DNA from: Candidatus Moraniibacteriota bacterium
Lineage (GTDB): Bacteria; Patescibacteriota; Minisyncoccia; Moranbacterales; UBA1568
Reading direction: 5' to 3'
Length of the DNA: 64,000 nucleotides
NCBI GenBank assembly: GCA_018061645.1
Contig: JAGOTT010000004.1
Location: 4,784 to 68,783, forward strand
Part shown: positions 1 to 64,000 of the stretch, piece by piece
Layout of the letters: each line of letters begins with the position of its first letter
Position numbering within the stretch: position 1 is the first letter of the stretch
Program-made: the position numbers and the translations under genes
Notes under the pieces: model-generated
Seen by the model: only the letters and a program-made list of their open reading frames with translations
The model's database searches: none
What the model was told of the DNA's origin: nothing

Positions 1-143
1 AGCTCGTCGGCCGCTTCGCCGATCGCTCCGGTAGATACCCCGGGAATCGCCATACCCGAAAGATCGACAACGACTTCCGCAAGCCGTTTTCCTGACTCGC
101 GCAATCCGTCAAGTTCCTCATCCGTCTTGATCCATTCATTCAT
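1..143 (-). CDS. map: methionine aminopeptidase, N-terminal part (gene runs off the window start)
   Basis: Reverse strand reads MNEWIKTDEELDGLRESGKRLAEVV from an ATG at about 143. Its position directly downstream of adk in the spc cluster is the conserved map position. Confidence 0.6.
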   Translation of the reverse strand, partial: MNEWIKTDEELDGLRESGKRLAEVVVDLSGMAIPGVSTGAIGEAADE

Positions 144-160
144 AGGAAAATGGGAGAAAA

Positions 161-832
161 TCACTCCGCAAAAAGCTTCGACCGTATATCACTGAAAATT
201 CCCTCCGGATCGGATAATCCGGACACCCGAATCAGCTTCCCTTTTCGCTCGAAATACGACAATACTGGGAATGTCTCGTCATGGAAGACACTCCAACGTT
301 TTCTGACGCCTTCCGGCGTATCATCCGCGCGCTGAGTCACCCGACCGCCGCAATGCGAGCATCGGTCCCCCTGCATGGCATAATCCTTCCCAAGAACGAA
401 CTTCGCACCGCAATCGACGCAGGAGAAGCGACGGGAAATCCGCTCAACCGAATCCGCCTCGGATAGCTCGATGAATATCGCGTACTGGAAATCCTTTCCG
501 AAACGATCCAACACCGAAAGCACTTCGTTTATCTGGCTCTCACGACGCGGGGCTCCGTCGAGAATGACCGGCTTGCCCGCAGGAACCTTTCGAAGCTCGC
601 TTTCAAGAACGGCGCGGACAATCTCATCAGGAACGAGTTCGCGCCTCTTGTTGATGCTCTCATTGAGCTTCTCGCTGAACGGTGTGCCTTCCTGTGCGGC
701 TGCACGAAGTGCGGCACCCATATCGACGTGCGCCGCGCCGAACTCACGCTTGAAAATATCCGCCTGCGTACTCTTTCCGCTCCCCGGAGGGCCGAGAAGG
801 ATATAAGCATGCGGTCTTCGTTCGTGTTCCAT
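161..832 (-). CDS. adk: adenylate kinase
   Basis: P-loop GPPGSGKST and a zinc-lid CVDCG...CSHCGG. It lies downstream of secY. Confidence 0.9.
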   Translation of the reverse strand: MEHERRPHAYILLGPPGSGKSTQADIFKREFGAAHVDMGAALRAAAQEGTPFSEKLNESINKRRELVPDEIVRAVLESELRKVPAGKPVILDGAPRRESQINEVLSVLDRFGKDFQYAIFIELSEADSVERISRRFSCVDCGAKFVLGKDYAMQGDRCSHCGGRVTQRADDTPEGVRKRWSVFHDETFPVLSYFERKGKLIRVSGLSDPEGIFSDIRSKLFAE

Positions 833-844
833 GTTTTCGTTTTT

Positions 845-2155
845 TCAGAATCCGTCGTAATTCCGCATCGAAAGCTGACCCTGCATCTGCTTCATCATTT
901 CGAGAACGACTGAAACGACGATCAGCACTGAGACGCCGCCCAGGGTCAATGCCTGGATGTTCGTCACATTCTGCACGATGACCGGCAGCACGGCAACAGA
1001 CCCGAGGAAAACGGCACCGGCGAGGGTTATCCGGTTTATGATCCGACCGAGATATTCGGCGGTTGCGGTTCCGGGACGGATTCCGGGAATGAAGCCTCCT
1101 TGTTTCTGAAGATTCTCGGAAATCTTATATGGATCGAAGATGACCGCGGTATAGAAATACGTGAATACCGCGACCAGCACGAAATACAGTCCGGCATAGA
1201 CCCAAGGATCCTGAAGGAAGGCGTTCACCGAAACAGCGACATCCGCGATCTTCCCCGCGCCGCTTTGGGATAAATAATTCGCAACCATGCTCGGAATGAG
1301 AATGATCGAAACCGCGAAGATAATCGGGATGACACCGGCCTGATTCACGCGGAGCGGAAGATGCGTGGAAGCACCTCCATACACCCTGCTTCCTCGAAGC
1401 CGTTTCGCGTAAGAAATCGGGATGATCCGCTGACCATCATTCACGAGCACCACTCCCGCGATCGTGATGATCGCAATGGCAAAAAAGACGATGTAGGAGA
1501 ATACCTGCGATGCATCCCATGTCGAAAAAAATCTCGAAAATGCGGTTGGGAGTCCGGCGATGATACCAGCGAAAATCATTATGGAAACACCGTTTCCGAG
1601 ACCTTTTTCAGTGATAAGTTCGCCGATCCACATGAGAAATACCGTCCCGCCGACGGCAGTCGCTATCATCGCGATCATCATGAACGGGGAAAGATCCCCG
1701 AGCACGTTCTGTGAGCGAAGCAGAGATATCATCCCAAACGCTTGTATGAAGGCGAGTGGAACGGTCAGCCATCTCGTCCACATGTTGAATTTTTGACGCC
1801 CGGCCTCGCCCTCCTCCTTGTACAGCTTCTCGAGTTGCGGTGAAATCATCGTCATGAGCTGCATGATGATGGAAGCGGTGATGTATGGCGCGACACCGAG
1901 CAGCACCACTGAGATATTGGAAAGCCCACCCCCTGAGAACAGATTGAGAAGTCCGAGCAGCTGGTTCCCCTCGAACAACTCCCGGAGCGCGAGCACATCG
2001 ACGCCCGGAAGCGGGATATTGGCCGCAAACCGGTAAATGACGAGCATCGCGAGAATGAAGAGTATCTTCTCCCGAAGCTCGGGGACAACCCAGATTTGTC
2101 GCAGCGCGTGCATCATGGACGGAAAGAAAATCGTTTTTTGTTGAACGGAAGGCAA
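845..2155 (-). CDS. secY: preprotein translocase subunit SecY (start uncertain; a TTG at 2155 or an ATG-ATG about 2116)
   Basis: 436-aa polytopic membrane protein with the ...IPLPGVD... motif. It lies between rplO and adk. Confidence 0.9.
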   Translation of the reverse strand: MPSVQQKTIFFPSMMHALRQIWVVPELREKILFILAMLVIYRFAANIPLPGVDVLALRELFEGNQLLGLLNLFSGGGLSNISVVLLGVAPYITASIIMQLMTMISPQLEKLYKEEGEAGRQKFNMWTRWLTVPLAFIQAFGMISLLRSQNVLGDLSPFMMIAMIATAVGGTVFLMWIGELITEKGLGNGVSIMIFAGIIAGLPTAFSRFFSTWDASQVFSYIVFFAIAIITIAGVVLVNDGQRIIPISYAKRLRGSRVYGGASTHLPLRVNQAGVIPIIFAVSIILIPSMVANYLSQSGAGKIADVAVSVNAFLQDPWVYAGLYFVLVAVFTYFYTAVIFDPYKISENLQKQGGFIPGIRPGTATAEYLGRIINRITLAGAVFLGSVAVLPVIVQNVTNIQALTLGGVSVLIVVSVVLEMMKQMQGQLSMRNYDGF

Positions 2156-2170
2156 GGGGCCGAGACGAAA

Positions 2171-2614
2171 TTAGGCCTCTTCCCCGATCGTGCATCCCGC
2201 CGCTTTTACGGCCACAAGCGCGGTTTCCGAGAACCGGATCTTCGCATCGAATGAAAGCGCCTTCGTGAGCTTTCCGCTCGCGACGACCTTGAATCCACCA
2301 GCCACGTGCTTCGGCGAGAAAAGCTTCTTCCCGATGATCGTCGTACGGCTCACTTCTTCACCCGCATCGAAATGTTTCTCGAGAAACGAAAGCGTAAGCG
2401 TCACGCGTTTCGGCTTCGGGGACTTGAATCCTTTTACCTTCTTCATGCGTTCGAGCAGAGTGGTCCGGCCACCCTCAAACAGCGGATCGACGCTCGAGCC
2501 GGTTCGGGATTTCTGGCCGTTCGATCCGCGGCCGGCCGTGGTCCCACGGCGTCCGCCGCGACCGATGCGCTTGCGTCCCTTTTTCTTCTCTACGGAAAGA
2601 GTATGAATCTGCAT
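2171..2614 (-). CDS. rplO: 50S ribosomal protein L15
   Basis: GRGGRRGTTAGRGSNGQKSRTG motif. It directly follows rpsE, with no L30 gene between them. Confidence 0.9.
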   Translation of the reverse strand: MQIHTLSVEKKKGRKRIGRGGRRGTTAGRGSNGQKSRTGSSVDPLFEGGRTTLLERMKKVKGFKSPKPKRVTLTLSFLEKHFDAGEEVSRTTIIGKKLFSPKHVAGGFKVVASGKLTKALSFDAKIRFSETALVAVKAAGCTIGEEA

Positions 2615-2628
2615 ACGTTCAAGATAGC

Positions 2629-3168
2629 TTATTTCTTCGATTCCGTCTTCATCGTCTTCGACTCTTCTCCGGTTTCGACGACAACCGCAGGCGCCGCTTC
2701 CGGAAGGTTGCGGAGTTCACCGAGAGCAAGCACCGTCGCTCGGGCAAGATTGAGCGCATTCGACGAGCCGAGAGATTTGGAAACGACATCCTTCACACCG
2801 AGAAGATCGGCCACCGCACGGACTGCGCCGCCCGCAATAAGCCCGCGACCTTCCTTTCCCGGCTTGAGCATGACCTTGGCGCTTCCATATTTCGCGTACA
2901 CGTCGTGCGCGATGGTTCCACCGACCAGCGCCACCGAGGCCATATTCTTTTTCGCATCATTGAACGCCTTCTGGATGGCATCCGAAACATCGGCACCCTT
3001 GGCGACACCGACTCCGACCTTTCCCTTCCGATTCCCGATGATCAGCGTCGCGCGAAAACGGAAACGACGGCCTCCTTTCACCACACGGGTGACACGGGCA
3101 AGATCCAGAAGTTTCTGATCGAACTCCGGCTTCTCTCTCCTACCACCCCTTTTCATCTGCTTTGCCAT
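2629..3168 (-). CDS. rpsE: 30S ribosomal protein S5
   Basis: RVTRVVKGGRRFRFRATLIIGNRKGKVGVGVAKG motif. Confidence 0.9.
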   Translation of the reverse strand: MAKQMKRGGRREKPEFDQKLLDLARVTRVVKGGRRFRFRATLIIGNRKGKVGVGVAKGADVSDAIQKAFNDAKKNMASVALVGGTIAHDVYAKYGSAKVMLKPGKEGRGLIAGGAVRAVADLLGVKDVVSKSLGSSNALNLARATVLALGELRNLPEAAPAVVVETGEESKTMKTESKK

Positions 3169-3182
3169 ACGATTCCAACCGT

Positions 3183-3539
3183 TTAGAACTTAAGTCCGGC
3201 CTCGCGCGCTCCATCCGCGACCGCCTTCACTTTCCCATGATACCGGTATCCGGAACGGTCGAAAACGACCGATGCGATACCCGCTTTCGCACACTTCTCA
3301 CCGACGGTCTTCCCCAGGAGAAACGCGCCCTCGACCGTATTCCCAGCCTTTTTACCGAGCTCGCGGATATCCGCGGACACGAGCGTCCGGCCGGCGACAT
3401 CATCGATCACCTGTACGGAAATATTCCGAAGACTCCTGAAAACCGAAAGTCTCGGACACTCGGCCGTTCCGGAAATTTTCGCGCGGACTCTCCTCGCGCG
3501 AGCTATCCGCCTCTCTTTTCTTGATACTTGCTTTATCAT
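3183..3539 (-). CDS. rplR: 50S ribosomal protein L18
   Basis: 118-aa basic protein at the spc-cluster position between L6 and S5. Confidence 0.85.
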   Translation of the reverse strand: MIKQVSRKERRIARARRVRAKISGTAECPRLSVFRSLRNISVQVIDDVAGRTLVSADIRELGKKAGNTVEGAFLLGKTVGEKCAKAGIASVVFDRSGYRYHGKVKAVADGAREAGLKF

Positions 3540-3563
3540 AATGGTGGATTCAGCGTCTCATGA

Positions 3564-4100
3564 TTAGGCGGAAGCCTTCTTTCCTTCCTTTCTCCGGACG
3601 ATCTCATCGACATACTTGAACCCTTTCCCCTTGTATGGCTCAACCGGCTTGAGACCGCGGACTTCAGCCGCGAACTGACCAACCTTCTGCTTGTCGATTC
3701 CCGAAAGAATAAGTATGTTCGCCTCGATTTTCGCCTCGATTCCGTCAGGAATCATCACTTCGACCGGATGAGAGAATCCGAGAGCGAGATTGATCTTTTT
3801 CCCTTGGACGGCCATACGGAATCCGACCCCGTTCAATTCGAGGCGTTTCTCGAATCCCTTGGTCACGCCTTCGATCATGTTCGCGATAGCCTTTGCCGTA
3901 GTACCCCAAACCGCCTGGGCGCGCTTAGCCTCACCGACCTTGGACACGGTAAAGACGCCGTCCGTAAGCGCCACGGAAACGTCCGGATGATGGGCGAAAG
4001 AGAGCGTTCCTTTCGGACCTTTCACCGAAATGACATTCGCGCGAACGGATGCCTCGACACCGGTCGATACCGACACTGGTTTTTTACCGATTCTACTCAT
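3564..4100 (-). CDS. rplF: 50S ribosomal protein L6
   Basis: Trimmed to the MSRIGKKPVSV start (ATG at 4098-4100). The ORF-track extension back to 4142 is likely a frame artifact. Confidence 0.85.
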   Translation of the reverse strand: MSRIGKKPVSVSTGVEASVRANVISVKGPKGTLSFAHHPDVSVALTDGVFTVSKVGEAKRAQAVWGTTAKAIANMIEGVTKGFEKRLELNGVGFRMAVQGKKINLALGFSHPVEVMIPDGIEAKIEANILILSGIDKQKVGQFAAEVRGLKPVEPYKGKGFKYVDEIVRRKEGKKASA

Positions 4101-4185
4101 AAGATAAGCTCTAACCATTAACCGCCGGCCGTTAGCCCCCATATTACGATTCCGGAAGCCGAAGGCTGGACGCTAAAAACTGTAT

Positions 4186-4590
4186 TTACCAGACTTCGCA
4201 GATATACTCGCCGCCAAGCCCCTGGCGATACGCGTCCTCACCGGCCATGACTCCTTTCGATGTGGAAACGATCGCAACGCCATATCCGTTCTTCACTTTC
4301 TTCACATCGCCCTTTTTCGCATAGACCCGATTTCCTTCCTTGCTGATACGACGGAGTTCCCGGATAGCCGGATCAAGCTTGAGAGGCGCACTTTCGGAGT
4401 ACTTGAGCGTGACCGTCAGCGTCTCTTTCGGCCCTTCGGATCCACTGGCGATCGAACCCACAAAGCCGCGATCCTCAAGAACGCGGAGGATTGCCAGTTT
4501 TATCTTCGAAGCCGGAAAGGAAACGGTCTTATGACCCGCCCTTTGCGCGTTCCGGATTCTGGTCAGCATGTCTGCTATTGGATCAAGCAT
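4186..4590 (-). CDS. rpsH: 30S ribosomal protein S8
   Basis: MLDPIADMLTRIRNA N-terminus. Confidence 0.9.
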   Translation of the reverse strand: MLDPIADMLTRIRNAQRAGHKTVSFPASKIKLAILRVLEDRGFVGSIASGSEGPKETLTVTLKYSESAPLKLDPAIRELRRISKEGNRVYAKKGDVKKVKNGYGVAIVSTSKGVMAGEDAYRQGLGGEYICEVW

Positions 4591-4620
4591 ACGAAAATTC
4601 TTACTTCAAAAGGATGTCTT

Positions 4621-4806
4621 TTACCACGATGCCTTCCGCACGCCGGGAATCTCGCCTTTGGAGGCCAGTTCACGGAAGCAGATACGGCAGAGATCGTACC
4701 GACGGAGATATCCATGCTTCCGTCCGCACTTCCAGCACCGATTCACGACACGAGTCGAGAATTTCGGGTGCTTTTCCGCCCTCGCTTGTACTGAAGTCTT
4801 CGCCAT
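4621..4806 (-). CDS. rpsZ: 30S ribosomal protein S14, zinc-binding type Z
   Basis: 61 aa with [20 protein letters not shown]. Confidence 0.9.
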
Positions 4807-4833
4807 AAGAGATACTTTTTGAAAATGTCCGGA

Positions 4834-5382
4834 TTATTCCTCAACACGAAACGGGAACTTGAGCGTCCGGAAGAGCGCTTCACCGTCTTTCCGATCCCGC
4901 GCCGTCGTCGTCACCACGATCTGAAGGCCAAATATCGTCTGCACCTTTTCTGGAACGATTTCCGGAAATATCATGTGCTCGCGAAGACCGATATTGCAAT
5001 TTCCGTTTGAATCGATCGAACTTACGGGAATGCCCTGGAAATCGCGAACTCGAGGAAGAGTGGCGAGGAGAAGCCGATCGAGAAACTGCCACATACGTCG
5101 ACCGCGAAGCGTCACTTTCACACCGACTTCGAGTCCTTCACGAATTTTGAAACCAGCGATGGCTTTTCGGGCTTTCATCATGACCGGTTTCTGTCCGGTA
5201 ATCGCCACAAGCGTCTCGACGATCTCATCGACGCGGGACTGCTCCTTCAAGAATTTCCCGAGACCGACGTTCACCGTCACCTTCGCGATGCGCGGGAGAG
5301 AAAGCGTGTTTTCACGTCCGAGAGCCTTTCGGAGCTCCGGTATCGCTTCCTGGTATTTTACCTTCATGATCGGCTGTTTCAT
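4834..5382 (-). CDS. rplE: 50S ribosomal protein L5
   Basis: 182 aa at the conserved position. Confidence 0.9.
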   Translation of the reverse strand: MKQPIMKVKYQEAIPELRKALGRENTLSLPRIAKVTVNVGLGKFLKEQSRVDEIVETLVAITGQKPVMMKARKAIAGFKIREGLEVGVKVTLRGRRMWQFLDRLLLATLPRVRDFQGIPVSSIDSNGNCNIGLREHMIFPEIVPEKVQTIFGLQIVVTTTARDRKDGEALFRTLKFPFRVEE

Positions 5383-5406
5383 ATGATCGATCCTTCCACA
5401 AATTCC

Positions 5407-5718
5407 TTAGATCCGCTTCCCCGACTTCCTGCTCACACGGACTTTCCCATCGCCTTCGACCAGGTATCCGACACGGGTCGGTTTCCCGGTATGCGGGCAG
5501 ACAAGCATGACGTTCGAGACATGGATCGGAAACGGCATCTCGACCCGCTCGCCTTTCGCGCCGTCGCGTCGCGCCTTCCGGTGTTTCTTCATGACATTCA
5601 CGCCGTCGACGATCACCTTGTCTTCGCTCGGAAACACGGAAGAGACCTTCCCGCGCTTTCCGCGATCCTTTCCGGCGATCACTTCGACTTCGTCACCTTT
5701 CCTGAGTTTCATAGGCAT
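5407..5718 (-). CDS. rplX: 50S ribosomal protein L24
   Basis: Trimmed to M(PM)KLRKGDEVEVIAGKDRGKRGKV (ATG at 5716-5718). The N-terminal 38 aa in the ORF track is a frame artifact. Confidence 0.85.
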   Translation of the reverse strand: MPMKLRKGDEVEVIAGKDRGKRGKVSSVFPSEDKVIVDGVNVMKKHRKARRDGAKGERVEMPFPIHVSNVMLVCPHTGKPTRVGYLVEGDGKVRVSRKSGKRI

Positions 5719-5722
5719 GCGA

Positions 5723-6094
5723 TTAGAGGACTTCCTGAGCGAGCGAAACGATCTTCGAGAATCCCTTCTCACGGAGTTCCCGGGCGACCGGACCGAAGAT
5801 ACGCGTTCCCTTCGGATCGATTCCGTTCGCATCCACGATCACCGCCGCGTTCTCATCGAACCGGATGTAGGAATTGTCCTTTCGACGATACGCCTGCGCC
5901 TGTCTGACGATAACGGCACGGACCTTGTCACCTTTCTTCACCATCCCACGCGGTTCAGCCGATTTCACGGATGCGACGACGATATCGCCGACGGAAGCGT
6001 AGCGCCGCCGCGTCCCGCCGAGCACCTTGAAACACTCGATCACTTTCGCGCCGGAATTATCAGCCACCTTGAGTCGTGTTTCTGCCTGAATCAT
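5723..6094 (-). CDS. rplN: 50S ribosomal protein L14
   Basis: Trimmed to [17 protein letters not shown] (ATG at 6092-6094). Confidence 0.9.
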
Positions 6095-6117
6095 AAACGT
6101 GTCGCTTTCCCGTGAAT

Positions 6118-6393
6118 TTACTGTTCCTCCGAAATGATAACCTCGTGCCGCTTCCTCCGGCTTATCGGAGCGCATTCACGAAATATGACGGCATCGCCGA
6201 CCTTATACCCGTTTTCCGAGGCATGCACGAGATATTTCTTGGTCGACCGATATTTCTTCCCGTACTTCGGATGCGTCTTGAGAGTATCGACCTTGACGGT
6301 AATCGTCTTCTCGGTCGCGACACTCGAAACGATGCCTGAGAGTTTCGGGGCCTTGGAAATCTTCCTTTCGGTTGTCTTGTTGAGAGTTGCCAT
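6118..6393 (-). CDS. rpsQ: 30S ribosomal protein S17
   Basis: 91 aa at the conserved position. Confidence 0.85.
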
Positions 6394-6400
6394 ATGCCCT

Positions 6401-6595
6401 TTATGCCGTTAATGCCTCTTCGCGTCCGAGCGTGAGTACGCGCGCGATATCCTTCTTTACCGTTCTCGCTTCACGATGGTTCTTCGTTTCACGACCCGCG
6501 ATCGAAAATCTGAGTTCGCGTTCCTTCCTTCTCAGTTCCAGAAGAAGTTTCTCGCGCTCACCGGACGATTGTTCCCGAAGTTCTTTCATCTTCAT
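6401..6595 (-). CDS. rpmC: 50S ribosomal protein L29
   Basis: Trimmed to MKMKELREQS... (ATG at 6593-6595). Confidence 0.8.
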   Translation of the reverse strand: MKMKELREQSSGEREKLLLELRRKERELRFSIAGRETKNHREARTVKKDIARVLTLGREEALTA

Positions 6596-6605
6596 AGCCG
6601 TATAC

Positions 6606-7028
6606 TTATTCGTTTCCGTGCCGATCGACAAATTTCGTCTTCACCGAAAGCTTGTGAGATCCGAGTCTCATCGCCTCCACTGCCGTTTCTCGTGGAACGC
6701 CATCGAGCTCGAAGAGGACCTTCCCGGCCGTCACCTTCGCGACATAGTGATCGACGCTTCCCTTCCCTTTTCCCATAGGTGTCTGTTCACCCTTCTTCGT
6801 CATCGGTTTATCCGGAAAAATACGGATCCAAACCTTTCCGCCGCGATGAATGAATCGCGTGATGGCGCGTCGTGCCGACTCGATTTGGCGTGCTGAAACG
6901 AGTCCGGTCTCGACGGCCTTGAGGCCGAAGCTCCCGAAACTCACCCGGGCACCGGCGGTCGTCGGCCCTTTCGGCCATCCGCCCCGATGGATCTTCCGGT
7001 GCTTCACTTTTCGCGGCATGAGCAACAT
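6606..7028 (-). CDS. rplP: 50S ribosomal protein L16
   Basis: [18 protein letters not shown]-terminus. Confidence 0.9.
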
Positions 7029-7054
7029 ACGATTGATTCCTAGCTTTCTTTAGA

Positions 7055-7720
7055 CTATTCCTCCGACACCCGTTCAGCAGCCTCAAACTTCTCACCTTTG
7101 AAAATCCAGACTTTCACACCGATAACACCGTAGGTCGTCCTCGCTTCATATCGGGCGAAATCGATATCGGCACGGAGAGTATGCAGCGGAATCTTTCCCT
7201 TGGCCGTCCATTCCCGTCGGGACATCTCGGCACCGCCGAGACGACCTGAAATTTCTATTTTCGCACCCTCGACACCGCGGCTCCCCATCACCTTCTCGAT
7301 CGTTCCTTTGAGCGCGCGCCGGAACGGCATACGCTTCTCAAGCTGCTCCGCGACCGACTGTGCCACAAGCATCGCGTTCTCATCGGGAGACTTCACTTCC
7401 TGAACATCGATCTTGAGATCGACCCGTTTCCCCGGGAAAAAGCGGTGTTTCGTGATACGTGCCAAATCTTCGATCCCCGAACCGCCGCGACCGATAAGTA
7501 CGCCGGGACGGGAGGAGAAGACGGTGATACGGATCGAACTCGCCGAACGATCGATATGGACATCGGCGATCCCGGCCGCCTTCCATTTCTTCACGATGAA
7601 GTCTCTCATTTCGACATCCTCGCGGAGCTTCCTCTGGAAATTTCTCGCATCGAACCAGCGGGATTTCCATCCTGCCGTGACACCGAGCCGAAATCCGATT
7701 GGGTGAACCTTCTGTCCCAT
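7055..7720 (-). CDS. rpsC: 30S ribosomal protein S3
   Basis: MGQKVHPIGFRLG, with KH and S3-C domains. Confidence 0.9.
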   Translation of the reverse strand: MGQKVHPIGFRLGVTAGWKSRWFDARNFQRKLREDVEMRDFIVKKWKAAGIADVHIDRSASSIRITVFSSRPGVLIGRGGSGIEDLARITKHRFFPGKRVDLKIDVQEVKSPDENAMLVAQSVAEQLEKRMPFRRALKGTIEKVMGSRGVEGAKIEISGRLGGAEMSRREWTAKGKIPLHTLRADIDFARYEARTTYGVIGVKVWIFKGEKFEAAERVSEE

Positions 7721-7732
7721 AACACGAAACGT

Positions 7733-8275
7733 TTAGAATGATTTTCGTTGATAGACCCGTTTGACCGCGTTCTTCCGTTCCTTCATTTCCTGTTTCACTG
7801 AAACGTCTTTCTTCGCCTCCTTTTTCTCCTCAGCTGCAAGAAGCGTATTCCCCTCGGTCGTCTTCTTCTCCGATTCGATCGGTTCGACCGATTCGGTTTT
7901 CGGAGCCTCATACTTCATCGGATCCTTCCGGTTCAACCCCTCTATCGTTTCCTCGAGCGTAAGCGTCACTTTCGAAAGACGCCTGAGAATGGGATTCGCA
8001 CGACCAAAGGCTCTCGGCTGCCAACGCTTGAGACGCGCGCCATCGCCGACCGTCACCGAAAGGACGAACAGGTTCGACGGATCGAGCCCAAAATTATGTT
8101 CCGCGTTGGCAATCGCGCTCCGGAGAAGCTTTTCCATCGGATCGGACGACCGCTTCACTTGCTTTCCAAGCTCGGTAAGAGCCTCGTCGGCGCTCATGCC
8201 GGCGATGGAGTGCGCCACGAGGCGAACCTTTCGCGGAGCGATTTTCAGATTGTTGAGATGTGCGACGACTTGCAT
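7733..8275 (-). CDS. rplV: 50S ribosomal protein L22, with about 70 aa of Lys/Glu-rich C-terminal extension
   Basis: The N-terminal 110 aa is L22-like. The tail reads ...EEKKEAKKDVSVKQEMKERKNAVKRVYQRKSF. Confidence 0.85.
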   Translation of the reverse strand: MQVVAHLNNLKIAPRKVRLVAHSIAGMSADEALTELGKQVKRSSDPMEKLLRSAIANAEHNFGLDPSNLFVLSVTVGDGARLKRWQPRAFGRANPILRRLSKVTLTLEETIEGLNRKDPMKYEAPKTESVEPIESEKKTTEGNTLLAAEEKKEAKKDVSVKQEMKERKNAVKRVYQRKSF

Positions 8276-8300
8276 ATACCGATCGATTCCTCCGGATTGA

Positions 8301-8645
8301 TTATTTCTTTACTCCCGCAGTAGCGGACTTCGCCGCTTTCGCGACATCGAGTTCGCGCTGCTTCGCCGCGGCTTCCTGCTCCTTCTGCATCTTTCCACCA
8401 TGCCTGACAAATTTCCGGGTCGGTGAAAATTCACCGAACTTGTGCCCGACCATCTCTTCCGTGACATAGACCGGGATATGCTCCCGACCATTGTGCACGC
8501 CGAAGGTGAATCCGACCATCTCCGGAGAGATGGCGCAAGCACGGGACCAGGTCTTGATGACCCCCTTATCGCCGACTTTCTTTCCTTCGAGTTTCTTGAG
8601 CACCCGAGGGTCTACATATGGTCCTTTCTTGAGACTTCGAGACAT
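8301..8645 (-). CDS. rpsS: 30S ribosomal protein S19, with Lys/Ala-rich C-terminal extension
   Basis: [12 protein letters not shown]...GHKFGEF, then the extension [27 protein letters not shown]. Confidence 0.9.
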
Positions 8646-8699
8646 ATTCCTGGCTTTTAGCCTTTAACTTCCGGCTTTCTTAGCATTCAATCCGACGAT

Positions 8700-9527
8700 C
8701 TACTTCTTGATCCTTCGCTTCACGATGTATTTGCTGCTCGCTTTCTTCGGATTCCTGGTCTTCTTTCCAAGCGCCGGTTTCCCCCACGGAGTCTTCGGAT
8801 GCATACCGAGCGGCTGTCGCCCCTCGCCGCCTCCGTGCGGGTGGTCAACCGGGTTCATCGCGGAGCCTCGGACTGTCGGCCGCTTTCCCTTCCATCGATT
8901 GCGACCGGCCTTCCCGATGCGTTCCGCTCCATGTTCGAAATTGGATACCTGACCGATCGTCGCGTAACATTCCTTGGAAATGAGTCGGACCTCTCCTGAC
9001 GCGAGCTTGACCTGCGCCATCTCACCCTCAAGTGCCATAAGCGTCGCGGATGATCCCGCGCTCCGGACGATTTGCGCGCCGCGGCCGATCTTCATCTCGA
9101 CGCTCGAGATGATCGTTCCCGTCGGGATGTTCTTTATCTTCATCCGATTCCCTTCGGCGACCGGCACAGACTCTCCGGAAACCACATCCTGACCGACTTT
9201 CATACCGCCGGTAGCAACGATATACCGTTTCTCGCCGTCCTTGTAATGAATGAGTGCGATGAGCGCGGAGCGATTCGGATCCCGTTCGATCTGAGCGACC
9301 TTCCCGGGAATATCAAGCTTATCCTGACGGAAATCGACAAGCCGGTACATCCGTTTGTGTCCACCGCCCTGATGCCGGACGGAAATCTTTCCGTTCCCTC
9401 GACCGCCGTTCTTTTTGATCGGTCGAAGCAACGACTTTTCCGAAACCGTCGCCGAAACCTGATCCGGCTTCACGATGGACATGAATCTCCGGCCGGCCGC
9501 GTTCTTTTTGTAGATCTTTATCGCCAT
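8700..9527 (-). CDS. rplB: 50S ribosomal protein L2
   Basis: 275 aa with the GGGEGR...HPHGGG motif. Confidence 0.95.
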   Translation of the reverse strand: MAIKIYKKNAAGRRFMSIVKPDQVSATVSEKSLLRPIKKNGGRGNGKISVRHQGGGHKRMYRLVDFRQDKLDIPGKVAQIERDPNRSALIALIHYKDGEKRYIVATGGMKVGQDVVSGESVPVAEGNRMKIKNIPTGTIISSVEMKIGRGAQIVRSAGSSATLMALEGEMAQVKLASGEVRLISKECYATIGQVSNFEHGAERIGKAGRNRWKGKRPTVRGSAMNPVDHPHGGGEGRQPLGMHPKTPWGKPALGKKTRNPKKASSKYIVKRRIKK

Positions 9528-9538
9528 AACGTTTCGGA

Positions 9539-9910
9539 CTATACTCCTTTAAACATGGGGATTTCCTCGCCTTCCGGAAGCGTCACGATAGCCTTTCGCA
9601 CCGCGGATTTGAATCCGACGGATCTTCCGGAAACTTTTTTCTTCCGAGGAATATTCACCGTTCTGACCTTCTCGACCCGGACGCCATACGCTGTTCCGAC
9701 AGCCCGCTTCACATCGTCCTTTGTCGCGCCGTTCGAAATCCGAAAAACATACTGATTTCGCGCATTGAGAAGATAGGCTTTTTCCGTGACCCGAGACGAA
9801 AGGAGCACCCGACCCGCGAGAGTCTGTGCGGGAAGGGATTCCACCGCTTTCGCGATAGCGGACTTCACGGTCTTTTCATCTTTTTTCTCGAATAACGCCA
9901 TAGGATTCAA
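9539..9910 (-). CDS. rplW: 50S ribosomal protein L23
   Basis: Position between L4 and L2. Its start overlaps the rplD stop by 4 nt. Confidence 0.8.
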   Translation of the reverse strand: MNPMALFEKKDEKTVKSAIAKAVESLPAQTLAGRVLLSSRVTEKAYLLNARNQYVFRISNGATKDDVKRAVGTAYGVRVEKVRTVNIPRKKKVSGRSVGFKSAVRKAIVTLPEGEEIPMFKGV

Positions 9911-10563
9911 TCGTTGACGGGTTGTTCTTTCTTCTCTGAAAAGCGCAAGGAAAGCATTTCTATCGTCTCCTTCGTCACGACAAGATATTCATGGTTCAGA
10001 AGATCGTAGGCACTCATATTCTCCGCAAGGATATTCGTCGTTCTGTCGATATTCCGACTCATCCGTTCATTATCCCGTTCAGAAGCCGAAAATCCGAGAA
10101 GAGCCTTTCCTGGACGCGCGCCAAGTTTCGCAAGCAGTTCCGAAAATTCCCGAGTTTTCTTCGTTTCGAAGGCGAAAGAATCGACGATTCGAAGTTTCTC
10201 CGAACGGAATTTCTCCGATAATGCCACACAAAGGGCCTTCTGCCGCATCTTCCGGTTCGTAACTTTTGAGAAGTTCCGATCCTTGGTCGGACCGAACGTC
10301 ACCCCGCCTTTCCTCCAAAGAGGGCTGCGGACGGCTCCGGCGCGCGCGCGACCCGTTCCCTTCTGTTTCCATGGCTTCTTTCCTGACCCGGCACGCTCGC
10401 CGCGATCTTTCGTATGGGCAATCGGACTTCGAAGGTTCGCTGAAATCGCGACATAAATCTGATGGAGCAACGTGTCATTCCCCGGAACGCCGAAAACGGA
10501 CTCGGGAAGTTCGATATCCCCCTTCTTTTCACCCTTCGTATCGTAAAGCGGAGCCTTCAACAT
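9907..10563 (-). CDS. rplD: 50S ribosomal protein L4
   Basis: 218 aa with ...SGKKPWKQKGTGRAR. Confidence 0.9.
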   Translation of the reverse strand: MLKAPLYDTKGEKKGDIELPESVFGVPGNDTLLHQIYVAISANLRSPIAHTKDRGERAGSGKKPWKQKGTGRARAGAVRSPLWRKGGVTFGPTKDRNFSKVTNRKMRQKALCVALSEKFRSEKLRIVDSFAFETKKTREFSELLAKLGARPGKALLGFSASERDNERMSRNIDRTTNILAENMSAYDLLNHEYLVVTKETIEMLSLRFSEKKEQPVND

Positions 10564-10581
10564 ATTTCTGATATTCTTCTC

Positions 10582-11202
10582 TTATTTCCCACCGACCTTC
10601 CGACCCATTCCACGGATACCGATCAATCCTCCGTTCACACCGGGAATCGCCCCCCGAAGTGCGATCAGGCCTTTCTCGATATCGACGGAAACGACCCGGA
10701 GGCCACGAACCGTGAAATTCTTCCCGCCCATACGGCCGGCCATACGACGACCCTTCACGACGTGCTCCGGAAAAGTCGCGCCGATGGATCCCGGCTTCCT
10801 GATATCGTGCTTCCGCCCATGACTCGTGGTCTGTCCGCCGAACCCATGTCGTTTCACGACGCCCTGGAATCCTTTCGCCTTCGTCACGCCGATCACATCG
10901 ACGATATCACCTGGCTCAAAAATGGAAAGCGAGACCGAATCGCCGACTTTCGGCTCACCGATGATGCCCGTCGCGGAGATCTCATCCTTTCCTTTCGCCG
11001 TGAACGGCGGCCGGAATTCCTTTTTCACGGTCTTACGAGTCGTCTTTTTCGCTTCCACCTGTACGGCGGCATATCCGTCCCGTTCAAGCGTCCGCACAAG
11101 CGTCACGACATTCGGCTCGCACGAAACGAGCGTCACGTTCTCCGAGGAAACTCCCTCATGAAGCGTCGTCATGCCAAGTTTTTTTCCGATGAGGAATTTC
11201 AT
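10582..11202 (-). CDS. rplC: 50S ribosomal protein L3
   Basis: Trimmed to MKFLIGKKLGMT (ATG at 11200-11202, with AGGAA 7 nt upstream). Confidence 0.9.
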   Translation of the reverse strand: MKFLIGKKLGMTTLHEGVSSENVTLVSCEPNVVTLVRTLERDGYAAVQVEAKKTTRKTVKKEFRPPFTAKGKDEISATGIIGEPKVGDSVSLSIFEPGDIVDVIGVTKAKGFQGVVKRHGFGGQTTSHGRKHDIRKPGSIGATFPEHVVKGRRMAGRMGGKNFTVRGLRVVSVDIEKGLIALRGAIPGVNGGLIGIRGMGRKVGGK

Positions 11203-11330
11203 ACTGTTCCTATAGATTCCGATAAACAAAAAGCCGGTTCCCTCTTCAGCCAAACCGCCTTTCGCGACTGGCCCGTTCAGTATCCCGGAAATCCGGGACT
11301 TTAACGAGTTTTATGTTGTCTCTCAGACTA

Positions 11331-11660
11331 CTACATCTTGATTTCCACGTCCACCCCCGTCGGCAGATCCAGATTCGTCAGGGAATCGATCGTTTTCGGT
11401 GTCGGGTTCATGATGTCGATAAGGCGTTTGTGCACCCGCATCTCGAACTGGTCGCGAGAATTCTTATGCACGAAAGTCGACCGATTCACCGTCACCTTGT
11501 GTATCTCGGTCGGAAGCGGAACCGGACCCGTTATGGTCGCGCCGCTCCGTTCCGCGGTCTCGACGATCTTCCTGGCGGATTGATCGATCACCTTATGATC
11601 ATACGCCTTGATCTTCACGCGCATCCGCGTTCCTTCCTCGTGATTCGTTTTTTTGGCCAT
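11331..11660 (-). CDS. rpsJ: 30S ribosomal protein S10
   Basis: Trimmed to [22 protein letters not shown] (ATG at 11658-11660). Confidence 0.9.
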
Positions 11661-11772
11661 TGCCGTTTCCTTGGTGGTTATCCGACTTTCCGATCTTTTC
11701 CACATCCTTTTTCAGGGAATGATTGCGGGCAGAAACGGTTCCGCCCGCGCGATCCCCAGAAACAGGGTCTAT

Positions 11773-12963
11773 TTACTTGATAATCTTCGTCGTGGCGCCG
11801 GCACCGACCGTGCGACCACCCTCGCGGATTGCGAAACGCATCCCCTCTTCCATCGCGACCGGGGCGATAAGCTTTATCTTGAGAGAAACCGTGTCGCCAG
11901 GCATCACCATCTCGGTCCCTTCCGGAAGCTCCACTTCACCGGTCACATCCGTCGTTCGGATATAGAACTGCGGCTTGTAACCTTTGAAGAACGGCGTATG
12001 GCGCCCGCCTTCCTCCTTCGTAAGGATATAGATTTGCCCCTCGAATTCGGTATGCGGCGTGATCGATCCCGGTTTCGCGAGAACCTGCCCGCGCTCCACG
12101 TCATCCTTTTTGATACCACGGATAAGGAGTCCAGCGTTATCGCCGGCGACACCCTTGTCGAGCTGCTTATTGAACATCTCGACTCCGGTAACGACGGTCT
12201 TCGCGGTATCCTTGAGACCGACGATCTCGACTTCCTCGTTGATGTTCACCGTTCCGCGTTCGATGCGGCCGGTCACGACGGTGCCGCGACCTTCGATCGA
12301 GAAAATGTCTTCGATCGGCATAAGGAACGGTTTTTCGGTGTCACGAACCGGCTCCGGAATCTTCGAGTCGAGTGCGGCGATAAGATCGAGTACCGGCTTC
12401 GCTCCCTCATCATCAACCGACTTCGCCTCAAGCGCCTTGAGAGCGGATCCGCGAATCACCGCGGCATTGTCGCCGTCGAATTCATATTTGGTGAGCAATT
12501 CGCGGACTTCGGCCTCGACGAGGTCGACGAGCTCCGGATCGTCAACCATATCCACCTTGTTGAGGAAAACGACGATCTCCGGAACACCGACCTGACGCGC
12601 AAGCAGGATGTGCTCGCGGGTCTGCGGCATCGGACCGTCCGTCGCGGCCACTACGAGGATGGCGCCGTCCATCTGCGCGGCACCCGTGATCATGTTCTTG
12701 ATATAGTCGGCGTGCCCGGGGCAGTCGACGTGCGCATAGTGACGGGCGTCGGATTCGTATTCGCAGTGCGCCGTCGCGATGGTGATACCGCGCTCCTTCT
12801 CTTCCGGAGCCTTGTCAATCTCGTCGATTCCTTTCACCTTCGCGAACCCCTTGAAGGAAAGCACGTTCAGGATGGCCGCCGTAAGGGTGGTCTTTCCGTG
12901 GTCGACATGACCGATAGTACCGACATTGACGTGCGGTTTTGTCCGCTGAAACTGTTCCGCCAT
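11773..12963 (-). CDS. tuf: elongation factor Tu
   Basis: Trimmed to [26 protein letters not shown] (ATG at 12961-12963). Confidence 0.95.
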
Positions 12964-13236
12964 AGCTTTGAGATAGCGAATTATTATTATGTTACCCTGC
13001 GAGAAGTCTCTCATGAAAGGGGAAACAAAAACCCCGGATTCCCTGAGAGAAAACATCATTTTGAATCCTAACCGAAGCGCATCCTTTTGTCAACCCCGCC
13101 GCTTCTTTTCGAAACATCATCCGATTTCGGTCATCCGAACCGAGAGGCGGCTTCGCTTTTCGGTACCGTCATAACCGGAAAATTTCCTGATAGCAAAGCC
13201 CGAATCAACTCCGAACGCCGATTAATCGAAATATGC

Positions 13237-15348
13237 TTACACCGTCCCGCCTTTTGCCGCCATACCTTGCCGATTCCCGATGATTTCGGTCGCTACGTTC
13301 GTCGGAACCTCCGCATAATGACCGAACTCCATCGAATAGCTCGCCCGTCCCTGGGACATGGAGCGGAGCTGGGTCGCATACCCGAACATCGACGCAAGCG
13401 GGACGTCGGCATGGATTTCCTTCACGCGAGCGTTCCCTTCGCCGCGATCATGCATCTCCCGTATCATCCCACGCTTCGCGTTGAGATCTCCGACGATATC
13501 GCCCATGAACTGCTCCGGAGTGATCGAGACGACGTTCATGATCGGCTCAAGGATGACCGGCTTCGCGCGTCGGGCAGCCTCCTTGAAGCCCATGGATCCG
13601 GCGATCTTGAACGCCGCTTCCGAAGAATCGACATCGTGGAAGGATCCGTCGTAGAGCGTGACTTTCACGTCGACCATCGGGTACCCGGCAAGTACGCCCG
13701 TCTGCATCGCCTCGGAAACTCCGCGATCGATCGGCTTGATGAACTCCTGCGGAATGACCCCGCCCTTGATCTCATCGACGAATTCGTATCCCTTCCCAGA
13801 TTCGAGCGGCTCCACTCGGAGCCAGCAGTGGCCGTACTGGCCACGACCGCCGGACTGGCGGATATATTTGCCTTCCGCCTGAGCTTTTTCACGGATCGTC
13901 TCGCGATACGCGACCTGCGGACGACCGACGTTGACCTCCACCTTGAATTCGCGTTTCATGCGATCGACGATGATATCGAGGTGCAACTCGCCCATGCCGG
14001 AAAGGATCGTTTGTCCGGTCTCCTCGTCCGTATGGACACGGAAGGTCGGATCTTCCTCGGACAGTTTCTTGAGCGCGACACCCATCTTCTCCTGGTCAGG
14101 CTTCGTCTTCGGTTCGATGGAAATGTCGATAACCGGTTCCGGAAACGTGATCGACTCGAGCAGGATCGGATGGTCGACATCACAGAGCGTATTGCCGGTC
14201 GTCGTGACCTTCATGCCGACCAAGGCGCCGATATCGCCTGCATGGATATCGTCGATCTCTTCGCGATGATTCGCATGCATGCGGACGATGCGCCCCACAC
14301 GTTCTTTCTCGTTTTTCGAAGAATTGAGCACGTAGCTCCCCGCCTTGAGCGATCCGGAATAGACACGGAAGAATGTAAGCTGTCCGATGAACGGATCGGT
14401 CGCCACCTTGAACGCAAGCGCCGAGAAAGGCGCGTCGTCGCGCGTTTCCTGCGGAACCTGTTCCCCGGTCTTCACGCTTTCTCCCATGACCGCCGGCACA
14501 TCCTGAGGCGACGGGAGGAAATCGATGACCGCGTCGAGCACGAGCTGCACGCCCTTGTTGCGGAGCGCTGTGCCGGTATACACCGGGACGAGTCGCACCG
14601 TAAGCACCGCTTTTCGGAGCGCTTCTTTCAGTTCCGCAAGGGAGATTTCCCCGCCCTCGAGATATTTCGTCGCGAGCTCGTCATCCGTCTCGGAAATCTT
14701 CTCGACGAGCGTCTCGCGCCATTTCTTCGCGGAATCGGCATACTCCGCCGGAATATCGACTTCGACGACCTTCTCGCCCATCTCGCCTTCGAAGGTATAG
14801 GCCTTCATGGTAAGAAGATCGACGACACCATAGAAGTCCCCACGCTCCCCGAGAGGGATTTGCATCGCGATCGCGTTCGGTGTGAGGCGATTCCAGATGG
14901 ATTCGAGCGCGACGAAGAAATCCGCGCCTTCCTTGTCGATCTTGTTGATGAAACAGATGCGCGGAACGTGATATTTCTCCGCCTGGCGCCACACGGTCTC
15001 GGACTGCGGTTCGACGCCTTCCTTCCCGTCGAACACGACGACACCGCCGTCGAGAACGCGCAAAGAACGCTCCACCTCGACGGTGAAGTCCACATGCCCG
15101 GGAGTGTCGATGATATTGATCTGATGGTCCTTCCAAAAACAGGTCGTCGCGGCCGACGTGATCGTGATGCCGCGTTCCTGTTCCTGCTCCATCCAGTCCA
15201 TGGTCGCCGCACCTTCGTGCACCTCGCCTATCTTGTGGGTGATACCGGTATAAAAGAGAACGCGTTCCGTCGTCGTCGTCTTTCCCGCATCGATATGCGC
15301 GATGATGCCGATGTTTCGGATCTTATCGATAGACCGTAAACGAGCCAT
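13237..15348 (-). CDS. fusA: elongation factor G
   Basis: [28 protein letters not shown]; 703 aa. Confidence 0.95.
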
Positions 15349-15464
15349 ACACTATTGAGTTAGAAATTTATTTATTCTTTGGAATTCGAGGAAGAATCGT
15401 CCGATAAACACAAAGACCGCGGTGAAGCGATCCGTGTATCCTCACGACGGTTTGGAACGGACGC

Positions 15465-15932
15465 TTACGCGAAGTGCGCGAACGCCTTGTTCGCCTCCGC
15501 CATGCGATGCACTTCTTCGCGTTTCTTCATGGCCGTTCCGGCCTTGTTCGCGGCATCAATCAGCTCATCAGCAAGTTTCTCCGCCATCGCCTTTCCCGCA
15601 CGCTTGCGGCAGGCATCACGGATCCAGCGCATCGCAAGCGTCTGCCGACGATCCCCGGACACCGGAATCGGTACCTGATAGTTCGCTCCGCCGACGCGAC
15701 GACTCTTGAGTTCGAGAAGTGGCGAGACGTTCTTTATGGCCTGCTCGAACGTATTGAGGCCGCCTTTCTTGGTACGGTCGTGGATGACATCGAACGCATC
15801 ATAGATGATCTGTTCGGCGACGCTCCGCTTGCCGTTCCACATGATAAGACCAATGAAGTGACCCACGAGCGGGCTCTCATACTTCACGTCGGCCGGCCAC
15901 GGCTTCTTATATTGTCGCTTTCTTCGAGGCAT
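15465..15932 (-). CDS. rpsG: 30S ribosomal protein S7
   Basis: MPRRKRQYKKPWPADVKY... Confidence 0.95.
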   Translation of the reverse strand: MPRRKRQYKKPWPADVKYESPLVGHFIGLIMWNGKRSVAEQIIYDAFDVIHDRTKKGGLNTFEQAIKNVSPLLELKSRRVGGANYQVPIPVSGDRRQTLAMRWIRDACRKRAGKAMAEKLADELIDAANKAGTAMKKREEVHRMAEANKAFAHFA

Positions 15933-16038
15933 AGTTCATTTCGATATCAAAGTGTAAAATTCAAAAATCAAATTTTTTGTATGTCGCGAGCGACATTCGA
16001 CATTTTCATTTTGAGATTTGCATTTTCCATTTCGCCGG

Positions 16039-16458
16039 CTAATCCTTCTTCTTCTCCTTCTTCGCGCCGTATTTCGATCGGCTCTGCTTCCGCGCGGAGA
16101 CGCCTGCGGAGTCGAGGACGCCGCGGACGATATGATAGCGGACACCGGGAAGATCCTTCACTCGACCCCCGCGGATCATGACGATGGAGTGTTCCTGGAG
16201 GTTGTGCCCTTCGCCAGGAATATAGGCGGATACTTCCATGCCGTTCGAAAGCCGGACACGGGCAATTTTCCGAAGCGCGGAGTTCGGCTTCTTCGGCGTC
16301 ACGGTCGTGACCTTCACGCACACCCCGCGCTTGAACGGGCTCCACGAGTAGGTCTTCCGGTTCTTGATGGTGTTCGTGAAATATGACATCGCCGGAGATT
16401 TCGATTTCCGGGCATCGGTCTTCCGTCCGCTCTTCACCAGCTGGTTGATAGTCGGCAT
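16039..16458 (-). CDS. rpsL: 30S ribosomal protein S12
   Basis: Trimmed to [13 protein letters not shown] (ATG at 16456-16458). Confidence 0.9.
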
Positions 16459-16582
16459 TCCTTTGAGAAGTGAAAACAAAATGAAAAAGCGTATACACGC
16501 GCTCGTAGAAGCCATGGTAGACGAAAGAAGAAAACTTGTCAACACGCGGTAAACCCGGGTCCGAACGATCGAACCCTCGGGA

Positions 16583-17305
16583 TCAGAACAGAAGTCCGAA
16601 GAAGAAACCGAGCGCCGGATACACCACAGCTGAAATGACGCCAGGGAACATGAATATGATGCCGATCAGGATGAAGAATCCCCACTGTTCGAGGAACCGG
16701 ACAGTCTCCTCCCGAAGATCGAAGAGCGAATAGACGAGCTTCGAGCCGTCCAGAGGCGGGATTGGGATGAGATTGAAGAACGCGAGTAGGACGTTCCAGA
16801 AAATGACGAGGAGACAGAGTCCGAAGAAAACGTTCGAAAACGATCCCGAAAGCGCGTCTGCGAACAATCCCCATCGATCGAAGAAGTCCCCGGATCCGGA
16901 TAACACGCCGATGAACCTGGAAAAAACGTCCTCTTTGGCGAGCGCTGATATCGGCAGAAGTTTTGCGACGATGACTGCCGAAAGAGCGAGAAGGATGTTC
17001 GAAACCGGTCCCGCGATCGCGACCAGGGCCGGTCCCCATTTCTGATTCCGGAGGTTATACGGATTATATGGCACCGGCTTCGCCCATCCGAACGCGAAAT
17101 GAAACAGGAAGAACATGGAAATCGGCACGATGATCGATCCGATCGGATCGATATGCTTCATCGGGTTCAGATTGAGCCGACCCGCATATTTCGCGGTCAG
17201 ATCCCCGAGCCACAGCGCGGCAATCCCATGCGACACCTCATGGATGATCACGGAATAGACGAGTGTGACGAAATAGAATCCGACAAGGACGAGTTCGTTG
17301 GCCAT
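16583..17305 (-). CDS. site-2 protease family (M50) zinc metalloprotease, membrane
   Basis: HEVSHGIAA HExxH motif inside a TM helix. Trimmed to [10 protein letters not shown] (ATG at 17303-17305). Confidence 0.7.
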
Positions 17306-17417
17306 AAGAGGAGAAGATAAAAGATAAGTGACGCATGATACGAAAACGATATTCCCACTTGCCATGATCACAAGTGTATGGTACATTCTTTCAGGTAACA
17401 TTTCAACCGATACGACT

Positions 17418-17594
17418 ATGAGCCGGGTATGCCAACTGACCGGTCGCGGAACGAGATCCGGACAACAGCGGAGCCACTCCAATATCGCCACCAAGCGGAA
17501 ATTCGCGATTAATCTTCAGACGAAGAAGATCGCCGGCGTCCGTGTCCGCATCTCGACGAAAGCGATCCGCACCCTCGCCAAATGGGCGAAATAG
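17418..17594 (+). CDS. rpmB: 50S ribosomal protein L28
   Basis: [29 protein letters not shown] (ATG at 17418), followed by a terminator. Confidence 0.85.
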
Positions 17595-17608
17595 GAAACG
17601 ATATGCGA

Positions 17609-17634
17609 AACACCCCGGAAACGGGGTGTTTTTT
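17609..17634 (+). terminator. rho-independent terminator after rpmB
   Basis: ACACCCCG-GAAA-CGGGGTGT hairpin followed by TTTTTT. Confidence 0.75.
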
Positions 17635-17660
17635 CGCGGATCGGATGGTATACTTCCGAC

Positions 17661-19826
17661 ATGACGACTACGGAATTCCGCCGCATCCTCAGCAAGAACG
17701 CTCCCTGGATCATCCCGGCAGCACTTTTTCTTATTGCCCTCGGCATACGGGTCGGATTTTTCATCTCGATGAAGGATGACCCGGTCCTCCTGTATCCGAT
17801 TCTCGACGCCGATTCCTACGCGAAATGGGCGAAACAGATCCTCTCCGGGACATCTTTCACGGAGCATGCCTATTTCACCGAACCCGGCTATGCGTTTCTG
17901 CTTGCCTTTTTCCTTCGCCTGTTCGAAGACGGGGAAACCGCCATCGTATTCTTTCAGATCCTCATCGGAAGTCTGACGCCGGTACTCATCTTCTGTGCCA
18001 CGAAACGGCTCGCCTCATCGATACTGGTCGCCGCGGTTTCCGGATTCCTCGCGACTCTCGCGGCACCGCCTGTCTTCTATGAAGTTCTCCTTCTCAAGAC
18101 TTCCGTCGAATTGTTTCTCCTTTCCATGCTCGCGCTCATCATCGCGGTCTCCTGGGAAAAACGCGACCCGAAACGCTTTTTCGGAATCGGTGTCATAATC
18201 GGCCTCACCGCACTCGTGAAGGCGAACATCCTCCTTGCGGCACCGATACTCGCGATTGCGACGCTTTTCCGAAATAGACGACCGGACAGATATACGGCCT
18301 ACGCGGCAATCGCGTTGATTTTCGGTGTCCTCCTCGCCATTTCTCCCGCTGCTATACGGAATTACTACACGGACGGGTCGCTCACCCTCATAAACGCATC
18401 CGGCGGTCCGAACCTCTACATCGGCGTCTGGGAAGGTGCCGACGGATCGCTCAAGCCGCCGGAATTCATTTCGGTTAATCCGGAACAGGAGGAGGCGACT
18501 TGGCGGGCATTCGCCGAAGCCTCCCTGAACCGGAAGCTTTCCGCGGACCAGGTCTCCGGATTTTGGACGAGCCAGGCAGCTCGGGAAATCATCGCGCATC
18601 CGGTACGGTTCGTCGATCTGACGTTGAAAAAAATCGGTCTCCTCATATCGTCCCGGGTACTCGACGACAACTATTTCCCGGGATACGGTACTGAACGGTT
18701 TCCTCCGCTCGGATACCTCCTGCCGGCATGGATACTCATCATCATGGGGATTCTCGGAACCGTCATCGCGATGACCGATCGGGCACTGCGCGCGCGATGG
18801 CTCCCCGTGGGACTCATAGCGCTCGTCTACGCGGGAACGCTCGTTCTCACGCACATCGCGGAACGGTACCGGCTCGCACTTCTCCCATTCCTGCTTCCCG
18901 GCGCAGGATTGTTCCTGGTCACGATGATCCGCCGTATCCGTTCCGGTTCGTTTTTGCCCATATTCTGGCTCGCGTTTCCATTCCTTATCCTCTCCGGATT
19001 CGCATTCTCATCGGGAGACGGTGCGAGTTCGACATCCGGACCGGACATGAAAATCGCCATCGCAAAGAAAGCATCCGATGCCGATGATCGAAAAGTCGCT
19101 CACTTGCTGGGCGACAGCGCTCTTCGGGAAAATCCCTTTCATGTCCCGTCGCTCCTTTCCACATCCCGCCTCGCGCTCGAGGAAGATCGTTTCGAGGACG
19201 CTCTCTCATATGCCCGCCGCGCACTCCGCGCCGATCCGGAAGCCGGAACCGCCGAGCTCGGCATCGCTTATGAGGCGACCACCGGAACACTCGCGGGAGA
19301 TACGCTTCGCGATTCGATCGAAGCGCTCTCCAGGCCATCCTCAGGAACAGGGAAAATTTCCGACCCGGATTATTGGACCGGTATGGATTTCTTCCGAAAA
19401 CGGGACTTTGAAAATGCTCTTCCATTCTTCGAACGAGCGGCCGCGCGCGATCCGGAAAACATGGCGGCACTCGGCAATCTCGCTACGACGTACAAGAATA
19501 CCGGGAAGCCAGACCTCGCCCTCCCCCTGTTCAAACGGATCATCGAAAAAGACCCATACAATCTTGCTATCCGTTTCAATCTCGCCCAGTTCCACGAAGC
19601 GAAAAAGGATGCGTTCGCGGCAATGAAGGAATACGAGTCGATCCAGACGATCGTCCCCGGATTCCATCTCGTCCGGTTCAACATCGCGGAGCTCGCCCTG
19701 AAACGAAACGACAAAAACCGCGCACGAACCGAGCTCTCGGCGTTCATCGATGAAAACCGCGGTGACCCGCGCAAGGAGCCGCTCGTCCGCGAAGCCGAGA
19801 GAACGCTCGAGCGGATCGGAAAGTGA
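17661..19826 (+). CDS. polytopic membrane glycosyltransferase (PMT/ArnT-like, GT39/GT83 fold) fused to a C-terminal TPR-repeat domain
   Basis: About 450 aa with more than 10 TM helices and PMT-like loops, then TPR-like repeats (AAARDPENMAALGNLATTYKNTGKPDLA...). Confidence 0.6.
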   Translation: MTTTEFRRILSKNAPWIIPAALFLIALGIRVGFFISMKDDPVLLYPILDADSYAKWAKQILSGTSFTEHAYFTEPGYAFLLAFFLRLFEDGETAIVFFQILIGSLTPVLIFCATKRLASSILVAAVSGFLATLAAPPVFYEVLLLKTSVELFLLSMLALIIAVSWEKRDPKRFFGIGVIIGLTALVKANILLAAPILAIATLFRNRRPDRYTAYAAIALIFGVLLAISPAAIRNYYTDGSLTLINASGGPNLYIGVWEGADGSLKPPEFISVNPEQEEATWRAFAEASLNRKLSADQVSGFWTSQAAREIIAHPVRFVDLTLKKIGLLISSRVLDDNYFPGYGTERFPPLGYLLPAWILIIMGILGTVIAMTDRALRARWLPVGLIALVYAGTLVLTHIAERYRLALLPFLLPGAGLFLVTMIRRIRSGSFLPIFWLAFPFLILSGFAFSSGDGASSTSGPDMKIAIAKKASDADDRKVAHLLGDSALRENPFHVPSLLSTSRLALEEDRFEDALSYARRALRADPEAGTAELGIAYEATTGTLAGDTLRDSIEALSRPSSGTGKISDPDYWTGMDFFRKRDFENALPFFERAAARDPENMAALGNLATTYKNTGKPDLALPLFKRIIEKDPYNLAIRFNLAQFHEAKKDAFAAMKEYESIQTIVPGFHLVRFNIAELALKRNDKNRARTELSAFIDENRGDPRKEPLVREAERTLERIGK

Positions 19827-19834
19827 TTTGATTG

Positions 19835-19905
19835 TCGGGGTAAGCGGAATCGAACCGCTCCTACGTGCACCCCATGCACGCGTACTGCCGATATACTATA
19901 CCCCG
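19835..19905 (-). tRNA. tRNA-Pro (anticodon GGG), no encoded CCA
   Basis: Cloverleaf read by hand: acceptor CGGGGTA/TACCCCG, anticodon arm CGTGC-ATGGGGT-GCACG, T-arm AGCGG-TTCGATT-CCGCT. Confidence 0.85.
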
Positions 19906-19976
19906 TTGCAATACATTCCTTGGTACCACGAAATCGGACAAATGAAAAGGAGGTCGTTATTACGACCTCCATGCAG

Positions 19977-20261
19977 CTACCACGGACGAGGGTAAAGAAC
20001 GATTCTCCGTCCCTCAAGGATCGGGATATGCGTCCCCTCGTAGCAGGTGCGAAGCCATCCGCGCAGCTTCGAGGCGAGACCCCTCTCCGAAAGGAGCTTC
20101 TCCTGCCGCTCCTTTTGTTCCCACAGGCGATGCCAACGCGGAGTATCATACTTCACGCTGGCAAGCCGGGTCAGCACATTGTTGTAGTCCGTGATGTGTT
20201 GACCAAGCAGGGCGTTCGCCTCCCGTACGGCGATTGCGGTATTGTCCGGATGATTCTGCAT
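19977..20261 (-). CDS. hypothetical 94-aa protein
   Basis: ATG at 20259-20261 preceded by GGAGGGG. It overlaps the upstream stop as ATGA. A terminator hairpin (19949-19970 plus T-run) follows the stop. Confidence 0.6.
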   Translation of the reverse strand: MQNHPDNTAIAVREANALLGQHITDYNNVLTRLASVKYDTPRWHRLWEQKERQEKLLSERGLASKLRGWLRTCYEGTHIPILEGRRIVLYPRPW

Positions 20262-20485
20262 CAACCCCTCCATGACGAGTGTTTGACCTTGAACTTGTCG
20301 ATGTGATATCCGACAAATCCGCCCTCACCATCCCGACGAACCCCATGGTTATCGAGAAAACCCTCCGGAAGCGTCTTCACGGGACGCTTGCACGTCCCAT
20401 TGCAGAGAACCGCTTTCGCGCAGGTTCTTCCGAATGCCAACAACTGACACTCCGGGTTAAAATCACAGCCCAACTTCTGGCCCAT
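20261..20485 (-). CDS. hypothetical 74-aa Cys-rich protein (C-x5-C-x9-C-x5-C-x3-C)
   Basis: ATG at 20483-20485 preceded by a strong SD AAAAGGAGAGA. The protein begins MGQKLGCDFNPECQLLAFGRTCAKAVLCNGTCKRP... Confidence 0.6.
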   Translation of the reverse strand: MGQKLGCDFNPECQLLAFGRTCAKAVLCNGTCKRPVKTLPEGFLDNHGVRRDGEGGFVGYHIDKFKVKHSSWRG

Positions 20486-20624
20486 TCGTCTCTCCTTTTT
20501 TTGTAAAAACAACGAAACAACAACACAACACCCCGATATTCCGGGAAACCGAAATGGCGGAACCTGTTTCCGCACATTTTCAGACATTATACACCATATT
20601 CTCATTTCCGTCAATGATAGAATC

Positions 20625-20654
20625 AAAAAATCCGCTCTTTCAAGCGGATTTTCT
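20625..20654. terminator. bidirectional rho-independent terminator downstream of ndk
   Basis: AAAAAATCCGCT-CTTTCA-AGCGGATTTTCT. Confidence 0.7.
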
Positions 20655-20688
20655 CTTACAAACAAGAAACGCGCCAAAATATCGGCCT

Positions 20689-21297
20689 CTACTCCAATAT
20701 TCCGTCCAGGTTCACATCATAAAGTATCTGTTCCGAAACGAGCCGGTATTTGACGATCTCATCCTCCGAAAGCCAGATAGCGATTTCTCGCTCCGCTTCT
20801 TCCGGTTTATCCGAACAATGGACGAGGTTGCGCACCGCACGATTATCGATGGACGAAAGTGCATACGAATCGACGGTCAGGTCACCGCGAAGCGTTCCGA
20901 CATCACTGGTCGCGGGCTCCGTTCCTCCGACAAGCTTCTTCACGATCGCGACGGACTGGTTCCCCTCGACGACCATCGCCAAAACCGGTCCGGAGGTGAA
21001 GAAGTTCACGTTCGCACGGATGATATCCTTGCCATATTCGATCGCCTCCTTCTCGACCGGAAGGCCCTGCGCTTCGCGATCACCGACGATCCGGTTCCCT
21101 TTCGAGAGAAACCATTCGTCATCCTTCGCGTAGTGCGCCCAACACTGATCCTCCTTCGGTACGAGAAACTTCATCGCCGAGATCTTGAGTCCCGTCCGTT
21201 CGATACGACGGATCACTTCGCCCATGAGCCCGCGCTGGACGCCGTCCGGTTTCACGATCACGAACGATCGCTCTTTTTTCGGATGCATGTTCGCCAT
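20689..21297 (-). CDS. ndk: nucleoside diphosphate kinase, long form with an internal insertion
   Basis: ERSFVIVKPDGVQRGLMGEVIRRIERTGLKISAMK. Start is at 21297 or 21288. Confidence 0.8.
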   Translation of the reverse strand: MANMHPKKERSFVIVKPDGVQRGLMGEVIRRIERTGLKISAMKFLVPKEDQCWAHYAKDDEWFLSKGNRIVGDREAQGLPVEKEAIEYGKDIIRANVNFFTSGPVLAMVVEGNQSVAIVKKLVGGTEPATSDVGTLRGDLTVDSYALSSIDNRAVRNLVHCSDKPEEAEREIAIWLSEDEIVKYRLVSEQILYDVNLDGILE

Positions 21298-21362
21298 AAT
21301 ATTCGCATTAAAAAAATCGCCCTCACTTACCGGAATACCACGAAAACACGGCATTGGCAAGT

Positions 21363-22217
21363 CTACCGTTCCGAAAAGACACACCGATTCTCATGCGCAA
21401 GACACCGGTACACGATATCCCCATCGATGTCGGTACGACGGACCGTCGCTCCGACGGCCGCGACACGGGAAAGCACGTCCGGCGACGGATGTCCATACTT
21501 GTTCTCCCCGACGGAAACAACTGCTTCCTCCGGACGGACACGGGATAGGAACAGGTCGCTCGAAGAATGCTTCGACCCGTGGTGCGCGAGCTTGAGTATT
21601 TCGGACGGCAGTGCTTCCGGGAGGAATAATTCTTCCCTCGGGAGATCTCCGGTCAGGAGGAAGTCCGTCTCACCGAAGGAGAACCGCGAGACGATACTTG
21701 TCTCATTGGACTCCCCCGCCACGTGTTCGCCGTCTTCCGGGAAAAGCGTCTCGAGACGCCCGCCTTTCGGAAGCGCGATCGAAAGACCGCGACGAGCGAC
21801 GATGCGTCCAGTATGCCCCTGTGACCCTTCAAGCGCACGCTCGAGAAGCGCGAACACCTCCGATTCCGATCGCACGGAGGTCGAGATATATGTGCCGACG
21901 CGATATCGTGAGAGAAGTTCCGGAAAACCACCGATGTGATCCGCATCCGGATGCGTGGCGACGACAGCCTCGATGGTCCGATCCCAGAACGGAATCTGCC
22001 GCGAGATTCCGGAAAGCAGTACCTTCCCGCTCCGCCCGCCGTCGATGAGGATCTGATTCCCTCCCTGCGAAATCAGGATCGCGTCCCCTTGTCCGACGTC
22101 GAGAAACACCACCTTCGTTTCCCTGGCATTCCTCCACGCGACATACGCAAATATTCCGCCGAGCAGAGCGGCGACAAGAAGTGAAACAAAAATGACCCGA
22201 AAGACCGCCTTTTTCAT
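21363..22217 (-). CDS. comEC: ComEC/Rec2 C-terminal metallo-beta-lactamase-domain protein (separate gene)
   Basis: TM start MKKAVFRVIFVSLLVAALL, then VVFLDVGQGDAILI...HPDADHIGG...LKLAHHGSKHSSS. The ATG at 22215-22217 overlaps the upstream stop as ATGA. Confidence 0.8.
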   Translation of the reverse strand: MKKAVFRVIFVSLLVAALLGGIFAYVAWRNARETKVVFLDVGQGDAILISQGGNQILIDGGRSGKVLLSGISRQIPFWDRTIEAVVATHPDADHIGGFPELLSRYRVGTYISTSVRSESEVFALLERALEGSQGHTGRIVARRGLSIALPKGGRLETLFPEDGEHVAGESNETSIVSRFSFGETDFLLTGDLPREELFLPEALPSEILKLAHHGSKHSSSDLFLSRVRPEEAVVSVGENKYGHPSPDVLSRVAAVGATVRRTDIDGDIVYRCLAHENRCVFSER

Positions 22218-23692
22218 ATCCTCATGATATCCGTATTCCGTTCCGGAAGAAACCCGCCTCTCCAGCGCGCGCGGATCATGATCGCCACAACAACACCGAG
22301 CACGCCATACCAGATGACCGCCTCCGTCCATCCGAAGTCCTGAAGTACTACATCCAACTCCTCGAAAGATGCCGCATACGCGGCGCCGGAGATTATGACA
22401 TGGAGCGACACATACGCCGGAAATCCGAAAACCGTGCCAAGCGTTCCGGATAGCATGCCGGCGACTCCGGCGAGAAACGAGAGGAGCATCGCTATCGGCA
22501 CAAGCGGAAGCAATATCGCGTTCGCGGGAAACGCGGCAAGGGAAAAATGTCCGAAGTTCGCGAAGATGATCGGCAGGATGAAGAGTTCGGCCGCGACCGT
22601 AAGCAGCAGCGCCTCGAGGAATATCTTCAGGAAAAACGGGATTCTTCGAAGGACACGACCAATCGGAGGTGACGCGAGGATGATTCCGGCGGTCGCTGCG
22701 AACGAAAGCAGGAATCCGAGATCGTGACGGATGATGAGCGGGTCGAAGGCGAGCATCACCGCCGCCGCGAAGAGGAGCGCATGGAACGATGCGTACCGTC
22801 GCCCGAAGAGCCATGCGAGGATAAGCGTCGACGCCATGCCGATCGCACGCACCGCGGACGGCGGCGCCCCCGAGACGAACACGAAGGCAAGCGTTCCGAA
22901 GAACGCGAAAATCGCCGCTTTCCGCCTCGGCAGAAAAAGCGCTATCCCGATAAGAAGCAGATACCCCGCGATGATGGAGATATTATACCCCGACACCGCC
23001 ACGACATGAGCGAGCCCTGCGGCACGGAAATCGTCCTTCGTTTCCGCCGGAAGGCGCCCGTCCCCGCCGAGCAGAAGCCCCGCCGCAAGACTCGACTCCG
23101 GCTCCGGCAACGCGCGCATAAGAGATTGTTCGAACCGGTCCGCGAATCGCATGAGCGCGATGGAAAGCGTACGATCCGTATCCCGCTTCTCCCACTCCGG
23201 TTTTTCACAGACAAAGCCGACGCCTCCCTTCGCGTGATACATCTGCCACTCTTCCTCCGGCAAGGAAAGCTCACAGAACAGCCTCCCCTTATCACCGAAG
23301 GAAACCGGCTCCGAAAGAGGGAAACGGACCAGAATCCTCTCTTCAGGACAAGACGTGCCTTCGCAGGATCGGAACGAGACTATCGCGTCCCGGGAAAAAT
23401 CCCTTGCCTCCGGGTTCCGGACGATTTCCACCTCACCGGACACCCGGCCGGTTTCCGGCAATCCGCGCCAATAGATCTCTTCTTCCCCCGCAATGAACCA
23501 TCCTGTCGAAAATGCAAATGCCAGAAAGAGAAAAATCGCCCCACGACGATCCGGCCATGCACCGAGCGCGGCGAAGCCAAGCGCGAACCCGAGGAGCGGA
23601 CCGACCGAGGAACCCCCATACGAAAACGTACCAAGCGCGATGCCCAGTACGAAAAGGATGAGAACGAGACGGAACACCGCGGAAACGGACAT
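22214..23692 (-). CDS. comEC: ComEC/Rec2 N-terminal competence (DUF4131 + Competence) membrane channel domain protein
   Basis: 492-aa polytopic protein with ...AGLAHVVAVSGYNISIIAG... Confidence 0.8.
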   Translation of the reverse strand: MSVSAVFRLVLILFVLGIALGTFSYGGSSVGPLLGFALGFAALGAWPDRRGAIFLFLAFAFSTGWFIAGEEEIYWRGLPETGRVSGEVEIVRNPEARDFSRDAIVSFRSCEGTSCPEERILVRFPLSEPVSFGDKGRLFCELSLPEEEWQMYHAKGGVGFVCEKPEWEKRDTDRTLSIALMRFADRFEQSLMRALPEPESSLAAGLLLGGDGRLPAETKDDFRAAGLAHVVAVSGYNISIIAGYLLLIGIALFLPRRKAAIFAFFGTLAFVFVSGAPPSAVRAIGMASTLILAWLFGRRYASFHALLFAAAVMLAFDPLIIRHDLGFLLSFAATAGIILASPPIGRVLRRIPFFLKIFLEALLLTVAAELFILPIIFANFGHFSLAAFPANAILLPLVPIAMLLSFLAGVAGMLSGTLGTVFGFPAYVSLHVIISGAAYAASFEELDVVLQDFGWTEAVIWYGVLGVVVAIMIRARWRGGFLPERNTDIMRI

Positions 23693-23696
23693 ATGC

Positions 23697-24143
23697 CTAT
23701 TCGAGATTCTCGATGGCTTTCTGAAAACTCTTCGCGCTTCCGAAGGACTTGTACACGCTCACGAACCGGAGATACGCGACCTCGTCGGCCGCCTTGAGTT
23801 TTTCCAGGATGAGATCGCCGATTTCCTTGCTCGTGATTTCCGGGACGTGCTTCGCGTGGAGTGCATACTCCACCTCGCCCAGGATCTTCTCCGCCTTCTC
23901 CTCGCCTCCCGGCCGCTTCTCCAAGGCACGCTCGAGTCCGGCTTCGATCTTCTTCCGGTCGTACTCCTCGTGCCGACCGTCCTTCTTGATGACGGAGAGC
24001 TTGAACATCTCCGCCTCCTCGTACGTGCTGAACCGCACCGCGCACTGCTCGCACTCACGCCGCCTGCGTATCGAAAAACCATCCTTCGTCTCTCGCGAAT
24101 CGACGACCTTGGTCTCGGTATGGCTGCAGTACGGACACCTCAT
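23697..24143 (-). CDS. nrdR: transcriptional repressor NrdR
   Basis: MRCPYCSHTETKVVDSRE zinc ribbon plus ATP-cone. Trimmed to the ATG at 24143. Confidence 0.9.
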   Translation of the reverse strand: MRCPYCSHTETKVVDSRETKDGFSIRRRRECEQCAVRFSTYEEAEMFKLSVIKKDGRHEEYDRKKIEAGLERALEKRPGGEEKAEKILGEVEYALHAKHVPEITSKEIGDLILEKLKAADEVAYLRFVSVYKSFGSAKSFQKAIENLE

Positions 24144-24352
24144 ATTCGAAGCTCGAATTTCTAAGTTCCAATCTCTAATTTCCAAATAATTTTCAATGAT
24201 TCGATTTCGAAATTTTAAAATTAAGAAATCCGGTCATTGTTTGAAAATTGAAAATGAGAAATTGAAAATTCCTTCCACACATCCACTCTATACCCGAGCA
24301 CCCCGATTTGTCCAATAAAAAATCGCCCTTTTCGGACGATTTCCAGAAAATG

Positions 24353-25609
24353 CTATTTCTTCATTTTCCGACGGATGAAGGCCGGGATTTCGAGGTCGTC
24401 CTGCTCCTCGACGAGCTCCTTCGAATCGGCACGGAGTGAAACCGGGCGCGGCTGGATCTTCTCCTCGATGATCATCTGCGGTTTCTCTATGACACGACGG
24501 GTGCTCTCAAAGGCATCGCGCGAGAATTCCTCTTCCAGTTCCTCCGGCTGCTGTCGAGGCTGCTCCTGTTGCCGTGATTCCGCTTCCATAGCTCTCGCCA
24601 CGGTCATGCTCGGTACGCGGGTCACGAGTCCGACCGGCGACTCCTTCGTCCGACCGGCATCGAATCCGGTCGCGACGACGGTGATCTGGATCTCGCCCTT
24701 GCGGATCTGGTCATCGACCACCGCGCCGAAGATGACCTTCGCATTCGGATCGATGCTTTCGGTGATAATGTTCGCGGCCTCATTGATTTCGAGCATACCG
24801 AGATCGGACGAGCCGGACACGTTGATAAGCACACCCTTCGCACCGTCGATGGACAGTTCGAGGAGTGGGCTGTTGATCGCAGCTTTCGCCGCCTCCGCCG
24901 CGCGGTCGTCACCGGATGCGATACCGATACCCATGAGCGCGGACCCACTGTCCTCCATGACCGCACGGACATCCGCGAAGTCGACGTTCACGATACCGGG
25001 CTTGGTAATGAGGTCGGAGATGCCCTGCACGCCTTGCCGCAGGACGTCGTCCACGATACGGAACGCGCTGACGAGCGTCGTCTTCTTGTCGATGATGGTG
25101 AGCAGCTTGTCGTTCGGGATGGTGATGAGCGAATCGACGCGGTCGCGGAGATTCGCGAGTCCCTCCTCGGCGATCGCTCGCCGCTGCGCTCCTTCGAACG
25201 CGAACGGCTTCGTCACGACGCCGATGGTAAGCGCGCCGAGTTCCTTCGCCGTTTCCGCGACGATTGGAGCCGCACCGGTACCGGTGCCGCCACCGAGACC
25301 GCATGCCACGAAGACCATGTCGGCGCCCTTGAGCACCTCCTGGATCTCGTCACGATTCTCTTCCGCCGCCTGCCGTCCGATTTCCGGATTCATTCCGGCG
25401 CCGAGCCCCTTGGTGAGGTTTTTCCCGATATGGACCTTCTCGGCGGCGCGCGAATGATGGAGTGCCTGCGCATCGGTGTTGATCGCGACAAACTCCACGC
25501 CCTTGATCTTCGAATCGATCATGCGCGAAATGGCGTTGTTCCCCGATCCGCCGACCCCGACAACCTTGATCTTGGCGAATGTTTCTATGTCGGGCTTTAT
25601 TTCGGCCAT
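24353..25609 (-). CDS. ftsZ: cell division protein FtsZ
   Basis: [11 protein letters not shown]...[10 protein letters not shown]. Confidence 0.95.
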
Positions 25610-25732
25610 ACGAGTGGTTCTAAAAAAGATAAATTCGGAAACGCCTGAAAGGGAATTTTTCTTTTTGAAATATCACTCTAGCACGTGGAAAAAGCGCGTG
25701 TCAAGCGGTTTTTTGTATTTGTTCCGATATCC

Positions 25733-26998
25733 TTAATCCATCGGAAGAAAGCGCTTAAGCCACTCCTTCGTCCGTTTTCCGGCTTTCTTCACCCATTCCG
25801 GGACGACCCGCTCGGTACCGGCTTCGAAGAATCCGCCTCCGGACCGCGATCGATCTCGCGAAAGAAGAACCAATCCGAGTGCGGTGGCGAAGTCGGGACC
25901 ATCTACCTGATCGAGTATCCCGCCCTGCGGTTTCGGATAGCCGATATGAGAGGGGAGACGGAGGATATCTTTCGCAAGATCGACCGCCCCCGGAAGCAGG
26001 GCGCCGCCACCGGTCAGAACCGCGCCGGCCGGAAGCAGCCCTTCCTTTCCGGCCTTTCGAAGCTCCTCATTCACGAGACGGAATATCTCATCGAGCCGCG
26101 CTTCGATGATTTCCGAAACGTGGTGTCGCGATACGAATTCCGTTTCCTGCGAATCAATGGAGGAGAGGTCTATGTCCTCCTTTTTTCCGACCTCACGAGG
26201 AAGAGCGCTTCCGTAACGGATCTTCACCGCTTCCGCGGTCTCGACCGATGTACGGAGACCGATCGCGATATCGTTCGTGATATGTGCCCCGCCGACCGGA
26301 AGCACGGACAGGTGAACGAGCTCGCCTTCCTCGAAAACGACGGTGGAGGTCATGCTCCCGCCGATATTCACCAGAACGACACCGAGCTCTTTTTCCTTGG
26401 CGGAGAGCACGGCTTCGGCGGCCGCGATGGGCTCAACGGCATAGAAATCCGGGCTCATCCCGGCATGCTCGAATATCCTTTGGACCCCCTTCATCTGCCC
26501 CGTGGTCGTCCCCACGACGAACGCCTCGGCCTCGAGACGGACACCGCGCATGCCGATCGGATCCTTGAGATCCTTCTGATCGTCGAGGCGATAATCCTTC
26601 GGGATGACATGCAGGACTTCCCGGTTCGCCGGAAGCATGACGCGAGCCTCCACTTCGGCCATGGCACGTTCCACATCCTCTTCCGTCACTTCGCCATCGG
26701 CCCGACCGACGGCGATGACGCCGATCGCTTTCTGACAGAAGATTTCGGTGCCGGACACGCCGATACCGATCACGTTCGATGCCACGCCGGACATGCGTTC
26801 CGCATGCGCCACGGCTTTCGCTACGGTTTTCGCGACCGCCTCGGCATCCGTCACCGCCCCGCGGCGCATTCCCTCCGCAGGAAGAACGATCGCACCGAGA
26901 ATACGCAATGTCTCCTCCCCTGAAACTTCCTGCGCCATCACGGCGCGGACAGAGAAAGACCCGATGTCTATTCCGAGATAATTTTCCGTTTTCGGCAT
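25733..26998 (-). CDS. ftsA: cell division protein FtsA
   Basis: Actin-like ATPase, GIDIGSFSVRAV..., located upstream of ftsZ. Confidence 0.9.
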   Translation of the reverse strand: MPKTENYLGIDIGSFSVRAVMAQEVSGEETLRILGAIVLPAEGMRRGAVTDAEAVAKTVAKAVAHAERMSGVASNVIGIGVSGTEIFCQKAIGVIAVGRADGEVTEEDVERAMAEVEARVMLPANREVLHVIPKDYRLDDQKDLKDPIGMRGVRLEAEAFVVGTTTGQMKGVQRIFEHAGMSPDFYAVEPIAAAEAVLSAKEKELGVVLVNIGGSMTSTVVFEEGELVHLSVLPVGGAHITNDIAIGLRTSVETAEAVKIRYGSALPREVGKKEDIDLSSIDSQETEFVSRHHVSEIIEARLDEIFRLVNEELRKAGKEGLLPAGAVLTGGGALLPGAVDLAKDILRLPSHIGYPKPQGGILDQVDGPDFATALGLVLLSRDRSRSGGGFFEAGTERVVPEWVKKAGKRTKEWLKRFLPMD

Positions 26999-27150
26999 AC
27001 CGAGAAAATCCGATGGCTCCTCCGTCGGGGCAGGCTTGTCTTATGCGGATTATTATAACCCGGAATCACCGAAGGCGCAAAGAATCGGAAAGACCGAAAA
27101 CGAAAGTTTTCGGTCGATATGAAGAAAGGAATGCTTCTTGTCGCGAATCA

Positions 27151-27516
27151 CTACTGTCCGAAGAGGAGATCCGCGATATGCGGAAGAAAGATGGCAGCAC
27201 CGACGAGCGCGGCGAGAAGCGACGCGATGAGTACCGCGCCGGCGGAAAGATCCTTCACCGCCTTGGCATACGGGTGCAACCCCGGCTTGAGCATATCCAT
27301 CACCCGCTCGCAGGCGGTATTAAGGAGCTCCATCGGCAGTACGAGCGCGATGACGAGAAAGATGGCCGCACGTTCCGCGGACGAAAGCGGAAGCGCGAAG
27401 GACAACGCGACCGCAAGCACGGCAAGCGCGAGTTCGATCTGAAAATTCCGCTCCCGAAAAAATGCGTATCGGACACCGCGAACCGCGTGCCGAAGACTGC
27501 CGATGAATGTTCTCAT
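27151..27516 (-). CDS. dgkA: diacylglycerol/undecaprenol kinase family protein
   Basis: 121 aa, three TM helices, ...LPMELLNTACERVMD... Confidence 0.75.
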   Translation of the reverse strand: MRTFIGSLRHAVRGVRYAFFRERNFQIELALAVLAVALSFALPLSSAERAAIFLVIALVLPMELLNTACERVMDMLKPGLHPYAKAVKDLSAGAVLIASLLAALVGAAIFLPHIADLLFGQ

Positions 27517-27989
27517 AGATTCTTCGTTTGTTTCATAATACCCGATGCGTCGCCATACGTCGAGGCGACCGCTTCCTGCATCGAAAACATCTTCCGTCCA
27601 TGACGATACCCGAGCAGATGGAACACTCCATGAGAAAAGATGAACGCCATCTCCGTCTCAAAGGATACGCCGTCCTCCTCCGCCGCCAGACGGATATATG
27701 ACGGGTCGAGTACGAGGTCTCCAATCTCGACGCGCCCGTCAGAAGCGGCGATGCCAGCTCTCTTCGGGAATCCGGGGAAGGAAAGGACGTCGGTCGGTCG
27801 GTCTTTCTTCCGGTACGTCCGATTCAACGCCCGGATCTCGTCTCCGGAAAGGAGTGCCACGCCGATGCCGACCGTCGCGTCCGTAGCCGACAAAAAGGAA
27901 AGGCGGAGCGCCTCTCCCGCCACGTCCGTGAAGAACCGTCTGGGGAGTCCGCATTCCGCCTTTCTTGATATCGAAAGCTCGACCTTCAT
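27513..27989 (-). CDS. ybeY: rRNA maturation endoribonuclease YbeY
   Basis: HGVFHLLGYRH metal-binding motif. Confidence 0.85.
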   Translation of the reverse strand: MKVELSISRKAECGLPRRFFTDVAGEALRLSFLSATDATVGIGVALLSGDEIRALNRTYRKKDRPTDVLSFPGFPKRAGIAASDGRVEIGDLVLDPSYIRLAAEEDGVSFETEMAFIFSHGVFHLLGYRHGRKMFSMQEAVASTYGDASGIMKQTKNL

Positions 27990-27995
27990 ACCGGA

Positions 27996-28448
27996 TCAGA
28001 CCAAAGCTTCCTCGACGAGAGCCTTCACGATGTTGCCGTCGGCGCGCCCCGCGATTTTCTTCGCTGTCGCACCCATAAGCTTCCCGAAGTCCGCCTTCGA
28101 AGACGCCCCGGTCTCGGCCTTCGCTTCCGCGATGACCTGACGGATGTCCGCCTCCGGCATCGCCGCAGGAAGATACTCCGTGATCAGCGCGAGCTCCGCC
28201 TCCTCCTGGGAAGCGAGATCCTCGCGACCGCCGGCCCGATAGCTCTCCGCGCTTTCGCGGCGCTGTTTCGAGAGTCTCCGCAGCACGGCGACGACTTCCT
28301 GATCGGAAAGCTCCGTGACGGGCTTGCGCTTCTCGATCGCCTCGTTCTTGAGCGCACTCTCAAGGAGACGGATGGTATCCCGCCGCACCGCATCACCAGC
28401 CTTCATGGCGTCCTTCAGGTCGCCATGTATGGTTTCGTAGAGAGCCAT
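27996..28448 (-). CDS. GatB/YqeY domain protein
   Basis: 150 aa with a YqeY-like N-terminus MALYETIHGDLKDAMKAGD. Confidence 0.7.
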   Translation of the reverse strand: MALYETIHGDLKDAMKAGDAVRRDTIRLLESALKNEAIEKRKPVTELSDQEVVAVLRRLSKQRRESAESYRAGGREDLASQEEAELALITEYLPAAMPEADIRQVIAEAKAETGASSKADFGKLMGATAKKIAGRADGNIVKALVEEALV

Positions 28449-28459
28449 AGGGAATTTTC

Positions 28460-28711
28460 TTACCGGAGTTTCTTCTTGATGTCCTTGAGCGATTCGTCAT
28501 CGAACTTCCCGAATTTCTTGAGCCGGGTGATTTCCTTGCGGATCTTGGTCTTGTAGAGGGCTTCGTCACGACGCTTTCCCTTGCTCTGCTCTTCCTGACG
28601 GAAACGACGCTTGCGCGCTTTCTTGAGCACGCCGCTCTGTTGGACGCGCCGCGAAAAACGGCGGATCATTCCTTCTGCCGTCTCTTTTTCCTTTCGTTTC
28701 ACCTGTATCAT
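28460..28711 (-). CDS. rpsU: 30S ribosomal protein S21, with basic C-terminal extension
   Basis: MIQVKRKEKETAEGMIRRFSRRVQQSGVLKKARKRRF... Confidence 0.8.
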   Translation of the reverse strand: MIQVKRKEKETAEGMIRRFSRRVQQSGVLKKARKRRFRQEEQSKGKRRDEALYKTKIRKEITRLKKFGKFDDESLKDIKKKLR

Positions 28712-28737
28712 GATACCAACCTCCTTTCCTAGAATCC

Positions 28738-29085
28738 TTATAGGGGATGTATATTCTCCGAAAGCCTCGCGCCTCCGATCAGATGGAGATGGATATGCGG
28801 AATTTCCTGTCCGCCATGCTCCCCGACCCGAAACAGGAGTTTATACCCTTTCTCCGAAATGTTCAAGTTCCTGGCGATATCGCGTGCGGCAAGGAACATG
28901 TTCCCCACGAGCAGCGCATCCTCGTCCGACAGGTCGCCGATCGTCGCGATCCGCTTCTTCGGAATGATGAGGACGTGCACCGGAGCGAGCGGATGGATGT
29001 CCCGGAACGCAAGAATCTCCTCTGTCTCTAATACGATATCCGCAGGGATTTCCTTTCGGATGATCTTGTCGAAAACCGTTTCCAT
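28738..29085 (-). CDS. HIT-family nucleotide hydrolase
   Basis: HIHLHLIGG histidine-triad motif. Confidence 0.85.
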   Translation of the reverse strand: METVFDKIIRKEIPADIVLETEEILAFRDIHPLAPVHVLIIPKKRIATIGDLSDEDALLVGNMFLAARDIARNLNISEKGYKLLFRVGEHGGQEIPHIHLHLIGGARLSENIHPL

Positions 29086-29096
29086 ATGAAGATCCG

Positions 29097-30536
29097 CTAA
29101 TCCTCCTGCATCTTCGGAATGGGCGGGTGCGAGAGAAGGGCGTTCGATTTCAGGATTTTTTTCACCGCGTCCGTCAGCCTCTCCTGCGTCACCGTTTCCT
29201 GCGTCCCGGATACCATGTCCTTCACGATCGCGGTTCCATCGAGCGCTTCCTTCTGTCCGAGTATGAGCGTCACTTCGACGCCGAGACGGCTCGCGACACG
29301 GAGCTGCGCCTTGAGACTCCCGCGCCCGAAACTTTCTGCCACCAGGATACCATGCTTTTCGAGCTCGGAAAACAGCCGGAGACTCTTCTTCTTCGCGAGA
29401 TCGCCGAGCTGCGCGAGAAAGACTCTCGGTTTCGACATCTCATAGGGCTTGACTTGCATCCGCTTCATCTCGAGTACGATCCGGTCGAGACCGAGACCGA
29501 ACCCGATCGCCGGCGTCGGTTCGCCGCCGAGCTCCTGGATGAGGTTATCATACCGGCCGCCGCCGCCCAGGGCATACTTCTTCCCCTCCCGGTCGGACGA
29601 CCAGATCTCGAATACGGTTCTCGTGTAGTAGTCGAGTCCGCGGACAAGGCGGGGATTGATCGCGTATGGCAGCTCGAGCTCGTCGAGGTATTCGAGGAGT
29701 GATTTGAAGTGCGCGCGGGATTCGTCGTCGAGGAAGTCGATCGCCTGCGGCGCGGTCGAGGTGAGCTGCACGCACTTGTCCTCCTTGCAGTCGAGGATAC
29801 GGAGCGGGTTCGTCTCGAGCCGATCGCGACAGACCTGGCAGAGTTTCTGTTTCTGCGACTCAAGGAACCGGACGAGCGCCTTCTCGTACCGCTTGCGCGA
29901 TTCAGGAACGCCTATGGAGTTCACCTGGAATTCGATATCCTTGAGTCCGAGTTCGCGGACGACACGGTAGGCGAGTTGCATGACCTGCGCGTCGAGTATC
30001 GGATCGCTCTCGCCGAACACATCGAAGTTTCCCTGCCAGAGTTCGCGATACCGGCCCTCTTGCGGACGATCGTACCGGAAGACCGGCCCCGTCGAAAACA
30101 GCCTGATCGGTTTCGGGAGCACGCTCATCCCGTGCTGGATATACGCACGTGCCACCCCGGCCGTGAACTCCGGTCGGAGCGCGACACGGTCACCGCCACG
30201 GGTCTGGAACGAATAGATTTCCTTGTCGATGATGTCGGTTCCTTCCTTGATCGAACGGATGAAGAGATGGAGATACTCGACCGTCGGCGTATCGATACGC
30301 TGGAATCCATACTCCTGCGCCGCGGTCGAAAGACTCCGGCGCACGCGCTCCCAGTACGGCTGCTCATCGGGCAAGATGTCGCGCATCCCCCGGAGCGACT
30401 GGAGCAGAAGTTCGGTTTCCGAAACCGGCGCCTTCGCGACGATCTTCGACTGGACTTTCTTCGCCGCCTTCGGAGCGGACACCTTCTTCACCGGAGATAC
30501 CGACTTCTTCGCCGCCGCCTGTTTCTTCTGCGCCAT
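29097..30536 (-). CDS. hisS: histidyl-tRNA synthetase with a roughly 45-aa Lys/Ala-rich N-terminal tail
   Basis: LRGMRDILPDE...class II motifs. No ATG lies between the tail and the catalytic core. Earliest ATG is 30534-30536 (MAQKKQAAAKKSVSPVKKVSAPKAAKKVQSKIVAK...). Confidence 0.85.
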   Translation of the reverse strand: MAQKKQAAAKKSVSPVKKVSAPKAAKKVQSKIVAKAPVSETELLLQSLRGMRDILPDEQPYWERVRRSLSTAAQEYGFQRIDTPTVEYLHLFIRSIKEGTDIIDKEIYSFQTRGGDRVALRPEFTAGVARAYIQHGMSVLPKPIRLFSTGPVFRYDRPQEGRYRELWQGNFDVFGESDPILDAQVMQLAYRVVRELGLKDIEFQVNSIGVPESRKRYEKALVRFLESQKQKLCQVCRDRLETNPLRILDCKEDKCVQLTSTAPQAIDFLDDESRAHFKSLLEYLDELELPYAINPRLVRGLDYYTRTVFEIWSSDREGKKYALGGGGRYDNLIQELGGEPTPAIGFGLGLDRIVLEMKRMQVKPYEMSKPRVFLAQLGDLAKKKSLRLFSELEKHGILVAESFGRGSLKAQLRVASRLGVEVTLILGQKEALDGTAIVKDMVSGTQETVTQERLTDAVKKILKSNALLSHPPIPKMQED

Positions 30537-30574
30537 AGTATTGGACTTTACGAACTTGAAAAACTTGATGGGCA

Positions 30575-31279
30575 TCAATACCACTCCGCTCTCGAAACCG
30601 GCCACGCCCGGATGAGGACACGCCCCATGATGGCACCCTCCTTTATCGGACCGAACATACGCGAGTCATGACTGTGCGACCGGTTGTCCCCGAGAACGAA
30701 ATACTCGTCCGGACCAAGCGTGACGGCGGATTTCATCCCGTTCCTGTCCGTAACGACCGATTTCCCGAGATACGCCGATTCATCGAGTACGAACCCTTCG
30801 GGATGCGTCGCGTTCGCGATCATCACTTTCGAGTTCTCGATCCTCACGCTTTCACCAGGCAATCCGATGACGCGTTTTATGAGATACTGACCCTCGTGCT
30901 GAGGCGAACGGAATACGATCGGCTCCTGCCTTGAAAGACTCCGGAACGGCGAAACCGTGAAGAGGTCATGACCGGCGAAACCGACTTCGGTCCGCTTGTA
31001 CCCGAATTCGTTCACCACGAGATACTCCCCGTCCTCGAAATTCGGCTGCATACTCTGTCCCTGCACGAAGAAGGGTTGGAAGAGAAAGACGCGAACAGGT
31101 ATAATAACGACGGCAGCCAAAACGAATACTTTCACCATCTCAAGAAAGAATTGGCCCGCCGTGAGGGAATCCTCCTCGTCCGAACTCGCCCGCCTGTCTG
31201 CGGCATCACCCGGATCGACACCGTCGTCGTTTGGAAACATATGAAAAATGCCTGATATGAAGCGAAACAGTCCCATCAT
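30575..31279 (-). CDS. lepB: signal peptidase I (start uncertain)
   Basis: TM anchor, then GQSM...GDNRSHSHDSRMFGPI. Candidate ATGs are at 31279, 31276, 31240 and 31138. Confidence 0.7.
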   Translation of the reverse strand: MMGLFRFISGIFHMFPNDDGVDPGDAADRRASSDEEDSLTAGQFFLEMVKVFVLAAVVIIPVRVFLFQPFFVQGQSMQPNFEDGEYLVVNEFGYKRTEVGFAGHDLFTVSPFRSLSRQEPIVFRSPQHEGQYLIKRVIGLPGESVRIENSKVMIANATHPEGFVLDESAYLGKSVVTDRNGMKSAVTLGPDEYFVLGDNRSHSHDSRMFGPIKEGAIMGRVLIRAWPVSRAEWY

Positions 31280-31340
31280 ACCACATTTTCCGGATGCAAT
31301 CAACCCCGTCGGATATCCATCGAAAAGATAACGCCTCACA

Positions 31341-32789
31341 ATGAATCTCCGCTTTCTTTTTTTCGTCATAACCGCACTCGCCCTCGTCGTCATGGGTTTC
31401 TTCGCCTGGCGATTTTTCGAGACGGCGGAGCGGATCCATATCGAAAACAATGCGGCGAAAAGCGGGTTCGAAAATATCTCCTCCATACTTCCCGGAAAGC
31501 AACGGGAGAAGCTCGAAGGCGAAGATGCCGGTCGAATCAATATCCTCCTGCTCGGACGCGCCGGTGAACGATACCCCGGGAAAAATCTTACCGATACCGT
31601 CATGATAGCGTCGATCGACACGGTTGCGCGCAAAGCCGGGTTCCTGTCACTCCCGCGCGACCTCTTCGTCCCCATCTCCGGGACGGATTTCTCCACGAAG
31701 CTCAACTCCCTCTACCAATATGGTCTCTCCCAAGGCGATGAAGCCGATACCATGGTGTCATCCGTCGAGCATATCACCGGAATCGATATCCCCTACTTCG
31801 TCATTCTCGACTTCGACGGATTCGAGAAAGTCATCGACGATCTGGGCGGCATCCGCATTTTCTCCGAACGCGATATCCTCGACACCAGATATCCCGGAAA
31901 GAATTACAGTTACGAGACGTTCGAGTTGCCGGCGGGATGGCATTATCTCGACGGGAAGACCGCTCTCAAATACGCGCGTGAACGTCATTCCGACCCGGAA
32001 GGTGATTTCGGTCGCGCGAAACGGCAGCAGCAGATAATCAAGGCCGCGCAGGAAAAGGCCTTCTCCGCGAGGACCTATCTCAACGTCGTAATGCTCGATC
32101 GGCTGCTCACGACCCTCGGCGAAAGCGTCAGAACGAATCTTTCGATCGCGGAAATCGCCTCGCTCGCCGAACTCGGCAAGACGATCGACCTCCACAATGC
32201 TTCGACGGCCGTCGTCGACGCCTGGAAAAAGGAAAGTCTCCTCCGAGTCGATCACATCCAGGTCGGACCAGCCCGTGCATTCATTCTCGTCCCGCGGACC
32301 GGAAATTGGAACGAAATCCGTAACCTCACCGAGAACATTTTCGACCAGGAAGCGATACGGAAACGGAGGGAGCTCATCGCGGCGGAACAGCCGCGCATAC
32401 TCCTCGTCTCCAACCCTGAACATGCTACCGAAACCGGTATTCTTTCCCGGACGCTCACCGCGTCGTTTCCCGGGTCGGAGATCCGGACCGACACATCCGC
32501 AACCCTGGCAAAAACCGGCGAAAGCGGTATCATGGACACGACCGCGCTGCGGAAGCCTTATTCGATGGACGAGCTGCTCGATATTTTCGATGCGGGAAAG
32601 ATCACGGAAGTCCCGACGGACATCCGGGGAACTATCCGACCGAAAAATACGCCTGACTTCGTCGTTCTGCTCGGGGAGCGTTTCTTCGATCGGAAACTGT
32701 CGGAAGCGACGCTCGGCGATTCCGACGACGACATGACCGCCATGGAAGACGGCTTCTCTGATTTTTTGGAACCGCAGGAAGCCGAGTAA
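31341..32789 (+). CDS. LytR-CpsA-Psr (LCP) family cell-envelope phosphotransferase
   Basis: INILLLGRAGERYPGKNLTDTVMIASID... Confidence 0.8.
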   Translation: MNLRFLFFVITALALVVMGFFAWRFFETAERIHIENNAAKSGFENISSILPGKQREKLEGEDAGRINILLLGRAGERYPGKNLTDTVMIASIDTVARKAGFLSLPRDLFVPISGTDFSTKLNSLYQYGLSQGDEADTMVSSVEHITGIDIPYFVILDFDGFEKVIDDLGGIRIFSERDILDTRYPGKNYSYETFELPAGWHYLDGKTALKYARERHSDPEGDFGRAKRQQQIIKAAQEKAFSARTYLNVVMLDRLLTTLGESVRTNLSIAEIASLAELGKTIDLHNASTAVVDAWKKESLLRVDHIQVGPARAFILVPRTGNWNEIRNLTENIFDQEAIRKRRELIAAEQPRILLVSNPEHATETGILSRTLTASFPGSEIRTDTSATLAKTGESGIMDTTALRKPYSMDELLDIFDAGKITEVPTDIRGTIRPKNTPDFVVLLGERFFDRKLSEATLGDSDDDMTAMEDGFSDFLEPQEAE

Positions 32790-32828
32790 GAAATTAGGAA
32801 TCACGCCGCGCTTCGCGCGAAAACGCTT

Positions 32829-33344
32829 ATGAAAATAATAATCGGCCTCGGAAATCCCGGGAAAGAATACGGCGAGACGCGGCACAACGCCGGGTTCCTG
32901 TTTCTCGATATGCTGAAAGATTCATGGGGATTCCCCGAATTCGTTCCGGAGAAGAAATTCGCAGGTCTTGTTTCCGCCGGCATGAAGGACGACAAGAAGA
33001 CGCTCCTCGTGAAGCCGGTTACTTTCATGAATCACTCAGGTGAGGCGGTCGTAGCACTCGCCAATTTCTTCAAACTCACACCCGCCGACATCACGGTCGT
33101 CCACGACGATCTCGATCTGCCGTTCGGAACATGGAAAATCGCTGCCGGCTCCGGCGCCGCGGGACACAACGGCGTCACCGACATCATCGAGCGTCTCGGC
33201 ACGAAGGAATTCCGTCGCATCCGCATCGGCATCGGGAGACCCGAGGGCGACCGCGATCCCGCCGACTACGTCCTTTCGCGGTTCACGCCGGAAGAAGAGC
33301 GAAAACTCCCGGAAATCCTCACGGAAATCCTGGCGAAAATCTGA
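32829..33344 (+). CDS. pth: peptidyl-tRNA hydrolase
   Basis: MKIIIGLGNPGKEYGETRHNAGF. Confidence 0.9.
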   Translation: MKIIIGLGNPGKEYGETRHNAGFLFLDMLKDSWGFPEFVPEKKFAGLVSAGMKDDKKTLLVKPVTFMNHSGEAVVALANFFKLTPADITVVHDDLDLPFGTWKIAAGSGAAGHNGVTDIIERLGTKEFRRIRIGIGRPEGDRDPADYVLSRFTPEEERKLPEILTEILAKI

Positions 33345-33380
33345 ATCGGAATTACGTAACCGGTTACGTAACCAAAAAAA

Positions 33381-33405
33381 CGATCCCGCTCGGTGGGATC
33401 GTTTT
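33381..33405. terminator. bidirectional rho-independent terminator
   Basis: AAAAAAA-CGATCCC-GCTCGGT-GGGATCG-TTTT. Confidence 0.75.
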
Positions 33406-33420
33406 CACTTCGGAAAGAAA

Positions 33421-33502
33421 AGAGCCGGATTCCCGACTGGACTGCTCGGGCCGATGTAGGAGGGGTGATCGGCTTTCGCTTTCCAGCCGGAAATCCGGCT
33501 CT
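33421..33502. other. structured RNA-like element: 11-bp closing helix around two internal hairpins
   Basis: AGAGCCGGATT (33421-31) pairs with AATCCGGCTCT (33492-502). Inside are CCCGA..TCGGG and CCGAT-GTAGGAGGGGTG-ATCGG. Confidence 0.4.
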
Positions 33503-33563
33503 CTTCGGTTGTCAAATACTCCGTAAAAACTAGCAACGGAAAGGATTCTTGTCAAACGGAACG

Positions 33564-34229
33564 TTACTTCGTTTCGGCGGCGGATATTTCCCCTTCCGGC
33601 TTCTTCTCCACCTTCTCGACCTTGGTCACATCGGCCTCGGCCTTCTCGTCGAGCTTCTCGAGTTCGGCCTCGCTTCTCGGGGCTTCCACGAGCGCGACCA
33701 CGGTCTCGATATCGTCTTTCACGGTCACTTTCGCCGGAATAGCGAGATCCTTGATCTTGATCACGTCATCGAAGGTCACGAGCTTCGAAAGATCGACTAT
33801 AAGCGTATGCGGGAGGTCTCCCGGAAGCGCGTTCACCTCCACGTTCTCAAGCGCCTTCACGAGGATACCGCCGAGCTCGCGCACCGCCGGAGCCTCCCCT
33901 ACGAATTCGAACGGGATATCAGCGTCGATCGCCTCGTCCATGCGCACCTGAAAGAAATCCGCGTGCGTGAAACGGTTCGAAATCGGATCCATCTGCGCGT
34001 CCTTCACGATGACGTTCACTGGTTTCCCGGTTCCGGTCGAAAGCGTGATGATCGTGTTCTCCCCGGCGGCCTTGAAGGCGCGGGCGAACGCGCGGTGATC
34101 GAGCGAAAGAGGCTTCGACTCGATGCCGCGTCCGTAAATGATGGCAGGAATGAGCCCCTTGCCCCTGAGTGTCTGGAGGTTTTTCCCGGCTTTGCGGATT
34201 TCCGCAGTGAGCGTTATCGTATCGGACAT
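33564..34229 (-). CDS. rplY: 50S ribosomal protein L25 / general stress protein Ctc (long form)
   Basis: MSDTITLTAEIRKAGKNLQTLRGKGLIPAIIYG... Confidence 0.85.
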   Translation of the reverse strand: MSDTITLTAEIRKAGKNLQTLRGKGLIPAIIYGRGIESKPLSLDHRAFARAFKAAGENTIITLSTGTGKPVNVIVKDAQMDPISNRFTHADFFQVRMDEAIDADIPFEFVGEAPAVRELGGILVKALENVEVNALPGDLPHTLIVDLSKLVTFDDVIKIKDLAIPAKVTVKDDIETVVALVEAPRSEAELEKLDEKAEADVTKVEKVEKKPEGEISAAETK

Positions 34230-34260
34230 AGATTTTTGGCTGTATGCCGTTTAGAGAAAA

Positions 34261-34626
34261 TTACCGGAGGTAGTCGCCGATGCCGCCGCGGAAGTCCTTG
34301 AGAAACCGATGGACTTCGAGCGCATCATCAGCCGTAACCGCATCGCTTCCGTAGAACCGTTTCACTTCACCTCGCTCGAGATCGGTCAGCATCCCGAAGG
34401 ACACCGCTCCCATCTTCCCGAGTGATACGAACACGAGCGAAGAGATCCCGCACGACTCACAGGTGAGATGAAGCGCTGTCTTCCTCTCGTCTTCCGACAG
34501 GAGGATGACCTTCCCGGGCTCGTATTTCTTCTGGCACACGGGGCACCGGATGAGCGGCTTCAGATTTTCCAAGGATGGTTCCATGGAGTTTATTCGGGGA
34601 ATGAACAGGTTCGACCACTCTATCAC
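34261..34626 (-). CDS. hypothetical zinc-ribbon protein (start uncertain)
   Basis: CPVCQKKY...CESCG. Confidence 0.4.
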   Translation of the reverse strand: MIEWSNLFIPRINSMEPSLENLKPLIRCPVCQKKYEPGKVILLSEDERKTALHLTCESCGISSLVFVSLGKMGAVSFGMLTDLERGEVKRFYGSDAVTADDALEVHRFLKDFRGGIGDYLR

Positions 34627-34651
34627 GGGAAAAAGCTTCCGTCAAGCCGAA

Positions 34652-36694
34652 TCACACGTCCAGGTTCTTCACCGTCTTCGCGTGGGTCTGGATGAATTTC
34701 CGGCGCGGCTCGACATCGTTACCCATGAGGATGTCGAAGAGCTCGTCCGCCGCCTCCGCGTCCTCGATCTTCACCTGGAGCATGAGCCGGCTCTCCGGAG
34801 CCATCGTCGTCTCCCAGAGCTGTTCCGGGTTCATTTCTCCGAGACCCTTGTACCGCTGGATCGAAATACCGGCGACCTTCTCCTCGCCCGGTTCTCCTTC
34901 GCTTTCTTCGACGACCGGTTCCTTCGCGCCCTTGCCGGTCTTGACCGCCTTCGCCGCCGCTTTCTCCTCGGCGAGTTTCTTCATCTCCTCGATGATACGA
35001 TTTTTCTCCTCGTCGGTATAGGCATACTGCACCGTCTTCCCCTTCTGGAGACGATAGAGCGGTGGCTGTGCGATGAAGATATGCCCGCCGGTGACGAGTT
35101 CCTCGAAATAGCGATAAAAGAAAGTAAGGAGAAGCGTCCGGATGTGCGACCCGTCGACGTCGGCGTCCGCCATGATGATGATCTTGCCATAGCGCAGACG
35201 GGCGATATCGAAAGTCTCACCGATACCGGTTCCGAGCGCGATGATGATCGGCTTCAAGGTATCGGACTTCACGACCTTGTCGAGAGATGTCTTCTCGACG
35301 TTCACGAGCTTTCCGCGAAGCGGAAGAATCGCCTGAAAGGTTCGGTCACGTCCCTGCTTCGCCGAGCCGCCTGCGGAGTCTCCCTCGACGATGTAGAGCT
35401 CGGAACGGGTGATGTCCTTGGTCGAACAGTCGGCAAGCTTTCCCGGGAGCGTCATGCCTTCGAGCGCACCCTTGCGGATGACCGCATCCTTGGCAGCGCG
35501 TGCGGCGATGCGGGCACGGACGGTGAGGAGGCATTTTTCGAGCATCGCCTTGGCGTCCGCGGGTCGTGTCTCCATGTATTCGGCGAGTCCCTCCGACACC
35601 ACGGATGAGACGATGCCTCGCACTTCGGCATTACCGAGCTTCGCCTTCGTCTGCCCCTCGAACTGCGGATTCGCGAGTTTGACCGAGACGACCGCAGTGA
35701 GTCCCTCCTTGAGGTCGTCGGAGGTCATCGCACCATCCTTCTCCTTGAGGAATCCGTTCTTCTTCGCGTAGTCGTTGAGCGAGCGGGTGAGTGCCATCTT
35801 GAAACCGGTGACGTGCATGCCGCCTTCGGGATTGTAGATATTGTTCGCGAACGCGAAGAGATGCTCCTTGTAGCTGTCCGTATACTGGAGCGACAGCTCG
35901 ACATAGACCCCGTCCACCGTCTTTTCGATATAGACCGGCGTCTCGTTTTTCACCTCCTTGCGGCGATTCAGGAACTTCACGAACGAAATGATACCGGAAT
36001 CGAAGAGGAATCCGTATCGGCGCATCTTGTGTTCATCTTCCGTATTCACGACTTGGCGACGATCCTCCACCTGGATACGGACACCCTTGGTAAGGTATGC
36101 CTGGTAGCGGAGGTACTCAAGGATCTTGTCCCACGAATATTCGATCTCCGGGAATATTTCCTTGTCCGCCTTGAAGGCGATGGTCGTCCCGGTATCCTTC
36201 GATTTGCCGATCGGCTTCACGGAGCCCTGTGGCACGCCCTGCTTATAGAGCTGCTCCCAAACCTTCCCGTCGCGCTTCACCGTCGCGCGCGTCCATTCGG
36301 AAAGCGCGTTGACCACCGAAACACCGACACCGTGAAGTCCGCCGGATATCTTGTATCCGTCACCGCCGAATTTGCCGCCGGCATGGAGCACGGTAAGCAC
36401 TGTTTCAAGCGTCGATTTTTTCGTCTGCGGATGGATCTCGACCGGGATGCCTCGGCCGTTGTCGACGACTTCGACGACATTGTCCGGCAGGAGTCTCACG
36501 GTGATTTCCGTGCAATACCCGGCCATCGCTTCGTCGATCGAATTGTTCACGATCTCCCAGATGAGATGATGCAATCCCTCGGTCGACGTGCCGCCGATAT
36601 ACATGCCCGGACGCTTTCGGACCGGGTCGAGTCCTTCGAGGACCTGGATCGATTTGGCCCCGTATTGTGCGCTATCGGTGATTTTCTTAGCCAT
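34652..36694 (-). CDS. gyrB: DNA gyrase subunit B
   Basis: GLDPVRKRPGMYIGGT, GHKL ATPase, Toprim. Confidence 0.95.
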   Translation of the reverse strand: MAKKITDSAQYGAKSIQVLEGLDPVRKRPGMYIGGTSTEGLHHLIWEIVNNSIDEAMAGYCTEITVRLLPDNVVEVVDNGRGIPVEIHPQTKKSTLETVLTVLHAGGKFGGDGYKISGGLHGVGVSVVNALSEWTRATVKRDGKVWEQLYKQGVPQGSVKPIGKSKDTGTTIAFKADKEIFPEIEYSWDKILEYLRYQAYLTKGVRIQVEDRRQVVNTEDEHKMRRYGFLFDSGIISFVKFLNRRKEVKNETPVYIEKTVDGVYVELSLQYTDSYKEHLFAFANNIYNPEGGMHVTGFKMALTRSLNDYAKKNGFLKEKDGAMTSDDLKEGLTAVVSVKLANPQFEGQTKAKLGNAEVRGIVSSVVSEGLAEYMETRPADAKAMLEKCLLTVRARIAARAAKDAVIRKGALEGMTLPGKLADCSTKDITRSELYIVEGDSAGGSAKQGRDRTFQAILPLRGKLVNVEKTSLDKVVKSDTLKPIIIALGTGIGETFDIARLRYGKIIIMADADVDGSHIRTLLLTFFYRYFEELVTGGHIFIAQPPLYRLQKGKTVQYAYTDEEKNRIIEEMKKLAEEKAAAKAVKTGKGAKEPVVEESEGEPGEEKVAGISIQRYKGLGEMNPEQLWETTMAPESRLMLQVKIEDAEAADELFDILMGNDVEPRRKFIQTHAKTVKNLDV

Positions 36695-36795
36695 AGACAG
36701 ATAAAAATGTAAACATCAAAAAGAAAAATGGTCGTGTCCGCTAACAGCGGGCTCCTTAATTTTTCATTTTGAAATTTACCTTTTGCATTTCCTGA

Positions 36796-37176
36796 TTATT
36801 CTTCTTTCGTCAGTCGTCGCGCGGAGAGCTCGAGAAGCAGGATCGCCGCGAACGCAAGAAGTGCGTTCCACCACGAGAGATACCCGACGCGCGACAGGAC
36901 AAGCATCAGGATGGAAAAGCTCGCGAGGAGGAATCCTTGTCGGAACGAAGAACCGAACGCCGCCGCCGCGCTCGTGTCCCCGAGGAATCTCCGACCGAGA
37001 GAAACGAGTATGAGCGTACAGATTCCGGTCAGAAACGAGAAGAGCGCACCGAGAAAAAGTACCGCCCCAAGATTTCCGACCGACTCCGGATCCACGGAGA
37101 AAAAGACGCCCATCCATGTCCCGAAGGAGAGGAGGGTAAAAAAACGGACCCCGAAGAGGAGCGTCTGGAATCGCAT
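36796..37176 (-). CDS. hypothetical small membrane protein (3-4 TM)
   Basis: Hydrophobic ORF between the rpoC terminator and the gyrB promoter. Start is not fixed. Confidence 0.35.
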   Translation of the reverse strand: MRFQTLLFGVRFFTLLSFGTWMGVFFSVDPESVGNLGAVLFLGALFSFLTGICTLILVSLGRRFLGDTSAAAAFGSSFRQGFLLASFSILMLVLSRVGYLSWWNALLAFAAILLLELSARRLTKEE

Positions 37177-37414
37177 AAAGGGCTGATTCAGGCTTTCTTT
37201 CCCTTCCCATTCTCGCATATTTCCGGAGCGCTGGCAAGCCGGCTTGTCATCTCCTCTTCCGAAAAAACGAATATGTATTCGGTGAAAATCCATGTTCCAC
37301 GGGAAAAAAGCGGAAACGAAAAGAACCGCGCTCCGGCGCGGCTCTCTCCATTTCCTGATTCATCAGGTATTTTCCTCTTCGACAAACACGGGGTCGGAAC
37401 GGCTGACGGGATCC

Positions 37415-40400
37415 CTACTTCGTCACCGTTTCACGGAAACCGGTGCCAGCCGGGATGAGCCGACCGATTATGACGTTCTCCTTGAGACCACGGAGCCGAT
37501 CCTCCTTGCCGGCAATCGACGCGTTGATGAGGACGCGCGCGGTTTCCATGAAGGATGCTGCCGAAAGGAAGGATTCCGTCGAAAGCGCGACCTTAGTGAT
37601 ACCGAGGACGAGCTGCTCGCCCTGGGCGATCGCCTTGCCGGCCGACTCGACCGCCGCGTTCGACTCCCCGAACTGCGCCATTTCGACGACGTCACCCGGG
37701 AGGAGATCGGTCGCGCCCGGATCCGTGATGCGGATACGGGAGAGCATCTGACGGATGATGACTTCGATGTGCTTGTCGTTGATTCCTTCACCCTGACTCG
37801 CGTAGATTTCCTCGATTTCTCGGACGATATAGCGGTGCACCGCCTCCTTGCCCATGACTTCGTAGAGCTTGCGGAGATCGAGATGCCCTTCGGAGAGAAC
37901 CGTGCCTTCGCCGACGAGCTCACCCTCTTTCACGAGAACCGAAAGGTTCGCCGGAACGGCATATTCACGCTCCTCGCCGCCTTCGGAAGAGATGACGATC
38001 TTGATCGTCTTTTCACCTTCCTTGGAGATGGATTTCACCACGCCGGCCGCCTCCGCGATAAGCCCTTCGGATTTCGGCGGACGGGCTTCGAATATTTCCT
38101 CGACACGCGGAAGACCCTGGGTGATGTCCGTTCCCGCGACACCGCCGATATGGAAGGTGCGCATGGTAAGCTGGGTTCCCGGTTCGCCGATCGCCTGTGC
38201 CGCGACGACGCCGACGGAAGCGCCGAGTTCGACCAGAGCATTGCGACCAAGATCGACTCCATAGCACTTCCGACAAATGCCGCGGTGTGCCTTACAGGAG
38301 ACAAGCGATCGGATTTTCACCTTCGGAAGACCGGCTGCGTCGATGGCCGCTGCCTGTTCCTTGGTGACGAGATCGCCCTTCTTCGCGATGACCTCCTTGG
38401 TTTCCGGATGCTTTACGGTCTCGGCGGTCACACGACCGCGGACACGACCGCCGAAACTGATGCCGGTCGCATCGGAATCCTCGCGGTACAGGTACGCGCC
38501 GTCGGTATCGCCGCAATCCTCCGCCCGGACGATGATATCCTGCGAAACGTCGACGAGACGGCGGGTCAGGTACCCGGCGGACGCGGTACGGAGCGCCGTA
38601 TCGGCCATACCTTTTCGGGCGCCGTGGGTCGATATGTAATATTCGAGAACATTGAATCCTTCCTTGAAGGAGCTCTTCACCGGAAGCTCGATGGTCTCAC
38701 CGGTGGCACCGGCCATAAGCCCCTTCATACCGGTCATCTGCACGACGACGGATTCGGAACCTCGAGCCTTTGAATAGACCATGGAATAAACCGGGCCTTC
38801 CTTATCGAGTGTCGCCCGGACAGCATCGGTGATTTCATCCTTCGCTCCGTTCCAGATCTCGATGACGCGGTTCTTCCGCTCCTCGTTCGTAAGGAATCCC
38901 ATATTGTACTGATCCTTCACCTCCCGGACTTTCACTTCTGCCGCGGCGATGATTCCCGGTTTCGCCGCAGGAACCTTGAGATCGTCCATGCCCCAGCTGA
39001 TGCCGGACTTGGTCACGGCCTTGAAACCGAGATCCTTGATCTTGTCGGCGACACGGGCCGCTTCGTCCTGTCCGAGCTCCTCCAGGATCCGCGCCATGAT
39101 GCCGCGGATTTCCTTTTTGGTCAGCTCCTCGTTCACGAAGCGGAGATGATCCGGAAGGATATCGTTCACCATCGCGCGTCCGACGGACGTCTCGATGATC
39201 GATCCGCTCCACAGGAGCTTCACCTTCGCATTCACATCGACGATACCGCTCTGATAGGCGAAGATGGCTTCGTCGATGGATGCGAACGCTTTTCCTTCGC
39301 CTTTGGCCCCCGGTTTGAGATGAGTGAGATAGTACGCGCCGAGCACCATGTCCAGGGTCGCCGATACGATCGGTTCGCCGGACGCCGGCTTGAGGAGATT
39401 CTTCGCGGAAAGCATCACGTTCGCGCTCTCCCACCGGGCCTGATCCGTAAGCGGAACGTGTACCGCCATCTGATCACCGTCGAAGTCGGCGTTAAAGGCG
39501 GTGCAGACCATCGGGTGAAGGCGGATGGCCTTTCCTTCGATAAGCACCGGCTGGAATGCCTGGATCGAGAGACGGTGAAGGGTAGGTGCGCGGTTGAGGA
39601 GCACATAGTGGTCGGCGATGATCTCGTCGAGGATCTCATACGCCTCCTCCGCCTCCGCATCGACCATACGGCCGGCGGTACGGACATTGTGAGCGTATTC
39701 CTTCGCGATGAGCTTCTGGATGATGAACGGTTTGAAGAGTTCGAGCGCCATCTTTTTCGGAAGTCCGCACTGGTGGAGTTTGAGTTTCGGCCCGACGACG
39801 ATGACCGAGCGTCCGGAATAGTCGACGCGCTTTCCGAGAAGGTTCTGGCGGAATCGGCCCTGCTTGCCCTTCAGGGCATCGGCAAGCGACCGGAGTGCGC
39901 GGCGCTGACCAGTCGATGCGGCGGCGGACACCTGTCCGCGGCGCGCGCTGTTGTCGAAGAGCGCGTCGACCGCCTCCTGAAGCATGCGTTTCTCGTTGCG
40001 GGTGATGACTTCCGGTGCACCGATCGCCATGAGTTTCTTGAGGCGATTGTTGCGGTTGATGATGCGACGGTAGAGATCGTTCAGATCGGAGGTCGCGAAA
40101 CGACCGCCGTCGAGAGCGACCATCGGCCGAAGATCCGGCGGAATGACCGGGATGACGGTCGGCAGCATCCATTCGAGCTTGAGATTCGCCTTCTGGAATC
40201 CCTGGAACACCTTGAGTCTTTGAAGCGTCTTCTTCGGGTCGGACATCTCGCCTGAGGCGAGCTCGGCACGCAGGGTCTCGATCATCGCCGGAATATCGAT
40301 CCTTTCGAGGATCTTCCGGACAGCTTCCGCGCCGATACCGGCGGAGAATACCTGCCCGAACCGGGTGGACAGATTGAAATAGTCCACCTCCGAAAGGATG

Positions 40401-40987
40401 CGGTACGGGACGAGGCTCCGGAGATCCTCCTTCGCCGAACGATACTGCTCCTTGAGATCGGCAAGCCCTTCCTCGGAATCCTTCGTTTCCTTCTGTTTCG
40501 CCTTGTATTCCGTCTCAAGCTCCCGGACGACCCGCTCCTTGAGCGACTCGTTCACGTCCGTGACGATATAGGAGGAAAAATATATCACGCGTTCGAGCTC
40601 CGACGGCGAAATGCCGAGAACGAGACCGATTTTGGACGGTACGCCGCGAAGAAACCAGATATGCGAGACCGGCGTCGCGAGCTTTATGTGCCCCATCCGC
40701 TCACGGCGCACGATGGCACGCGTCACCTCGACACCGCACTTGTCGCAGACGATACCCTTGTAACGGATGCGCTTGTACTTGCCGCAATAGCACTCCCAGT
40801 CCTTCGCCGGCCCGAAGATCTTCTCGCAAAAGAGACCTTCCGGCTCATATCGCTGGGTCCGGTAGTTGATGGTTTCAGGTTTCGTGACCTCTCCGGTCGA
40901 CCATTCATGAATCTGATCGGGGCTCGCGAGCGTCAGCCTCACGGAATCGAAGTCGCTCACTTTGGTGATGTTGTTGTCCGTCGTCAT
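37415..40987 (-). CDS. rpoC: DNA-directed RNA polymerase subunit beta'
   Basis: Trimmed to [14 protein letters not shown]... (ATG at 40985-40987). Contains NADFDGDQM. Confidence 0.95.
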
Positions 40988-41016
40988 AGGTTTGGCGTTA
41001 ATCGTGTAGCTTCGGA

Positions 41017-44466
<3,450 letters not shown>

Positions 44467-44962
44467 TTCTTGCTTTCCGACTTTTCCGCCTCTGGCGGAT
44501 CACCCGACGAAAAAACAAGCAGGCCCAACCGGTTTACGGCTTACTTATGAAATTGTGCTTCGCGTCGATACGCTCAACATGCTTTCCTCTGGTAAAAAGA
44601 AGGAACGAAATGGAAACTCCGCGCTTTGTCTGCGCGGTTCGTTTGTTTTGCTCAAGCCGTCGCTTGAGCCACCCGGGGAAAGTCCAAGATCTTGATAATC
44701 GAGTACACGGATATTACCAGTGGGGCGTTTTTCTGTCAAGCAGCAGCCGCTACAGGTATTTAGCAAAAGCCACGTCGAGTGCGGTCGTGATGAAGGCTTT
44801 TGGTCGGATCTTTCCTTTTCGGGGTTTCCAATCCGTGACCGGCGGATTTATAAGGGATTTTTCACCAGAAAAATCCCGACCCCAAGAAGGGAAGTCCAGG
44901 CAGAATCCAAATGAGCGCAAATAGATATGGCACGAACCAATTTTCCGGTCATGGCAAAAGTC

Positions 44963-45235
44963 TCATTTCTTCGTCGCGAAACGGTATGTTTCGGCGACGG
45001 TTTCGGCGATCTTGACGGAGGTGAAGTTGTCGGAAACGTCCGTTTCGAGGATAAAATCCGAAATATCGGTCGGCTCCAGTCCTTTTTCACGGAGAATACC
45101 ACCGATCGATTCGAAGAGTCGCCGTCCCATATCCCGTCCCTCCTCCCATTCGCGCGCAACAAGTTCCGTTCCGTCCTCAATCAACATAAGATGGGATTTC
45201 TCCTTTTCGACAATCAGCTTGAATATCCTAGTCAT
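44963..45235 (-). CDS. TsaB/YeaZ-like N-terminal fragment protein (90 aa)
   Basis: KLIVEKEKSHLMLIEDGTELVAREWEEGRD...LEPTDISDFILETDVSDNFTSVKI resembles the TsaB N-lobe, with a degenerate GPGSFTG. Confidence 0.4.
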   Translation of the reverse strand: MTRIFKLIVEKEKSHLMLIEDGTELVAREWEEGRDMGRRLFESIGGILREKGLEPTDISDFILETDVSDNFTSVKIAETVAETYRFATKK

Positions 45236-45238
45236 AAC

Positions 45239-46123
45239 TTATTTCAGTTTTTTCCAATCGAAGTTCCATGGGTCGGTCTTGCGACCGGGAGCGATATCGT
45301 CGTGCCCAACGACGTATTTCACGCCGTGTTCCCGTTTCAGATAAGCGACGAGATCGTTCACTGCCTCGTACTGCACGGTCGCATACTCGTCGTCTTCGGC
45401 ATTCAGTATCTCGATGCCGATGGAAAATCCGTTCACATTCGTCCGACCGTCAGGCATCTTCGAATTCCCGGCATGATACGCGATATCCTGGTCTTCGACC
45501 AGGCGCAGGATATTCCCCTTCCGATCGATCATATAGTGCGGCGCGACCTCGTAGCTCTTCCAGATATCGATCACTTTGTCGACCGAATACCGGTCACCAC
45601 CCTGATTGTTATACGATGAATGCAGCACGACCGTGTCGATTGTTCGTCCGGGACTCTCGGCGTATCCGAAGGAAACCAAGCGGTCTTTGACCGCGATTTC
45701 GGATTGCGGATCTGGAATCACGGATTTCGAATCCTGCTGGCCGTTGTCTGCTCCCTGTTCCTTGCTCCCTGTTCCTTGCTCCATGGTTTCCGTTGCCTTC
45801 TGTTCGACAAGATCCTTCGCTTCCTTCGCTTTCTCCAACGCCTCCATCCCGACCGAGAGACGATTTTCAGTTGTTCCCTGCTCTTTGTCCCCTATTGATT
45901 GTTGACTGTTATCTGCCGGCTGCTGACTGATTGTTGCCGGATTCTCCACGCTCACACTCGACCCCGAAGAGCCAATGAGAAGATACCCTGTCCCGAGAGC
46001 CATGACTGCCACTGTGATGATGATTCCGAAAAGCCCCATACGGGTAGACGTAGGATTGCAAGATGGAGAACGGAAAGTCGATACATTCATTATACATGAA
46101 ACCCGCATTCCTGCGGGTTTCAT
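45239..46123 (-). CDS. membrane-anchored N-acetylmuramoyl-L-alanine amidase (Amidase_2/PGRP-like)
   Basis: ...VVLHSSYN...YHAGNS...GIEILNAEDD...VVGHDDIAPGRKTDP, plus an N-terminal TM and a Q/E/G-rich linker. Likely start MGLFGIII near 46039. Confidence 0.75.
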   Translation of the reverse strand: MKPAGMRVSCIMNVSTFRSPSCNPTSTRMGLFGIIITVAVMALGTGYLLIGSSGSSVSVENPATISQQPADNSQQSIGDKEQGTTENRLSVGMEALEKAKEAKDLVEQKATETMEQGTGSKEQGADNGQQDSKSVIPDPQSEIAVKDRLVSFGYAESPGRTIDTVVLHSSYNNQGGDRYSVDKVIDIWKSYEVAPHYMIDRKGNILRLVEDQDIAYHAGNSKMPDGRTNVNGFSIGIEILNAEDDEYATVQYEAVNDLVAYLKREHGVKYVVGHDDIAPGRKTDPWNFDWKKLK

Positions 46124-46145
46124 TCTTTGGCAGATTCAGAACAGC

Positions 46146-46403
46146 TTATTTCTTTCCCTTTTTCTTCCCGACAGAGAGAAGGAGTGCTGCGGCCGCGCCG
46201 AGAGCAGCCCCTACGCCGGCCGCGATTGCCGCCGCTTTTTCCGGGTTTTTCTTCATGAAATCCTCCGCCTTCCTGATCGCCGTATCGACGGATTTCTTCA
46301 TCTTCGCCGCCTCCCGCTCGACTGCGGCACGGCTCTTGTCGAGCTCTTTTTCCACCTTCACCTTCACTTCCGAGACTCCGTTTGCAAGCGTGTTTTTCGC
46401 CAT
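46146..46403 (-). CDS. DUF883/ElaB-YqjD-like membrane-anchored protein
   Basis: Coiled-coil N-terminus and a C-terminal KNPEKAAAIAAGVGAALGAAAALLL anchor. Confidence 0.5.
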   Translation of the reverse strand: MAKNTLANGVSEVKVKVEKELDKSRAAVEREAAKMKKSVDTAIRKAEDFMKKNPEKAAAIAAGVGAALGAAAALLLSVGKKKGKK

Positions 46404-46482
46404 ACATTTGTCATTAAATACATATTACCCTGCCTCCACTCGACCACGAAAATCATCCCTCATCCATATCCATTCACACGAT

Positions 46483-46824
46483 TTATTTCCTCCAAAACGC
46501 CGAGAAAAGCACCGCTGAACCGAACACGAGAATGCCGACCAGAACGGACCCGACCCCCGGGACACCGTAAATAGAGGAAAGCATTTCCGCGAATCCGGAC
46601 AAGAGGAACCAGAGACCGAATACCGCGAGCATCATAGCAAAAGCCCGCCGAGCAAGTCTGGTAACGATGTCGTCCAATCCCGCCGAGACGCTCCCGAGCA
46701 GACTCTCGACGAGCGACTTGACGCTCCCGAATACCGTCTCGAAAATCCAGCCCGCATCCCATATGCCGCCGGAACCCTTTTCCTTCTTCGTCTTGTTCCC
46801 CTCGGGAACGATTTCTATTTTCAT
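46483..46824 (-). CDS. YqjE-like (DUF1469) two-TM inner-membrane protein
   Basis: 113 aa with two C-terminal TM helices, directly upstream of the DUF883 gene (as in the E. coli yqjD-yqjE pair). Confidence 0.4.
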   Translation of the reverse strand: MKIEIVPEGNKTKKEKGSGGIWDAGWIFETVFGSVKSLVESLLGSVSAGLDDIVTRLARRAFAMMLAVFGLWFLLSGFAEMLSSIYGVPGVGSVLVGILVFGSAVLFSAFWRK

Positions 46825-46934
46825 ATGTTTCTCTTTATTTCTCTATACGGACTATAGCAGAAAATTGATTTCAGGAAAAGCCGTCCGCAACCGATGTATA
46901 CAAAAAGCTCCCCTCATCGGGGAGCTTTCTTTTC

Positions 46935-47008
46935 TGGAGCGAGATACGGGAATCGAACCCGTGCCCTAACCTTGGGAAGGTCATGTACTACCATTATACT
47001 AATCTCGC
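46935..47008 (-). tRNA. tRNA-Gly (anticodon CCC), CCA encoded
   Basis: GCGAGAT/ATCTCGC acceptor, TGACC-TTCCCAA-GGTTA anticodon arm, ACGGG-TTCGATT-CCCGT T-arm, 3' TCCA. Confidence 0.85.
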
Positions 47009-47123
47009 ATTCACTGAAACGGACGGGATTATGCCCTAACCTTGCCTGCCCGAATCGCAATGCTTCGCTTGCGAATCGTTGCGGGCGGGGGAAGGCCACG
47101 TATTACCACTATACTATACCCGC
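47009..47123 (-). pseudogene. degenerate tRNA-Gly(CCC)-like copy with a 45-nt hairpin inserted in the anticodon loop and a deleted T-arm
   Basis: 5' half GCGGGTATAGTATAGTGGTAATACGTGGCCTTCCC, then a GC hairpin (47049-47090), then AAGGTTAGGGCA identical to the neighbouring tRNA-Gly. There is no acceptor 3' strand. Confidence 0.55.
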
Positions 47124-47235
47124 TTCGGCACGGGGATATTGTAGCACGAAAATATCCCGTGTAAAGACCGCGAACGGCTTTCCAAAAGCGCTTCGCCATG
47201 ATAAAGTGGCTTGGTAAAAATCATCGAACATCATC

Positions 47236-48654
47236 ATGGCTGCATTCTTCACCCGCGGGCGCATCATCGCTCTTTCCCTGCTTGCGCTCGTCACGATATC
47301 GGGTTTCTTCCTCTTTTTTTACGCAAAGGAACACAAGGAAGAATTCGCCGCGGGCGGGCTCTCCCTCTTCGAAAAGGTGTCGCGACTGCTTCCGCTCGAA
47401 CCCGACACGAAAAAGGAAATCGAGACTGTGAATACCCTCGTCTCCCACTTCACCGAAAACGACGGGAAAACGTACACGCTTCTCCTGCTTCTTCAGAACA
47501 ACTATGAGCTCCGCCCCGGCGGAGGATTCCTCGGACAATACGGCATCCTCAAGGTGCAGAACGGAAAAATTCTCTCGTTCACCTTCGAAGACGCGAATCT
47601 TCTCGACCAACGCATCACGGCAAAAGTCACTCCGCCGTGGCCGCTCACCCGATACGCGCAGATCAAGAAGTGGAAATTCCGCGATTCGAATTTCTCACCG
47701 GATTTCCCGACAAATGCCGCGAAGGCCGAGTATTTCTATCGTTTGAGCGGTGGACGGACGCAGTTCGACGGAGTCATCGCAGTGAATGCGGATGTCCTCA
47801 ACCATGTCATCGGAGTCGTCGGATCGATCACTGTCCCCGGATTCGGCACCTATACCGCGGAAAATGCGGCGATCGACCTCGAGGAGGATGTCGAGCGAGC
47901 CTATCTCGGCGACGATGTCCCGGCCGAACTCAAGCAGAATCGAAAGAACGTCATGAAGATTCTGTCCGCCGAAATCGTGAAGCGGATCGGAAGTATCGGC
48001 GATATCCAAAAACTCGCGAACCTCGGCCTCGAGGAACTCCGCAATAAAAACATACAGCTGTTCTTCAAGGATGCGACGCTCCAGGAAAAAGTCGCGAGCG
48101 TCCACTGGGACGGAGCTGTATCGAAAGAGTGGAGCAAAGACTATCTCATGATCGTCGACGCCAACCTCGGCGCGCTCAAGACCGACTACTATATGAGACG
48201 CTCACTCGAATACACCGTCGATTTCACCGGCGAAAAGCCGAAGGCAACCGTCCTTCACACGTACGATCACACGGCGACCCGTGGTGACTGGCGGACGAGC
48301 GACTATCACACCTACACTCGCATCCTCGCCCCGTCCGGTTCGAAATATATCGACCAGAGTCGGATAAAGACCGGCGGCGTCTCGTCCCAGGAATCCACCG
48401 AGTGGAGCAAGACGGTCTTCGGATACAAGGTCGACGCGCTCATCGGTACGACACTTCCGACCGGCATCAGTTACGAGCTCCCGTCGACCATCACCCCGGA
48501 AAACTACGAGCTTCTCATCCAGAAACAGTCAGGCACCGGAACCATCCCCGTCAAAGTGACACTCAGGACGAGAGAGAAGGAATACGTGGAAACATTCGAG
48601 CTCAAGAAAGACCTCCGGGTATCCATCAAGACGACGGAGGAACAGAAGAACTAA
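47236..48654 (+). CDS. DUF4012-family protein with N-terminal TM anchor
   Basis: YELRPGGGFLGQYG motif. Confidence 0.55.
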   Translation: MAAFFTRGRIIALSLLALVTISGFFLFFYAKEHKEEFAAGGLSLFEKVSRLLPLEPDTKKEIETVNTLVSHFTENDGKTYTLLLLLQNNYELRPGGGFLGQYGILKVQNGKILSFTFEDANLLDQRITAKVTPPWPLTRYAQIKKWKFRDSNFSPDFPTNAAKAEYFYRLSGGRTQFDGVIAVNADVLNHVIGVVGSITVPGFGTYTAENAAIDLEEDVERAYLGDDVPAELKQNRKNVMKILSAEIVKRIGSIGDIQKLANLGLEELRNKNIQLFFKDATLQEKVASVHWDGAVSKEWSKDYLMIVDANLGALKTDYYMRRSLEYTVDFTGEKPKATVLHTYDHTATRGDWRTSDYHTYTRILAPSGSKYIDQSRIKTGGVSSQESTEWSKTVFGYKVDALIGTTLPTGISYELPSTITPENYELLIQKQSGTGTIPVKVTLRTREKEYVETFELKKDLRVSIKTTEEQKN

Positions 48655-48678
48655 CCAGCGAAATCATAACGGACCAAT

Positions 48679-50445
48679 ATGGAACATGATCACCTCTACA
48701 GGATACGACATTCGCTCGCGCACATCCTCGCCATGGCGCTCAGGAAACGCGACCCGGGAGTGATGCTTGCGACCGGCCCCGTCACCGAAGACGGTTTTTT
48801 CTACGACGTGCGCTTCTCGGAAGGCGTCACCGTTAGCCCGGACGACTTTCAGAAGATCGAAAGCGATATGCGCGGCATCATCGCGCGAAAACTTCCCTTC
48901 GTCCGCCGGATCGTCACGGCCGACGAAGCGAGGGCTATCTTCGGAAAGAATCCGTTCAAGATGGAAATCATCGCCGAGCTCGAAAAGACTGGTACGGAAA
49001 TCACCGTTTACGAAACTGGGGATCCCGGATCGGAGTCCGGAACAAGCTTCACCGACCTCTGCGAAGGCCCCCACATCGGAAGTACCGGCGAGATTGACCC
49101 GGGATCTTTCACGATGAAAGGCATCGCCGGGGCATACTGGCACGGCGACGAACGGAATGAGATGCTTGTCCGAATTTCAGGGATCGCCTTCGAAACGAAA
49201 GCCGACCTCGAAAAATACCTTACCATGCTCGAGGAAGCGAAGAAGCGCGATCACAAGAGACTCGGCGTGGAACTCGATCTCTTCTTCATCGACGAGGAGG
49301 TCGGCAAAGGGCTCCCGATGTGGACCCCGAAAGGTACCGCCATCAAGTTCGCGCTGGAAGACATGACGCGATCGCTCGAACGCAGATACGGCTACGACCA
49401 CGTGTGCACCCCGTACCTCGGAAGCGAGCGCCTCTACAAGGCGTCCGGGCATCTCGATCATTACAAGGAGAATATGTACGCGCCCATCGACATGGACGGC
49501 AATCTCTTCTATCTCCGACCGATGGCCTGTCCACACCACATCCGGATGCTCATGCGGAAACCGATCAGCTACCGCGACCTGCCTGTCCGTTACGCGGAAA
49601 TCGCCGACTATAACCGCTACGAGAAATCCGGGGAACTCATGGGCATGATCCGTCTTCGGAAGTTCCAACTGACGGATGCGCACATCTTCGTCGCGCCGGA
49701 ACAGCTCAAGGAGGAATTCAAGAGCGTCTGTTCGCTCATTCGCGAAGGCATGGAAAAACTCGGGCTCGCCGACGCCGTCTCCTACCGATTCTCGAAACGG
49801 GATCCGAAAGACATGCACAAATACTATCCTGACGACGAACTCTGGGAAAAGGCCGAATCCGTGATGAAAGAGGCACTCGACGAATCGGGTTTCTCCTACA
49901 CGGAAGCCGAGGGCGAGGCCGCCTTCTACGGACCGAAGTTGGACGTGCAGGGACGGAACGTGAACGGGAAAGAGGACACGCTCTTCACCGCGCAGATAGA
50001 TTTCCTCCTTCCGGAAAAATTCGGACTCGAGTACACGGACCAGCACGGCGCGAAGAAGCGTCCGGTTATGATCCATCGCTCTGCTATCGGCGCACTCGAA
50101 CGGACATTCGCGTTCCTCATCGAACACTACGCCGGCGCGTTCCCCTTCTGGCTCTCACCGGTACAGACCCGCGTGATACCGATCAGCGAAACCGAGCGGG
50201 CATACGCGAAAAACATTCTCGAAAAACTCCGCGTCACGGGAATCCGCGCCGACATCGACACGTCCGATGAGACGCTCGGAAAGAAGATCCGGAACGCGAA
50301 ACTCGAGAAGATTCCCTATCTCCTCGTCATCGGAAAGAACGAGATGGCGAACGGAACCGCCACGCTCGAGAGTCGCGACCGAGGAAAGATCGGCGAAAAG
50401 ACTCCGGAAGAGATCGTGGAACTTTTCCGGAAAGAATCGGAGTGA
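48679..50445 (+). CDS. thrS: threonyl-tRNA synthetase lacking the N-terminal TGS domain
   Basis: Starts in the editing domain (HSLAHILAMAL...) and continues through the class II core and anticodon-binding domain. Confidence 0.9.
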   Translation: MEHDHLYRIRHSLAHILAMALRKRDPGVMLATGPVTEDGFFYDVRFSEGVTVSPDDFQKIESDMRGIIARKLPFVRRIVTADEARAIFGKNPFKMEIIAELEKTGTEITVYETGDPGSESGTSFTDLCEGPHIGSTGEIDPGSFTMKGIAGAYWHGDERNEMLVRISGIAFETKADLEKYLTMLEEAKKRDHKRLGVELDLFFIDEEVGKGLPMWTPKGTAIKFALEDMTRSLERRYGYDHVCTPYLGSERLYKASGHLDHYKENMYAPIDMDGNLFYLRPMACPHHIRMLMRKPISYRDLPVRYAEIADYNRYEKSGELMGMIRLRKFQLTDAHIFVAPEQLKEEFKSVCSLIREGMEKLGLADAVSYRFSKRDPKDMHKYYPDDELWEKAESVMKEALDESGFSYTEAEGEAAFYGPKLDVQGRNVNGKEDTLFTAQIDFLLPEKFGLEYTDQHGAKKRPVMIHRSAIGALERTFAFLIEHYAGAFPFWLSPVQTRVIPISETERAYAKNILEKLRVTGIRADIDTSDETLGKKIRNAKLEKIPYLLVIGKNEMANGTATLESRDRGKIGEKTPEEIVELFRKESE

Positions 50446-50479
50446 CCCTCCGGACAGAAAAGACGTCGCCGAAAACAGG

Positions 50480-50505
50480 AAACCCGTCCGATCGGACGGG
50501 TTTTT
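50480..50505. terminator. bidirectional terminator between thrS and the RNHCP gene
   Basis: AAACCCGTCCGA-TCGGACGGGTTTTT. Confidence 0.75.
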
Positions 50506-50831
50506 CATCCTCTGAAGAGCGTATCGGAAACGTTTTCCATGACATCGATGACCGCATCGCGGTCGTCTTCCTCCGAAATCCGGTTCTCCCGCTCGAATCC
50601 GCACAGGACGCACCGATGCAGAAGACGTTCTTCACCCGCTTTCACGGAATAGGCGACCGGCTCCATGAGCCCGCCGCATGATGCCAGTCGATCCCCCGGT
50701 GAAACGTCGACATGCCGGCTCCAAAGACATTTCGGACAATGGTTCGTATATCCATTCCCTTTGATCCGTTGCCCGCAACGAAGACAATCGAATGATTCTT
50801 TCTTCCTGATGAACGCCATACCGATTGACAT
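50505..50831 (-). CDS. RNHCP-domain zinc-ribbon protein
   Basis: CLRCGQRIKGNGYTNHCPKCLWSRH...CVLCG. Confidence 0.65.
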   Translation of the reverse strand: MSIGMAFIRKKESFDCLRCGQRIKGNGYTNHCPKCLWSRHVDVSPGDRLASCGGLMEPVAYSVKAGEERLLHRCVLCGFERENRISEEDDRDAVIDVMENVSDTLFRG

Positions 50832-50853
50832 TTTTACGATACGGCACTATCAT
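50825..50853 (+). promoter_or_regulatory. sigma70-type promoter for the 50888 gene
   Basis: TTGACA, a 17-nt spacer, then TATCAT. The -35 overlaps the ATG of the divergent RNHCP gene. Confidence 0.55.
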
Positions 50854-50887
50854 ACCCCGAACGTTCTTTTCATGAAAGGAGGCTCCG

Positions 50888-51352
50888 ATGCCCGAAACCG
50901 ATATCCTGATACTTGCATCGTTCGACCGATATAACCGGCTTTCCGAAGACGACATCATCGCCGTGTCCGGATGTACGGAACAATCGCTCGAAACGCTTGT
51001 CAGAAGTGGCATCCTTATCCGCGACACCGGGCAACAACAGGGCCCGCGTATCTTCTACCGACTCACGTTTTTCGGAACACTCGCGGCGGCCGACGCGAAG
51101 CGTCGAAAAATCAGGGAAGACCGCCGACTTGATTCGGGAGCGATGTTCTTCGCGAAAGGAACCGCCAGAACCGGGTTTCCGATCCCGACAAGCGGACAAC
51201 CTTCGTCGAGCCTGGAAACGAAATGGAAACACTCCGACGGCAGCGGCCCGAGCCACGCGGAAAGGATGCGACGGAAAACGCTTGCGGAAGATATCGCCAG
51301 ACTCCACCCGGATCTCGCCCTCCCGAAAACACGACGGGGATGGAAACGCTGA
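50888..51352 (+). CDS. hypothetical protein with a wHTH-like N-terminus and a disordered basic C-terminus
   Basis: GGAGG SD 6 nt upstream, promoter upstream, terminator hairpin downstream (51364-51393). Confidence 0.55.
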   Translation: MPETDILILASFDRYNRLSEDDIIAVSGCTEQSLETLVRSGILIRDTGQQQGPRIFYRLTFFGTLAAADAKRRKIREDRRLDSGAMFFAKGTARTGFPIPTSGQPSSSLETKWKHSDGSGPSHAERMRRKTLAEDIARLHPDLALPKTRRGWKR

Positions 51353-51422
51353 TCGGAAAAAATGAGGCGGGGACTTATAAAAGTCTCCGCCTCTTCCATT
51401 TTTATCCGAAAAGACCGGGGTC

Positions 51423-51968
51423 CTATCTTATTCCCATGAGTTCCGTCTCGAACACGAGCGTCGCATTGGGTGGGATGGCCGCACCCGCGCCACGCGCACC
51501 GTATCCGAGCGAAGCCGGAATCGTCAGTTTCCGTTTCTCGCCGACTTTCATGTCAAGCAATCCCTGATCCCACCCCTTGATGACCCTGCCCGCCCCGAGC
51601 TGGAAATCAAGCGGCTTTCCAGCATCAAGACTCGAATCGAACTTCGTCCCATCGAGGAGCGTCCCCGTATAGTGCACGCTGATCGTATCGCCTGCCCTCG
51701 TCTTCCGATCGCCTTCCCCTTCCTTCACGACTTCGATCTTCAGTTTCTCTTCCATAGCATTTTCCGGTTTCACCTGATTAGCCTTCGGCTGCTCCTGTTT
51801 CGGCTGCGTCGCTACCTTTTCGGTCTCATCGCCCGGAATCCGTATCTCACCGACACTCGATTTTCCGGTCTGTTTCGGCGTTGTCGGTTCCTGTTCGAGA
51901 TTCTTCCAGAAATACCACGCTCCGCCGAAGAACGCGGCGACGGCAAGAAATGCGAATATCTTGTTCAT
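51423..51968 (-). CDS. FKBP-type peptidyl-prolyl isomerase with a signal anchor
   Basis: ...[15 protein letters not shown]...[26 protein letters not shown]. Confidence 0.85.
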
Positions 51969-51993
51969 GTTTCCCTGAAATACGGATTACGTG

Positions 51994-52066
51994 AGCGGGT
52001 GATGGGAATCGAACCCACATCTCGACCTTGGAAGGGTCGCATAATAAGCCACTATACTACACCCGC
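51994..52066 (-). tRNA. tRNA-Gly (anticodon TCC)
   Basis: GCGGGTG/CACCCGC acceptor, CGACC-CTTCCAA-GGTCG anticodon arm, GTGGG-TTCGATT-CCCAT T-arm. Confidence 0.8.
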
Positions 52067-52094
52067 ACGCTTGTTCCTTGTCTCCCGTTAACTG

Positions 52095-52841
52095 TTATTT
52101 GTTTCCTGTAACTACCGGTCCGGTCAACCCGGTAAACGGATCGATCTTGATTTCCGCTTCCGGAATGCCCATTCCGAGCAACAGCGCTTTCATCGCATCG
52201 GCGAACGCCGGCGCACCGATGACATAATAATGGCAATTCACGGTATCTGGCAAGTGCTTCCGGATCATATCGGCCGTGATGTACCCCCGTTCCTCGCAGG
52301 ACTCCGTCGCCGGATCCGTCGCGTCCGACAACGTCCAGACATAGTGGAAATCCGGAAGAAGCACGGATTTCAGATCGTCATGAAACGCCGCATCCTTCAG
52401 TTCGCGATTGGAATAGAAAAGGTAGTATCCGCGTCCGTCCGCGTTCCGCACGGCGTCGCGGATCATCGCCCGGACCGGGGCGATACCGACCCCGCCGGCG
52501 AGGAGTACGATGGCTTTCCCGTCGTTTTCCGGGATTGTGCAGTGTCCGACGGCTTTGGTGGAACCGATAGCGTCGCCCGGTTTGAGATCCCACATCGTTT
52601 TCTTGAACCCGGTGATGCCTTCACGCATCACGAAATGGAGTTCGTCCTCATACGGCGCGGATGCGATCGAAAACGACCGGATACCGCCCCGCTCATCAGG
52701 GCTCACGAGCCTCGAAGCCTCGATCCGAAGCGCGACATACTGCCCGGCTTGAAAGGTAAAATCGTCCGGTTTCGCGAAAATGAAAAGACGCGTCCCGTCG
52801 GCGACCTCCTCGAACCGTTTCAACGTAAGGATATATTCCAT
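52095..52841 (-). CDS. FNR-family FAD/NAD(P)-binding oxidoreductase
   Basis: RSFSIAS FAD motif and LLAGGVGIAP NAD(P) motif. Confidence 0.75.
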   Translation of the reverse strand: MEYILTLKRFEEVADGTRLFIFAKPDDFTFQAGQYVALRIEASRLVSPDERGGIRSFSIASAPYEDELHFVMREGITGFKKTMWDLKPGDAIGSTKAVGHCTIPENDGKAIVLLAGGVGIAPVRAMIRDAVRNADGRGYYLFYSNRELKDAAFHDDLKSVLLPDFHYVWTLSDATDPATESCEERGYITADMIRKHLPDTVNCHYYVIGAPAFADAMKALLLGMGIPEAEIKIDPFTGLTGPVVTGNK

Positions 52842-52857
52842 AATAAATCATTTATCT

Positions 52858-53059
52858 TGGTCGGGGTGCAGGGAATCGAACCCTGTCAACATTCCCTCCG
52901 GAACCGCGACAGCCCCCGGACTGTCGGACGATACCGCCGTCGGGGCACTCGGAATCGAACCGAGACTACCTGCTCCCAAAGCAGACGTACTGCCACTATA
53001 CTATGCCCCGACGCCGCTATCGTCCCCGCGCATGCGTACTACCGGTATACGACACCCCG
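52858..53059 (-). pseudogene. diverged tRNA-Pro(GGG)-like gene split in two, with the tRNA-Pro(TGG) gene between the halves
   Basis: 5' part (53059 down to 53011): CGGGGTG-TC-GTAT-ACCGGTA-GTAC-G-CATGC-GCGGGGA. 3' part (52939 down to 52858): ...CAGGG-TTCGATT-CCCTG-CACCCCG-A-CCA. The acceptor strands are complementary to each other. The arms GGACGATA/TATCGTCC bracket the inner tRNA. Confidence 0.5.
52940..53010 (-). tRNA. tRNA-Pro (anticodon TGG), no encoded CCA
   Basis: CGGGGCA/TGCCCCG acceptor, TCTGC-TTTGGGA-GCAGG anticodon arm, CTCGG-TTCGATT-CCGAG T-arm. Confidence 0.8.
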
Positions 53060-53200
53060 AAATAACATGACTCGGAATCCCTGCCCGCCTTTGGCGGGGA
53101 ACCGAGACTAAATCTCCTTCGGGACCACGACAGTCCCCCGGACTGTCGGATGATGATGCATCATCCCCAAACCACTTGTACTACCACTATACTATGCTCC
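53060..53200 (-). pseudogene. degenerate tRNA-Pro(TGG)-like 5' half followed by GC-rich hairpin insertions and a T-arm-like fragment
   Basis: CGGAGCA-TA-GTAT-AGTGGTA-GTAC-A-AGTGG-TTTGGGG, then ATGATGCATCAT, then CGACAGTCC-GGG-GGACTGTCG, then CTCGG-TTC[CCCGCCAAAGGCGGGCAGG]GATT-CCGAG. There is no matching acceptor 3' strand. Confidence 0.4.
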
Positions 53201-53315
53201 GAGGACCTATCCCAGTCTACCGATATCGGAGGAAAAAGCAATATCCCGCCACCATACGGGAAGCGGGATACGGCCCTATCTTTTTGTCTTGAGCGTCGCT
53301 CGAAACATCCGATAA

Positions 53316-53597
53316 TTATTTCACCGCTTCCTTGAGTGCCTTTCCTGCGGTGAACTTCGGAACGGTCATGGCCGGAATGGTGATCTTGGCCTTGGTCTGC
53401 GGATTGATGCCTTCACGGGCAGCGCGAGCGGACACGCGGAACGTTCCGAAGCCGGTGAGCGTCACTTTGTTGCCCTTGCGGAGCTCCGAAGTCACTTCAT
53501 CGACGAAAGATTCCACGACCGCCTCGACATCCTTCTTCGAAAGATCCGTCTTCGCCACGATCGCGTGGACGAGCGCATCCTTATTTACGTTTGTCAT
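53316..53597 (-). CDS. hup: DNA-binding protein HU
   Basis: ...LTGFGTFRVSARAAREGINPQTKAKITIPA... Confidence 0.9.
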   Translation of the reverse strand: MTNVNKDALVHAIVAKTDLSKKDVEAVVESFVDEVTSELRKGNKVTLTGFGTFRVSARAAREGINPQTKAKITIPAMTVPKFTAGKALKEAVK

Positions 53598-53720
53598 TGG
53601 TTTCCACCTGCCTTTCTAGTTTTCCGCCCCGGCGAATGCCGAAGGCTGTATGTCATTACCTCCAGATACCATTCTAACTTTTCGCTGAAAAAAAGCAAAT
53701 TTTCTGATTCAAGTCAAGGG

Positions 53721-55253
53721 TCATCGCGCGACCTCGATCGAACGCATCTCGCGGGTCACGACGACACGGATCTCCCCGGGATATTTGAGCTCCTCCTGTA
53801 TGCGCCCGGCGATATCTTTCGCGAGCTTCGCAGCGGAAAGATCATCCGTCTTATCCGGATTCACGAACACACGGACCTCCCGACCGGCCTGGATCGCATA
53901 GGACTTCTCAACTTCCGGGAACGAATTGATGAGCGCCTCGAGTTCCTCAAGCCGCTTGATGTATTTCTCCGCGGTCTCTTTCCGGGCACCGGGACGCCCG
54001 GCGGAAATCGCATCCGCGGCGGTGACGATATAGGATTCGAGCGAGGAATGCGGGTATTCGTCGTGATGCGATTTCATCGCGTCGATGACCTCTTTCTGAA
54101 CGCCGAACTTCTCAAGGATACGGATACCGATGTTCACGTGCGTCCCTTCGATCTCGTGATCGACCGCCTTGCCGATATCATGGAGCAAGGCCGCCTTCTT
54201 CGCGACCGCGACGTTCCCTCCGAGTTCGGCCGCAAGCGCACCGGCGACATACGACATCTCAAGGGAATGCAGCAACACGTTCTGTTTGTAACTGTAACGG
54301 AACCGGAGTCTGCCGAGGATGTAGAGAAGCTTCGGATGCAGTCCCGCGACACCGGCCTCGAACGCGGCGGCTTCACCGGCCTCCTTGATGCGCTGATCGA
54401 CTTCCTTGCGCGCTTCTTCGACCGTCTCCTCGATGCGGGCCGGATGGATACGCCCGTCGGAGATGAGCTTCTCGAGGGCGATCTTCGCGACTTCGCGACG
54501 GACCGGGTCGAAACCGGAGATGAGCACCGATTCCGGCGTATCGTCGACGATGAGTTCGACGCCGGTCTCCTTCTCGAGCGCACGGATATTCCGACCCTCC
54601 TTTCCGATGATCTTTCCCTTGATATCGTCGGACGGGATCTGGACCGTCGTCGTCGTGAATTCGGAAACATGCGAACGGGAGTACTTCTGTATGACCATGC
54701 CCATCATGTTGAGTGCGCGCTCTTCGAGGGCTTCCTGCCCCTCGTGTTCGAGTTTCATGATACGGGACGCGATGACGTCCTTCCCCTCCTCCTCGACGAG
54801 CCGGAACACTTCCTTGCGCGCATCCTCCCTCGAGAGCTCCGCGATCCGCTCGAGCTTCTGAAGCTCTTCGTCCCGGAGATGTTCGGTTTCGGCCTGGATC
54901 GCACGGATATCGTCAGCCTTCTTGAGCAACACCTTCTTTTCCCGCTCGGTCTCCTCGAGACGGGAATCGAGCTGCTCCTCACGCTTCTCGAGCCGACGTT
55001 CCTGCCGCCGGTACTCTTCCTCACGGGCCTGAGCCTCTTTTTTCGCCTCATCAAGAATACTGACCGCCTTCTGTTTCGCCTCAAGCGTGATATCGGCCGA
55101 TTTTTTCTCGGCTTCCTCCACGAGTTTCGCGACTTTTCCCTCCGCGGTCGAAAGCTCCCGCTTCGCCATGGTCTGACGGGCAAGATATCCGAGCACGGAA
55201 CCGATTCCGACGGCTATGGTTCCGACGAGAAGCAACGTAATACTGACCACCAT
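53721..55253 (-). CDS. rny: ribonuclease Y
   Basis: N-terminal TM, coiled coil, KH domain, HD domain (LLHDIGKA). Confidence 0.9.
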   Translation of the reverse strand: MVVSITLLLVGTIAVGIGSVLGYLARQTMAKRELSTAEGKVAKLVEEAEKKSADITLEAKQKAVSILDEAKKEAQAREEEYRRQERRLEKREEQLDSRLEETEREKKVLLKKADDIRAIQAETEHLRDEELQKLERIAELSREDARKEVFRLVEEEGKDVIASRIMKLEHEGQEALEERALNMMGMVIQKYSRSHVSEFTTTTVQIPSDDIKGKIIGKEGRNIRALEKETGVELIVDDTPESVLISGFDPVRREVAKIALEKLISDGRIHPARIEETVEEARKEVDQRIKEAGEAAAFEAGVAGLHPKLLYILGRLRFRYSYKQNVLLHSLEMSYVAGALAAELGGNVAVAKKAALLHDIGKAVDHEIEGTHVNIGIRILEKFGVQKEVIDAMKSHHDEYPHSSLESYIVTAADAISAGRPGARKETAEKYIKRLEELEALINSFPEVEKSYAIQAGREVRVFVNPDKTDDLSAAKLAKDIAGRIQEELKYPGEIRVVVTREMRSIEVAR

Positions 55254-55535
55254 ATATATGGAGCCCGATCCCGACCAACGGAAGATTCCGCGCGTTTATG
55301 CCGCGGATGAAATGGACGAACAAAGCGAAAAGATGTCAGCCGCGCCGATCGGGGCTGCCTGTCGAGAAAATGCGTTTGATTCCGTAAGGGTTCCTTTCAT
55401 ATTCCGTCCGTGATCCGTTACCCGAGAAAGGGTGAAAACCAATGAGTTACATGCGGGGACATCATAGCCGAAACGAGGTCGTTTGTCAAAACGCTCGCTC
55501 TTCCTCTCAATGCCCGGAAGATGCTATAATCGGAA

Positions 55536-57137
55536 GTGCGAAATCCCGATAAAAAGAAAAACGTGTACCGACCCTTCGTGCTCGTCGTTCTGGACGGATG
55601 GGGACTCTCTTCCATGACCCAAGGAAACCCTGTCCGAGAAGCGAAGCTTCCCACCATCGACAAGCTGAACCGATTCTATCCACTGACCACGCTCCAGGCG
55701 TCCGGCATTTCCGTCGGGCTGCCTTGGAATACCGCCGGAAACAGCGAAGTCGGGCACATGACGATGGGCGCCGGACGGGTCATTTACCAGAACCTCCCCC
55801 GTATCGCGCTCTCCATCCAGGACGGCAGTTTCTTCAAAAACCCGGCTATTCTCGCCGCGATCGACAACGTGAAGCACAACGGAGGAAAACTGCACCTCAT
55901 GGGGCTCGTTGGCGCCGGATCCGTCCATTCGAGCAAGGAACATCTCTCCGCGCTGCTCCGGATCGCGAAAAACGAGGGTCTCGACCAGGTGTTCGTACAT
56001 GCGTTCACCGATGGCAGGGACTCACCGCCGACAGCGGGAACCCAGCATCTCCGCGATCTCGAACGGGAGATGATGATGATCGGCATCGGAAAGATCGCCA
56101 CCGTAAACGGCCGGAATTGGGCCATGGACCGGAACAACAACTGGGATCGGATCGAGAAGGCGTACCGGATGTTTACCGAAGGGAAAGGGGAACCGATCAC
56201 CGACCCGTCGCTCTATCTCGAGCAATCCTATGCAAAGGGAATAACGGACGAATATATCGAACCAGGAGTCGTGGTCGATGAGAACGGGAAGCCGATCACC
56301 CTCATCGAACCGAAGGACTCGGTCATATATTTCAATTTCCGGGAAGATCGGGCACGGGAAATGACCAAGGCATTCACGCTCCCCGGCTTCGAGAAATTCG
56401 ACCGACCGAAGTTTCCGGACATCCACTTCGTCACCATGACCGAATACGAACGCGACCTGCCGGTCACCGGTATCGCGTTCCCCCCGGAAAAAGTCGTGAA
56501 CAGTCTCGGAGAAACACTTTCGAATGCCGGAAAGAAACAGCTTCGTATCGCCGAAACCGAGAAGTACGCCCATGTCACGTATTTCTTCAATGGAGGCAAG
56601 GAACGCGCATTCCCGGGAGAAGACCGGCTCCTTATCCCGTCCCCGACCGTATCGAAGTTCGATGCGGTTCCGGAGATGAGTTCGGCGGAGGTCACGGAAA
56701 CCGTCATCCGGACGGTCGAGGAGAACCAGTACGATTTCATACTCGTCAATTATGCGAATCCGGATATGGTGGCGCACACCGGAAACGAGGAGGCGACCAT
56801 CGAGGCGCTCGAAGCGACCGACCGGTGTCTCGCGCTTCTCATCCCGGCGATACTCAAGGCGGGAGGAGCCATCATGATCACCTCCGACCACGGTAACGCG
56901 GAAGAGCTCAAGAAGGCCTCGACCGGAGAAATAGACACCGAACATTCGACGAACCCGATTCCCCTCTGGTACGCGACTCCGGAAAACCACCGGGAAAAGG
57001 ATGCCGGAACCATGATGCGCGAGCAGAACGAGGTCCGCGGACTCCTTTCCGATGTCGCTCCGACCGTGCTTGATGCCATGGAGATAGAGCAACCGACGGA
57101 AATGAACGGATCAAGCCTCCTGTCGATGCTGCAATAA
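55536..57137 (+). CDS. gpmI: 2,3-bisphosphoglycerate-independent phosphoglycerate mutase (alternative GTG start near 55560)
   Basis: VLVVLDGWG...metal-binding motifs. An extended -10 TGCTATAAT lies at about 55517-55525. Confidence 0.9.
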   Translation: MRNPDKKKNVYRPFVLVVLDGWGLSSMTQGNPVREAKLPTIDKLNRFYPLTTLQASGISVGLPWNTAGNSEVGHMTMGAGRVIYQNLPRIALSIQDGSFFKNPAILAAIDNVKHNGGKLHLMGLVGAGSVHSSKEHLSALLRIAKNEGLDQVFVHAFTDGRDSPPTAGTQHLRDLEREMMMIGIGKIATVNGRNWAMDRNNNWDRIEKAYRMFTEGKGEPITDPSLYLEQSYAKGITDEYIEPGVVVDENGKPITLIEPKDSVIYFNFREDRAREMTKAFTLPGFEKFDRPKFPDIHFVTMTEYERDLPVTGIAFPPEKVVNSLGETLSNAGKKQLRIAETEKYAHVTYFFNGGKERAFPGEDRLLIPSPTVSKFDAVPEMSSAEVTETVIRTVEENQYDFILVNYANPDMVAHTGNEEATIEALEATDRCLALLIPAILKAGGAIMITSDHGNAEELKKASTGEIDTEHSTNPIPLWYATPENHREKDAGTMMREQNEVRGLLSDVAPTVLDAMEIEQPTEMNGSSLLSMLQ

Positions 57138-57200
57138 AAGATGAGTGATGCATGATAAAAGATGCAAGGGGCCAAAAAATAGGACGGGATGACGCGCACT

Positions 57201-57227
57201 AAAAAAACAGGCTTCCACCTGTTTTTT
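57201..57227. terminator. bidirectional terminator between gpmI and clpP
   Basis: AAAAAAACAGG-CTTCCA-CCTGTTTTTT. Confidence 0.8.
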
Positions 57228-57266
57228 CGTTCCCTGCTCCCTGTTCCTTGTTCCTTGTCCCCTGCT

Positions 57267-57851
57267 CTATGAAATTACCTTGTCCACGATTCCGTAGATC
57301 TTCGCCTCGTCCGCCGACATGAAGTAGTCGCGGTCGGTGTCCCTCTCGATCTTCGCGAGTTTTTGTCCGGTGTGCTTGGCGAGCATCCGATTGAGCCGGT
57401 CGCGGGTCTTGAGGATATGTTTGGCATGAATCTCGACTTCCGTCGCCTGTCCCTGGGCTCCTCCCAGCACCTGATGGATCATCACTTCGCTGTTCGGAAG
57501 CGCCATGCGCTTGCCCTTCGCACCCGCCGCAAGCAGCACTGCACCCGCCGAAGCCGCGAGCCCGACGCAGATCGTCGAGACGTCGGCACGGACATACTGC
57601 ATCGTGTCATAGATCGCGAGCGCCGAAGTCACCGACCCGCCGGGCGAGTTGATATACATGCGGATATCCTCCTTCGGACTCTGCGAATCGAGGAAGAGGA
57701 GCTGCGCGATGACGATATTCGCCGCGTCGTCATCGATCGGCGACCCGAGGAAGATGATCCTGTCCTTGAGGAGCCGGGAATAGATATCGTACGACCGCTC
57801 CCCCATGCTCGTCTTCTCGACGACCATCGGGATGAGATAGTTGTTTTGCAT
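57267..57851 (-). CDS. clpP: ATP-dependent Clp protease proteolytic subunit
   Basis: ...[14 protein letters not shown]...MIHQVLGG... Confidence 0.95.
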
Positions 57852-57862
57852 ACCGCTGTCGT

Positions 57863-57887
57863 GACAGGCGACACGGGACAGGCGACA
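57863..57887 (-). promoter_or_regulatory. direct-repeat operator-like site immediately upstream of clpP
   Basis: On the plus strand, GACAGGCGACA-cgg-GACAGGCGACA. On the clpP sense strand, TGTCGCCTGTC-ccg-TGTCGCCTGTC. It ends 12 nt before the clpP ATG. Confidence 0.45.
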
Positions 57888-57935
57888 TGGGAATCTTTGC
57901 GTTCCTTGTTCCTTGTTCCTTGTTCCTTGTCTCTG

Positions 57936-59249
57936 TTAAAGATTCTCCAAGAGCTCGAAGAGTTTCTCGTTGCGAAGCCTCGACCGAGCGGCATCGTAGA
58001 TCGCGGCAAGATCGAGATCCTTTTCCGCCTTTTCGATGCTCTTCGCGTACGCGAGCACCTTGTTCATCTCCGCTTCGATCTCTTCCTGGACCGCCTCGAT
58101 CTCCCTCTCCTTGGCGATCATATCGAGCGCGAGTCCGGACAGTATCCGCTTCTCGGCCTGCGGGCGCCATTCGTTCGCGAGATCCTTCTCGGTCTTCTTT
58201 CCGCGGGCGAGATAATCCTCAAGGGTCATTCCCGCCATCGCCGCCTGGCTTCCGAACTCGGAAATCATGCGTCGGAGCTCCCCCTCGACGAGCGCCTCGG
58301 GGATTTCGGCTTCCGCTTCCCCGAGAATGGCCTCGAGGATCGCGATGCGGCGCTTCTCCTTGGCCTCGTTCTCCTTCTCTATCCGCATTCCCTCGGCCAC
58401 GTTCTCACGAAGTTTCGCGATGCTCTCGAATTTACCGAGTGAGGATGCGAACGCGTCGTCGAGTTCCGGTATCTGACGTTCCTGCACGCCGATCACTTTC
58501 ACATGGAAATCCGCCGGCTTTCCGGCAAGCATCCCGATATGGTATTTCTCCGGAAACGTGAGACTGACCGTTTTTTCCTCTCCTTCTTTCATACCGAGAA
58601 TCGCCTCCTCGAATCCGGGGATGAAAGCGCCTTTTCCGAGAACGATCGGGTGTTTTTTGCTCGTTCCGCCCTCGATCGGCACGCCACCCTGCCGCACGAC
58701 GAAATCGACGAGAACGACATCGCTCTCCCTCGCCTCACGCGCGACCGCTACCTGCTTGGCGCGGGATTCGGCGATATCGCGGAGCGCCTTCTCGACATCC
58801 TCCGCGGAAACCTCGTGCTTCGCCTTCCGATGATCCTCGTTCACGGACTTCACTTTCTTTTCCCACGGACGGATCGTGACATCCGGCATGACCGCGGTCG
58901 TCACCGTGAATCGGAGCGATTCGCCGTCCTTCACTTCATCGAGACGGACCTCGGGTTTCCCGATCGCGTCCACCTTCGATTGTTCGAGTGCCGCCGGATA
59001 TAGATGATCGATAGCGTGTTCCGCCCCCTCGATGAGTACGGTCGCCTTTCCGAGACGCTTCTCGAGCATCGCGCGCGGCGCCTTCCCGGGACGGAATCCT
59101 TCGACCTTGATCTCGCTCGCGAGATGCTGCGCGGCATGGTCGATCTCGCCTTTCCACTCGTCCCACGGAACCGAGATTTCCATCTCGACCCGTGATTTCG
59201 GCAGCTTTGTCACCTTGATATCCATATTCGTAAAAAGTTCAAATATCAA
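57936..59249 (-). CDS. tig: trigger factor
   Basis: 437 aa at the conserved tig-clpP position. Confidence 0.9.
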   Translation of the reverse strand: MIFELFTNMDIKVTKLPKSRVEMEISVPWDEWKGEIDHAAQHLASEIKVEGFRPGKAPRAMLEKRLGKATVLIEGAEHAIDHLYPAALEQSKVDAIGKPEVRLDEVKDGESLRFTVTTAVMPDVTIRPWEKKVKSVNEDHRKAKHEVSAEDVEKALRDIAESRAKQVAVAREARESDVVLVDFVVRQGGVPIEGGTSKKHPIVLGKGAFIPGFEEAILGMKEGEEKTVSLTFPEKYHIGMLAGKPADFHVKVIGVQERQIPELDDAFASSLGKFESIAKLRENVAEGMRIEKENEAKEKRRIAILEAILGEAEAEIPEALVEGELRRMISEFGSQAAMAGMTLEDYLARGKKTEKDLANEWRPQAEKRILSGLALDMIAKEREIEAVQEEIEAEMNKVLAYAKSIEKAEKDLDLAAIYDAARSRLRNEKLFELLENL

Positions 59250-59338
59250 AATTCAAATTTCAAACCAATGCCGAATGACAGAATTTCAAATTTCGGATTT
59301 TCCGACTTGATTTGAAATTTGTTATTTGGATTTTGGCA

Positions 59339-59878
59339 TTATGCGGACTTTTTGAATTTGTCCGCATATAGTTTGAGTCCTTTCTTCACCGCCGCAAGCG
59401 CGTCTTTCTTTCCTCTGAAACCCTTCACCGTGACCGTCTTCCCCTTCTCGATCGACTTGTAGGTCTCGAAGAAATGTTGGATCTCCTTGAGCGTATGCGT
59501 GTTGATATCGGAAAGGTTCTTCACCTCGTCCCATCGCGGGTCGCTTTTCGGCACGGCGATGATCTTGTCGTCGCCCTCGCCGCAGTCGACCATTCCCATG
59601 ACCGCGATCGGCCGTGCCTCGACGAGAATGCCGCAGGCAAGCGGATAGGTCGTAAGAAGGACGACATCGAGCGCGTCCCCGTCGTCCCAGAGCGACTGCG
59701 GGACGAATCCGTAGTCGAAGGGGTAGTCCTGACTCGTCTTCATCGCGCGGTCGAGCTTGATGAGGCCGGTTTCCTTGTCGATCTCATACTTGTTCTTCGT
59801 GCCCTTGGGACATTCGATGATGACGTTGATGATGTCCGGAGTCTTGTCACCGGATGAGATTTCGTGCCAGAGGTTCAT
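59339..59878 (-). CDS. ppa: inorganic pyrophosphatase
   Basis: ...DGDALDVVLL...family I PPase motifs. The terminator hairpin GCGGAC-N11-GTCCGC overlaps the last 8 codons. Confidence 0.9.
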   Translation of the reverse strand: MNLWHEISSGDKTPDIINVIIECPKGTKNKYEIDKETGLIKLDRAMKTSQDYPFDYGFVPQSLWDDGDALDVVLLTTYPLACGILVEARPIAVMGMVDCGEGDDKIIAVPKSDPRWDEVKNLSDINTHTLKEIQHFFETYKSIEKGKTVTVKGFRGKKDALAAVKKGLKLYADKFKKSA

Positions 59879-59929
59879 AGTGGAGAAGAATGAAGAATTA
59901 TGAATGAAGAATGAAGTCTTCGGAACGGA

Positions 59930-61288
59930 CTATTCCGATTTCTTTTCGGAATCGGCTTCCGGAGATGCTGCCGTCGGTTCAGCCGTTTCCGCAACGGACT
60001 CGGCAGGGACTTCGTCGGCATCGGCAGAGGCTTCCTCCATGGAAACGGCACCGACACCGGCTTCGGTCGCGGAGACGACGTCGATCCGACAGGAAACGAG
60101 TTTCGCGGCGAGACGGACATTCTGTCCGCGCTTGCCGATCGCGAGCGACAGCTGATCGTCCGGGACGACCACCTTCGCGCGCTTCCCGCTTTCGTCATCA
60201 TGTACCAGGACGGAGACGACTTTCGCCGGGCTCATCGCCGCGGTGACGAACTTCTCGAAATCCTCGTTCCACTCGATGATGTCGATCTTCTCGCCGCCGA
60301 GTTCGTCGATCACCGCCTGGACACGGGTGCCTTTCTGTCCGACGCAGGAGCCGATTGGATCGATGCCTTCCTGATTGGTCGAGACGGCGATCTTCGTGCG
60401 TGCTCCCGCCTCGCGGGCGATCGCCTTGATTTCGACGGTTCCCGCGAATATCTCCGGGACCTCGAGCGAGAAGAGATGCCGCACCATGTCCGGATGCGAC
60501 CGTGACAGCACGATACCGGGACCTTTCGGATCCTCCGCGACACGGGAAATGAGGACCTTGATATGCTGACCGGTGCGATAGCTCTCGCCTTCCACCTGCT
60601 CCGACGGAAACAGGATACCGACGGATTTCCCGAGATCGACGAACACGTTGCGCCCCTCGACGCGCTGGACCATGCCGGAAACGACCTCGCCCTCGCGATC
60701 CTTATACTCGTCGTACATGGTCTGCCGTTCCGCCTCGCGGAGCCGCTGGATGATGACCTGCTTCGCGGTCTGTGCCGCCACACGCCCGAAATCCTCGTGC
60801 GGGGGAAGTTTGATCTCGACGATATCGCCGACCTTCGCGCCCTTCTTCCAGAGATTCGCCTCATCGACGGTCAGATCGCGTTCCGGGTTATATCGCGGAA
60901 GCCGATCCTCGTCGACAGCATCTTTCGCCTCATCCTCGATACGGGTCGAACGACGGAACTCCGCCTCCTGCGCCTCGGTTTTCGCCTCCGCGTCCTCGTC
61001 CGTCTCCAGGACGAATTCACGGGTCGTCTCATCGACGACCTCCTTCACGAGAAAATACGCGGCGGTTTTCGTCACCTCGTCGAACTTCGCGTGGATGACC
61101 TGGCTCTTCTTGCCGTAGTCCTTCTTGTATGCGGCGGAGAGGGCGGCTTCCACCACTTCGATCACCTTCTCCTTCGGTAAGCCCTTCTCATCGACGATCT
61201 GCATGATCGCACTTCCGAACTCCCCGAGCCGTCCGGAGAGACTCTCCTGCTCCTCCGGCTTCTCCTCGACTATTTTCCTCTTCGCCAT
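59930..61288 (-). CDS. nusA: transcription termination/antitermination factor NusA, with an acidic insertion and an acidic C-terminal tail
   Basis: S1 domain plus two KH domains (GSCVGQKGTRVQAV..., AIGKRGQNVRLAAKL). Confidence 0.9.
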   Translation of the reverse strand: MAKRKIVEEKPEEQESLSGRLGEFGSAIMQIVDEKGLPKEKVIEVVEAALSAAYKKDYGKKSQVIHAKFDEVTKTAAYFLVKEVVDETTREFVLETDEDAEAKTEAQEAEFRRSTRIEDEAKDAVDEDRLPRYNPERDLTVDEANLWKKGAKVGDIVEIKLPPHEDFGRVAAQTAKQVIIQRLREAERQTMYDEYKDREGEVVSGMVQRVEGRNVFVDLGKSVGILFPSEQVEGESYRTGQHIKVLISRVAEDPKGPGIVLSRSHPDMVRHLFSLEVPEIFAGTVEIKAIAREAGARTKIAVSTNQEGIDPIGSCVGQKGTRVQAVIDELGGEKIDIIEWNEDFEKFVTAAMSPAKVVSVLVHDDESGKRAKVVVPDDQLSLAIGKRGQNVRLAAKLVSCRIDVVSATEAGVGAVSMEEASADADEVPAESVAETAEPTAASPEADSEKKSE

Positions 61289-61621
61289 AAAATGGAAACT
61301 TTAAAATTAAAAAATCAAAGCGAAAAATTCAGGTATCCGCTTTTGGCGGATTCGACAATTTTTCATTTTGAGATTTCAATTTTTCATTAAAAAAGGCCCG
61401 CCATACAAGCGAACCATCCATCACCATCAGAACTGTACCCGTAGTATAGGTGAAAACGGACGAAATGTCAAACACGACTGACTCCAGATAATCAATACTA
61501 TCATCATACGATACCCGCAAAGATAGAACCCTCGCCTCGTAAAACGGAGGTGTTGAAGCCATTGAAAACAAATGGGATATCAAGCATCGGATTCAGTTCT
61601 TTCTAGTTCCCAGACCGCATC

Positions 61622-61669
61622 GATACCGTTAACAAAAGTCTGCGGTCGCAGACTTTTGTTAACGGTATC
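61622..61669. repeat. 48-nt perfect palindrome
   Basis: GATACCGTTAACAAAAGTCTGCG-gt-CGCAGACTTTTGTTAACGGTATC. The right arm recurs at 62381-62403. Confidence 0.8.
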
Positions 61670-61691
61670 CGGATATCCCAAACTAGCAGCG

Positions 61692-62297
61692 TCAGGATTC
61701 GATTCCAAAACGATCCTTCAACTCCCGATCATTCTCTATAGAATCTGCCACGATATACAGCACGTCACGGCCGACATGGAATTCAGTTTTGAGCAGTGAA
61801 ACAAGCTCCTCCGACTCGTACGGCGATACCCAGACGCTGTCTTGCAACCGGATGAACCCGAAACTCGCGATCTCATCGCGCCAACGATCACGTGCATATC
61901 GGCGGGTTTCCTGTATATCAAATATGACTAACCGCCACTTGCCGTCCCATCGTTTTTTCTTGAGAGCATTTTCCTTCAGACGATATTTGAGAAGCTGCCT
62001 CTCCCCTGCTTCCGTCAATCGGTAAAATATCTTCCCATTCTCATGAACCGTTTCCACAAACCCCTTCTTTTTGAGCCGTCCGATAGCGGTTTTTGCATAG
62101 CTCCGATATCCGCGTTCTTCGTCTTTCGTCATTACATACAGCTTACCGATCGCTCCGATGACATTCGGCGCCACCAAAGCAGACGCAAGTAATCCGGCTC
62201 CAGCGACACCGAAAAGCAGCATCTTCTGTATTTCAAGACGTCTTTCTTTCTTTTCCGAAAGCGAATCAGCTTCGGCAAACTCCATATTCTCTTCCAT
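61692..62297 (-). CDS. PaaX-C-like domain protein with an N-terminal TM segment (putative regulator)
   Basis: ...WDGKWRLVIFDIQETRRYARDRWRDEIASFGFIRLQDSVWVSPY. GC is about 50%, against about 60% in the neighbouring genes. Confidence 0.45.
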   Translation of the reverse strand: MEENMEFAEADSLSEKKERRLEIQKMLLFGVAGAGLLASALVAPNVIGAIGKLYVMTKDEERGYRSYAKTAIGRLKKKGFVETVHENGKIFYRLTEAGERQLLKYRLKENALKKKRWDGKWRLVIFDIQETRRYARDRWRDEIASFGFIRLQDSVWVSPYESEELVSLLKTEFHVGRDVLYIVADSIENDRELKDRFGIES

Positions 62298-62380
62298 ACA
62301 AAATTCGTCTCAACCCAGAATTTTAAAGATTTTCCAAATATAATATCCACATTCTCCAACCGCAAACAATATACCACGAC

Positions 62381-62403
62381 CGCAGACTTTTGTTAACGGT
62401 ATC
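62381..62403. repeat. 23-nt direct repeat copy of the palindrome arm
   Basis: CGCAGACTTTTGTTAACGGTATC, identical to 61647-61669. Confidence 0.8.
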
Positions 62404-62519
62404 GATATTTTAGCTTTATAAAAGGGAAATTTTGTGATTCTTTCTGAATTATTTTTTTCTTTACTTGAGCCATTTTCCTGAAATATGGCTTTATGAAGCT
62501 ATTATTCGGTTACTGATAT

Positions 62520-62548
62520 TTGACTTTTCCGTAAAAATATGCTATACT
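62520..62548 (+). promoter_or_regulatory. near-consensus sigma70 promoter in an AT-rich tract
   Basis: TTGACT, a 17-nt spacer, then TATACT. An ~80-nt leader with a GCCCG...CGGGC stem follows, then AGGAGAAAAACC-ATG. Confidence 0.6.
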
Positions 62549-62630
62549 GTACCGTTATGGATTAAGGAGCCCGCTAGGCACCACCCATGACGGGCACATT
62601 GAAAATTTTATAGACCACAGGAGAAAAACC

Positions 62631-63542
62631 ATGTTCAAATGGCTGAATGACATACATTTCATGTCGCTGCTTGATCTGTTCCAGATGCTTGGGAGCAAAT
62701 TAGGAAAAGCGACGACAGAAGAGAAGAAGGCGGATGGATCCGATTCGGCAAAAACCGATAAAGACCTCCCGACAAACCTCTTCACCGAGAAGTTCACGCA
62801 AGTGGACAATTCGTACTGGGAATATATTCTCTCACTGCTTCCTCTCGATGTCTACAAGACCGTCCGGAAGCTTACCGACCGGATGAGCGAGAAAGACAAA
62901 GCCGACGAAGGAAGCCGCGCCGACTCGTTCCGCATCGGGACACTCCTCATGCCGAACAAGATCACCGAAGAGGTGATCGAGAAAACCGTCCCCGGACAAC
63001 AGGGACAGGGAGGCAAGGGCGGCGGCGCGAAAAAGGAAACGACGACCAAGAGAACCGACACCCGGTTTGATCCGGACAAGGATTCGCGGATCCTGTATCT
63101 GACACGCCTCCATGAAGTCACCATCGATCTCATAGGTGCGGGACAAACCGAAGCCGATGTTATTGATTCGGTCATCGACCATCTCGAAAAAAGTGGCTTC
63201 CTTTCGACGGACTCGCTCAAACGGAAGGCCGAGGAGTTGTTCGGCAAAGGGAAAGAGTTGGCGAAAGAGGTTTCCCACAAAGCCAAGCTCGCGTCGTATC
63301 ATTTGTTCCTTGGGAACGAATACGACGAGGTAGTTCGCGGACGGGATACAGGCAAACCCGACAAGGATCTCGAAAAAGATCTCTCGGATGCGCTCGTTTC
63401 CAAGACCGCCCGCGACCGTCGCGAGCTGAAACAAGCGAAACGGGATCGCATCCTGCACGCCAAACCGAAAGCACTCGGCATCATCATCGGCCTCATGGCG
63501 GCGATGATCGCCGCCATGAGTCTCATTCAGTTCTTGAAATAG
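62631..63542 (+). CDS. hypothetical Lys/Glu/Asp-rich tail-anchored membrane protein
   Basis: 303 aa, hydrophilic, with a C-terminal TM (ALGIIIGLMAAMIAAMSLIQFL). Strong SD and promoter. Confidence 0.55.
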   Translation: MFKWLNDIHFMSLLDLFQMLGSKLGKATTEEKKADGSDSAKTDKDLPTNLFTEKFTQVDNSYWEYILSLLPLDVYKTVRKLTDRMSEKDKADEGSRADSFRIGTLLMPNKITEEVIEKTVPGQQGQGGKGGGAKKETTTKRTDTRFDPDKDSRILYLTRLHEVTIDLIGAGQTEADVIDSVIDHLEKSGFLSTDSLKRKAEELFGKGKELAKEVSHKAKLASYHLFLGNEYDEVVRGRDTGKPDKDLEKDLSDALVSKTARDRRELKQAKRDRILHAKPKALGIIIGLMAAMIAAMSLIQFLK

Positions 63543-63552
63543 GAGAAAGAAA

Positions 63553-64000
63553 ATGAGCTTCGTGACAGCAGCGACAACCCAGGCTGAAAAGGCGCTGGAG
63601 TGGGCAAACAAGTGGCACCAGACCGTCGTCCTCTGGACGATCGTCGGTGGCACCTTCGTCGTCATGCTCGGGGTCTTCGCCAATCTGGTCGGATTCCCCG
63701 GGTTCAACTTCATCCTTGCCACGGTCGCACTGCTCGCCGGGATATTCTTCCTGACGAAACCGGTGATCGTCCTCTCGGTGTTCGGTATCGGTTCGCTTAC
63801 AAGCGGCCTGCCGAACTTCAAAACCAGCGACGTCCTCACTAAGGGCTTCGCCGGACTGCCCGACTTCGAACTCAAGAAATTCCTCGGAGCCGGATGGGCG
63901 GCGATCGAAGCGACCGCTCACCAAGTCGCGCATGTGTTTTTCTTCCTAACGGTACTCTTCGTCGTCCTGGGCACGTTCCCGATAAGCGACCCGACGCTGG
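63553..64000 (+). CDS. hypothetical polytopic membrane protein (runs off the window end)
   Basis: AGGAGAAAGAAA-ATG at 63553. The protein begins MSFVTAATTQAEKALEWANKWHQTVVLWTIVGG... with multiple TM helices. Confidence 0.5.
   Translation, partial: MSFVTAATTQAEKALEWANKWHQTVVLWTIVGGTFVVMLGVFANLVGFPGFNFILATVALLAGIFFLTKPVIVLSVFGIGSLTSGLPNFKTSDVLTKGFAGLPDFELKKFLGAGWAAIEATAHQVAHVFFFLTVLFVVLGTFPISDPTL

Follow-up and report, generated by a model that had tools for sequence, protein, structure and literature searches.

In a Candidatus Moranbacteria genome, two small genes, here called ORF1 and ORF2, form a self-contained unit on the minus strand, flanked by ndk and tRNA-Pro(GGG) (Table 1). We re-read their positions from the window, by which we mean the whole 64-kb stretch of DNA that was analyzed. 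They agreed with a preliminary description of the same DNA, which had placed the pair between ndk and the tRNA gene, ORF1 behind a strong Shine-Dalgarno (SD) site and ORF2 behind GGAGGGG. Overlapping ORFs are present on the strand opposite the pair.

Table 1. Positions of the features at the ORF1-ORF2 locus, numbered from the first letter of the window.
Feature	Position	Strand	Remarks
ndk terminator hairpin and T-run (AATCCGCTTGAAAGAGCGGATTTTTT)	about 20625..20650	-	read directly from sequence
Sigma-70-type promoter, TTGACG-17 nt-TATAAT	20586..20614	-	11/12 matches, near-consensus; -35 box 20614..20609, -10 box 20591..20586
5' leader, ~95 nt	20486..20580	-	two hairpins and a U-rich tract
Leader hairpin 1, GCGGAA/TTCCGC	20573..20557	-	5'-terminal
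Leader hairpin 2, CCCGG/CGGGG	20546..20531	-	
ORF1, 74 aa	20485..20261	-	preceded by AAAAAAAGGAGAGAC; SD GGAGAG 20495..20490
ORF2, 94 aa, type A	20261..19977 (ATG 20261)	-	SD GGAGGGG 20271..20265
Intrinsic terminator, GGAGGTCG-TAATAA-CGACCTCC then TTTTCATTT	19939..19970	-	hairpin and T-run
Invariant block TGGTACCAAGGA with palindrome TGGTACCA	19917..19928	-	between terminator and tRNA
tRNA-Pro(GGG)	19834..19905	-	downstream neighbor kept in every lineage

The slot of the pair, 5' of tRNA-Pro(GGG), is fixed within a conserved core neighborhood whose gene order is ftsA-ftsZ-nrdR-comEC-MBL-ndk-[pair]-tRNAPro-(PMT/TPR)-L28-M50-S12-S7-fusA-tuf. The locus is single-copy, with no paralogue of the pair elsewhere in the window. 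Adjacency to a tRNA gene had been counted among the features of a module; this argument did not hold up, the slot being fixed in the core neighborhood and no mobile-element genes being found near the locus. With the pair on the 5' side of the tRNA and neither an integrase nor a shift in G+C or composition at the locus, an island inserted at the tRNA was ruled out. A signal peptide is lacking, and the pair has no gene for a processing enzyme, a receptor kinase or a transporter in its vicinity.

In six split lineages (the window, L005, L006/7, L009, L001 and L016), we found the two genes side by side and in matching synteny, which answered the question of co-conservation raised in the preliminary description. 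The family was seen in one small Moranbacteria clade, and a scan of GTDB genomes added only one further genome. The same slot was occupied in all 8 lineages of the sample, a figure biased toward presence because homology to the pair was the means of finding the loci, and genomes with an empty slot would escape.

Transcription and translation signals

The ndk terminator parts ndk from the unit of the pair, and an equivalent, GCGGATTTTT, precedes the promoter at related loci. The upstream region that had been attributed to the pair could be identified as a near-consensus promoter downstream of this hairpin. Only 4 sites of this quality occur in the 64-kb window, that of the pair included. The pattern TTGAC...(G/C)GTATAAT was kept in 7 of the 8 lineages; for L015, only the -10 box falls inside the stretch examined. 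We identified no palindromic operator at the promoter, and a direct-repeat operator, GAAA(A)TG(G)TG around the -10 box, was dropped because the motif definition was too loose and it lacked support.

The U-rich tract of the leader is able to pair with the A-rich SD region. A two-hairpin layout recurs in each lineage with differing sequences (z about -2), and the consensus fold is weak. Searches of Rfam returned no family match for the leader and no matches at the locus; with no Rfam match and a weak consensus fold, a riboswitch or other known leader was ruled out. The leader may serve in mRNA stabilization or translational control.

At the other end, the clean terminator of the preliminary description was confirmed on re-reading and was found in 8 of 8 lineages. 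Its outer GGAG/CTCC and T-run are invariant, and the inner stem varies in sequence by lineage yet remains complementary. Beyond it, the block TGGTACCAAGGA is invariant in 8 lineages and has just one exact copy in the window. This block is a marker of the conserved flank to the right of a variable cassette described below, and may act as a promoter or processing signal for the tRNA.

The promoter, both SD sites and the terminator were kept in 6 to 8 lineages, and the junction between the two genes was conserved as well, all in keeping with the compact operon of small coupled proteins proposed originally. Stop and start do overlap at this junction, but they share one base (TGATG) and not the four reported earlier. 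The SD of ORF2 sits inside the final codons of ORF1, which encode the conserved C-terminus SSWRG; this location indicates joint synthesis of the two chains. At the junctions of five lineages, GGA(G/A)GGG and the ATG are kept (L016 has the same SD), and the stop-to-start offsets across five lineages are -1, +1, +2, +2 and +3. Offsets that vary while SD and ATG are kept argue for coupling by re-initiation. With differing offsets in five lineages, each with its own SD and ATG, a split produced by programmed frameshifting or sequencing error was ruled out. An in-frame ATG at 20273 would give the 98-aa product annotated by NCBI (MBP9751553.1); all homologues keep the start at 20261.

The two proteins

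Both genes are real. They are under purifying selection, with dN/dS values of 0.10 for ORF1 (window vs L006) and 0.13 and 0.26 for ORF2 (window vs L005 and L006 vs L009, respectively), and their frames, starts and SD sites are kept across lineages in which the DNA is saturated with substitutions. Both products are predicted to be soluble (negative GRAVY).

ORF1 is basic, with a pI of 9.2 in the window and 8.6-9.7 among homologues. The preliminary description had drawn attention to a five-cysteine pattern. The spacing in the window is C7-x5-C13-x8-C22-x5-C28-x3-C32, so that the pattern stood except for its second gap, which is x8 rather than x9, and C28 proved variable. Four of the five cysteines, C7, C13, C22 and C32 (C-x5-C-x8-C-x9-C), are invariant in the six split lineages. 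As C28 is not conserved, we ruled out the CCCH-like zinc finger that C-x8-C-x5-C-x3-C would suggest in the window protein. A lipoprotein or signal peptide at KLGC was ruled out too, as no hydrophobic stretch precedes the cysteine and the proteins are hydrophilic. The AF2 model of ORF1 is poor (pLDDT 60.7).

ORF2 (model pLDDT 81.2) is predicted to fold as a long helical hairpin (H5-34, H41-59) and then a short helix, with a beta-hairpin at the C-terminus that ends in LYPxP. Its type B form, described below, is acidic to neutral (pI 6.1-6.7).

A single gene occupies the slot in two further lineages

In two further lineages, the slot holds one gene of 173-176 aa with four N-terminal cysteines and an ORF2-like C-terminal domain. 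The ORF2 profile matched the C-terminal halves of these proteins, P0009 (173 aa) with E 1.8e-5 and P0010 (176 aa) with E 4.3e-5, and both were among only 4 matches in an exhaustive profile search of 1.84 billion representative proteins. In tblastn against the window, P0009 and P0010 matched ORF2 with E 3e-9 and 6e-9. The slot of P0009 is identical, ndk-[gene]-tRNAPro(GGG)-L28-M50.

The fused proteins are basic (pI 9.7-10.1), and their four cysteines fall within the first 31 residues with the spacing C-x6-C-x11-C-x9-C. No known metal-site signature fits the spacings of either form, 5/8/9 when split and 6/11/9 when fused. Comparison of ORF1 with the fused N-terminal half gave an hhalign E of 0.19 and shuffle-test z values of 1.0 and -0.1, which are not significant. 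The summed length of the pair is 168 aa. A fused gene in the same slot, with four N-terminal cysteines and an ORF2-like C-terminus, makes it most reasonable to see the pair as a single protein in split form, a reading to which similarity points for the C-terminal half, and position, length and the four cysteines for the N-terminal half.

Since four cysteines are invariant in the split lineages and four recur at the fused N-terminus, the metal or redox site suggested in the preliminary description is plausible, and we infer that this module most likely binds zinc or an Fe-S cluster. Columns invariant across split and fused forms comprise 3 Cys (4 in a manual register), R, and otherwise G, L, W and P only. 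Because these residues are hydrophobic, aromatic, glycine or proline, an enzyme is unlikely.

A hypervariable cassette within conserved flanks

Between genomes whose flanks are 80-100% identical, the DNA of the cassette is only 30-55% identical. For the window and L006, flank identity is 80-100% and ORF2 identity 40-55% at the DNA level; the corresponding protein identities are 87% for MBL, 87-90% for ComEC, 84% for ORF1 and 38% for ORF2. Synonymous divergence (pS) between L005 and L006 is 0.29 in PMT and 0.40 in ndk vs 0.78 in ORF2. L001 and L014 have flanks that are 88-100% identical, while the entire cassette is at 30-50%.

The ORF2 sequences fall into type A (window, L005, L001 and L016) and type B (L006/7 and L009). 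These types do not follow the flanks, by which L005 and L006 group with the window and L001 groups with L014; nor does the split or fused state follow the flanking genes, L001 being split and its sister L014 fused. Discordance of the three cassette types (A, B and fused) with the flanks points to allelic replacement and implies a cassette apparently swapped between lineages while the flanking genes were conserved. Synonymous divergence that lies far above that of the flanks and is sharply bounded cannot be explained by relaxed constraint.

The type of ORF2 is not mirrored by ORF1, whose sequence in a type-A genome is 84% identical to that in a type-B genome. If the two shared a tight cognate interface, it would be more natural for them to diversify together.

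Searches for relatives

The preliminary description could place neither protein in a nameable family, and our searches bore this out, with no match for ORF1 or ORF2 at E≤10 in Pfam, NCBIfam, PADLOC or PHROGs. Among P0009, P0010 and P0007, Pfam returned nothing at E≤10 save a chance match to DUF4568 (E 0.16). Profile searches of the PDB gave chance matches only (E at least 0.17). With Foldseek, the best E values for the ORF2 model were 0.68 (PDB) and 0.26 (BFVD), and the best for the ORF1 model against the PDB was 1.4; the leading matches in these searches were generic helical hairpins. No relatives were found in scans of JGI metagenomes and viral contigs, and tblastn gave no matches for ORF2 in phages or for ORF1 in plasmids. 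A search of the literature on cysteine-rich proteins of Moranbacteria found nothing relevant.

The earlier toxin-antitoxin or defense reading gained neither homology nor fold support. Not one known anti-phage defense family in PADLOC-DB matched either protein at E≤10, and no antitoxin DNA-binding domain (RHH, HTH, AbrB or Phd) was detected in ORF1 or ORF2. Neither was there a match of the pair to ribosomal, RNA-polymerase-associated or DNA-binding families, and no housekeeping family was found, a point on which the preliminary description had said its reading could fail. A universal housekeeping family was judged unlikely, given the absence of Pfam and NCBIfam matches and a cassette at 30-55% identity vs flanks at 80-100%.

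Several families with cysteine modules or helical hairpins were compared with the pair. Zinc ribbons and C4 fingers have two CxxC (or CxxxxC) knuckles and a profile, and the pair lacks both (Pfam, NCBIfam). The C4 finger and coiled-coil hairpin of DksA/TraR resemble the pair in small size, four cysteines, a long helical hairpin and an overall basic character, but the cysteine module of the pair is N-terminal to the hairpin, and Pfam, NCBIfam and the PDB showed no similarity. WhiB-like Fe-S proteins (C-x(n)-C-x2-C-x5-C) were ruled out because the spacing in ORF1 differs and Pfam gave no match. A WXG100/Esx pair was also ruled out, as ORF2 has no W-x-G in its loop at 35-40 and no Pfam match, and ORF1 is not a hairpin paralogue.

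Interpretation and alternatives

We propose, with a chance of being right that we put at about even, that ORF1 and ORF2 supply the two chains of a single binding protein, which is small, soluble and non-enzymatic and is encoded by a hypervariable cassette that is exchanged by recombination. The unit would be transcribed from the strong conserved promoter, through the structured leader, to its own terminator. The ORF1 module, with four cysteines holding zinc or an Fe-S cluster, and the ORF2 module, with its helical hairpin and beta-hairpin, would then form a heterodimer, and in some sister lineages the same protein would be made as a single chain of 173-176 aa. The slot between ndk and tRNA-Pro(GGG) would accommodate split A, split B and fused forms, three types that have diverged deeply, are each presumably under purifying selection and are traded via homologous recombination through the conserved flanks. 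The protein would act by binding a partner, either protein or nucleic acid, whose identity or specificity may be under diversifying or balancing selection. The sequences themselves show two real genes in an operon that occur together, a fusion of the ORF2 domain and divergence at odds with the flanks; that the protein binds metal, forms a heterodimer and acts by binding is what we infer from these features. Catalysis or a universal housekeeping role is unlikely.

That the ORFs are spurious and the DNA is non-coding spacer or encodes a small RNA is effectively refuted. Short ORFs are frequent in DNA of 55% G+C and others overlap the pair on the opposite strand, but dN/dS values of 0.10-0.26, the frames, starts and SD sites kept despite saturated DNA, and the lack of an Rfam match all speak against it. 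We consider it very unlikely that ORF1 and ORF2 are independent small proteins that share an operon, with the 173-176 aa proteins joining an ORF2-like domain to an unrelated cysteine-rich N-terminus. The two genes do differ in their divergence histories, and ORF1 has no significant similarity to the fused N-terminal halves. Against this stand the strict adjacency and conserved coupling in six lineages, and a fused gene in the exact slot, of a length close to that of the pair together (173-176 vs 168 aa) and with four cysteines at the same end, where four in ~31 residues would arise by chance with a probability of ~3e-4 (a rough estimate with Cys frequency assumed at ~1%). A clade-specific housekeeping or regulatory factor seems to us rather unlikely: a small basic protein of RNA polymerase, ribosome or nucleoid, perhaps a repressor of its own promoter, whose divergence would reflect low constraint. 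The strong conserved promoter, strong SD and structured leader would suit such a factor, as would the basic pI of ORF1 (8.6-9.7) and of the fused proteins (9.7-10.1) and the position of the slot, which has cell-division, ndk, tRNA and ribosomal-protein genes around it and persists in a reduced genome (a contig of 826 kb). It is hard to reconcile with sharply bounded synonymous divergence that is also far above the flanks, with the pI of type B ORF2 (6.1-6.7), with the absence of relatives beyond one small clade in the exhaustive profile search, or with the lack of any ribosomal, RNA-polymerase-associated or DNA-binding match.

Because loci of the conflict or recognition type show fast evolution and exchange, a conflict-type role is possible. 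One form of it, a type II-like toxin-antitoxin or conflict module with a non-enzymatic toxin and a neutralizer that binds it, the fused form being a single-chain version, we regard as unlikely. Type II systems and the pair are alike in having two small coupled genes in a unit with its own promoter and terminator, very fast diversification with allelic classes exchanged between conserved flanks, a very narrow taxonomic range and a fused counterpart; fused toxin-antitoxin proteins exist, such as CapRel and EzeT, so that fusion is compatible with this reading. The pair nevertheless has no toxin, antitoxin or defense match in Pfam, PADLOC, NCBIfam or PHROGs at E≤10, no PDB fold match (best E 0.68 for ORF2), no conserved catalytic residues and no conserved polar ones beyond Cys and R, the columns common to all forms being otherwise G, L, W and P, and no phage or plasmid relatives. 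Its single-copy locus is fixed in a core neighborhood devoid of mobile-element genes, not patchy or mobile, and ORF1 does not co-diversify with ORF2 type. More broadly, though this seems rather unlikely, the slot may be an undescribed specificity or conflict cassette, a Cys4 and helical-hairpin binder whose ancient classes are under balancing selection and recombine via the promoter and terminator/tRNA arms. Non-enzymatic toxin-antitoxin, anti-phage, or kin or host recognition roles in episymbiotic bacteria of the candidate phyla radiation (CPR) are possible for such a cassette.

CPR bacteria have many clade-restricted families, "primarily hypothetical proteins" (PMC6744442). The present pair offers a comparison of two chains with one, and hence a direct test of complex formation, and its four-cysteine site is a candidate metal site open to a binding assay. 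To our knowledge, few clade-restricted CPR families offer such an experimental handle. A sharply bounded hypervariable cassette in a conserved core is a signature of diversifying or balancing selection, and we know of few CPR genomes in which a population-genetic signature of this kind has been documented. If the conflict or recognition reading is true, the pair would be a new small-protein system from an uncultivated lineage with a reduced genome; if it is false, it would be one more lineage-specific hypothetical protein, ordinary but for the unusual way in which it has evolved.

The agr and comCD loci are allelic-type loci ("pherotype" or specificity-group) in which diverged alleles are exchanged within conserved flanks. 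By analogy only, the cassette resembles them in its bounded hypervariable segment, its diverged classes discordant with the flanks and its purifying selection within each class; it differs in that its products appear to be cytoplasmic, and there is no sequence relation. The cassette also resembles split and fused (Rosetta-stone) pairs, in which two adjacent genes equal one gene in the same slot elsewhere, except that here only the ORF2 half is statistically supported and the state does not follow the flanks. The neighboring comEC is split in this clade as well, with one gene for Competence and another for Lactamase_B.

The ORF1-ORF2 pair is a coupled operon

The window comes from a MAG of Candidatus Moranbacteria, a lineage within the candidate phyla radiation (CPR). 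The promoter upstream of ORF1 is one of only four of such quality in the 64-kb window, and the G+C content of the pair equals that of the neighboring genes. The ATG of ORF2 has its A in common with the TGA stop of ORF1. The sequence bore out the preliminary description of the operon in all but two details: the second cysteine gap, given as x9, is x8, and the stop/start overlap, given as ATGA, reads TGATG. The deposited ORF2 (MBP9751553.1, hypothetical protein, 98 aa) starts four codons too early, at an ATG at 20273; the homologue starts all align with the ATG at 20261, directly after the SD, which gives a protein of 94 aa.

Features of the ORF1-ORF2 operon and its neighbors, in window positions
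Feature	Position	Strand	Remarks
ComEC, both genes	21363..23692	minus	
ComEC Competence domain gene	23692..22214	minus	
ComEC Lactamase_B gene	about 22217..21363	minus	
NDK	20689..21300	minus	202 aa
Hairpin and T-run	about 20650..20625	minus	after ndk stop
Promoter TTGACG-17-TATAAT	20614..20586	minus	11/12 consensus positions
Leader	20486..20580	minus	~95 nt, between promoter and ORF1
ORF1 SD		minus	within AAAAAAAGGAGAGAC, just before ORF1
ORF1	20485..20261	minus	74 aa
ORF2 SD GGAGGGG		minus	inside final ORF1 codons
ORF2	20261..19977	minus	94 aa
Terminator	19970..19939	minus	9-bp G+C-rich hairpin with TTTTCATTT
Terminator-to-tRNA spacer	19917..19948	minus	
tRNA-Pro(GGG)	19905..19834	minus	
PMT_2 glycosyltransferase/TPR protein	17661..19826	plus	721 aa, between tRNA-Pro and L28

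We looked for relatives with word-indexed searches of 5.8 billion proteins, which recovered close relatives only, and compared their contigs with the window. The pair was present in six lineages (the window and the related loci L005, L006/7, L009, L001, and L016). ORF2 immediately followed ORF1 in all six, in the common context (ftsA-ftsZ-nrdR)-comEC-MBL-ndk-[ORF1-ORF2]-tRNA-Pro(GGG)-(PMT_2/TPR)-L28-M50-S12-S7-fusA-tuf. In L001 the ORF1 homologue was intact but uncalled (GCA_021821305.1, contig JAKACP010000001.1, 5769..5999); it has 76 aa with four Cys at 46–48% identity, and its exact sequence was not found in a 15-billion-protein collection.

Values of dN/dS were 0.10 for ORF1 (window versus L006) and 0.13 and 0.26 for ORF2 (window versus L005 and L006 versus L009, respectively), compared with 0.02–0.05 for ndk in closer lineages. 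Across lineages the two SDs were kept along with the promoter and the terminator, whose inner stems vary in sequence with complementarity preserved. The offset from the ORF1 stop to the ORF2 start varied by lineage (-1, +1, +2, +2, +3), each junction compared preserving GGA(G/A)GGG and an ATG, and the split is therefore true translational coupling; a frameshift or assembly error is ruled out on the same grounds. ORF1 and ORF2 form a real, self-contained, coupled two-gene operon, with co-occurrence that is strict within a sample of eight lineages in total, each recovered by homology to the pair, which genomes with an empty slot would escape.

A single-chain counterpart occupies the same slot

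An exhaustive HMMER search of 1.84 billion cluster representatives with an ORF2 profile matched four proteins. Two were ordinary ORF2 homologues; P0009 (173 aa, E 1.8e-5) and P0010 (176 aa, E 4.3e-5) carried the ORF2-like region as their C-terminal half, and tblastn of each against the window agreed on the match (E 3e-9 and 6e-9). Their N-termini have four Cys within the first 31 residues (MCKLISNECHWDRKEKNTRACTFAQTYPDACPRS), and ORF1 and ORF2 together add up to 168 aa. The P0009 gene lies in the identical slot, ndk-[gene]-tRNA-Pro(GGG)-L28-M50, and tRNA-Pro(GGG) also follows the P0010 gene. We conclude that ORF1 and ORF2 are best read as one protein divided over two genes, the single chain being its fused form, and that they therefore probably act as a complex. 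The ORF2 half is statistically supported, whereas the correspondence of ORF1 to the fused N-terminus is weaker and is based on position, order, length, and the common four-Cys feature: hhalign aligned RTCAKAVLCNGTCKRP with RACTFAQTYPDACPRS at E 0.19 only, a shuffle test gave z values of 1.0 and -0.1, and neither lent it statistical support.

Cassette divergence is discordant with the flanks

We calibrated divergence of the cassette, the variable segment carrying ORF1-ORF2 or the fused gene, against the flanking genes. Unexpectedly, the two were strongly discordant. Between the window and L006/7, identity was 96% for NDK, 87% for MBL, 87–90% for ComEC, and 82–85% for PMT/TPR, versus 84% for ORF1 and 38% for ORF2. 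In sliding windows, DNA identity between the window and L006 was 80–95% upstream, 88–100% at the terminator and tRNA, and 40–55% precisely over ORF2. L005 and L006 are mutually closest relatives (PMT 88–91% identical), yet their synonymous differences (pS) reached 0.78 in ORF2, versus 0.29 in PMT and 0.40 in ndk; there is therefore a synonymous excess too, not just rapid protein evolution. ORF1 synonymous divergence was raised as well in several pairs, and ORF1 was not sorted by ORF2 type. L001 (split) and L014 (fused) are sisters by their flanks (ComEC 77–79%, MBL 80% over the aligned domain); their DNA was 88–100% identical in ndk, tRNA, and L28 versus 30–50% in the cassette, over the whole stretch from mid-leader to terminator.

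Type A ORF2 (window, L005, L001, and L016) was 62–87% identical inside the type and type B (L006/7 and L009) 67%, with 35–43% identity between types. The flanks grouped L005 and L006 with the window, left L009 outside, and placed L001 with L014. The hypervariability is thus sharply bounded, and the distribution of alleles is discordant with the flanks. The simplest account is that the cassette comes in a number of old allelic classes, that purifying selection acts on each, and that they have been exchanged by homologous recombination, for which the promoter and first leader bases would serve as one arm and the terminator/tRNA block as the other. The protein probably acts by binding a partner that would be under diversifying or balancing selection.

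Protein features

ORF1 is basic (pI 8.6–9.7). Every one of the six split lineages has C7, C13, C22, and C32 (C-x5-C-x8-C-x9-C); C28 varies, as does a C18 seen occasionally. Cysteine spacing in the fused form is C-x6-C-x11-C-x9-C. We infer that the four cysteines bind a metal and that ORF1 and ORF2 pair as a heterodimer. The AF2 model of ORF1 was poor (pLDDT 60.7), and that of ORF2 was good for a three-sequence alignment (pLDDT 81.2), in which a long helical hairpin (5–34, 41–59) and a short helix precede a C-terminal beta-hairpin with an LYPxP end. Apart from one Arg, the columns invariant over split and fused forms were Cys, Gly, Leu, Trp, or Pro, which make up a structural core without conserved polar or catalytic residues. 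Neither protein has hydrophobic segments.

Possible roles of the pair

No similar family was found in Pfam, NCBIfam, PADLOC, or PHROGs, no similar protein among PDB sequences, and no fold match in PDB or BFVD. Viral contigs, phages, and plasmids yielded no relatives, and the window holds no ORF1 or ORF2 paralogue. The preliminary description had seen in the pair a possible toxin-antitoxin or defense module; its observations held, as did the self-contained coupled operon, and the proposed module was left without homology support. Operon architecture and the evolutionary dynamics of the cassette support such a module indirectly, but the pair shows none of the membership features testable by homology or distribution. 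Adjacency to the tRNA had been counted among the signs of such a module; it reflects conserved synteny and not an integration site. A housekeeping role fits in part: it would account for a promoter this strong and for a place among core genes, but neither for the discordance at synonymous sites nor for so narrow a range.

The family is uncharacterized and without a match to anything known. This is commonplace in CPR genomes, in which the families enriched in a clade are “primarily hypothetical proteins” (PMC6744442). What sets this pair above the average hypothetical pair is its polymorphism between split and fused forms, together with a hypervariable cassette that has been exchanged.

Neighboring genes, leader, and tRNA spacer

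ComEC, which consists of two overlapping genes in the window and likewise in all related loci, is a further split gene in the neighborhood. The PMT_2/TPR gene is a variable insertion 3′ of the tRNA, present between tRNA-Pro and L28 in the window, L006, and L009 and absent from L001 and L014, where L28 directly follows the tRNA; the L005 contig stops short of L28. NDK has 202 aa in all compared genomes, which seems longer than usual for the enzyme. Among close lineages it is extremely conserved (95–96%, dN/dS 0.02–0.05), unlike the adjoining cassette.

In each lineage the leader folds into two hairpins, the first of them 5′-terminal, plus a U-rich tract pairable with the A-rich SD region (z about -2). 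Leader sequences differ between lineages despite this common layout, and Rfam gave no match; the leader may stabilize the mRNA or control translation. Because no good sigma-70 promoter was evident for tRNA-Pro(GGG), read-through into it from the promoter of the pair is conceivable. Conservation of the terminator-to-tRNA spacer exceeds that of the protein genes. Within it, CCTCCTTTTC(A/T)TTT and TGGTACCAA(G/A)GA were invariant in 8/8 lineages (window, L001, L005, L006, L009, L014, L015, and L016), the latter including the 8-nt palindrome TGGTACCA. This spacer block could act as a tRNA promoter, serve as a signal for processing, or be bound by a protein.

Follow-up and report, generated by a model that had tools for sequence, protein, structure and literature searches.

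The segment at positions 47123-47009 on the minus strand of the window, the whole 64,000-nucleotide stretch of Candidatus Moraniibacteriota DNA that was analysed, is probably the disabled original tRNA-Gly(CCC) gene of its locus, displaced by the intact gene directly downstream, and represents one case of a process that has recurred in Candidatus Moranbacteria. The 5′ part of this fossil (47089..47123; GCGGGTATAGTATAGTGGTAATACGTGGCCTTCCC, 35 nt) consists of the acceptor 5′ strand, the D-arm, the anticodon stem 5′ strand and TTCCC, and ends at anticodon base C36 in standard tRNA numbering. A palindromic insert of 45 nt (47044..47088; CCGCCCGCAACGATTCGCAAGCGAAGCATTGCGATTCGGGCAGGC) lies between C36 and A37, and is followed by resumed tRNA sequence, positions 37-48 (47032..47043; AAGGTTAGGGCA), whose 12 nt are identical to the intact gene. 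A further 23 nt (47009..47031; TAATCCCGT CCGTTTCAGTGAAT) close the fossil, from which the T-stem 5′ strand and the acceptor 3′ strand are missing. An earlier note on this DNA had described a degenerate tRNA-Gly copy with a 45-nt hairpin in its anticodon loop, a return to the sequence of the intact gene after the hairpin and the loss of T-arm and acceptor sequence, and all of these parts were located on the minus strand. The D-arm motif gave 6 matches against 0 expected, far above chance. Apart from one SNP in the leader, the fossil arrangement is identical base for base in L143 and L144, which are contigs from two other sequencing runs and independent assemblies, and an assembly artefact is thereby excluded.

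The assignment of resident and newcomer comes from the closest relative, L121, whose neighbouring DUF4012 protein is 92% identical. The orthologous site of L121 holds a single intact tRNA-Gly(CCC) without the 45-nt insert, and the first 35 nt of this gene match the fossil at 34 of 35 positions; window and relative differ by one 115-nt indel and by the allele-B 3′ half. The degenerate copy, allele A, is therefore taken to be the resident, and the intact gene, allele B, its replacement, which reverses the view of the earlier note that the degenerate gene was a second copy placed upstream. The fossil has the marks of a tRNA pseudogene: it is homologous to a functional gene, carries disabling lesions and has an orthologue that is intact in a relative. 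The acceptor stems of the two alleles, GCGGGTA/TACCCGC in A and GCGAGAT/ATCTCGC in B, are incompatible. Alleles A, B and a third, C, are patchily distributed on the DUF4012 tree across Candidatus Moranbacteria, and sister pairs carry differing alleles (L121 A and window B; L126 A and L129 B; L083 A and L081 B). The window's allele B is identical at 74 of 74 positions to that of L129, a 74% relative. The history of the fossil itself is composite, because its positions 44-48 are B-like rather than A-like (the variable region in AAGGTTAGGGCA is of the allele-B type, and allele A has AAGGTTAAGCGA there), which calls for a chimeric donor or a later conversion patch. The closing 23 nt may be what is left of a T-arm, or may have come with allele B as a copy of the -10/leader region; they align similarly poorly to the allele B T-arm and 3′ end and to the locus's own -10/leader, and neither alignment beats shuffles. 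The leaders that precede allele B in L085 (CCGTCTGAAC) and L110 (CCGTTAGAAC) are similar to these 23 nt. An ancestral A-B tandem followed by differential loss was considered and rejected, since remnants of A lie upstream of B in the window and downstream of B in L128. Among species-representative genomes, a ThrRS search returned a sole related locus (61%), which is without a tRNA.

The fossil and the living gene are bracketed by a single promoter, upstream of the fossil, and a single terminator, after the living gene. The promoter (47138..47165, minus strand) has TTTACA, a 16-nt spacer with TG, and TACAAT, amounting to 10 of 12 consensus matches, and its sequence is conserved in L121, L122, L125 and L128. 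The native leader (47124..47137, minus strand; ATCCCCGTGCCGAA) stands directly before allele A in L121 and directly before allele B in L125 and L128. The living tRNA-Gly(CCC), allele B (46935..47008, minus strand), is called by ARAGORN, scores 65.7 bits with Rfam, has an encoded CCA, and is also identical at 74 of 74 positions to L130. The intrinsic terminator (46904..46928; AAAGCTCCCCGATGAGGGGAGCTTT and then a T-run) is homologous to the one after allele A in L121; the terminator scan listed this palindromic site on the plus strand, and it is read here on the minus strand. The spacing between fossil and living gene is 14-23 nt, with no ORF between them. Since one promoter and one terminator enclose both, transcription most likely runs through the fossil, making it the 5′ leader of the living tRNA rather than a silent relic. 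The fossil would then be removed by an RNase P cut at 47008, being neither spliced nor decoding, and the complete allele B would have taken over its function. The earlier note had allowed that the region might be an inert pseudogene, with a unique and untranscribed hairpin; as to the first, no second copy of the hairpin core (31 of the 45 nt, with up to 3 mismatches allowed) occurs in the 64-kb window, and silence is unlikely, given the position between the only promoter and the only terminator.

Placement for co-transcription would also suit a functional structured leader, in which the tRNA-like 5′ part and the hairpin are kept because they aid the downstream tRNA in its processing, stability or regulation, or serve as a tRNA-like decoy. 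Consistent with such a role, an A-type 5′ fragment of 24 nt is identical in the window, L085, L110 and L111, and the predicted fold of the fossil is a three-way junction with GCGGG pairing with CCCGU. A second fossil, at the tRNA-Pro locus, differs by only about 5% between the window and L121, and the intergenic DNA that flanks it looks much more divergent in the alignments. We nevertheless regard this explanation as very improbable. Most loci, that of the closest relative among them, have no such fossil, and the fold of the whole 115 nt is unremarkable (z = -1.44). Extent and hairpin sequence vary among the fossils of different lineages, and their 3′ parts decay freely.

The hairpin in the anticodon loop raises the question of a functional intron-containing tRNA-Gly, from which the 45 nt would be spliced out to give a working tRNA. 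The insert is predicted to stack on the anticodon stem, and hairpins recur at the same position in L132 and L134. The earlier note placed the insertion exactly at the canonical intron position; the actual site, C36/A37, is one nucleotide 5′ of 37/38, and the insert cannot be shifted to 37/38 because it ends in C. Excision could not yield a cloverleaf, because the fossil has neither a T-stem 5′ strand nor an acceptor 3′ strand, and without the hairpin its predicted fold is no more stable than those of shuffled sequences (z = +0.98). The Rfam tRNA score of the fossil's 5′ part is 13.7 bits against a threshold of 29, and ARAGORN in intron mode makes no call on it at default stringency; at relaxed stringency it makes extra calls, all of them implausible. 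The predicted fold contains no bulge-helix-bulge (a 3-nt bulge, 4-bp helix and 3-nt bulge), and we know of no splicing endonuclease pathway in bacteria. For a group I intron, 45 nt is far too small, the catalytic core (P3-P9) alone taking about 200 nt or more, and no Rfam intron family matches the insert even at E <= 10. Rfam searches of both tRNA loci (gathering thresholds and E <= 10) and of the whole window (E <= 1) returned only the four tRNAs, with no ribozyme, intron or further family. The intact L121 orthologue lacks the insert, a complete gene with the same anticodon follows the fossil directly, and a related T-loop insert occurs in both orientations, a property of DNA rather than of RNA. 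Collectively, these observations bring the intron reading close to refuted.

A clearer view of displacement is provided by the tRNA-Pro locus of the window, for which the earlier note had reported the same kind of GC hairpin; GC-rich hairpins were indeed found there inside two further tRNA fossils. The first of these, fossil (b) (53060..53201, minus strand), carries a three-hairpin insert in the anticodon loop, an insert in the T-loop (CCCGCCAAAGGCGGGCAGG) and a degenerate 3′ acceptor strand. Window and L121 both have it, and a visual count gives 7 differences over about 140 nt. The second, fossil (c), is a tRNA-Pro(TGG) gene of allele P2 in two halves on the minus strand: the 5′ half (53030..53059) is 30/30 identical to the intact L121 gene, and the 3′ half (52858..52892) is 31/32 identical to it. 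Between them lies an inserted cassette (52893..53029, minus strand) made up of a GCGGGGA junction, a leader (CGATAGCGGCGT), tRNA-Pro P1, a trailer (CGGCGGTATCGT), a hairpin (CCGACAGTCCGGGGGCTGTCG) and a small hairpin (CGGTTCCGGAGGGA). The living tRNA-Pro(TGG) of allele P1 (53010-52940, minus strand) is thus held inside the cassette, and the trailer is complementary to the leader. The acceptor strand CACCCCG of the P2 3′ half pairs with 53059-53053, so that an outer acceptor stem is predicted, and in the predicted fold of the cassette (z = -3.75) an extended stem carries the inner cloverleaf. The P2 gene, intact in L121, is split in its anticodon loop in the window by about 162 nt holding a complete P1; on alignment, another allele has truly been inserted, in this (c)/(d) arrangement, into a gene that L121 retains whole. 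The same architecture is found in L135 and L136, with compensatory changes in the flanking stem as scored by eye. The leader/trailer stem around the inner tRNA is conserved and co-varies in the window and L135, and is absent from the native single-copy loci L122, L128 and L131. Fossils of displaced genes are present at two of the four tRNA loci in the window, which is core genome.

Similar remains are found elsewhere in Candidatus Moranbacteria, where 5′ and 3′ fossils flank living genes. For example, L128 has an allele A 3′ remnant after a living B, L084 has an allele B 3′ remnant, and L085 combines one fossil each of A and B with a living A. A common outer A shell is shared by L085 and L110, with flanks 93-96% identical and differing contents. 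Filled and empty sites, with a whole tRNA and conserved flanks in the cognate gene, can be set against each other for the window tRNA-Pro and L121 and for L085 and L110; for the Gly fossil the case for a cassette is indirect, through the alignment of its hairpin with the cassette of L110. In L132 and L134 unrelated hairpins occupy the same nucleotide position (between TTCCC and AAG), accompanied by T-loop inserts, and the T-loop-related insert of L132, 35 bp with two hairpins, is present in both orientations with CG on each side. In the DNA examined, hairpins were found only inside tRNA fossils, and among the fetched loci a hairpin-bearing copy is always accompanied by an intact one, placed immediately downstream or within it. 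Our literature search found no description of such arrangements as tRNA introns, fossils or nesting in Patescibacteria, CPR or Moranbacteria.

A purely local history could produce some of these loci: a partial tandem duplication, decay of the promoter-proximal copy, chance insertion of a palindrome and later homologous exchange of alleles, with no cassette mobility. A duplication ending inside the gene gives an upstream copy truncated at its 3′ end, then a short leader and the complete gene, and the spacer that precedes the living gene bears a loose resemblance to the native leader. Moreover, L132, L134 and L135 are explicable by local duplication, since fossil and living gene are there of the same allele. 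As an account of the whole, local origin is unlikely. The alleles of fossil and living gene differ in the window, L085, L110 and L111, the window tRNA-Pro holds a true insertion of another allele, the same hairpin positions recur with unrelated sequences, and the co-varying leader/trailer stem of the window and L135 is not a feature of the native loci.

A second origin to be weighed is the scar of an integrase-mediated element, phage or island, that entered the tRNA gene and was later almost wholly deleted. The breakpoints lie in the anticodon loop and the T-loop, which Williams (2002) is reported to have described as the classical crossover sublocations of integrases. The Islander report (PMC4383910) covers the integration of islands into tRNA genes, and an archaeal precedent exists for a 5′ fragment upstream of a reconstituted gene (PMC3293823). 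In L122 the tRNA 3′ end is directly repeated over 18 nt about 150 nt downstream, and repeated 3′ fragments follow tRNA-Gly(TCC) in L131, L132 and L135. The region downstream of tRNA-Gly(CCC) is variable among relatives, with an HTH_3 and M48-peptidase pair in L132. Integration of this kind should leave resident/element hybrids, whereas the living gene of the window is wholly allele B at both ends, and the incompatible acceptor stems of A and B lead us to reject the classical hybrid model. No direct repeat bracketing an integrase element was found at the window's tRNA-Gly locus, the 14-23 nt between fossil and living gene leave no room for an integrase, and neither an integrase nor a transposase occurs among the 35 window ORFs scanned against Pfam. 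We therefore consider an integrase scar improbable.

In the displacement of allele A by allele B, which we favour, A is interrupted by the 45-nt palindrome between C36 and A37 and has lost its T-arm 5′ strand and acceptor 3′ strand. More generally, small gene-less segments, each with a whole tRNA gene and short, partly self-complementary flanks, would end up inside or beside the loop-coding parts of the cognate resident gene. Their arrival would leave 5′ and/or 3′ fossils, at times nested like Russian dolls. Strains would acquire such arrangements from one another through uptake of DNA and homologous recombination, with the conserved tRNA halves and neighbouring genes serving as presumptive homology arms. 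A homologue of the competence protein ComEC is encoded in the window. The Gly locus of the window is not nested, for it has no A 3′ remnant after B, unlike the Pro locus, and could therefore have another route of origin.

With regard to the insert itself, the hairpin has a predicted energy of -21.7 kcal/mol in a 53-nt context (z = -2.9, equalled by 0 of 200 shuffles), with symmetric internal loops of 1-2 nt. The 45 nt align with the leader, tRNA ends and trailer of the tRNA-Gly cassette seen in distant relatives (L110) with a score of 46, which is reached by 0 of 2000 shuffles (mean 14.5, maximum 33). The hairpin 5′ arm taken singly is weakly similar to the L110 leader (matched by 75 of 2000 shuffles), and the similarity of the 3′ arm may partly be a shared palindrome of the GGCAGG type; related-looking ends in ..GGCAGG are present in other tRNA fossils. 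The hairpin may therefore be a collapsed tRNA cassette that lost its tRNA and kept leader, GCGA..AGCA and trailer. A wider family of CCGCC..GGCGG hairpins was considered and is not claimed, because the stem is frequent by chance in this GC-rich DNA (91 matches per 0.5 Mb). A phage origin was considered and rejected: pattern searches of a viral collection, one with the T-loop hairpin and one with that of tRNA-Pro, yielded just six chance matches, in unrelated high-GC contigs, or none.

A more specific proposal, which we put forward tentatively and consider rather less probable than not, is that Candidatus Moranbacteria harbour a family of miniature, gene-less mobile cassettes of about 130-170 bp, in which a complete tRNA is clamped by a complementary leader/trailer stem and accompanied by small hairpins. 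The putative cassettes would insert site-specifically into the anticodon loop of the cognate tRNA gene, and related hairpin modules into the T-loop, as a selfish and self-compensating gene replacement. Successive rounds would build Russian-doll arrays, and the 45-nt hairpin would be an emptied cassette.

CPR genomes are thought to have a near-minimal, non-redundant tRNA set, against which the fossils at two of the four tRNA loci here stand out. The finding that close relatives differ in the living tRNA allele implies that whole tRNA genes turn over at fixed sites faster than the neighbouring proteins diverge. In the annotation of CPR genomes, degenerate tRNA copies that bear hairpins should not be taken for genes with introns. 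If self-replacing tRNA cassettes do drive this turnover, they would represent a new strategy by which a mobile element invades an essential gene, standing beside the self-splicing of introns and inteins and the partial target restoration of tRNA-integrating islands. They would also offer a bacterial counterpart to the archaeal debate on the origin of split and intron-containing tRNA genes.

Among known systems, islands that integrate into tRNA genes usually restore the 3′ portion of their target, and the working gene is thus a hybrid. Displaced tRNA gene fragments border integrated islands and prophages, as set out in the Islander report (PMC4383910), and tRNA gene fragments have been mis-annotated as genes (PMC9897764). 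The island-displaced fragments resemble the fossils in having a tRNA gene as target, a partial copy next to a functioning gene, breaks that fall in the region of the anticodon loop or T-loop, and function that is kept as the incoming DNA supplies tRNA sequence. With islands, however, the split gene is restored by the island, and a large integrase-carrying element separates the regenerated gene from the fragment. At the window's tRNA-Gly locus a whole tRNA gene of another allele is supplied, the 5′ fossil lies 14-23 nt upstream, and integrase and element body are absent.

A heterogeneous tRNA-Thr(GGU) locus has been reported in Caldiarchaeum subterraneum (Sugahara et al. 2012, PMC3293823), where intron gain was ascribed to recombination with the tRNA-like site of a mobile element (PMC3293823). 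That locus likewise has a 5′ tRNA fragment upstream of a different version of the same gene, and close genomes differ there. It is archaeal, though, with a 1.8-kb recombinase-encoding insert between fragment and gene, and its disrupted genes are functional through bulge-helix-bulge splicing, whereas the present case is bacterial, with a spacing of tens of nucleotides, no recombinase among the 35 window ORFs scanned and disrupted copies that are dead. The introns of archaeal and eukaryal tRNA genes share with the fossil an anticodon-loop insertion that stacks on the anticodon stem, and split tRNAs have a parallel in the window tRNA-Pro (c), whose halves are predicted to be able to pair. The fossil differs from tRNA introns and from split or permuted genes in that it has no bulge-helix-bulge, is interrupted at 36/37 and has incomplete exons, and an intact paralogue is always present.

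Double-hairpin elements are known from Allomyces mitochondrial DNA. Repetitive hairpin-forming elements occur in sponge mitochondria (PMC2800124), and both the organelle elements and the Moranbacteria hairpins are GC-rich, non-coding single or double hairpins of tens of nucleotides that are seen as insertions. The organelle elements, unlike those described here, are present in many dispersed copies, the Moranbacteria hairpins being confined to tRNA fossils in the DNA examined.

Group I introns and inteins home into essential, conserved genes and avoid harm to the host by self-splicing. The putative cassettes would be comparable in that insertion is harmless to the host and flanking homology could carry them into empty alleles. 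They show no evident homing endonuclease, any drive is putative, and in place of self-splicing they would avoid harm by means of a spare gene.

Four tRNA genes are identified in the window by ARAGORN and Rfam, all features lying on the minus strand: tRNA-Pro(GGG) (19834-19905), an intact tRNA-Gly(CCC) (46935-47008), tRNA-Gly(TCC) (51993-52066) and tRNA-Pro(TGG) (52939-53010). Directly 5′ of tRNA-Gly(CCC) is a degenerate tRNA-Gly copy, here termed the fossil (47123-47009), that consists of a tRNA 5′ part (GCGGGTA TA GTAT AGTGGTA ATAC G TGGCC TTCCC; 47123-47089), a 45-nt insert (47088-47044), resumed tRNA sequence AAGGTTAGGGCA (47043-47032) and a 23-nt end, TAATCCCGT CCGTTTCAGTGAAT (47031-47009), which aligns no more closely with a T-arm remnant than with the -10/leader sequence of the locus itself. 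The insert is predicted to form a stable hairpin (-21.7 kcal/mol, z = -2.9, with 0/200 shuffles as stable), and the earlier note's description of a degenerate copy with a 45-nt hairpin after the anticodon is correct. The same arrangement, with one SNP, also occurs in L143 and L144, two contigs that derive from other sequencing runs.

The insert had also been placed at the canonical tRNA intron position; its actual site is 36/37 rather than 37/38, and the fossil is not called by ARAGORN in intron mode. The fossil is not an intron-containing gene. It lacks both the acceptor 3′ strand, as previously noted, and the T-stem 5′ strand; once the 45 nt are removed, its fold is no more stable than those of shuffled sequences (z = +0.98), and its Rfam score of 13.7 bits, against a threshold of 29, comes from the 5′ part alone. 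A bulge-helix-bulge intron is rejected because the motif is not in the predicted fold, and a group I intron because the insert is 45 nt long and has no Rfam hit.

This strand has a single promoter-like site, TTTACA-16-TACAAT at 47165-47138, 5′ of the fossil, and a single terminator, at 46928-46904, 3′ of the living tRNA-Gly(CCC); from this layout we infer that the fossil would be co-transcribed as the 5′ leader of the living gene and removed by RNase P. In the predicted fold of 47009-47123, GCGGG at the 5′ end of the fossil is paired with CCCGU (47027-47023), giving a three-way junction of pseudo-acceptor stem, D-arm and long anticodon-hairpin arm without a T-arm; this modelled junction is probably fortuitous.

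Orthologous loci (given L numbers) were gathered from relatives through the DUF4012 protein neighbouring tRNA-Gly(CCC), whose gene, on the opposite strand, begins 113 nt 5′ of the fossil and whose product is 100% identical to a protein of a Candidatus Moranbacteria metagenome-assembled genome. This neighbour has many Moranbacteria relatives in metagenomes, unlike the threonyl-tRNA synthetase at 48679-50445, for which species-representative genomes yield one relative at 61% identity, in a Saccharibacteria genome bin, the remaining 79 among the matches listed being almost all from Firmicutes-type bacteria at 40-45%. The closest relative, L121 (92% DUF4012 protein identity), has the promoter, leader and terminator of the window and one intact tRNA-Gly(CCC), GCGGGTATAGTATAGTGGTAATACGTGACC...TACCCGCTCA, whose 5′ 35 nt agree with the degenerate copy of the window at 34/35 positions; the two loci differ by one 115-nt indel and by a 3′ half of different sequence. 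On this alignment, the degenerate copy is the resident gene (allele A), and GCGAGAT...ATCTCGC, the intact gene of the window (allele B), is a later arrival.

Across the Moranbacteria loci compared, the living gene at this one site is of three allelic types: A in L121, L122, L126, L082, L083, L085, L086, L088, L089 and L090; B in the window, L125, L128, L129 and L081; and C in L131-L136 and L146. Sister genomes in a neighbour-joining tree of the DUF4012 protein differ in allele (L121 A/window B, L126 A/L129 B, L083 A/L081 B), and allele B of the window is identical at 74/74 positions to that of L129, a 74% relative. Remnants also occur 3′ of living genes: L084 has a B 3′ end downstream, L122 repeats the tRNA 3′ end (18 nt) ~150 nt downstream, and in L128 B stands immediately 3′ of the promoter with a degenerate A 3′ end downstream. 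A simple ancestral A-B tandem resolved by differential loss does not fit, since remnants of A precede B in the window but follow it in L128. In L085 and L110 the flanks are 93-96% identical, and both loci have an outer A 5′ fossil and an outer A 3′ end beside the native terminator. Inside this common A shell, L110 carries a living B-like gene and L085 a B fossil and a living A (in order, A 5′ fossil, B 5′ fossil, living A), a case of nesting combined with turnover among very close relatives.

Further features accompany the glycine genes of relatives. In L122 (2400-2560) and L131 (12365-12815 and 6605-6720), the terminator downstream of living tRNA-Gly(CCC)/tRNA-Gly(TCC) is followed by an inverted copy of the tRNA 3′ end (e.g. 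CGGGTGATGGGAATCGAACC) and then by at least one direct 3′-end copy, these closing tandem units of ~110 nt each in L131; the repeats look like miniature elements with inverted ends mimicking the tRNA 3′ end, or att-site scars. Gene content downstream of tRNA-Gly(CCC) varies among relatives, with an HTH_3 and M48-peptidase pair (L132 265-1333), an LTD/PKD protein (L146 2093-3946), a CarboxypepD_reg protein (L134 3377-6367) and an ORF without known identity (L131 6256-6612), suggesting that the gene is also a hot spot for larger DNA insertions. Long leaders 5′ of the tRNA-Gly fossils in L132 (1880-2150) and L134 (6700-6900), minus strand, contain several degenerate ~35-nt GGCGGGCATTGCCACGCCGAAGCA-like repeats and an older tRNA-like 5′ fossil (GCGGGTAGAGGAGTTGGTAGCACCGAGCTCCCAGCAG) that L131 also has.

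The strongest evidence for a replacement process is 6 kb from the fossil, in the tRNA-Pro locus (52858-53201, minus strand), where three layers are present: a fossil (b), a gene (c) of allele P2 and a living gene (d) of allele P1. L122, L128 and L131 have a single clean tRNA-Pro(TGG), and L121 has fossil (b), without an acceptor 3′ strand and with hairpins in the anticodon loop and T-loop, followed by intact (c), CGGGGTG...CACCCCGA. In the window, where GC hairpins do recur at this locus as the earlier note observed, (b) is retained and (c) is split 3′ of its anticodon stem by GCGGGGA, CGATAGCGGCGT, a complete P1 tRNA-Pro(TGG), CGGCGGTATCGT, CCGACAGTCCGGGGGCTGTCG and CGGTTCCGGAGGGA; its halves match L121 at 30/30 and 31/32 positions. 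This is a genuine insertion, (c) being intact in L121, and the insert is a tRNA-bearing cassette in the anticodon loop of its cognate gene. Folding predicts an acceptor stem and T-arm on the outside and, within, a cloverleaf on an extended, complementary leader/trailer stem (z = -3.75), a stem that is absent from native single-copy tRNA-Pro loci. The same layout recurs in two 70% relatives, L135 and L136, where the flanking stem co-varies (GGACAATAACGCTGT / ACAGCGGGATTGTCC); a small hairpin likewise co-varies as CTCC-GCA-GGAG (L135/L136), TTCC-GGA-GGGA (window) and CCCC-GAA-GGGG (L121), these pairings being judged by eye on three to four copies, with no statistic.

Hairpins recur at fixed positions in other fossils. 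The upstream tRNA-Gly fossil of L132 and L134 carries a 29-nt palindrome of unrelated sequence at the window's position, TTCCC|AAG, and a two-hairpin insert in the T-loop between G57 and A58. The tRNA-Pro and tRNA-Gly fossils of L132 carry T-loop inserts that are reverse complements of each other (34/35), both with CG on each side within TTCG|ATTCC. This 35-bp element, TCCGGCATGCGCCGGACGCCCCGCGAATGCCGGGG, is found in T-loops of Gly/Pro fossils (L132 1770-1810 and 8985-9025, L135 13780-13820, L136 13610-13650) in opposite orientations and is therefore a DNA-level insertion, not an RNA-processing signal. Neither its core nor the CCTGCCTACCGGCAGGCAGG palindrome of L084, L085 and L111 was found outside tRNA fossils in the fetched Moranbacteria loci. 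Each hairpin-bearing copy in these loci has an intact copy directly downstream or inside it, as expected if disruption is tolerated only with a spare gene.

The window's 45-nt hairpin aligns with the L110 tRNA-Gly cassette minus its tRNA body (leader, GCGA..CTCA and trailer), with a score of 46 against a shuffle mean of 14.5 and maximum of 33 (0/2000 reach the score); with each arm aligned alone, 0/2000 shuffles reach the score for the 3′ arm and trailer, and 75/2000 for the 5′ arm and leader. The loop, GCGAAGCA, opens with the same four bases as allele B, and the ATGATGCATCATCAT hairpin of Pro fossil (b) occupies, by analogy, the place of the leader-tRNA-trailer unit in the cassette. For these reasons the hairpin may be the collapsed stem of an earlier cassette, a reading we hold only tentatively, and at somewhat less than even chances, because the similarity may partly reflect a shared GGCAGG-type palindrome.

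Collectively, these loci show resident genes displaced by complete tRNA genes from other alleles, with breakpoints in loop-coding positions; they also show cassettes with conserved structured flanks, and tRNA turnover among close relatives. A Pfam scan of 35 window ORFs turned up no recombinase gene locally. As possible clues to how the first insertions arose, loop-coding dyads resemble recombinase core sites, and a 2-bp staggered cut may be indicated by the 35-bp insert, which is flanked by CG and occurs in either orientation. An existing arrangement could spread through DNA uptake and homologous recombination, with conserved tRNA halves and neighbouring genes as the homology arms. Such spread would explain why nucleotides adjacent to the junction are already unlike the recipient allele in the recent window event, where GCGGGGA replaces TTTGGGA at the Pro junction and the anticodon stem is two bases short. 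Bearing on DNA uptake as a route of allele exchange, a ComEC-type competence protein is encoded among core genes at 22214-23692 on the minus strand (Pfam Competence domain, E = 2e-48).

The tRNA-Gly fossil is a dead gene relic, ordinary in kind, and a visible trace of a recurrent and apparently undescribed way in which CPR bacteria replace tRNA genes; the literature searched contained no account of fossil or nested tRNA genes in Patescibacteria. The closest known parallels are tRNA fragments that integrating islands have displaced (PMC4383910, PMC9897764) and the tRNA-Thr locus of Caldiarchaeum. At the latter, a 5′ fragment lies upstream of another version of the gene, the two set apart by a 1.8-kb recombinase-encoding insert (PMC3293823), whereas the Moranbacteria segment is tens to ~160 nt and brings a whole replacement gene. 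The small inserts of the Moranbacteria fossils, in turn, are like the hairpin elements of organelle genomes (PMC2800124).

Follow-up and report, generated by a model that had tools for sequence, protein, structure and literature searches.

In archaeal split tRNAs, a 12-14-nt complementary leader/trailer helix brings the two halves together. The twintrons of Euglena plastids arise by nesting, when an insert recreates its own target, and their RNA is spliced one step at a time. Rickettsia palindromic elements, mitochondrial GC clusters and REP/RAYT are dispersed in many copies. Integrases reportedly prefer particular sublocations within tRNA genes. Islands integrate into tRNA genes, split them, restore them with a copy of their own and leave a displaced fragment (PMC4383910). 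Group I introns are known in the anticodon loops of Patescibacteria tRNAs, and none was found at the 37/38 position of that loop in 4,934 genomes (PMC13011429).

Here we analyze a tRNA-Pro locus of a member of the Moranbacteria (candidate phyla radiation). It lies on the minus strand of a 64-kb stretch of DNA, called the window. Its nested arrangement recurs in related genomes and suggests an undescribed small DNA cassette that overwrites the tRNA-Pro gene. We found in the literature no description of nested tRNA genes or of the HA/HB hairpin module presented below.

Three tRNA-Pro-derived units at one locus

Read on the minus strand, the segment 53201-52858 contains three tRNA-Pro-derived units: an upstream copy (tRNA#1), an outer tRNA broken into two halves and an inner tRNA that sits in the anticodon loop of the outer one, with conserved hairpins. 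A preliminary description had reported such a tRNA nested in a tRNA at 52858-53200. All its elements were confirmed on the minus strand and are present in this range, except that the third copy begins at 53201, one base outside. In the direction of reading the features are:

53233-53270, minus: hairpin plus T run, the terminator of HU, the gene upstream (terminator scan)
53166-53201, minus: 5' part of tRNA#1, i.e. acceptor CGGAGCA, D arm, AGTGG (5' strand of the anticodon stem) and loop TTTGGG (repeat family D1)
53114-53166, minus: closed three-hairpin module in tRNA#1 (folds; covariance model R1)
53166-53148, minus: H1 of tRNA#1, GGATGATG-CAT-CATCATCC
53148-53128, minus: HA of tRNA#1, CGACAGTCC-GGG-GGACTGTCG, then TGG
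53124-53114, minus: HB of tRNA#1, TCCC-GAA-GGAG
53070-53113, minus: 3' part of tRNA#1, i.e. ATT TAGT, CTCGG T stem, TTC, hairpin insert, GATT, CCGAG, T (sequence)
53098-53080, minus: 19-nt hairpin insert in the T loop of tRNA#1, CCCGCCAAAGGCGGGCAGG
53060-53069, minus: spacer CATGTTATTT between tRNA#1 and the outer tRNA (sequence)
53024-53059, minus: 5' half of the outer tRNA, CGGGGTG TC GTAT-ACCGGTA-GTAC G CATGC GCGGGG (match to the tRNA of L013)
53011-53025, minus: left strand of helix H1, leader of the inner tRNA, GGA plus 12 nt, GGACGATAGCGGCGT (fold; inverted repeat I1)
52940-53010, minus: inner intact tRNA-Pro(UGG) (ARAGORN; Rfam tRNA, 63.8 bits)
52926-52939, minus: right strand of helix H1, 14-nt trailer, CGGCGGTATCGTCC (fold; inverted repeat I1)
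52893-52926, minus: HA CGACAGTCC-GGG-GGCTGTCG (52926-52907), CGG, HB TTCC-GGA-GGGA (52903-52893) (folds; R1; covariation)
52858-52892, minus: 3' half of the outer tRNA, ATG (positions 41-43) TTGA CAGGG-TTCGATT-CCCTG CACCCCG A, then CCA (match to the tRNA of L013)

The inner unit is indeed the intact tRNA-Pro(TGG) claimed earlier: ARAGORN calls it at 53010-52940 and RF00005 matches it over positions 1-71 of 71. Its cloverleaf has a 7-nt anticodon loop and is that of a canonical bacterial tRNA-Pro by both Rfam and ARAGORN. C1-G72, A73, G35, G36 and G37, read from the sequence and the cloverleaf, are all present; we take G35, G36, A73 and C1-G72 (plus G37) to be the ProRS identity elements. Of the three units of the locus, ARAGORN and Rfam recognize this one alone, whether intron mode is on or off, and it is the only functional-looking tRNA gene. 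The inverted arms that bracket it, given before as about 14 bp, are GGACGATAGCGGCGT and (A)CGGCGGTATCGTCC. They form 13 Watson-Crick pairs out of 15, and for H1 the count is 10-14 pairs out of 15, compared with an average of 5.6 for random 15-mers. This 15-bp helix stacks on the acceptor stem of the inner tRNA. In every instance, relatives included, the leader is the 12 nt after GGGGA and the trailer is 14 nt long.

The acceptor strands of the outer halves, described as perfectly complementary, pair at 7 of 7 positions, and the D and T arms are perfect. The halves had been likened to the tRNA-Pro(GGG) of the window. This likeness is weaker (25/30 and 22/32 nt), the best match being the intact tRNA-Pro(TGG) of a related locus, L013, which is identical to the 5' half at 30/30 nt, up to the anticodon loop, and to the 3' half at 31/32 nt. 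With 61/62 nt shared over both halves, L013 and the window thus represent an empty site and a filled site. The outer loop of the window reads GCGGGGA, with a C where the universal U33 is expected. No tRNA finder called the outer tRNA, intron mode included (ARAGORN, 0-300 nt, lowered thresholds).

tRNA#1 had been presented as a third Pro(TGG)-like 5' half interrupted by hairpins. The interruption by hairpins is real, but the unit is a nearly complete copy, with the module inserted after G37, rather than a half. Its 5' part is 84% identical to the inner tRNA and, by eye, matches the intact tRNA of L014 at 34/36 nt; the three 5' halves make up one repeat family (D1). The T stem is intact and the 3' acceptor strand is missing. 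The T-loop insert is identical in L013, with variants in L015 and L042; when sought as a dispersed repeat, its hairpin pattern turned up at no other site. The spacer CATGTTATTT resembles the end of a longer conserved spacer (...GTTTTATTTAT) in clade B loci. Both the outer unit and tRNA#1 have the properties of tRNA fragments or pseudogenes, i.e. they fail ARAGORN and Rfam, and the homologous outer halves are decayed in relatives.

The gene order at the locus is HU, tRNA-Pro, FNR-like, tRNA-Gly. A conserved TTGCTT overlaps the T run of the HU terminator and TAGACT follows about 16 nt later (about 53219-53214); these are likely the promoter of the tRNA array. The motif GTAGACTGG upstream of the array is conserved in nearly all related loci, and the terminator scan found no terminator between the array and the FNR-like gene. 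Pfam searches on about 50 ORFs of the window returned housekeeping genes only, and the host has the bacterial genes RNase Y, HU, SecY and bacterial ribosomal proteins. A ComEC competence gene is also present in the 64-kb window; we counted it for the cassette reading discussed below.

The hairpin module and its junctions

The hairpin at 53148-53128 recurs at 52926-52907, as had been noticed, with a one-base deletion, because of which a 3-mismatch search missed it. The covariance model R1 scores 66.8 bits at 53155-53107 (E about 5e-20) and 57.4 bits at 52933-52886 (E about 8e-17). With filters off it finds nothing comparable elsewhere in the 64 kb, and over 123 kb of related loci it finds only tRNA-Pro-locus copies. 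We considered a dispersed palindromic repeat (REP, RPE, MITE-like) and rejected it, the module being restricted to the tRNA-Pro locus in both sequence sets. The recurrence of the hairpins and of the 5' halves is far beyond chance.

The module consists of GGGGA, the 12-nt leader, the tRNA and the 14-nt trailer (forming the 15-bp helix), then two covarying hairpins. The insert measures 58 nt when closed and about 143 nt with the tRNA; in the window the fragments are separated from the inner tRNA by 15 and 48 nt. Twelve instances, drawn from 8 distinct loci, share one set of junctions: ...TTTGGG-GA, 12 nt, tRNA, 14 nt ending RTCC, HA, YSG, HB, A. To the right of HB and this A, the anticodon stem contributes its last two nucleotides before the variable loop begins. 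All 12 instances lack three nucleotides from the 3' strand of this stem (positions 38-40 or 39-41). GGGGA (5 nt) is found at both junctions; the remaining putative cores differ.

In HA and HB, 94.9% of the cells are paired over the 12 instances, compared with 86% in shuffles, and 0 of 500 shuffles reach 94.9%. Both sides have changed in 6 of the 13 HA/HB pairs. Judged from these alignments, HA and HB are real helices. Counts intended to distinguish RNA- from DNA-level structure gave 5 G-U versus 2 A-C mismatches in HA and 3 versus 4 in HB. A long-range helix between CUUUGGG (anticodon loop) and CCCGAAG (HB) appears in some folds only and is not kept across instances.

The locus in related genomes

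A single ordinary tRNA at the locus in relatives had been named as the sign of a misread cloverleaf. L001 and L004 do carry a single ordinary tRNA, but the cloverleaf reading holds and the locus is polymorphic for presence or absence of the nest. One strain, whose HU is identical and whose FNR-like protein is 96% identical, carries just one tRNA, preceded by what is left of the left junction, GCGCGGGGCATCCGGCAGTAT. Other Moranbacteria have, at the same position, one to two nesting levels plus outside remnants, always with the same module. Synteny is traceable only among closer relatives, as FNR-like homologues at 50% identity or less lie in a different gene context.

In each of 8 related loci, exactly one tRNA-Pro passes the tRNA models. 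The outer halves are truncated or degenerate in L018, L013, L020, L025 and L050; the innermost tRNA has stayed whole in every case. In L009 the outer layers have acceptor strands that do not pair in nested order. In L018 the outer tRNA is almost gone and the module around the working tRNA is intact, a pattern which hints that the module may be kept for a function in cis, not for mobility. The general layout is (5' half + leader)n - tRNA - (trailer + hairpins + 3' half)m, and in L044 and L050 n differs from m. In L044, the tRNA-Gly has a direct repeat of its own 3' end, as at an att site.

Module types cut across the host phylogeny. The modules of L013 and L025 are 100% identical over 41 alignment columns with an FNR identity of 58%, and those of L020_a and L044_b are 90% identical with an FNR identity of 56%. 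Module copies within one locus are only 61-85% alike, i.e. less than copies in distant hosts, which favors several arrivals with horizontal exchange over local duplication.

Origin of the nested arrangement

The best explanation, to which we give an even chance, is that a replacement tRNA-Pro cassette bounded by hairpins inserted serially and site-specifically, and that recombination and decay came afterwards. The locus would then be one working tRNA-Pro(UGG) gene amid the wreckage of earlier tRNA-Pro(UGG) genes. A resident "gamma" allele, still intact in L013, would have been split right after G37 by about 143 bp of DNA bringing its own complete tRNA-Pro(UGG). The loss of three anticodon-stem nucleotides on insertion would leave the host copy dead, and the cargo tRNA would take over. 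Nesting would be possible because the cargo recreates the target site, allowing insertion to be repeated. tRNA#1 may be an older victim, whose cargo tRNA was later deleted to give the closed module and which gained the T-loop hairpin as well. Homologous recombination or deletion among the tRNA-Pro repeats could then shuffle, shrink or resolve a nest; in the close strain the cargo tRNA alone would remain.

We thus infer an active, site-specific and structure-dependent DNA insertion at the anticodon-loop region, spread by gene transfer and recombination. Two of the origins proposed in the preliminary description survive in part. A scar of repeated site-specific insertion or recombination and a hairpin element targeting tRNA genes are both compatible with the recurrence of the same junctions and module at this locus and with the presence of module types in distant hosts. 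The first does not hold in the form of a classical integrase scar, since there is no integrase or cargo and a whole tRNA is carried, nor the second as a dispersed repeat, only one locus being concerned.

Neither the window ORFs scanned (about 50, Pfam) nor the surroundings of the related loci yielded a recombinase, transposase or homing endonuclease. A Y1 (IS200/IS605-type) transposase gene flanks the locus in one sister contig; this candidate mobilizing enzyme was dropped, as none occurs near the other nested loci. The module and the tRNA 5' half, the latter both with the junction and without it, were sought in three scans of viral contigs, and two chance matches in coding sequence were the only result. 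Against the cassette, besides these negative searches and the patterns of L009 and L018, the module is at one site per genome as far as seen, and no transposition to a second site was caught. No chemistry known for conservative recombinases or transposases fits the constant loss of three nucleotides at the right junction; alternatively, all junctions could descend from one ancient event and have been spread by recombination and gene conversion. We propose more tentatively, at somewhat less than even chances, that the cassette belongs to an undescribed class of elements in Moranbacteria (perhaps in other Patescibacteria). Such an element would be a structured tRNA-Pro(UGG) cassette of ~140 bp, acting as a selfish tRNA allele replacement, self-nesting and passing between lineages. 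Its mobilization would depend on an unlinked enzyme recognizing the hairpins, or else on a mechanism at the RNA level that would be new in bacteria.

A scenario devoid of any mobile cassette, which we consider unlikely, is that one ancient event set the module and H1 around tRNA-Pro(UGG). They would have been kept for a role in the transcript, the halves being by-products of unequal crossing-over or gene conversion. For example, the 22-bp leader-trailer-acceptor helix could be an RNase III-type release site, and HA and HB end-protecting hairpins. The constant leader and trailer lengths, the covariation of H1, HA and HB, the sense-strand G-U pairs of HA (5 G-U versus 2 A-C) and the continuity from the array to the FNR-like gene without terminator are consistent with a role in the transcript. 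So is L018, with its module intact around a working tRNA despite outer decay. The identical three-nucleotide deficit at every right junction would fit a single event, and the imbalance between n and m in L044 and L050 is expected from unequal exchange. However, many relatives, some of them close (L001, L035, L014, L016, L011 and L038 are module-free), express the tRNA from the same promoter region without the module, and in L050 and L052 H1 is broken with the tRNA intact. In HB, A-C mismatches are at least as many as G-U. Finally, the divergence of modules within a locus exceeds that across clades, the opposite of what local duplication predicts.

We consider improbable that the fragments are att-site scars of ordinary integrative elements (tyrosine-integrase prophages or islands) at the anticodon and T loops of tRNA-Pro, whose bodies were lost. 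The disruptions do lie exactly in the anticodon loop and the T loop, with GGGGA at both junctions, and the att-like 3' repeat of the L044 tRNA-Gly and the Y1 transposase gene of the sister contig point the same way. Islands that split a tRNA gene, restore it with their own copy and leave a displaced fragment provide a precedent (PMC4383910). But neither integrase nor cargo is found between the fragments and the inserted DNA is only 58-143 bp. Moreover, classical integration gives one displaced 3' fragment, not matched halves around a whole tRNA, and conservative recombination would not delete three nucleotides. The overlap regions also differ, the putative attB being TTTGGGA and attP GNAGGGGA, and the module and tRNA are absent from viral contigs.

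That the outer gene is a true intron-containing or split tRNA, another origin suggested earlier, is very improbable. The inner tRNA would be freed by RNase P and RNase Z, and the halves, held by H1 and the acceptor stem, would be ligated. The perfect acceptor stem, D arm and T arm and the encoded CCA would suit such a gene, and the 12-14-nt complementary leader/trailer is like the joining helices of Nanoarchaeum. Patescibacteria are, in addition, rich in tRNA introns (PMC13011429). However, positions 38-40 or 39-41 are missing everywhere: removal of the insert cannot rebuild a 5-bp anticodon stem, whatever the excision, which speaks against an intron or a split tRNA. In addition, ARAGORN in intron mode (up to 300 nt) finds the inner tRNA alone, a C occupies the U33 position of the outer loop GCGGGGA, about 40 nt (HA + HB) lie between H1 and the 3' exon, and the outer copies of relatives are truncated or carry T-loop inserts. 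The statement that no BHB could be drawn is correct: the folds give a continuous 15-bp helix, then two hairpins, and 3-nt bulges set 4 bp apart do not occur in them. A group I core is missing too, Intron_gpI having no match at E up to 10 in 52700-53400, and the group I introns of bacterial tRNAs occur at every anticodon-loop position except 37/38 (PMC13011429). Rfam searches of the locus (E up to 10) and of 8 related loci (gathering score) turned up neither a ribozyme nor an intron nor any other family. When all joins of 5' and 3' end points from four nests were submitted to ARAGORN, a too permissive assay, calls were scattered over many anticodons with no consistent junction. The scanned ORFs of the window, which covers 64 kb of the genome, contain no domain of an EndA-family splicing endonuclease.

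Lastly, a chimeric assembly path through tRNA-Pro strain variants in a metagenome graph has a negligible probability. The locus is indeed hard to assemble: the contigs L004, L005 and L006 break off in or at a tRNA copy, and the T-loop insert of L026 contains an N gap. But the window shares a 500-nt region, base for base, with L002 and L003, two assemblies made independently from other samples, which argues against an artefact. H1, HA and HB are unique DNA not obtainable from mixed plain alleles, and analogous nests of differing sequence occur in more than 10 unrelated assemblies.

Implications

If the cassette reading is true, this would be the smallest known tRNA-gene-targeting element that repairs its damage with its own complete tRNA, and a clear bacterial case of a tRNA gene nested in a tRNA gene. 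It would also provide a mechanism for rapid tRNA allele turnover in ultra-small genomes, where most tRNAs are single-copy; different tRNA-Pro alleles are found in strains with identical neighboring proteins. A type of intervening sequence other than group I would be added to the unusual intron biology of Patescibacteria. If the fragments are only decaying debris, the locus is still a recombination hot spot with a conserved covarying RNA/DNA structure beside an essential gene. Because tRNA finders report the inner gene only and assemblers break at the locus, nests are invisible in current annotations, and the tRNA complements of the genomes that contain them may be mis-counted.

Comparison with known systems

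As islands and prophages at tRNA genes do (PMC4383910), the proposed Moranbacteria insert would target a loop of a specific tRNA gene, split the gene and restore function with an incoming tRNA sequence, displaced tRNA fragments and strain polymorphism being left behind. It differs in its size of 58-143 bp, without integrase or cargo, and in bringing a whole tRNA, not a 3' segment. It also leaves both halves, costs the target three nucleotides, nests within itself and has a structure of three covarying hairpins at its borders.

Group I tRNA introns share with it the phylum, the kind of gene and the anticodon loop, and are also missed by standard tRNA finders. In contrast, the Moranbacteria insert is much too short for such an intron, sits at or after position 37, has no core and has exons that cannot be rejoined.

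The disrupted tRNAs of archaea (BHB introns, multiple introns, split or permuted genes; Nanoarchaeum, Caldivirga, Thermoproteales) are likewise interrupted near 37/38 and have a comparable leader/trailer helix, and the outer halves of the Moranbacteria locus have perfect acceptor complementarity. Here, however, the host is bacterial, there is no BHB, HA and HB stand between the helix and the 3' half, the anticodon stem is not restorable and the outer copies decay in relatives.

Small palindromic elements (Rickettsia palindromic elements, mitochondrial GC clusters, double-hairpin elements, REP/RAYT) are also short GC-rich hairpin DNA in the loops of structured-RNA genes, with compensatory changes that keep the hairpins. 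In contrast to them, the module and the T-loop hairpins are found only in tRNA-Pro copies at one locus, and no Y1 or RAYT gene was found among the ORFs scanned in the 64-kb window.

With twintrons the locus shares its nested architecture; it differs from them in showing no sign of splicing, and the unit that is nested here is a gene.

Anatomy of the array

Three tRNA-Pro-derived units, all in the same orientation, lie between the terminator of the HU gene and an FNR-like gene, among bacterial housekeeping genes (RNase Y, HU, ribosomal proteins, SecY, RpoB/C, FtsZ/A, ComEC). The genome belongs to Candidatus Moranbacteria, within the candidate phyla radiation; the FNR-like protein flanking the array is 100% identical to a protein assigned to Moranbacteria. 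From upstream to downstream the features are:

53270-53233, minus strand: HU gene terminator (terminator scan), upstream border
53201-53070, minus strand: unit 1 (tRNA#1), with acceptor 5' strand, D arm and anticodon-stem 5' strand, then TTTGGG
Directly after TTTGGG, minus strand: 53-nt module of tRNA#1, made of the three hairpins H1 (GGATGATG-CAT-CATCATCC), HA (CGACAGTCC-GGG-GGACTGTCG) and HB (TCCC-GAA-GGAG)
After this module, minus strand: 3' part of tRNA#1, ATT TAGT then the T arm, its T loop split by a 19-nt hairpin at 53098-53080
53059-53024 and 52892-52861, minus strand: unit 2, 5' and 3' halves of the outer tRNA
53025-53011 and 52939-52926, minus strand: left and right strands of H1, here a leader/trailer helix, bracketing the inner tRNA
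53010-52940, minus strand: unit 3, intact inner tRNA-Pro(UGG), between the two outer halves
52926-52907 and 52903-52893, minus strand: HA and HB, after the right strand of H1
ATG at 52841, minus strand: FNR-like gene, downstream border

The 3' acceptor strand of tRNA#1 is absent. In the fold of the nest (RNAfold, z = -3.6) a long helix, closed by the acceptor stem of the outer tRNA, bears the inner cloverleaf; HA, HB and the T arm come after it.

The preliminary description had placed an intact tRNA-Pro(UGG) within a split tRNA, and this holds: ARAGORN and the Rfam tRNA model each call only the inner gene at the locus, and the outer tRNA has canonical D and T arms and an acceptor stem paired at 7/7 positions. 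The resemblance then proposed between the outer halves and tRNA-Pro(GGG) gives way to a better one. They agree with the tRNA-Pro(GGG) of the window at only 25/30 and 22/32 positions, against 30/30 and 31/32 for the intact tRNA-Pro(UGG) of the related locus L013 (84% identity of the FNR-like protein, hereafter FNR identity). The outer unit is therefore a tRNA-Pro(UGG) allele, called gamma, the inner type being alpha. The empty site is that of L013 (...CATGC TTTGGGA GCATG TTGA...) and the filled site that of the window (...CATGC GCGGGGA [insert] ATG TTGA...).

All three 5' halves belong to a single repeat family. R1, a covariance model built from 12 instances of the HA/HB module, scores 66.8 and 57.4 bits at the two module sites of the window, with no other comparable match in the 64 kb. 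tRNA#1 and the outer pieces are far from chance, despite the lack of a tRNA-finder call.

CCA is encoded at 52858-52860, directly after the dead outer tRNA, and neither at the intact inner tRNA-Pro(UGG) nor at tRNA-Pro(GGG); the intact gamma orthologues of L013, L015 and L042 carry CAA at this position.

Constant junctions and conserved structure of the module

The junctions are constant in 12/12 module instances from 8 distinct loci. On the left, the anticodon loop (...TTTGGG-GA) is followed by a leader of exactly 12 nt and the tRNA; then come the trailer, always 14 nt long with RTCC at its end, HA (GAC...GTC), G-YSG and HB (YYCC-GNA-GGRR). On the right, an A and the last two anticodon-stem nucleotides precede the variable loop, the 3' strand of this stem being always three nucleotides short.

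The module is a conserved structure. Over HA and HB 94.9% of cells pair, versus 86% in column shuffles (0/500 reach 94.9%), 6/13 pairs are changed on both sides, and sliding the partner by 1-3 columns lowers pairing to 37-55%. H1 has 10-14/15 positions paired per instance, where random 15-mers average 5.6. Hairpins are likewise formed by the T-loop inserts, whose variation is compensatory. Counts of G-U and A-C do not discriminate RNA-level from DNA-level structure, and no ribozyme, group I intron or other Rfam family matches the module.

Nests in related loci

The order HU, tRNA-Pro(UGG), FNR-like, tRNA-Gly(UCC) is kept in the recovered related loci. Comparison across relatives, proposed in the preliminary description, finds the same nest architecture in many and a single plain tRNA in others:

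Plain loci, no nest: L011, L014, L016, L035, L038
One nesting level: L023, L018
Two nesting levels, on both sides: L009, L020
One full level and an outer 3' remnant: L044

Several loci of clade B (a host group, as are clades A and C below) have an upstream tRNA copy whose T loop holds two GC hairpins. The Rfam model passes exactly one tRNA-Pro per locus (eight of the related loci), and the outer halves are decayed or truncated in L013, L018, L020, L025 and L050, as expected of dead copies.

Close strains are polymorphic. L001 and L004 (HU protein identical to that of the window, FNR-like protein 96% identical) have one plain alpha-type tRNA-Pro(UGG) without nest, preceded by a left-junction relic (GCGCGGGGCATCCGGCAGTAT; window counterpart GCGCGGGGACGATAGCGGCGT) and followed directly by the flank found after the gamma gene in L013. 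Such a layout suggests that deletions resolved a nest here, the cargo tRNA ending up in place of the resident gene. In L050-L054 (83% FNR identity) the gamma 5' half is gone, while alpha, trailer, HA, HB and the 3' half of gamma persist. The contigs of L005 and L006 stop inside tRNA#1 with TTTGGGA unbroken; therefore the module in tRNA#1 also appears polymorphic between strains.

Other variants were seen at these loci. L051 and L053 (positions 1-90), with identical FNR-like proteins and the same downstream module, differ in their tRNA-Pro(UGG) anticodon arms (GTCTGC TTTGGGA GCAGG vs GAGTGG TTTGGGA CCATT); segments of the tRNA pass from one very close strain to another. The sole intact tRNA-Pro(UGG) of L020 (2178-2249) and L023 (2250-2321) has the T loop TCCGATT, with C in place of the universal U55; either this is tolerated or a further tRNA-Pro(UGG) copy lies elsewhere in the genome. 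In L042 (1034-1160) and L043 an intact gamma-type tRNA-Pro is followed by an alpha-type 3' part with T-loop hairpin, whose acceptor strand CGCTCCG would pair with the 5' acceptor strand CGGAGCA of the window's tRNA#1 except at the last base, then by a decayed trailer, an HA/HB remnant and a gamma 3' half. These pieces of the window in another order indicate rearrangement by recombination between repeats.

In L008, L010, L012, L021, L022, L024, L025 and L046 a conserved spacer of ~65 nt separates the upstream T-loop-insert copy from the intact tRNA-Pro. It contains small covarying hairpins (GGCGAAAGTTTCGCC / GGCGCTCGTTGCGCC), a palindrome (TCACGTGA) and TTTTATTTAT, which abuts the tRNA 5' end, and could be a candidate second promoter or protein-binding site. 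The window retains only its ...GTTATTT (53066-53060).

L026 has an N run exactly at the T-loop insert (~1215-1311), and the contigs of L004, L005 and L006 end in or at tRNA-Pro copies; assemblies break here, and such nests are likely under-reported in metagenome-assembled genomes. In L038 (278-1183) an ORF of 301 aa, with no Pfam family, has come in between the plain tRNA-Pro(UGG) and the FNR-like gene, a further sign that the spot takes foreign DNA. In L044 (2107-2468) two repeats of the T-arm/acceptor 3' end of tRNA-Gly(UCC) (GATTCCCATCACCCGCTC) lie behind this gene, the first inverted and the second direct. A longer sister contig (protein P0028) carries, in the same downstream region as tRNA-Gly and ~550 nt downstream of the FNR-like gene, a 136-aa Y1_Tnp (IS200/IS605-type) gene; together these look like a separate insertion at tRNA-Gly.

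One site in many hosts

R1 matches are confined to the tRNA-Pro locus (window and 123 kb of related loci). Module types do not follow the host tree: L013 (clade A) and L025 (clade B), at 58% FNR identity, have modules 100% identical over 41 alignment columns, and those of L020 (copy a, clade B) and L044 (copy b, clade C), at 56%, are 90% identical. Copies that share a locus are just 61-85% identical, the opposite of what local tandem duplication predicts. This pattern indicates horizontal exchange of the module and several independent arrivals.

A weak R1 match (11.4 bits; E 0.35 over the whole window, 0.004 over the local 700 nt) lies at 19910-19943 (minus strand; ATTTGTCCGA..TCGTGG TACC AAGG AATGTA), directly upstream of tRNA-Pro(GGG) (19905-19835). 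It looks like a relic of a trailer-HA-HB arm with HA collapsed; given its place beside the other proline tRNA gene, this could be either a coincidence or an old vestige of the element.

Origin of the nests

The reading that we prefer, and to which we give about an even chance, is site-specific cassette insertion with functional replacement, nesting and later recombination. A cassette of leader, tRNA-Pro(UGG), trailer, HA and HB would enter the resident tRNA-Pro(UGG) gene just after G37 and inactivate it, the cargo tRNA acting as substitute. Because the cargo recreates the target site, repeated insertion into it would give nests, which recombination among the many tRNA repeats would later delete, shuffle or resolve. 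The anatomy, the constant junctions, the covarying hairpins, the empty and filled alleles, the decay of outer copies and the sharing between clades are shown by the sequences. We infer that the cassette enters DNA actively and in a structure-dependent way and that gene transfer spreads it; a gene of the ComEC competence channel, relevant to DNA uptake, lies at 22214-23692 (minus strand).

The ORFs scanned in the window and the surroundings of the related loci yielded no recombinase, transposase or homing endonuclease, nor was the module found in viral contigs. The Y1 transposase on one sister contig was rejected as mobilising enzyme, not being recurrent at other loci. At 61692-62297 (minus strand) the window encodes a protein of 201 aa that has a PaaX central Cas2-like domain.

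A single ancient insertion, after which unequal crossing-over and gene conversion reshaped the locus and the module persisted because it serves the transcript (for example as an RNase III-type release stem with end-protecting hairpins), would account for the identical 3-nt deficit everywhere and for the module intact around a working tRNA in L018. We hold it unlikely, since many relatives are module-free and module identities within loci and between hosts run against it. Scars of a classical integrase are more doubtful still: no element body was found, the cargo is a whole tRNA and target bases are lost. A true intron or split tRNA, as the preliminary description had envisaged, is very improbable: three anticodon-stem nucleotides are gone in every instance, therefore no excision rebuilds a tRNA, and ARAGORN in intron mode found no interrupted tRNA. 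An assembly artefact is excluded: L002 and L003, assembled independently from different samples, are base-identical to the window over the whole 500-nt region.

Comparison with known systems

We file the element as a tRNA-gene-targeting insertion with functional replacement, and there is a real chance that it forms a new class. Our literature search found no paper on a tRNA gene nested in a tRNA gene, nor on the three-hairpin module. Archaeal split tRNAs have a 12-14-nt joining helix; the nest has this in common with them, but not the remainder. In Patescibacteria tRNAs group I introns are common, with none found at 37/38 (PMC13011429, section 8); the insert described here has no ribozyme core. 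PMC4383910 describes islands whose integration into a tRNA gene also regenerates that gene: compared with that account, the logic of the cassette is similar, but it is a miniature and its anatomy is different.

Follow-up and report, generated by a model that had tools for sequence, protein, structure and literature searches.

The identical repeats on either side of a PaaX-like gene, found in a 64-kb stretch of DNA (the window) from a Candidatus Moranbacteria MAG, are best read, from sequence comparisons, as paired predicted binding sites of a kind that flanks nearly every gene of a widespread, undescribed CPR family of small putative DNA binders related to PaaX and Cas2. With this reading, the apparent "island" at 61600-64000 would resolve into conserved promoters and one self-contained regulator unit.

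A search of the window for the 23-mer CGCAGACTTTTGTTAACGGTATC returned exactly three exact copies, at 61622-61644 (minus strand), 61647-61669 (plus strand) and 62381-62403 (plus strand), where none is expected by chance. This confirms the identical 23-nt repeats that a previous examination (the sequence-only reading) had reported on both sides of the gene. The downstream site (61622-61669, no strand assigned), 22 nt past the stop codon of the PaaX-like gene, is a 48-nt palindrome of the form 23+2+23 with the core ACCGTTAACAA-N7-CGGTCG-N7-TTGTTAACGGT. It had been described as perfect, which is true of the 23-nt arms (100% complementary) but not of the 2-nt centre (GT), which is not self-complementary. 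It is the sole 20/20 palindrome in the window, and orthologous sites occupy the same position in two related lineages, L015 and L017. The upstream site (62359-62406, no strand assigned) is a degenerate copy of the palindrome, 80% identical to the first in direct and 85% in inverted orientation. The right-hand 23-mer (62381-62403) is one half of this degenerate copy of the whole palindrome, which had been overlooked. Embedded in the upstream site is the TTAACA-17-TATATT promoter of the PaaX-like gene, on the minus strand, with the -35 element TTAACA at 62396-62391 and a TG-extended -10 element TATATT at 62373-62368 (10/12 match). This design recurs in L015 (GTTAACA-N17-TATATT) and in L017. At the level of sequence, then, a 42-48-bp palindrome contains the -35 and -10 elements of the regulator's own promoter, as expected of a PaaX-type operator. 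No cognate half-sites were found in the window beyond the three known copies. Scans of GTDB species-representative genomes with a 21-mer of the repeat, and of JGI metagenomes with the degenerate palindrome CCGTTRACAA-N7-CGGTCG-N7-TTGTYAACGG, returned no matches.

The PaaX-like gene (61692-62297, minus strand) codes for a protein of 201 residues, although an alternative start at 62285 (197 residues) is favoured by gene callers in overlapping contigs. The protein consists of a K/R-rich tail, a hydrophobic helix (residues ~26-44), a winged helix and a Cas2-like PaaX_M domain. It matched PF20803 (PaaX_M, the Cas2-like middle domain) with 70.4 bits against a cut-off of 24. The gene had been called PaaX-C-like; a PaaX-related gene does lie at 61692-62297, but its domain is PaaX_M/Cas2-like, and no match to the PaaX_C effector-binding domain was found in the protein, which ends at residue 201. 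The scores for the TIGR02277 PaaX equivalog (53.4 bits; cut-off 264.55) and for PF07848, the N-terminal winged helix of PaaX (16.3 bits; cut-off 24.8), were both below threshold. In the AF2 model (pLDDT 80.5), for which the best folds were PaaX (8a39), Rv0674 and Cas2, a winged helix is seen at residues ~58-106, and the profile aligns to the wing region of 8a39. The protein also passed the TIGR01573 cas2 cut-off (27.8 bits; cut-off 24.5) and fell under that of PF09827 (Cas2; 19.4 bits; cut-off 23.8). A Cas2-type aspartate (FDI, D127) is invariant in the family; a Cas2 profile match, a ferredoxin-like fold and a strand-1 Asp are all found in the 201-residue protein. Nevertheless, the name "CRISPR-associated endonuclease Cas2" given to these proteins is almost certainly a mis-annotation, and the NCBI naming probably arises from sequences that pass the TIGR01573 cut-off. 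We found no CRISPR array (interspaced repeats) in the window, and cas1 is not one of the 25 commonest Pfam families among 147 family neighbours. Systematic mis-annotation as Cas2 is likely, in MAGs where no CRISPR context was seen here.

PaaX, a phenylacetyl-CoA-responsive repressor of paa operons, is the best match in both sequence and fold (structures compared: E. coli W, 8a39; Rv0674, 3kfw; Jannaschia, 3l09). PaaX binds TGATTC(N27)GAATCA and, by obstructing RNA polymerase, keeps its own promoter repressed (PMC9493321). The two proteins share a winged helix followed by a Cas2-like middle domain, and in each case roughly three turns of the helix separate the outer half-sites (TGATTC-N27-GAATCA in PaaX; here, 8-bp half-sites with a spacing of ~29 bp). 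Unlike PaaX (~305-316 residues), however, the present protein has 201 residues and lacks PaaX_C, carries an N-terminal K/R tail and hydrophobic helix, and retains the FDI aspartate where PaaX has LLLSEG. Its site is further set apart by a conserved centre and by being repeated past the stop codon. Nor are paa genes found nearby: the neighbours are nusA and membrane/pilin genes, and no paa genes occur among the 25 commonest Pfam families of the 147 family neighbours. With Cas2 and VapD the protein shares a ferredoxin-like fold (Cas2 5zyf, Foldseek probability up to 0.99; VapD 6zi1 was also matched) and the invariant Asp that ends strand 1; it differs from both Cas2, a CRISPR adaptation protein, and VapD, a toxin with the Cas2 fold, by the fused winged helix and the N-terminal hydrophobic helix.

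Members of the family were found in no fewer than 559 stretches of species-representative genomes, and one genome often has several copies. Among 147 family neighbours, no conserved neighbour or regulated target emerged; NUDIX was the commonest, with 7/147. Our survey of sites covered 80 non-redundant CPR loci, mostly from different species, with two or three loci from each of a few genomes. A locus-specific ~40-bp palindrome over the promoter or start codon, together with a matching copy 0-100 nt past the stop codon, was found in 75/80 loci. When the start region was compared with the post-stop region, the best 36-nt match reached at least 24/36 in 75/80 loci, whereas controls did not exceed 23 in 147/148 cases. 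Palindromes occur at 2.07 per kb close to the gene, against 0.17 per kb elsewhere. The orthologues in L015 and L017, and a paralogue located elsewhere (L021), have 3-4 related palindromes each, including on the promoter and past the stop codon; the centre CGGTCG is retained in all three, and the half-sites are altered in L021. In the searchable literature, which is an incomplete corpus, we found no description of this paired-site pattern, also when PaaX was combined with Cas2 or CPR.

The symmetry of the sites is tripartite: the centre is conserved (CTATAG or CGGTCG), and a pair of 8-bp half-sites is set ~29 bp apart. Counted from the centre, symmetry is high at offsets 2-4 and at 11-18 but falls to 0.61-0.65 at offsets 6-9, a mid-arm dip that would fit protein contacts rather than a uniform hairpin. 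Several downstream copies, on the other hand, are 20/20 palindromes, a perfection that exceeds what protein contacts alone would require. A -10-like hexamer begins at offset +5 from the site centre in 16 loci, while 22 loci have an in-frame ATG at offset +17 and 32/70 loci have one between +12 and +24. The site thus encloses the promoter, the predicted start of transcription and the start codon. Half-site identity increases with winged-helix identity (Mantel r = 0.32, 0/2000 permutations), a co-variation that could come in part from the common ancestry of gene and sites. The mean identity of the winged-helix region (31%) and that of the Cas2-like domain (57%) parallel the variable arms and the conserved centre of the sites. 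The upstream and downstream sites are separated by a median distance of 658 bp (n = 49) with no significant helical periodicity; this absence of phasing is neutral, arguing neither for nor against looping.

From the positions, recurrence and symmetry of the sites, their co-variation with the protein and the promoter embedded in them, we infer binding by the protein, repression and a role for the downstream copy. On balance, we lean towards an autorepressor with a PaaX-like long operator and an auxiliary downstream operator. The spacer between the nusA promoter and that of the 303-residue and 396-residue protein genes would then hold one self-contained unit, composed of the PaaX/Cas2-like gene and two putative binding sites of ~42-48 bp. 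The 201-residue protein may dimerise via its conserved Cas2-like domain, positioned over the centre of the site (CGGTCG here), while two variable winged helices would read locus-specific 8-bp half-sites ~29 bp apart (GTTAACAA here), in a geometry akin to that of the PaaX operator TGATTC-N27-GAATCA. Since the upstream site holds the -35 and -10 elements of the gene, its occupancy would shut off the gene's own transcription. The site past the stop codon may be an auxiliary operator that loops the ~0.65-0.73-kb gene or blocks read-through polymerases. The lac (O1/O2) and gal (OE/OI) systems likewise combine an operator at the promoter with a second cognate operator several hundred bp downstream. 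In contrast to lac and gal looping, the second site here lies past the gene's own stop codon, is nearly as strong as the promoter site or more perfect, and shows no helical phasing. A second site past the stop codon is atypical of autorepressors and counts against this reading, as does an extra cognate site in the locus L049, located between convergent gene ends, which is odd for a promoter operator. A further conflict with a repressor role comes from the predicted topology. The N-terminal hydrophobic segment (19 residues, mean Kyte-Doolittle hydropathy 2.1) is preceded by the K/R-rich tail, and the K/R count is higher on its N-side than on its C-side in 36/40 members; by the positive-inside rule, a simple charge count, this places the DNA-binding part outside the cytoplasm (N-in/C-out).

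CPR/Patescibacteria have few recognisable regulators, and the family would add one whose cis-sites can be read from each locus by their conserved centre, private half-sites and embedded start codon. It also offers a ready set of proteins with matched DNA specificities, on which the reading of DNA by a winged helix plus Cas2-like scaffold could be tested. Two puzzles are raised, the second site past the stop codon and a predicted N-in/C-out protein acting on its own promoter.

A bolder reading, which we think improbable, is that the CPR PaaX_M/Cas2-like family comprises membrane-anchored, sequence-specific DNA binders, perhaps cutters, each with its gene self-tagged by private 40-bp palindromes. 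Such a unit, in ultra-small bacteria, might tether its locus to the membrane, bias the uptake or retention of the DNA that carries it, or mobilise itself via the Cas2-like domain, and would be a self-recognising genetic element of a kind that has so far gone unrecognised.

Rather improbable, too, is a selfish mobile cassette, present or past, whose palindromes serve as recombination or transposition ends cut as hairpins or cruciforms by the Cas2-like nuclease domain. Such a cassette would be comparable to REP/RAYT or IS200/IS605 ends, or to modules with recombination sites on either side. Several properties of the family are in keeping with mobility: its genes stand alone among unrelated housekeeping neighbours with no preferred neighbour strand; several paralogues can occur in one genome; and presence at the nusA site is patchy, even at 97% NusA identity. 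Many sites, moreover, are perfect 40-nt palindromes, the Cas2-type Asp is invariant, and in several loci the two copies carry the centre dinucleotide (GT/AC) in opposite orientation. Yet every pair of family genes at least 80% identical shares its flanks, none lying in a different context; no HUH, transposase or recombinase domain was found with Pfam or NCBIfam; sites without the gene show neither a solo palindrome nor a clean excision scar; the mid-arm dip in symmetry is unlike a structural hairpin; and the upstream copy is fitted exactly to the promoter and start codon. REP/RAYT and IS200/IS605 elements share with the family a gene flanked by hairpin-forming palindromes that are thought to be recognised by the encoded protein, but differ in their HUH/Y1 domain, absent here, and in that the sites here are private to each locus rather than scattered across the genome and no copies have recently moved. 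An IS200/IS605 or REP/RAYT element was rejected as a candidate for the window itself, with no Pfam or NCBIfam match, no other copies in the 64 kb, and all pairs of at least 80% identity syntenic.

We also consider it decidedly unlikely that the sites act at the level of RNA, the downstream copy being a 3'-end hairpin (terminator or stabiliser) and the likeness of the upstream copy a by-product. The downstream copy of the window, 22 nt past the stop codon, does fold as RNA into a 22-bp stem (-42.6 kcal/mol, z = -8.1), and the extra site of L049 lies between convergent gene ends. However, no T-run is present 3' of the palindrome at 61622-61669, where a scan for intrinsic terminators (G+C-rich stem plus T-run) found none, and a T-run follows only 12/64 downstream copies family-wide. 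The stems are often AT-rich and their mid-arm symmetry is relaxed. An RNA hairpin would, moreover, leave unexplained both the same locus-specific sequence at the promoter in 75/80 loci and half-sites that track the winged helix. An Rfam search of the region (E<=1) gave chance-level hits only (mir-580 on the palindrome; a ylbH leader, E = 0.32), and an Rfam search of L009 and L010 gave tRNAs only.

The predicted N-in/C-out topology of 36/40 members would suit a surface-exposed, membrane-anchored, sequence-specific DNA receptor or nuclease, of ComEA- or NucA-like topology, whose gene would bear the protein's recognition sequence on either side, for instance for DNA uptake or tethering. CPR bacteria rely on scavenged DNA and nucleotides. 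The paralogues have private specificities, no other cognate half-site occurs in the window and few lie within +/-4 kb elsewhere. We judge this very unlikely all the same. The upstream site is organised around the -10 box and start codon, an arrangement that speaks for transcriptional control inside the cell; neither a signal-peptidase site nor a secretion partner turned up; the topology call comes from simply counting charges; and the 147 neighbours show no association with competence genes.

Hardly credible is the proposal that horizontal transfer brought in the whole of 61600-64000 as a lower-GC cassette with repeats at its bounds: GC is indeed lower at 61250-62750 and the 303-residue protein gene is mosaic and highly divergent among close relatives, but six lineages share the gene order and the two promoters, the repeats enclose the 201-residue protein gene alone and typify its family, and low GC is mostly that of intergenic promoter DNA.

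The sequence-only reading describes the DNA accurately, but its acquired module is mostly wrong. The order in six related lineages is ClpP-Tig-PPase-NusA, divergent from a gene for 277-306 residues, which is followed by that of a 371-405-residue membrane protein and then, in convergent orientation, by T4SS-pilin genes (scored where the contig of a lineage extends to them); an SBP gene and a methyltransferase gene come next wherever the contig or gene order of a lineage reveals them. Among the relatives, the two divergent, housekeeping-type promoters and their leaders are conserved at the DNA level. Comparison of the regions upstream of nusA thus identifies the 303-residue protein and membrane protein genes as conserved syntenic residents rather than imports. 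Nor do the repeats mark an insertion, as they bracket only the 201-residue protein gene and paired sites are a hallmark of its family. The shift in composition holds in part: the PaaX-like gene (GC 0.484) is the lowest of the 61 ORFs in the window (z = -2.7) and lies ~2-7 points under the surrounding locus, in the window and three other lineages, but the 303-residue (0.53 overall; 0.555 past the first 240 nt) and 396-residue (0.59) protein genes are near the gene mean of 0.559.

What varies is the spacer between the two divergent promoters, a hot spot. The PaaX-like gene occupies the nusA slot in the window, L015 and L017 and is missing from L009, L010 and L011; one relative lacking it has a NusA 97% identical to that of a carrier. 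Same-slot orthologues of the 201-residue protein are 71-75% identical (BLASTP) and the NusA proteins of the carriers 70-93%; the comparison favours ancestral presence with repeated losses, and an old resident fits better than a recent gain.

One end of the spacer is bounded by the nusA promoter and leader, both conserved in all relatives. The promoter is TTGACA-17-TATACT (61471-61443, minus strand; 11/12 match; element 61386-61471), and the leader has a terminator-like hairpin and T-run (61415-61395, minus strand). As had been noted, rimP is missing upstream of nusA; none was found up to the next gene, two small ORFs there have no Pfam match, and its absence is common to all relatives. On the other side, a promoter scan located the strong promoter proposed before, a sigma-70-type TTGACT-17-TATACT with TG (62520-62548, plus strand), which serves the 303/396-residue pair and is kept nearly base for base in L009, L010, L011, L015 and L017. 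It sits within the expected low-GC tract (0.35 at 62300-62599).

The charged, mostly helical 303-residue protein (62631-63542, plus strand) has the C-terminal hydrophobic helix of a tail-anchored protein, as proposed. Its predicted structure (pLDDT 77) found no fold match in the PDB, and no Pfam or NCBIfam family was assigned. With 25 representatives at E<=1e-3 among 1.84 billion, 19-70% identity between close relatives and a C-terminal stretch of ~56 residues identical to that of L010, the sequences point to a narrow, fast-evolving, mosaic family. The polytopic membrane protein gene that follows (63553-64000, plus strand) was likewise borne out; its first 149 codons lie in the window, it reaches 396 residues in overlapping contigs (L001, L002) and has counterparts of 371-405 residues in all relatives, with no Pfam or NCBIfam match. 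Neither protein showed homology to T4SS components (VirB/Trb/Prg) in Pfam or NCBIfam, nor did the 303-residue model in the PDB; the sole T4SS link of the two genes is the adjoining PF18895 T4SS_pilin genes. Finally, the structured leader ahead of this pair was recovered as a hairpin at 62552-62593 (plus strand; -19.2 kcal/mol, z = -2.3) that belongs to no Rfam family. Its 9-bp helix, CCGUUAUGG/CCAUGACGG, encloses a small inner stem and is kept in 6/6 relatives, with one compensatory pair and several G-U/A-U switches.

The PaaX-like gene (61692-62297, minus strand) lies between nusA and the gene for a 303-aa protein, and it is bracketed by copies of a 23-mer, CGCAGACTTTTGTTAACGGTATC. Three exact copies of the 23-mer are present in the 64-kb window, at 61622-61644 (minus strand) and at 61647-61669 and 62381-62403 (both plus strand); no copies are expected by chance, and no further ones were found in the window even at 3 mismatches. 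Copies one and two together make a hairpin-palindrome (61622-61669), its 23-nt arms being 100% complementary around a 2-nt centre; no other palindrome of this size in the window scores 20/20. The repeats and this palindrome are as the sequence-only reading described them, but that reading overlooked that the third copy belongs to a second, degenerate version of the entire palindrome (62359-62406; 80% direct and 85% inverted identity), of which it makes up one half. The half-site is GTTAACAA and the centre is CGGTCG; no further half-sites were found elsewhere in the 64-kb window. The low-GC tract, the TTGACT-17-TATACT promoter (62520-62548), the tail-anchored 303-aa ORF (62631-63542, plus strand) and the membrane-protein ORF starting at 63553 had also been read correctly.

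Orthologues 75% and 71% identical to the PaaX-like protein occupy the same slot, between nusA and a 303/306-aa gene, in L015 and L017, two contigs of related lineages. A 61% identical paralogue in L021, a family locus elsewhere, has an unrelated context (1-11943), beside an integrase, a CHAP/LysM hydrolase and a PrgI-like gene and among genes for 704-aa and 424-aa unknown proteins and an Avd-like protein; these surroundings may represent an integrated conjugative or T4SS-like element. A related ~40-nt palindrome recurs 3-4 times at each of the three loci, with one copy on the promoter of the gene and one directly after its stop codon. The centre CGGTCG is unchanged in all three, and the outer arms differ in L021 (CTTCAC...GTGAA vs GTTrACA...TGTyAAC).

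A scan of species-representative genomes confirmed at least 559 relatives among the 599 pattern matches listed. We fetched 80 loci, nearly all labelled as CPR/Patescibacteria MAGs with a few other taxa, and some of these genomes carry several family copies. In the analysed set of 80 non-redundant loci (78 of those fetched, L015 and L021), palindromes with at least 15/20 arm matches had a density of 2.07 per kb near the gene ends vs 0.17 per kb elsewhere. When the start region was compared with the post-stop region, the best match over 36 nt reached at least 24/36 in 75 of the 80 loci; 147 of 148 controls gave 23 or fewer. The arms are locus-specific, and they differ between L087 and L088, which are paralogues of one genome. 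The centres fall into few types (CTATAG, CGGTCG/CGACCG and CGATCG). As judged from these sequence comparisons, the repeats are a hallmark of the PaaX-like gene family and not insertion scars. It is at the level of the family that the region is of moderate interest; as a "genomic island" it is ordinary.

The 201-aa product matched PF20803, the central Cas2-like domain of PaaX, with 70 bits, and its winged-helix Pfam matches were sub-threshold only. The gene had been called PaaX-C-like, but the Pfam profile search gave no match to PaaX_C. The product fails the PaaX equivalog model (53 bits vs a cut-off of 264) and narrowly passes the Cas2 model TIGR01573 (27.8 vs 24.5), which is probably why NCBI names it "CRISPR-associated endonuclease Cas2"; the window contains no CRISPR array. 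A PDB search with a profile of 40 family members returned E. coli PaaX (8a39) and Rv0674 (3kfw). An AlphaFold model (pLDDT 80.5, and above 90 across most of residues 61-200) consists of a winged helix and a ferredoxin-like domain, and its best fold matches were PaaX, Rv0674 and then many Cas2 proteins, with VapD also among the matches. The aspartate of an FDI motif, invariant in the family, is common to Cas2, whereas PaaX has LLLSEG at this position. At the N-terminus, a K/R-rich tail leads into a 19-residue hydrophobic helix. The protein can be described as a PaaX relative that is truncated and modified.

Counted from the centre of the site, the arms are highly symmetric at offsets 2-4 and 11-18; symmetry loosens to 0.61-0.65 at 6-9 and is random past 20. 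This profile describes a conserved centre with two 8-bp half-sites ~29 bp apart. Within the upstream copies, a -10-like hexamer begins at +5 in 16 loci; in 22 loci an in-frame ATG is found at +17, and in 32/70 it falls anywhere from +12 to +24. It is therefore likely that many family members are leaderless and have both their promoter and their start codon within the site. The lineage of the window is a leadered variant, its boxes lying ~65-75 nt ahead of the ATG; the -35 box TTAACA (62396-62391) and the TG-extended -10 box TATATT (62373-62368), both on the minus strand, fall inside the upstream copy. Half-site identity climbs from 0.33 to 0.72 with winged-helix identity (Mantel r = 0.32; 0/2000 permutations). 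Across the family, mean identity is 31% in the winged-helix region vs 57% in the Cas2-like domain, and this pairing of a variable with a constant part mirrors that of variable arms and conserved centre. The closest precedent is PaaX itself, which has the operator TGATTC(N27)GAATCA and represses its own promoter by occlusion (PMC9493321). In the literature searched, there appears to be no description of a gene bracketed by its own private pair of palindromes, in which the centre is conserved and the start codon embedded.

The best-supported reading, inferred throughout and one towards which we lean only slightly, is that of an autorepressor with an auxiliary post-stop operator. The protein would dimerise via its Cas2-like domain, seated over the conserved centre, and the winged helices would read the private half-sites in the manner of PaaX; the post-stop copy would serve as the auxiliary operator, either by looping or as a roadblock. 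Three rivals stay alive because an N-in/C-out topology, predicted in 36/40 members from the charge distribution around the hydrophobic helix, a second site that is universal in the family irrespective of what adjoins the gene downstream, and the many perfect palindromes among the copies all sit awkwardly with an autorepressor.

The strongest of these, that the unit is a mobile cassette, we regard as improbable. The PaaX-like gene is monocistronic across the family, its neighbours are unrelated housekeeping genes and the downstream one may lie on either strand (40 vs 36). Family pairs do occur in different contexts, but only older ones (62-78% identical); all pairs at least 80% identical share flanks. 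Pairwise flanks, and half-site searches in the window and within ±4 kb of the loci, gave no sign of recent transposition. Additional cognate sites are rare within ±4 kb of other loci and lie upstream in L017 and L087. In L049 a third cognate palindrome (1282-1317), 2.7 kb from the PaaX-like gene, lies where the ends of a 77-aa MerR/excisionase-like ORF and of gatB converge, a non-promoter position. That the palindromes act as an RNA hairpin seems slightly less probable still: perfect palindromes would agree with it, but the symmetry profile fits contacts by a protein better than uniform pairing along a hairpin, and a T-run follows the downstream copy in only 12/64. Least probable of the three is a surface DNA receptor; the predicted topology speaks for it, and the placing of the upstream site on the promoter of the gene speaks against it.

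That the region is an acquired module was not borne out, because synteny and both promoters are conserved in relatives and the repeats belong to the family. Six related lineages share the order ClpP-Tig-PPase-NusA, a divergent 277-306-aa gene, a 371-405-aa membrane protein and convergent T4SS_pilin (PF18895) genes; SBP and methyltransferase genes come next wherever contig or gene order shows them, and DUF4446, IF2 and CCA enzyme genes in L010 and L011, the two longest loci. Almost every base is conserved in the promoters and leaders of nusA and of the 303-aa gene, and only the spacer between these divergent promoters varies. It holds nothing recognisable in L011 (~70 bp), a hairpin-rich element bounded by inverted repeats in L009 (~220 bp), a bigger version of this element in L010 (~435 bp), and the PaaX-like unit in the window (~960 bp), L015 and L017. 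The element at this spot in relatives without the PaaX-like gene (L010 ~9405-9790, L009 ~1478-1615; CCCCGGACTTCCCTCCC ... GGGAGGGAAGTCCGGGG) has no match in Rfam and may be MITE-like or a structured RNA.

NusA is 97% identical between L010, without the gene, and L015, with it; that of the window is 92-93% identical to both, and that of L017, with the gene, is the most distant (69-73%). This patchy presence, together with 71-75% identical orthologues at the same site, favours an old resident, lost or replaced several times. The PaaX-like gene has the lowest GC in the window (0.484 vs a gene mean of 0.559), as the claimed composition shift requires, but the 303-aa gene (0.53 overall, 0.555 past its first 240 nt) and the N-terminal part of the 396-aa membrane-protein gene (0.59) do not share it. 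Since the gene is also ~2-5 points under locus GC in L015, L017 and L021, the low GC belongs to the gene itself and does not mark recent arrival. The absence of rimP next to nusA holds, and extends to all relatives. Moreover, infB lies past the pilin/SBP block on the opposite strand (L010 16332-18798, split in two ORFs; L011 16603-18932), so that the usual nusA-infB linkage is broken. Upstream of nusA (61334-61471, minus strand), a TTGACA-17-TATACT promoter is followed by a hairpin with T6 (61415-61386) and, in the window lineage, a second hairpin (61355-61334). The whole set precedes the nusA start codon, is conserved in all relatives and looks like a transcription attenuator, possibly for NusA autoregulation.

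The 303-aa family is narrow, with 25 representatives at E<=1e-3 among 1.84 billion, and has the motifs LPxxLxTEKFT, RDxxDxGxRVxSFRxGxLxMPN and DxRFTxxDxRVxYL and a C-terminal transmembrane helix. The window protein is only 19% identical to that of L015 despite 93% identity in NusA. It is 44% identical overall to that of L010, with the C-terminal ~56 residues identical and little similarity before them; the protein is strikingly mosaic. Structure prediction gave a helical model (pLDDT 77) with one beta hairpin and a long terminal helix, but no PDB fold match. NCBIfam and Pfam profile searches gave no family match for the 396-aa protein. As both genes always adjoin the T4SS-pilin block, we infer, from position only, a suggested role at the cell surface. 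The 5' leader of the 303-aa gene (-19.2 kcal/mol, z = -2.3) matches no Rfam family; a 9-bp helix kept in 6/6 relatives, where one pair is compensatory and several switch between G-U and A-U, gives modest support for a conserved structure.

A 29-nt perfect palindrome, CTCATGGCGGCGAT-G-ATCGCCGCCATGAG (63486-63526), lies in the transmembrane-coding end of the 303-aa gene, ~20 nt ahead of its stop codon and ~30 nt ahead of the next start codon. It falls within the ~56 C-terminal codons that encode the same protein sequence as in L010, past the mosaic breakpoint, and for the 91 nt around it the folding energy is -33.7 kcal/mol (z = -3.4). Elsewhere in the window, clpP (57267-57851) is flanked at 57224-57259 and 57896-57931 by a 36-nt heptad repeat whose plus strand reads (CCTTGTT)n and whose gene strand reads (AACAAGG)n; further copies lie near 45.8 kb (45738-45903). 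A ~37-nt unit with GCCACTATACTA, a -10-like core, occurs in 3-4 copies within 1.2 kb (52048-52070 and 52975-53202).
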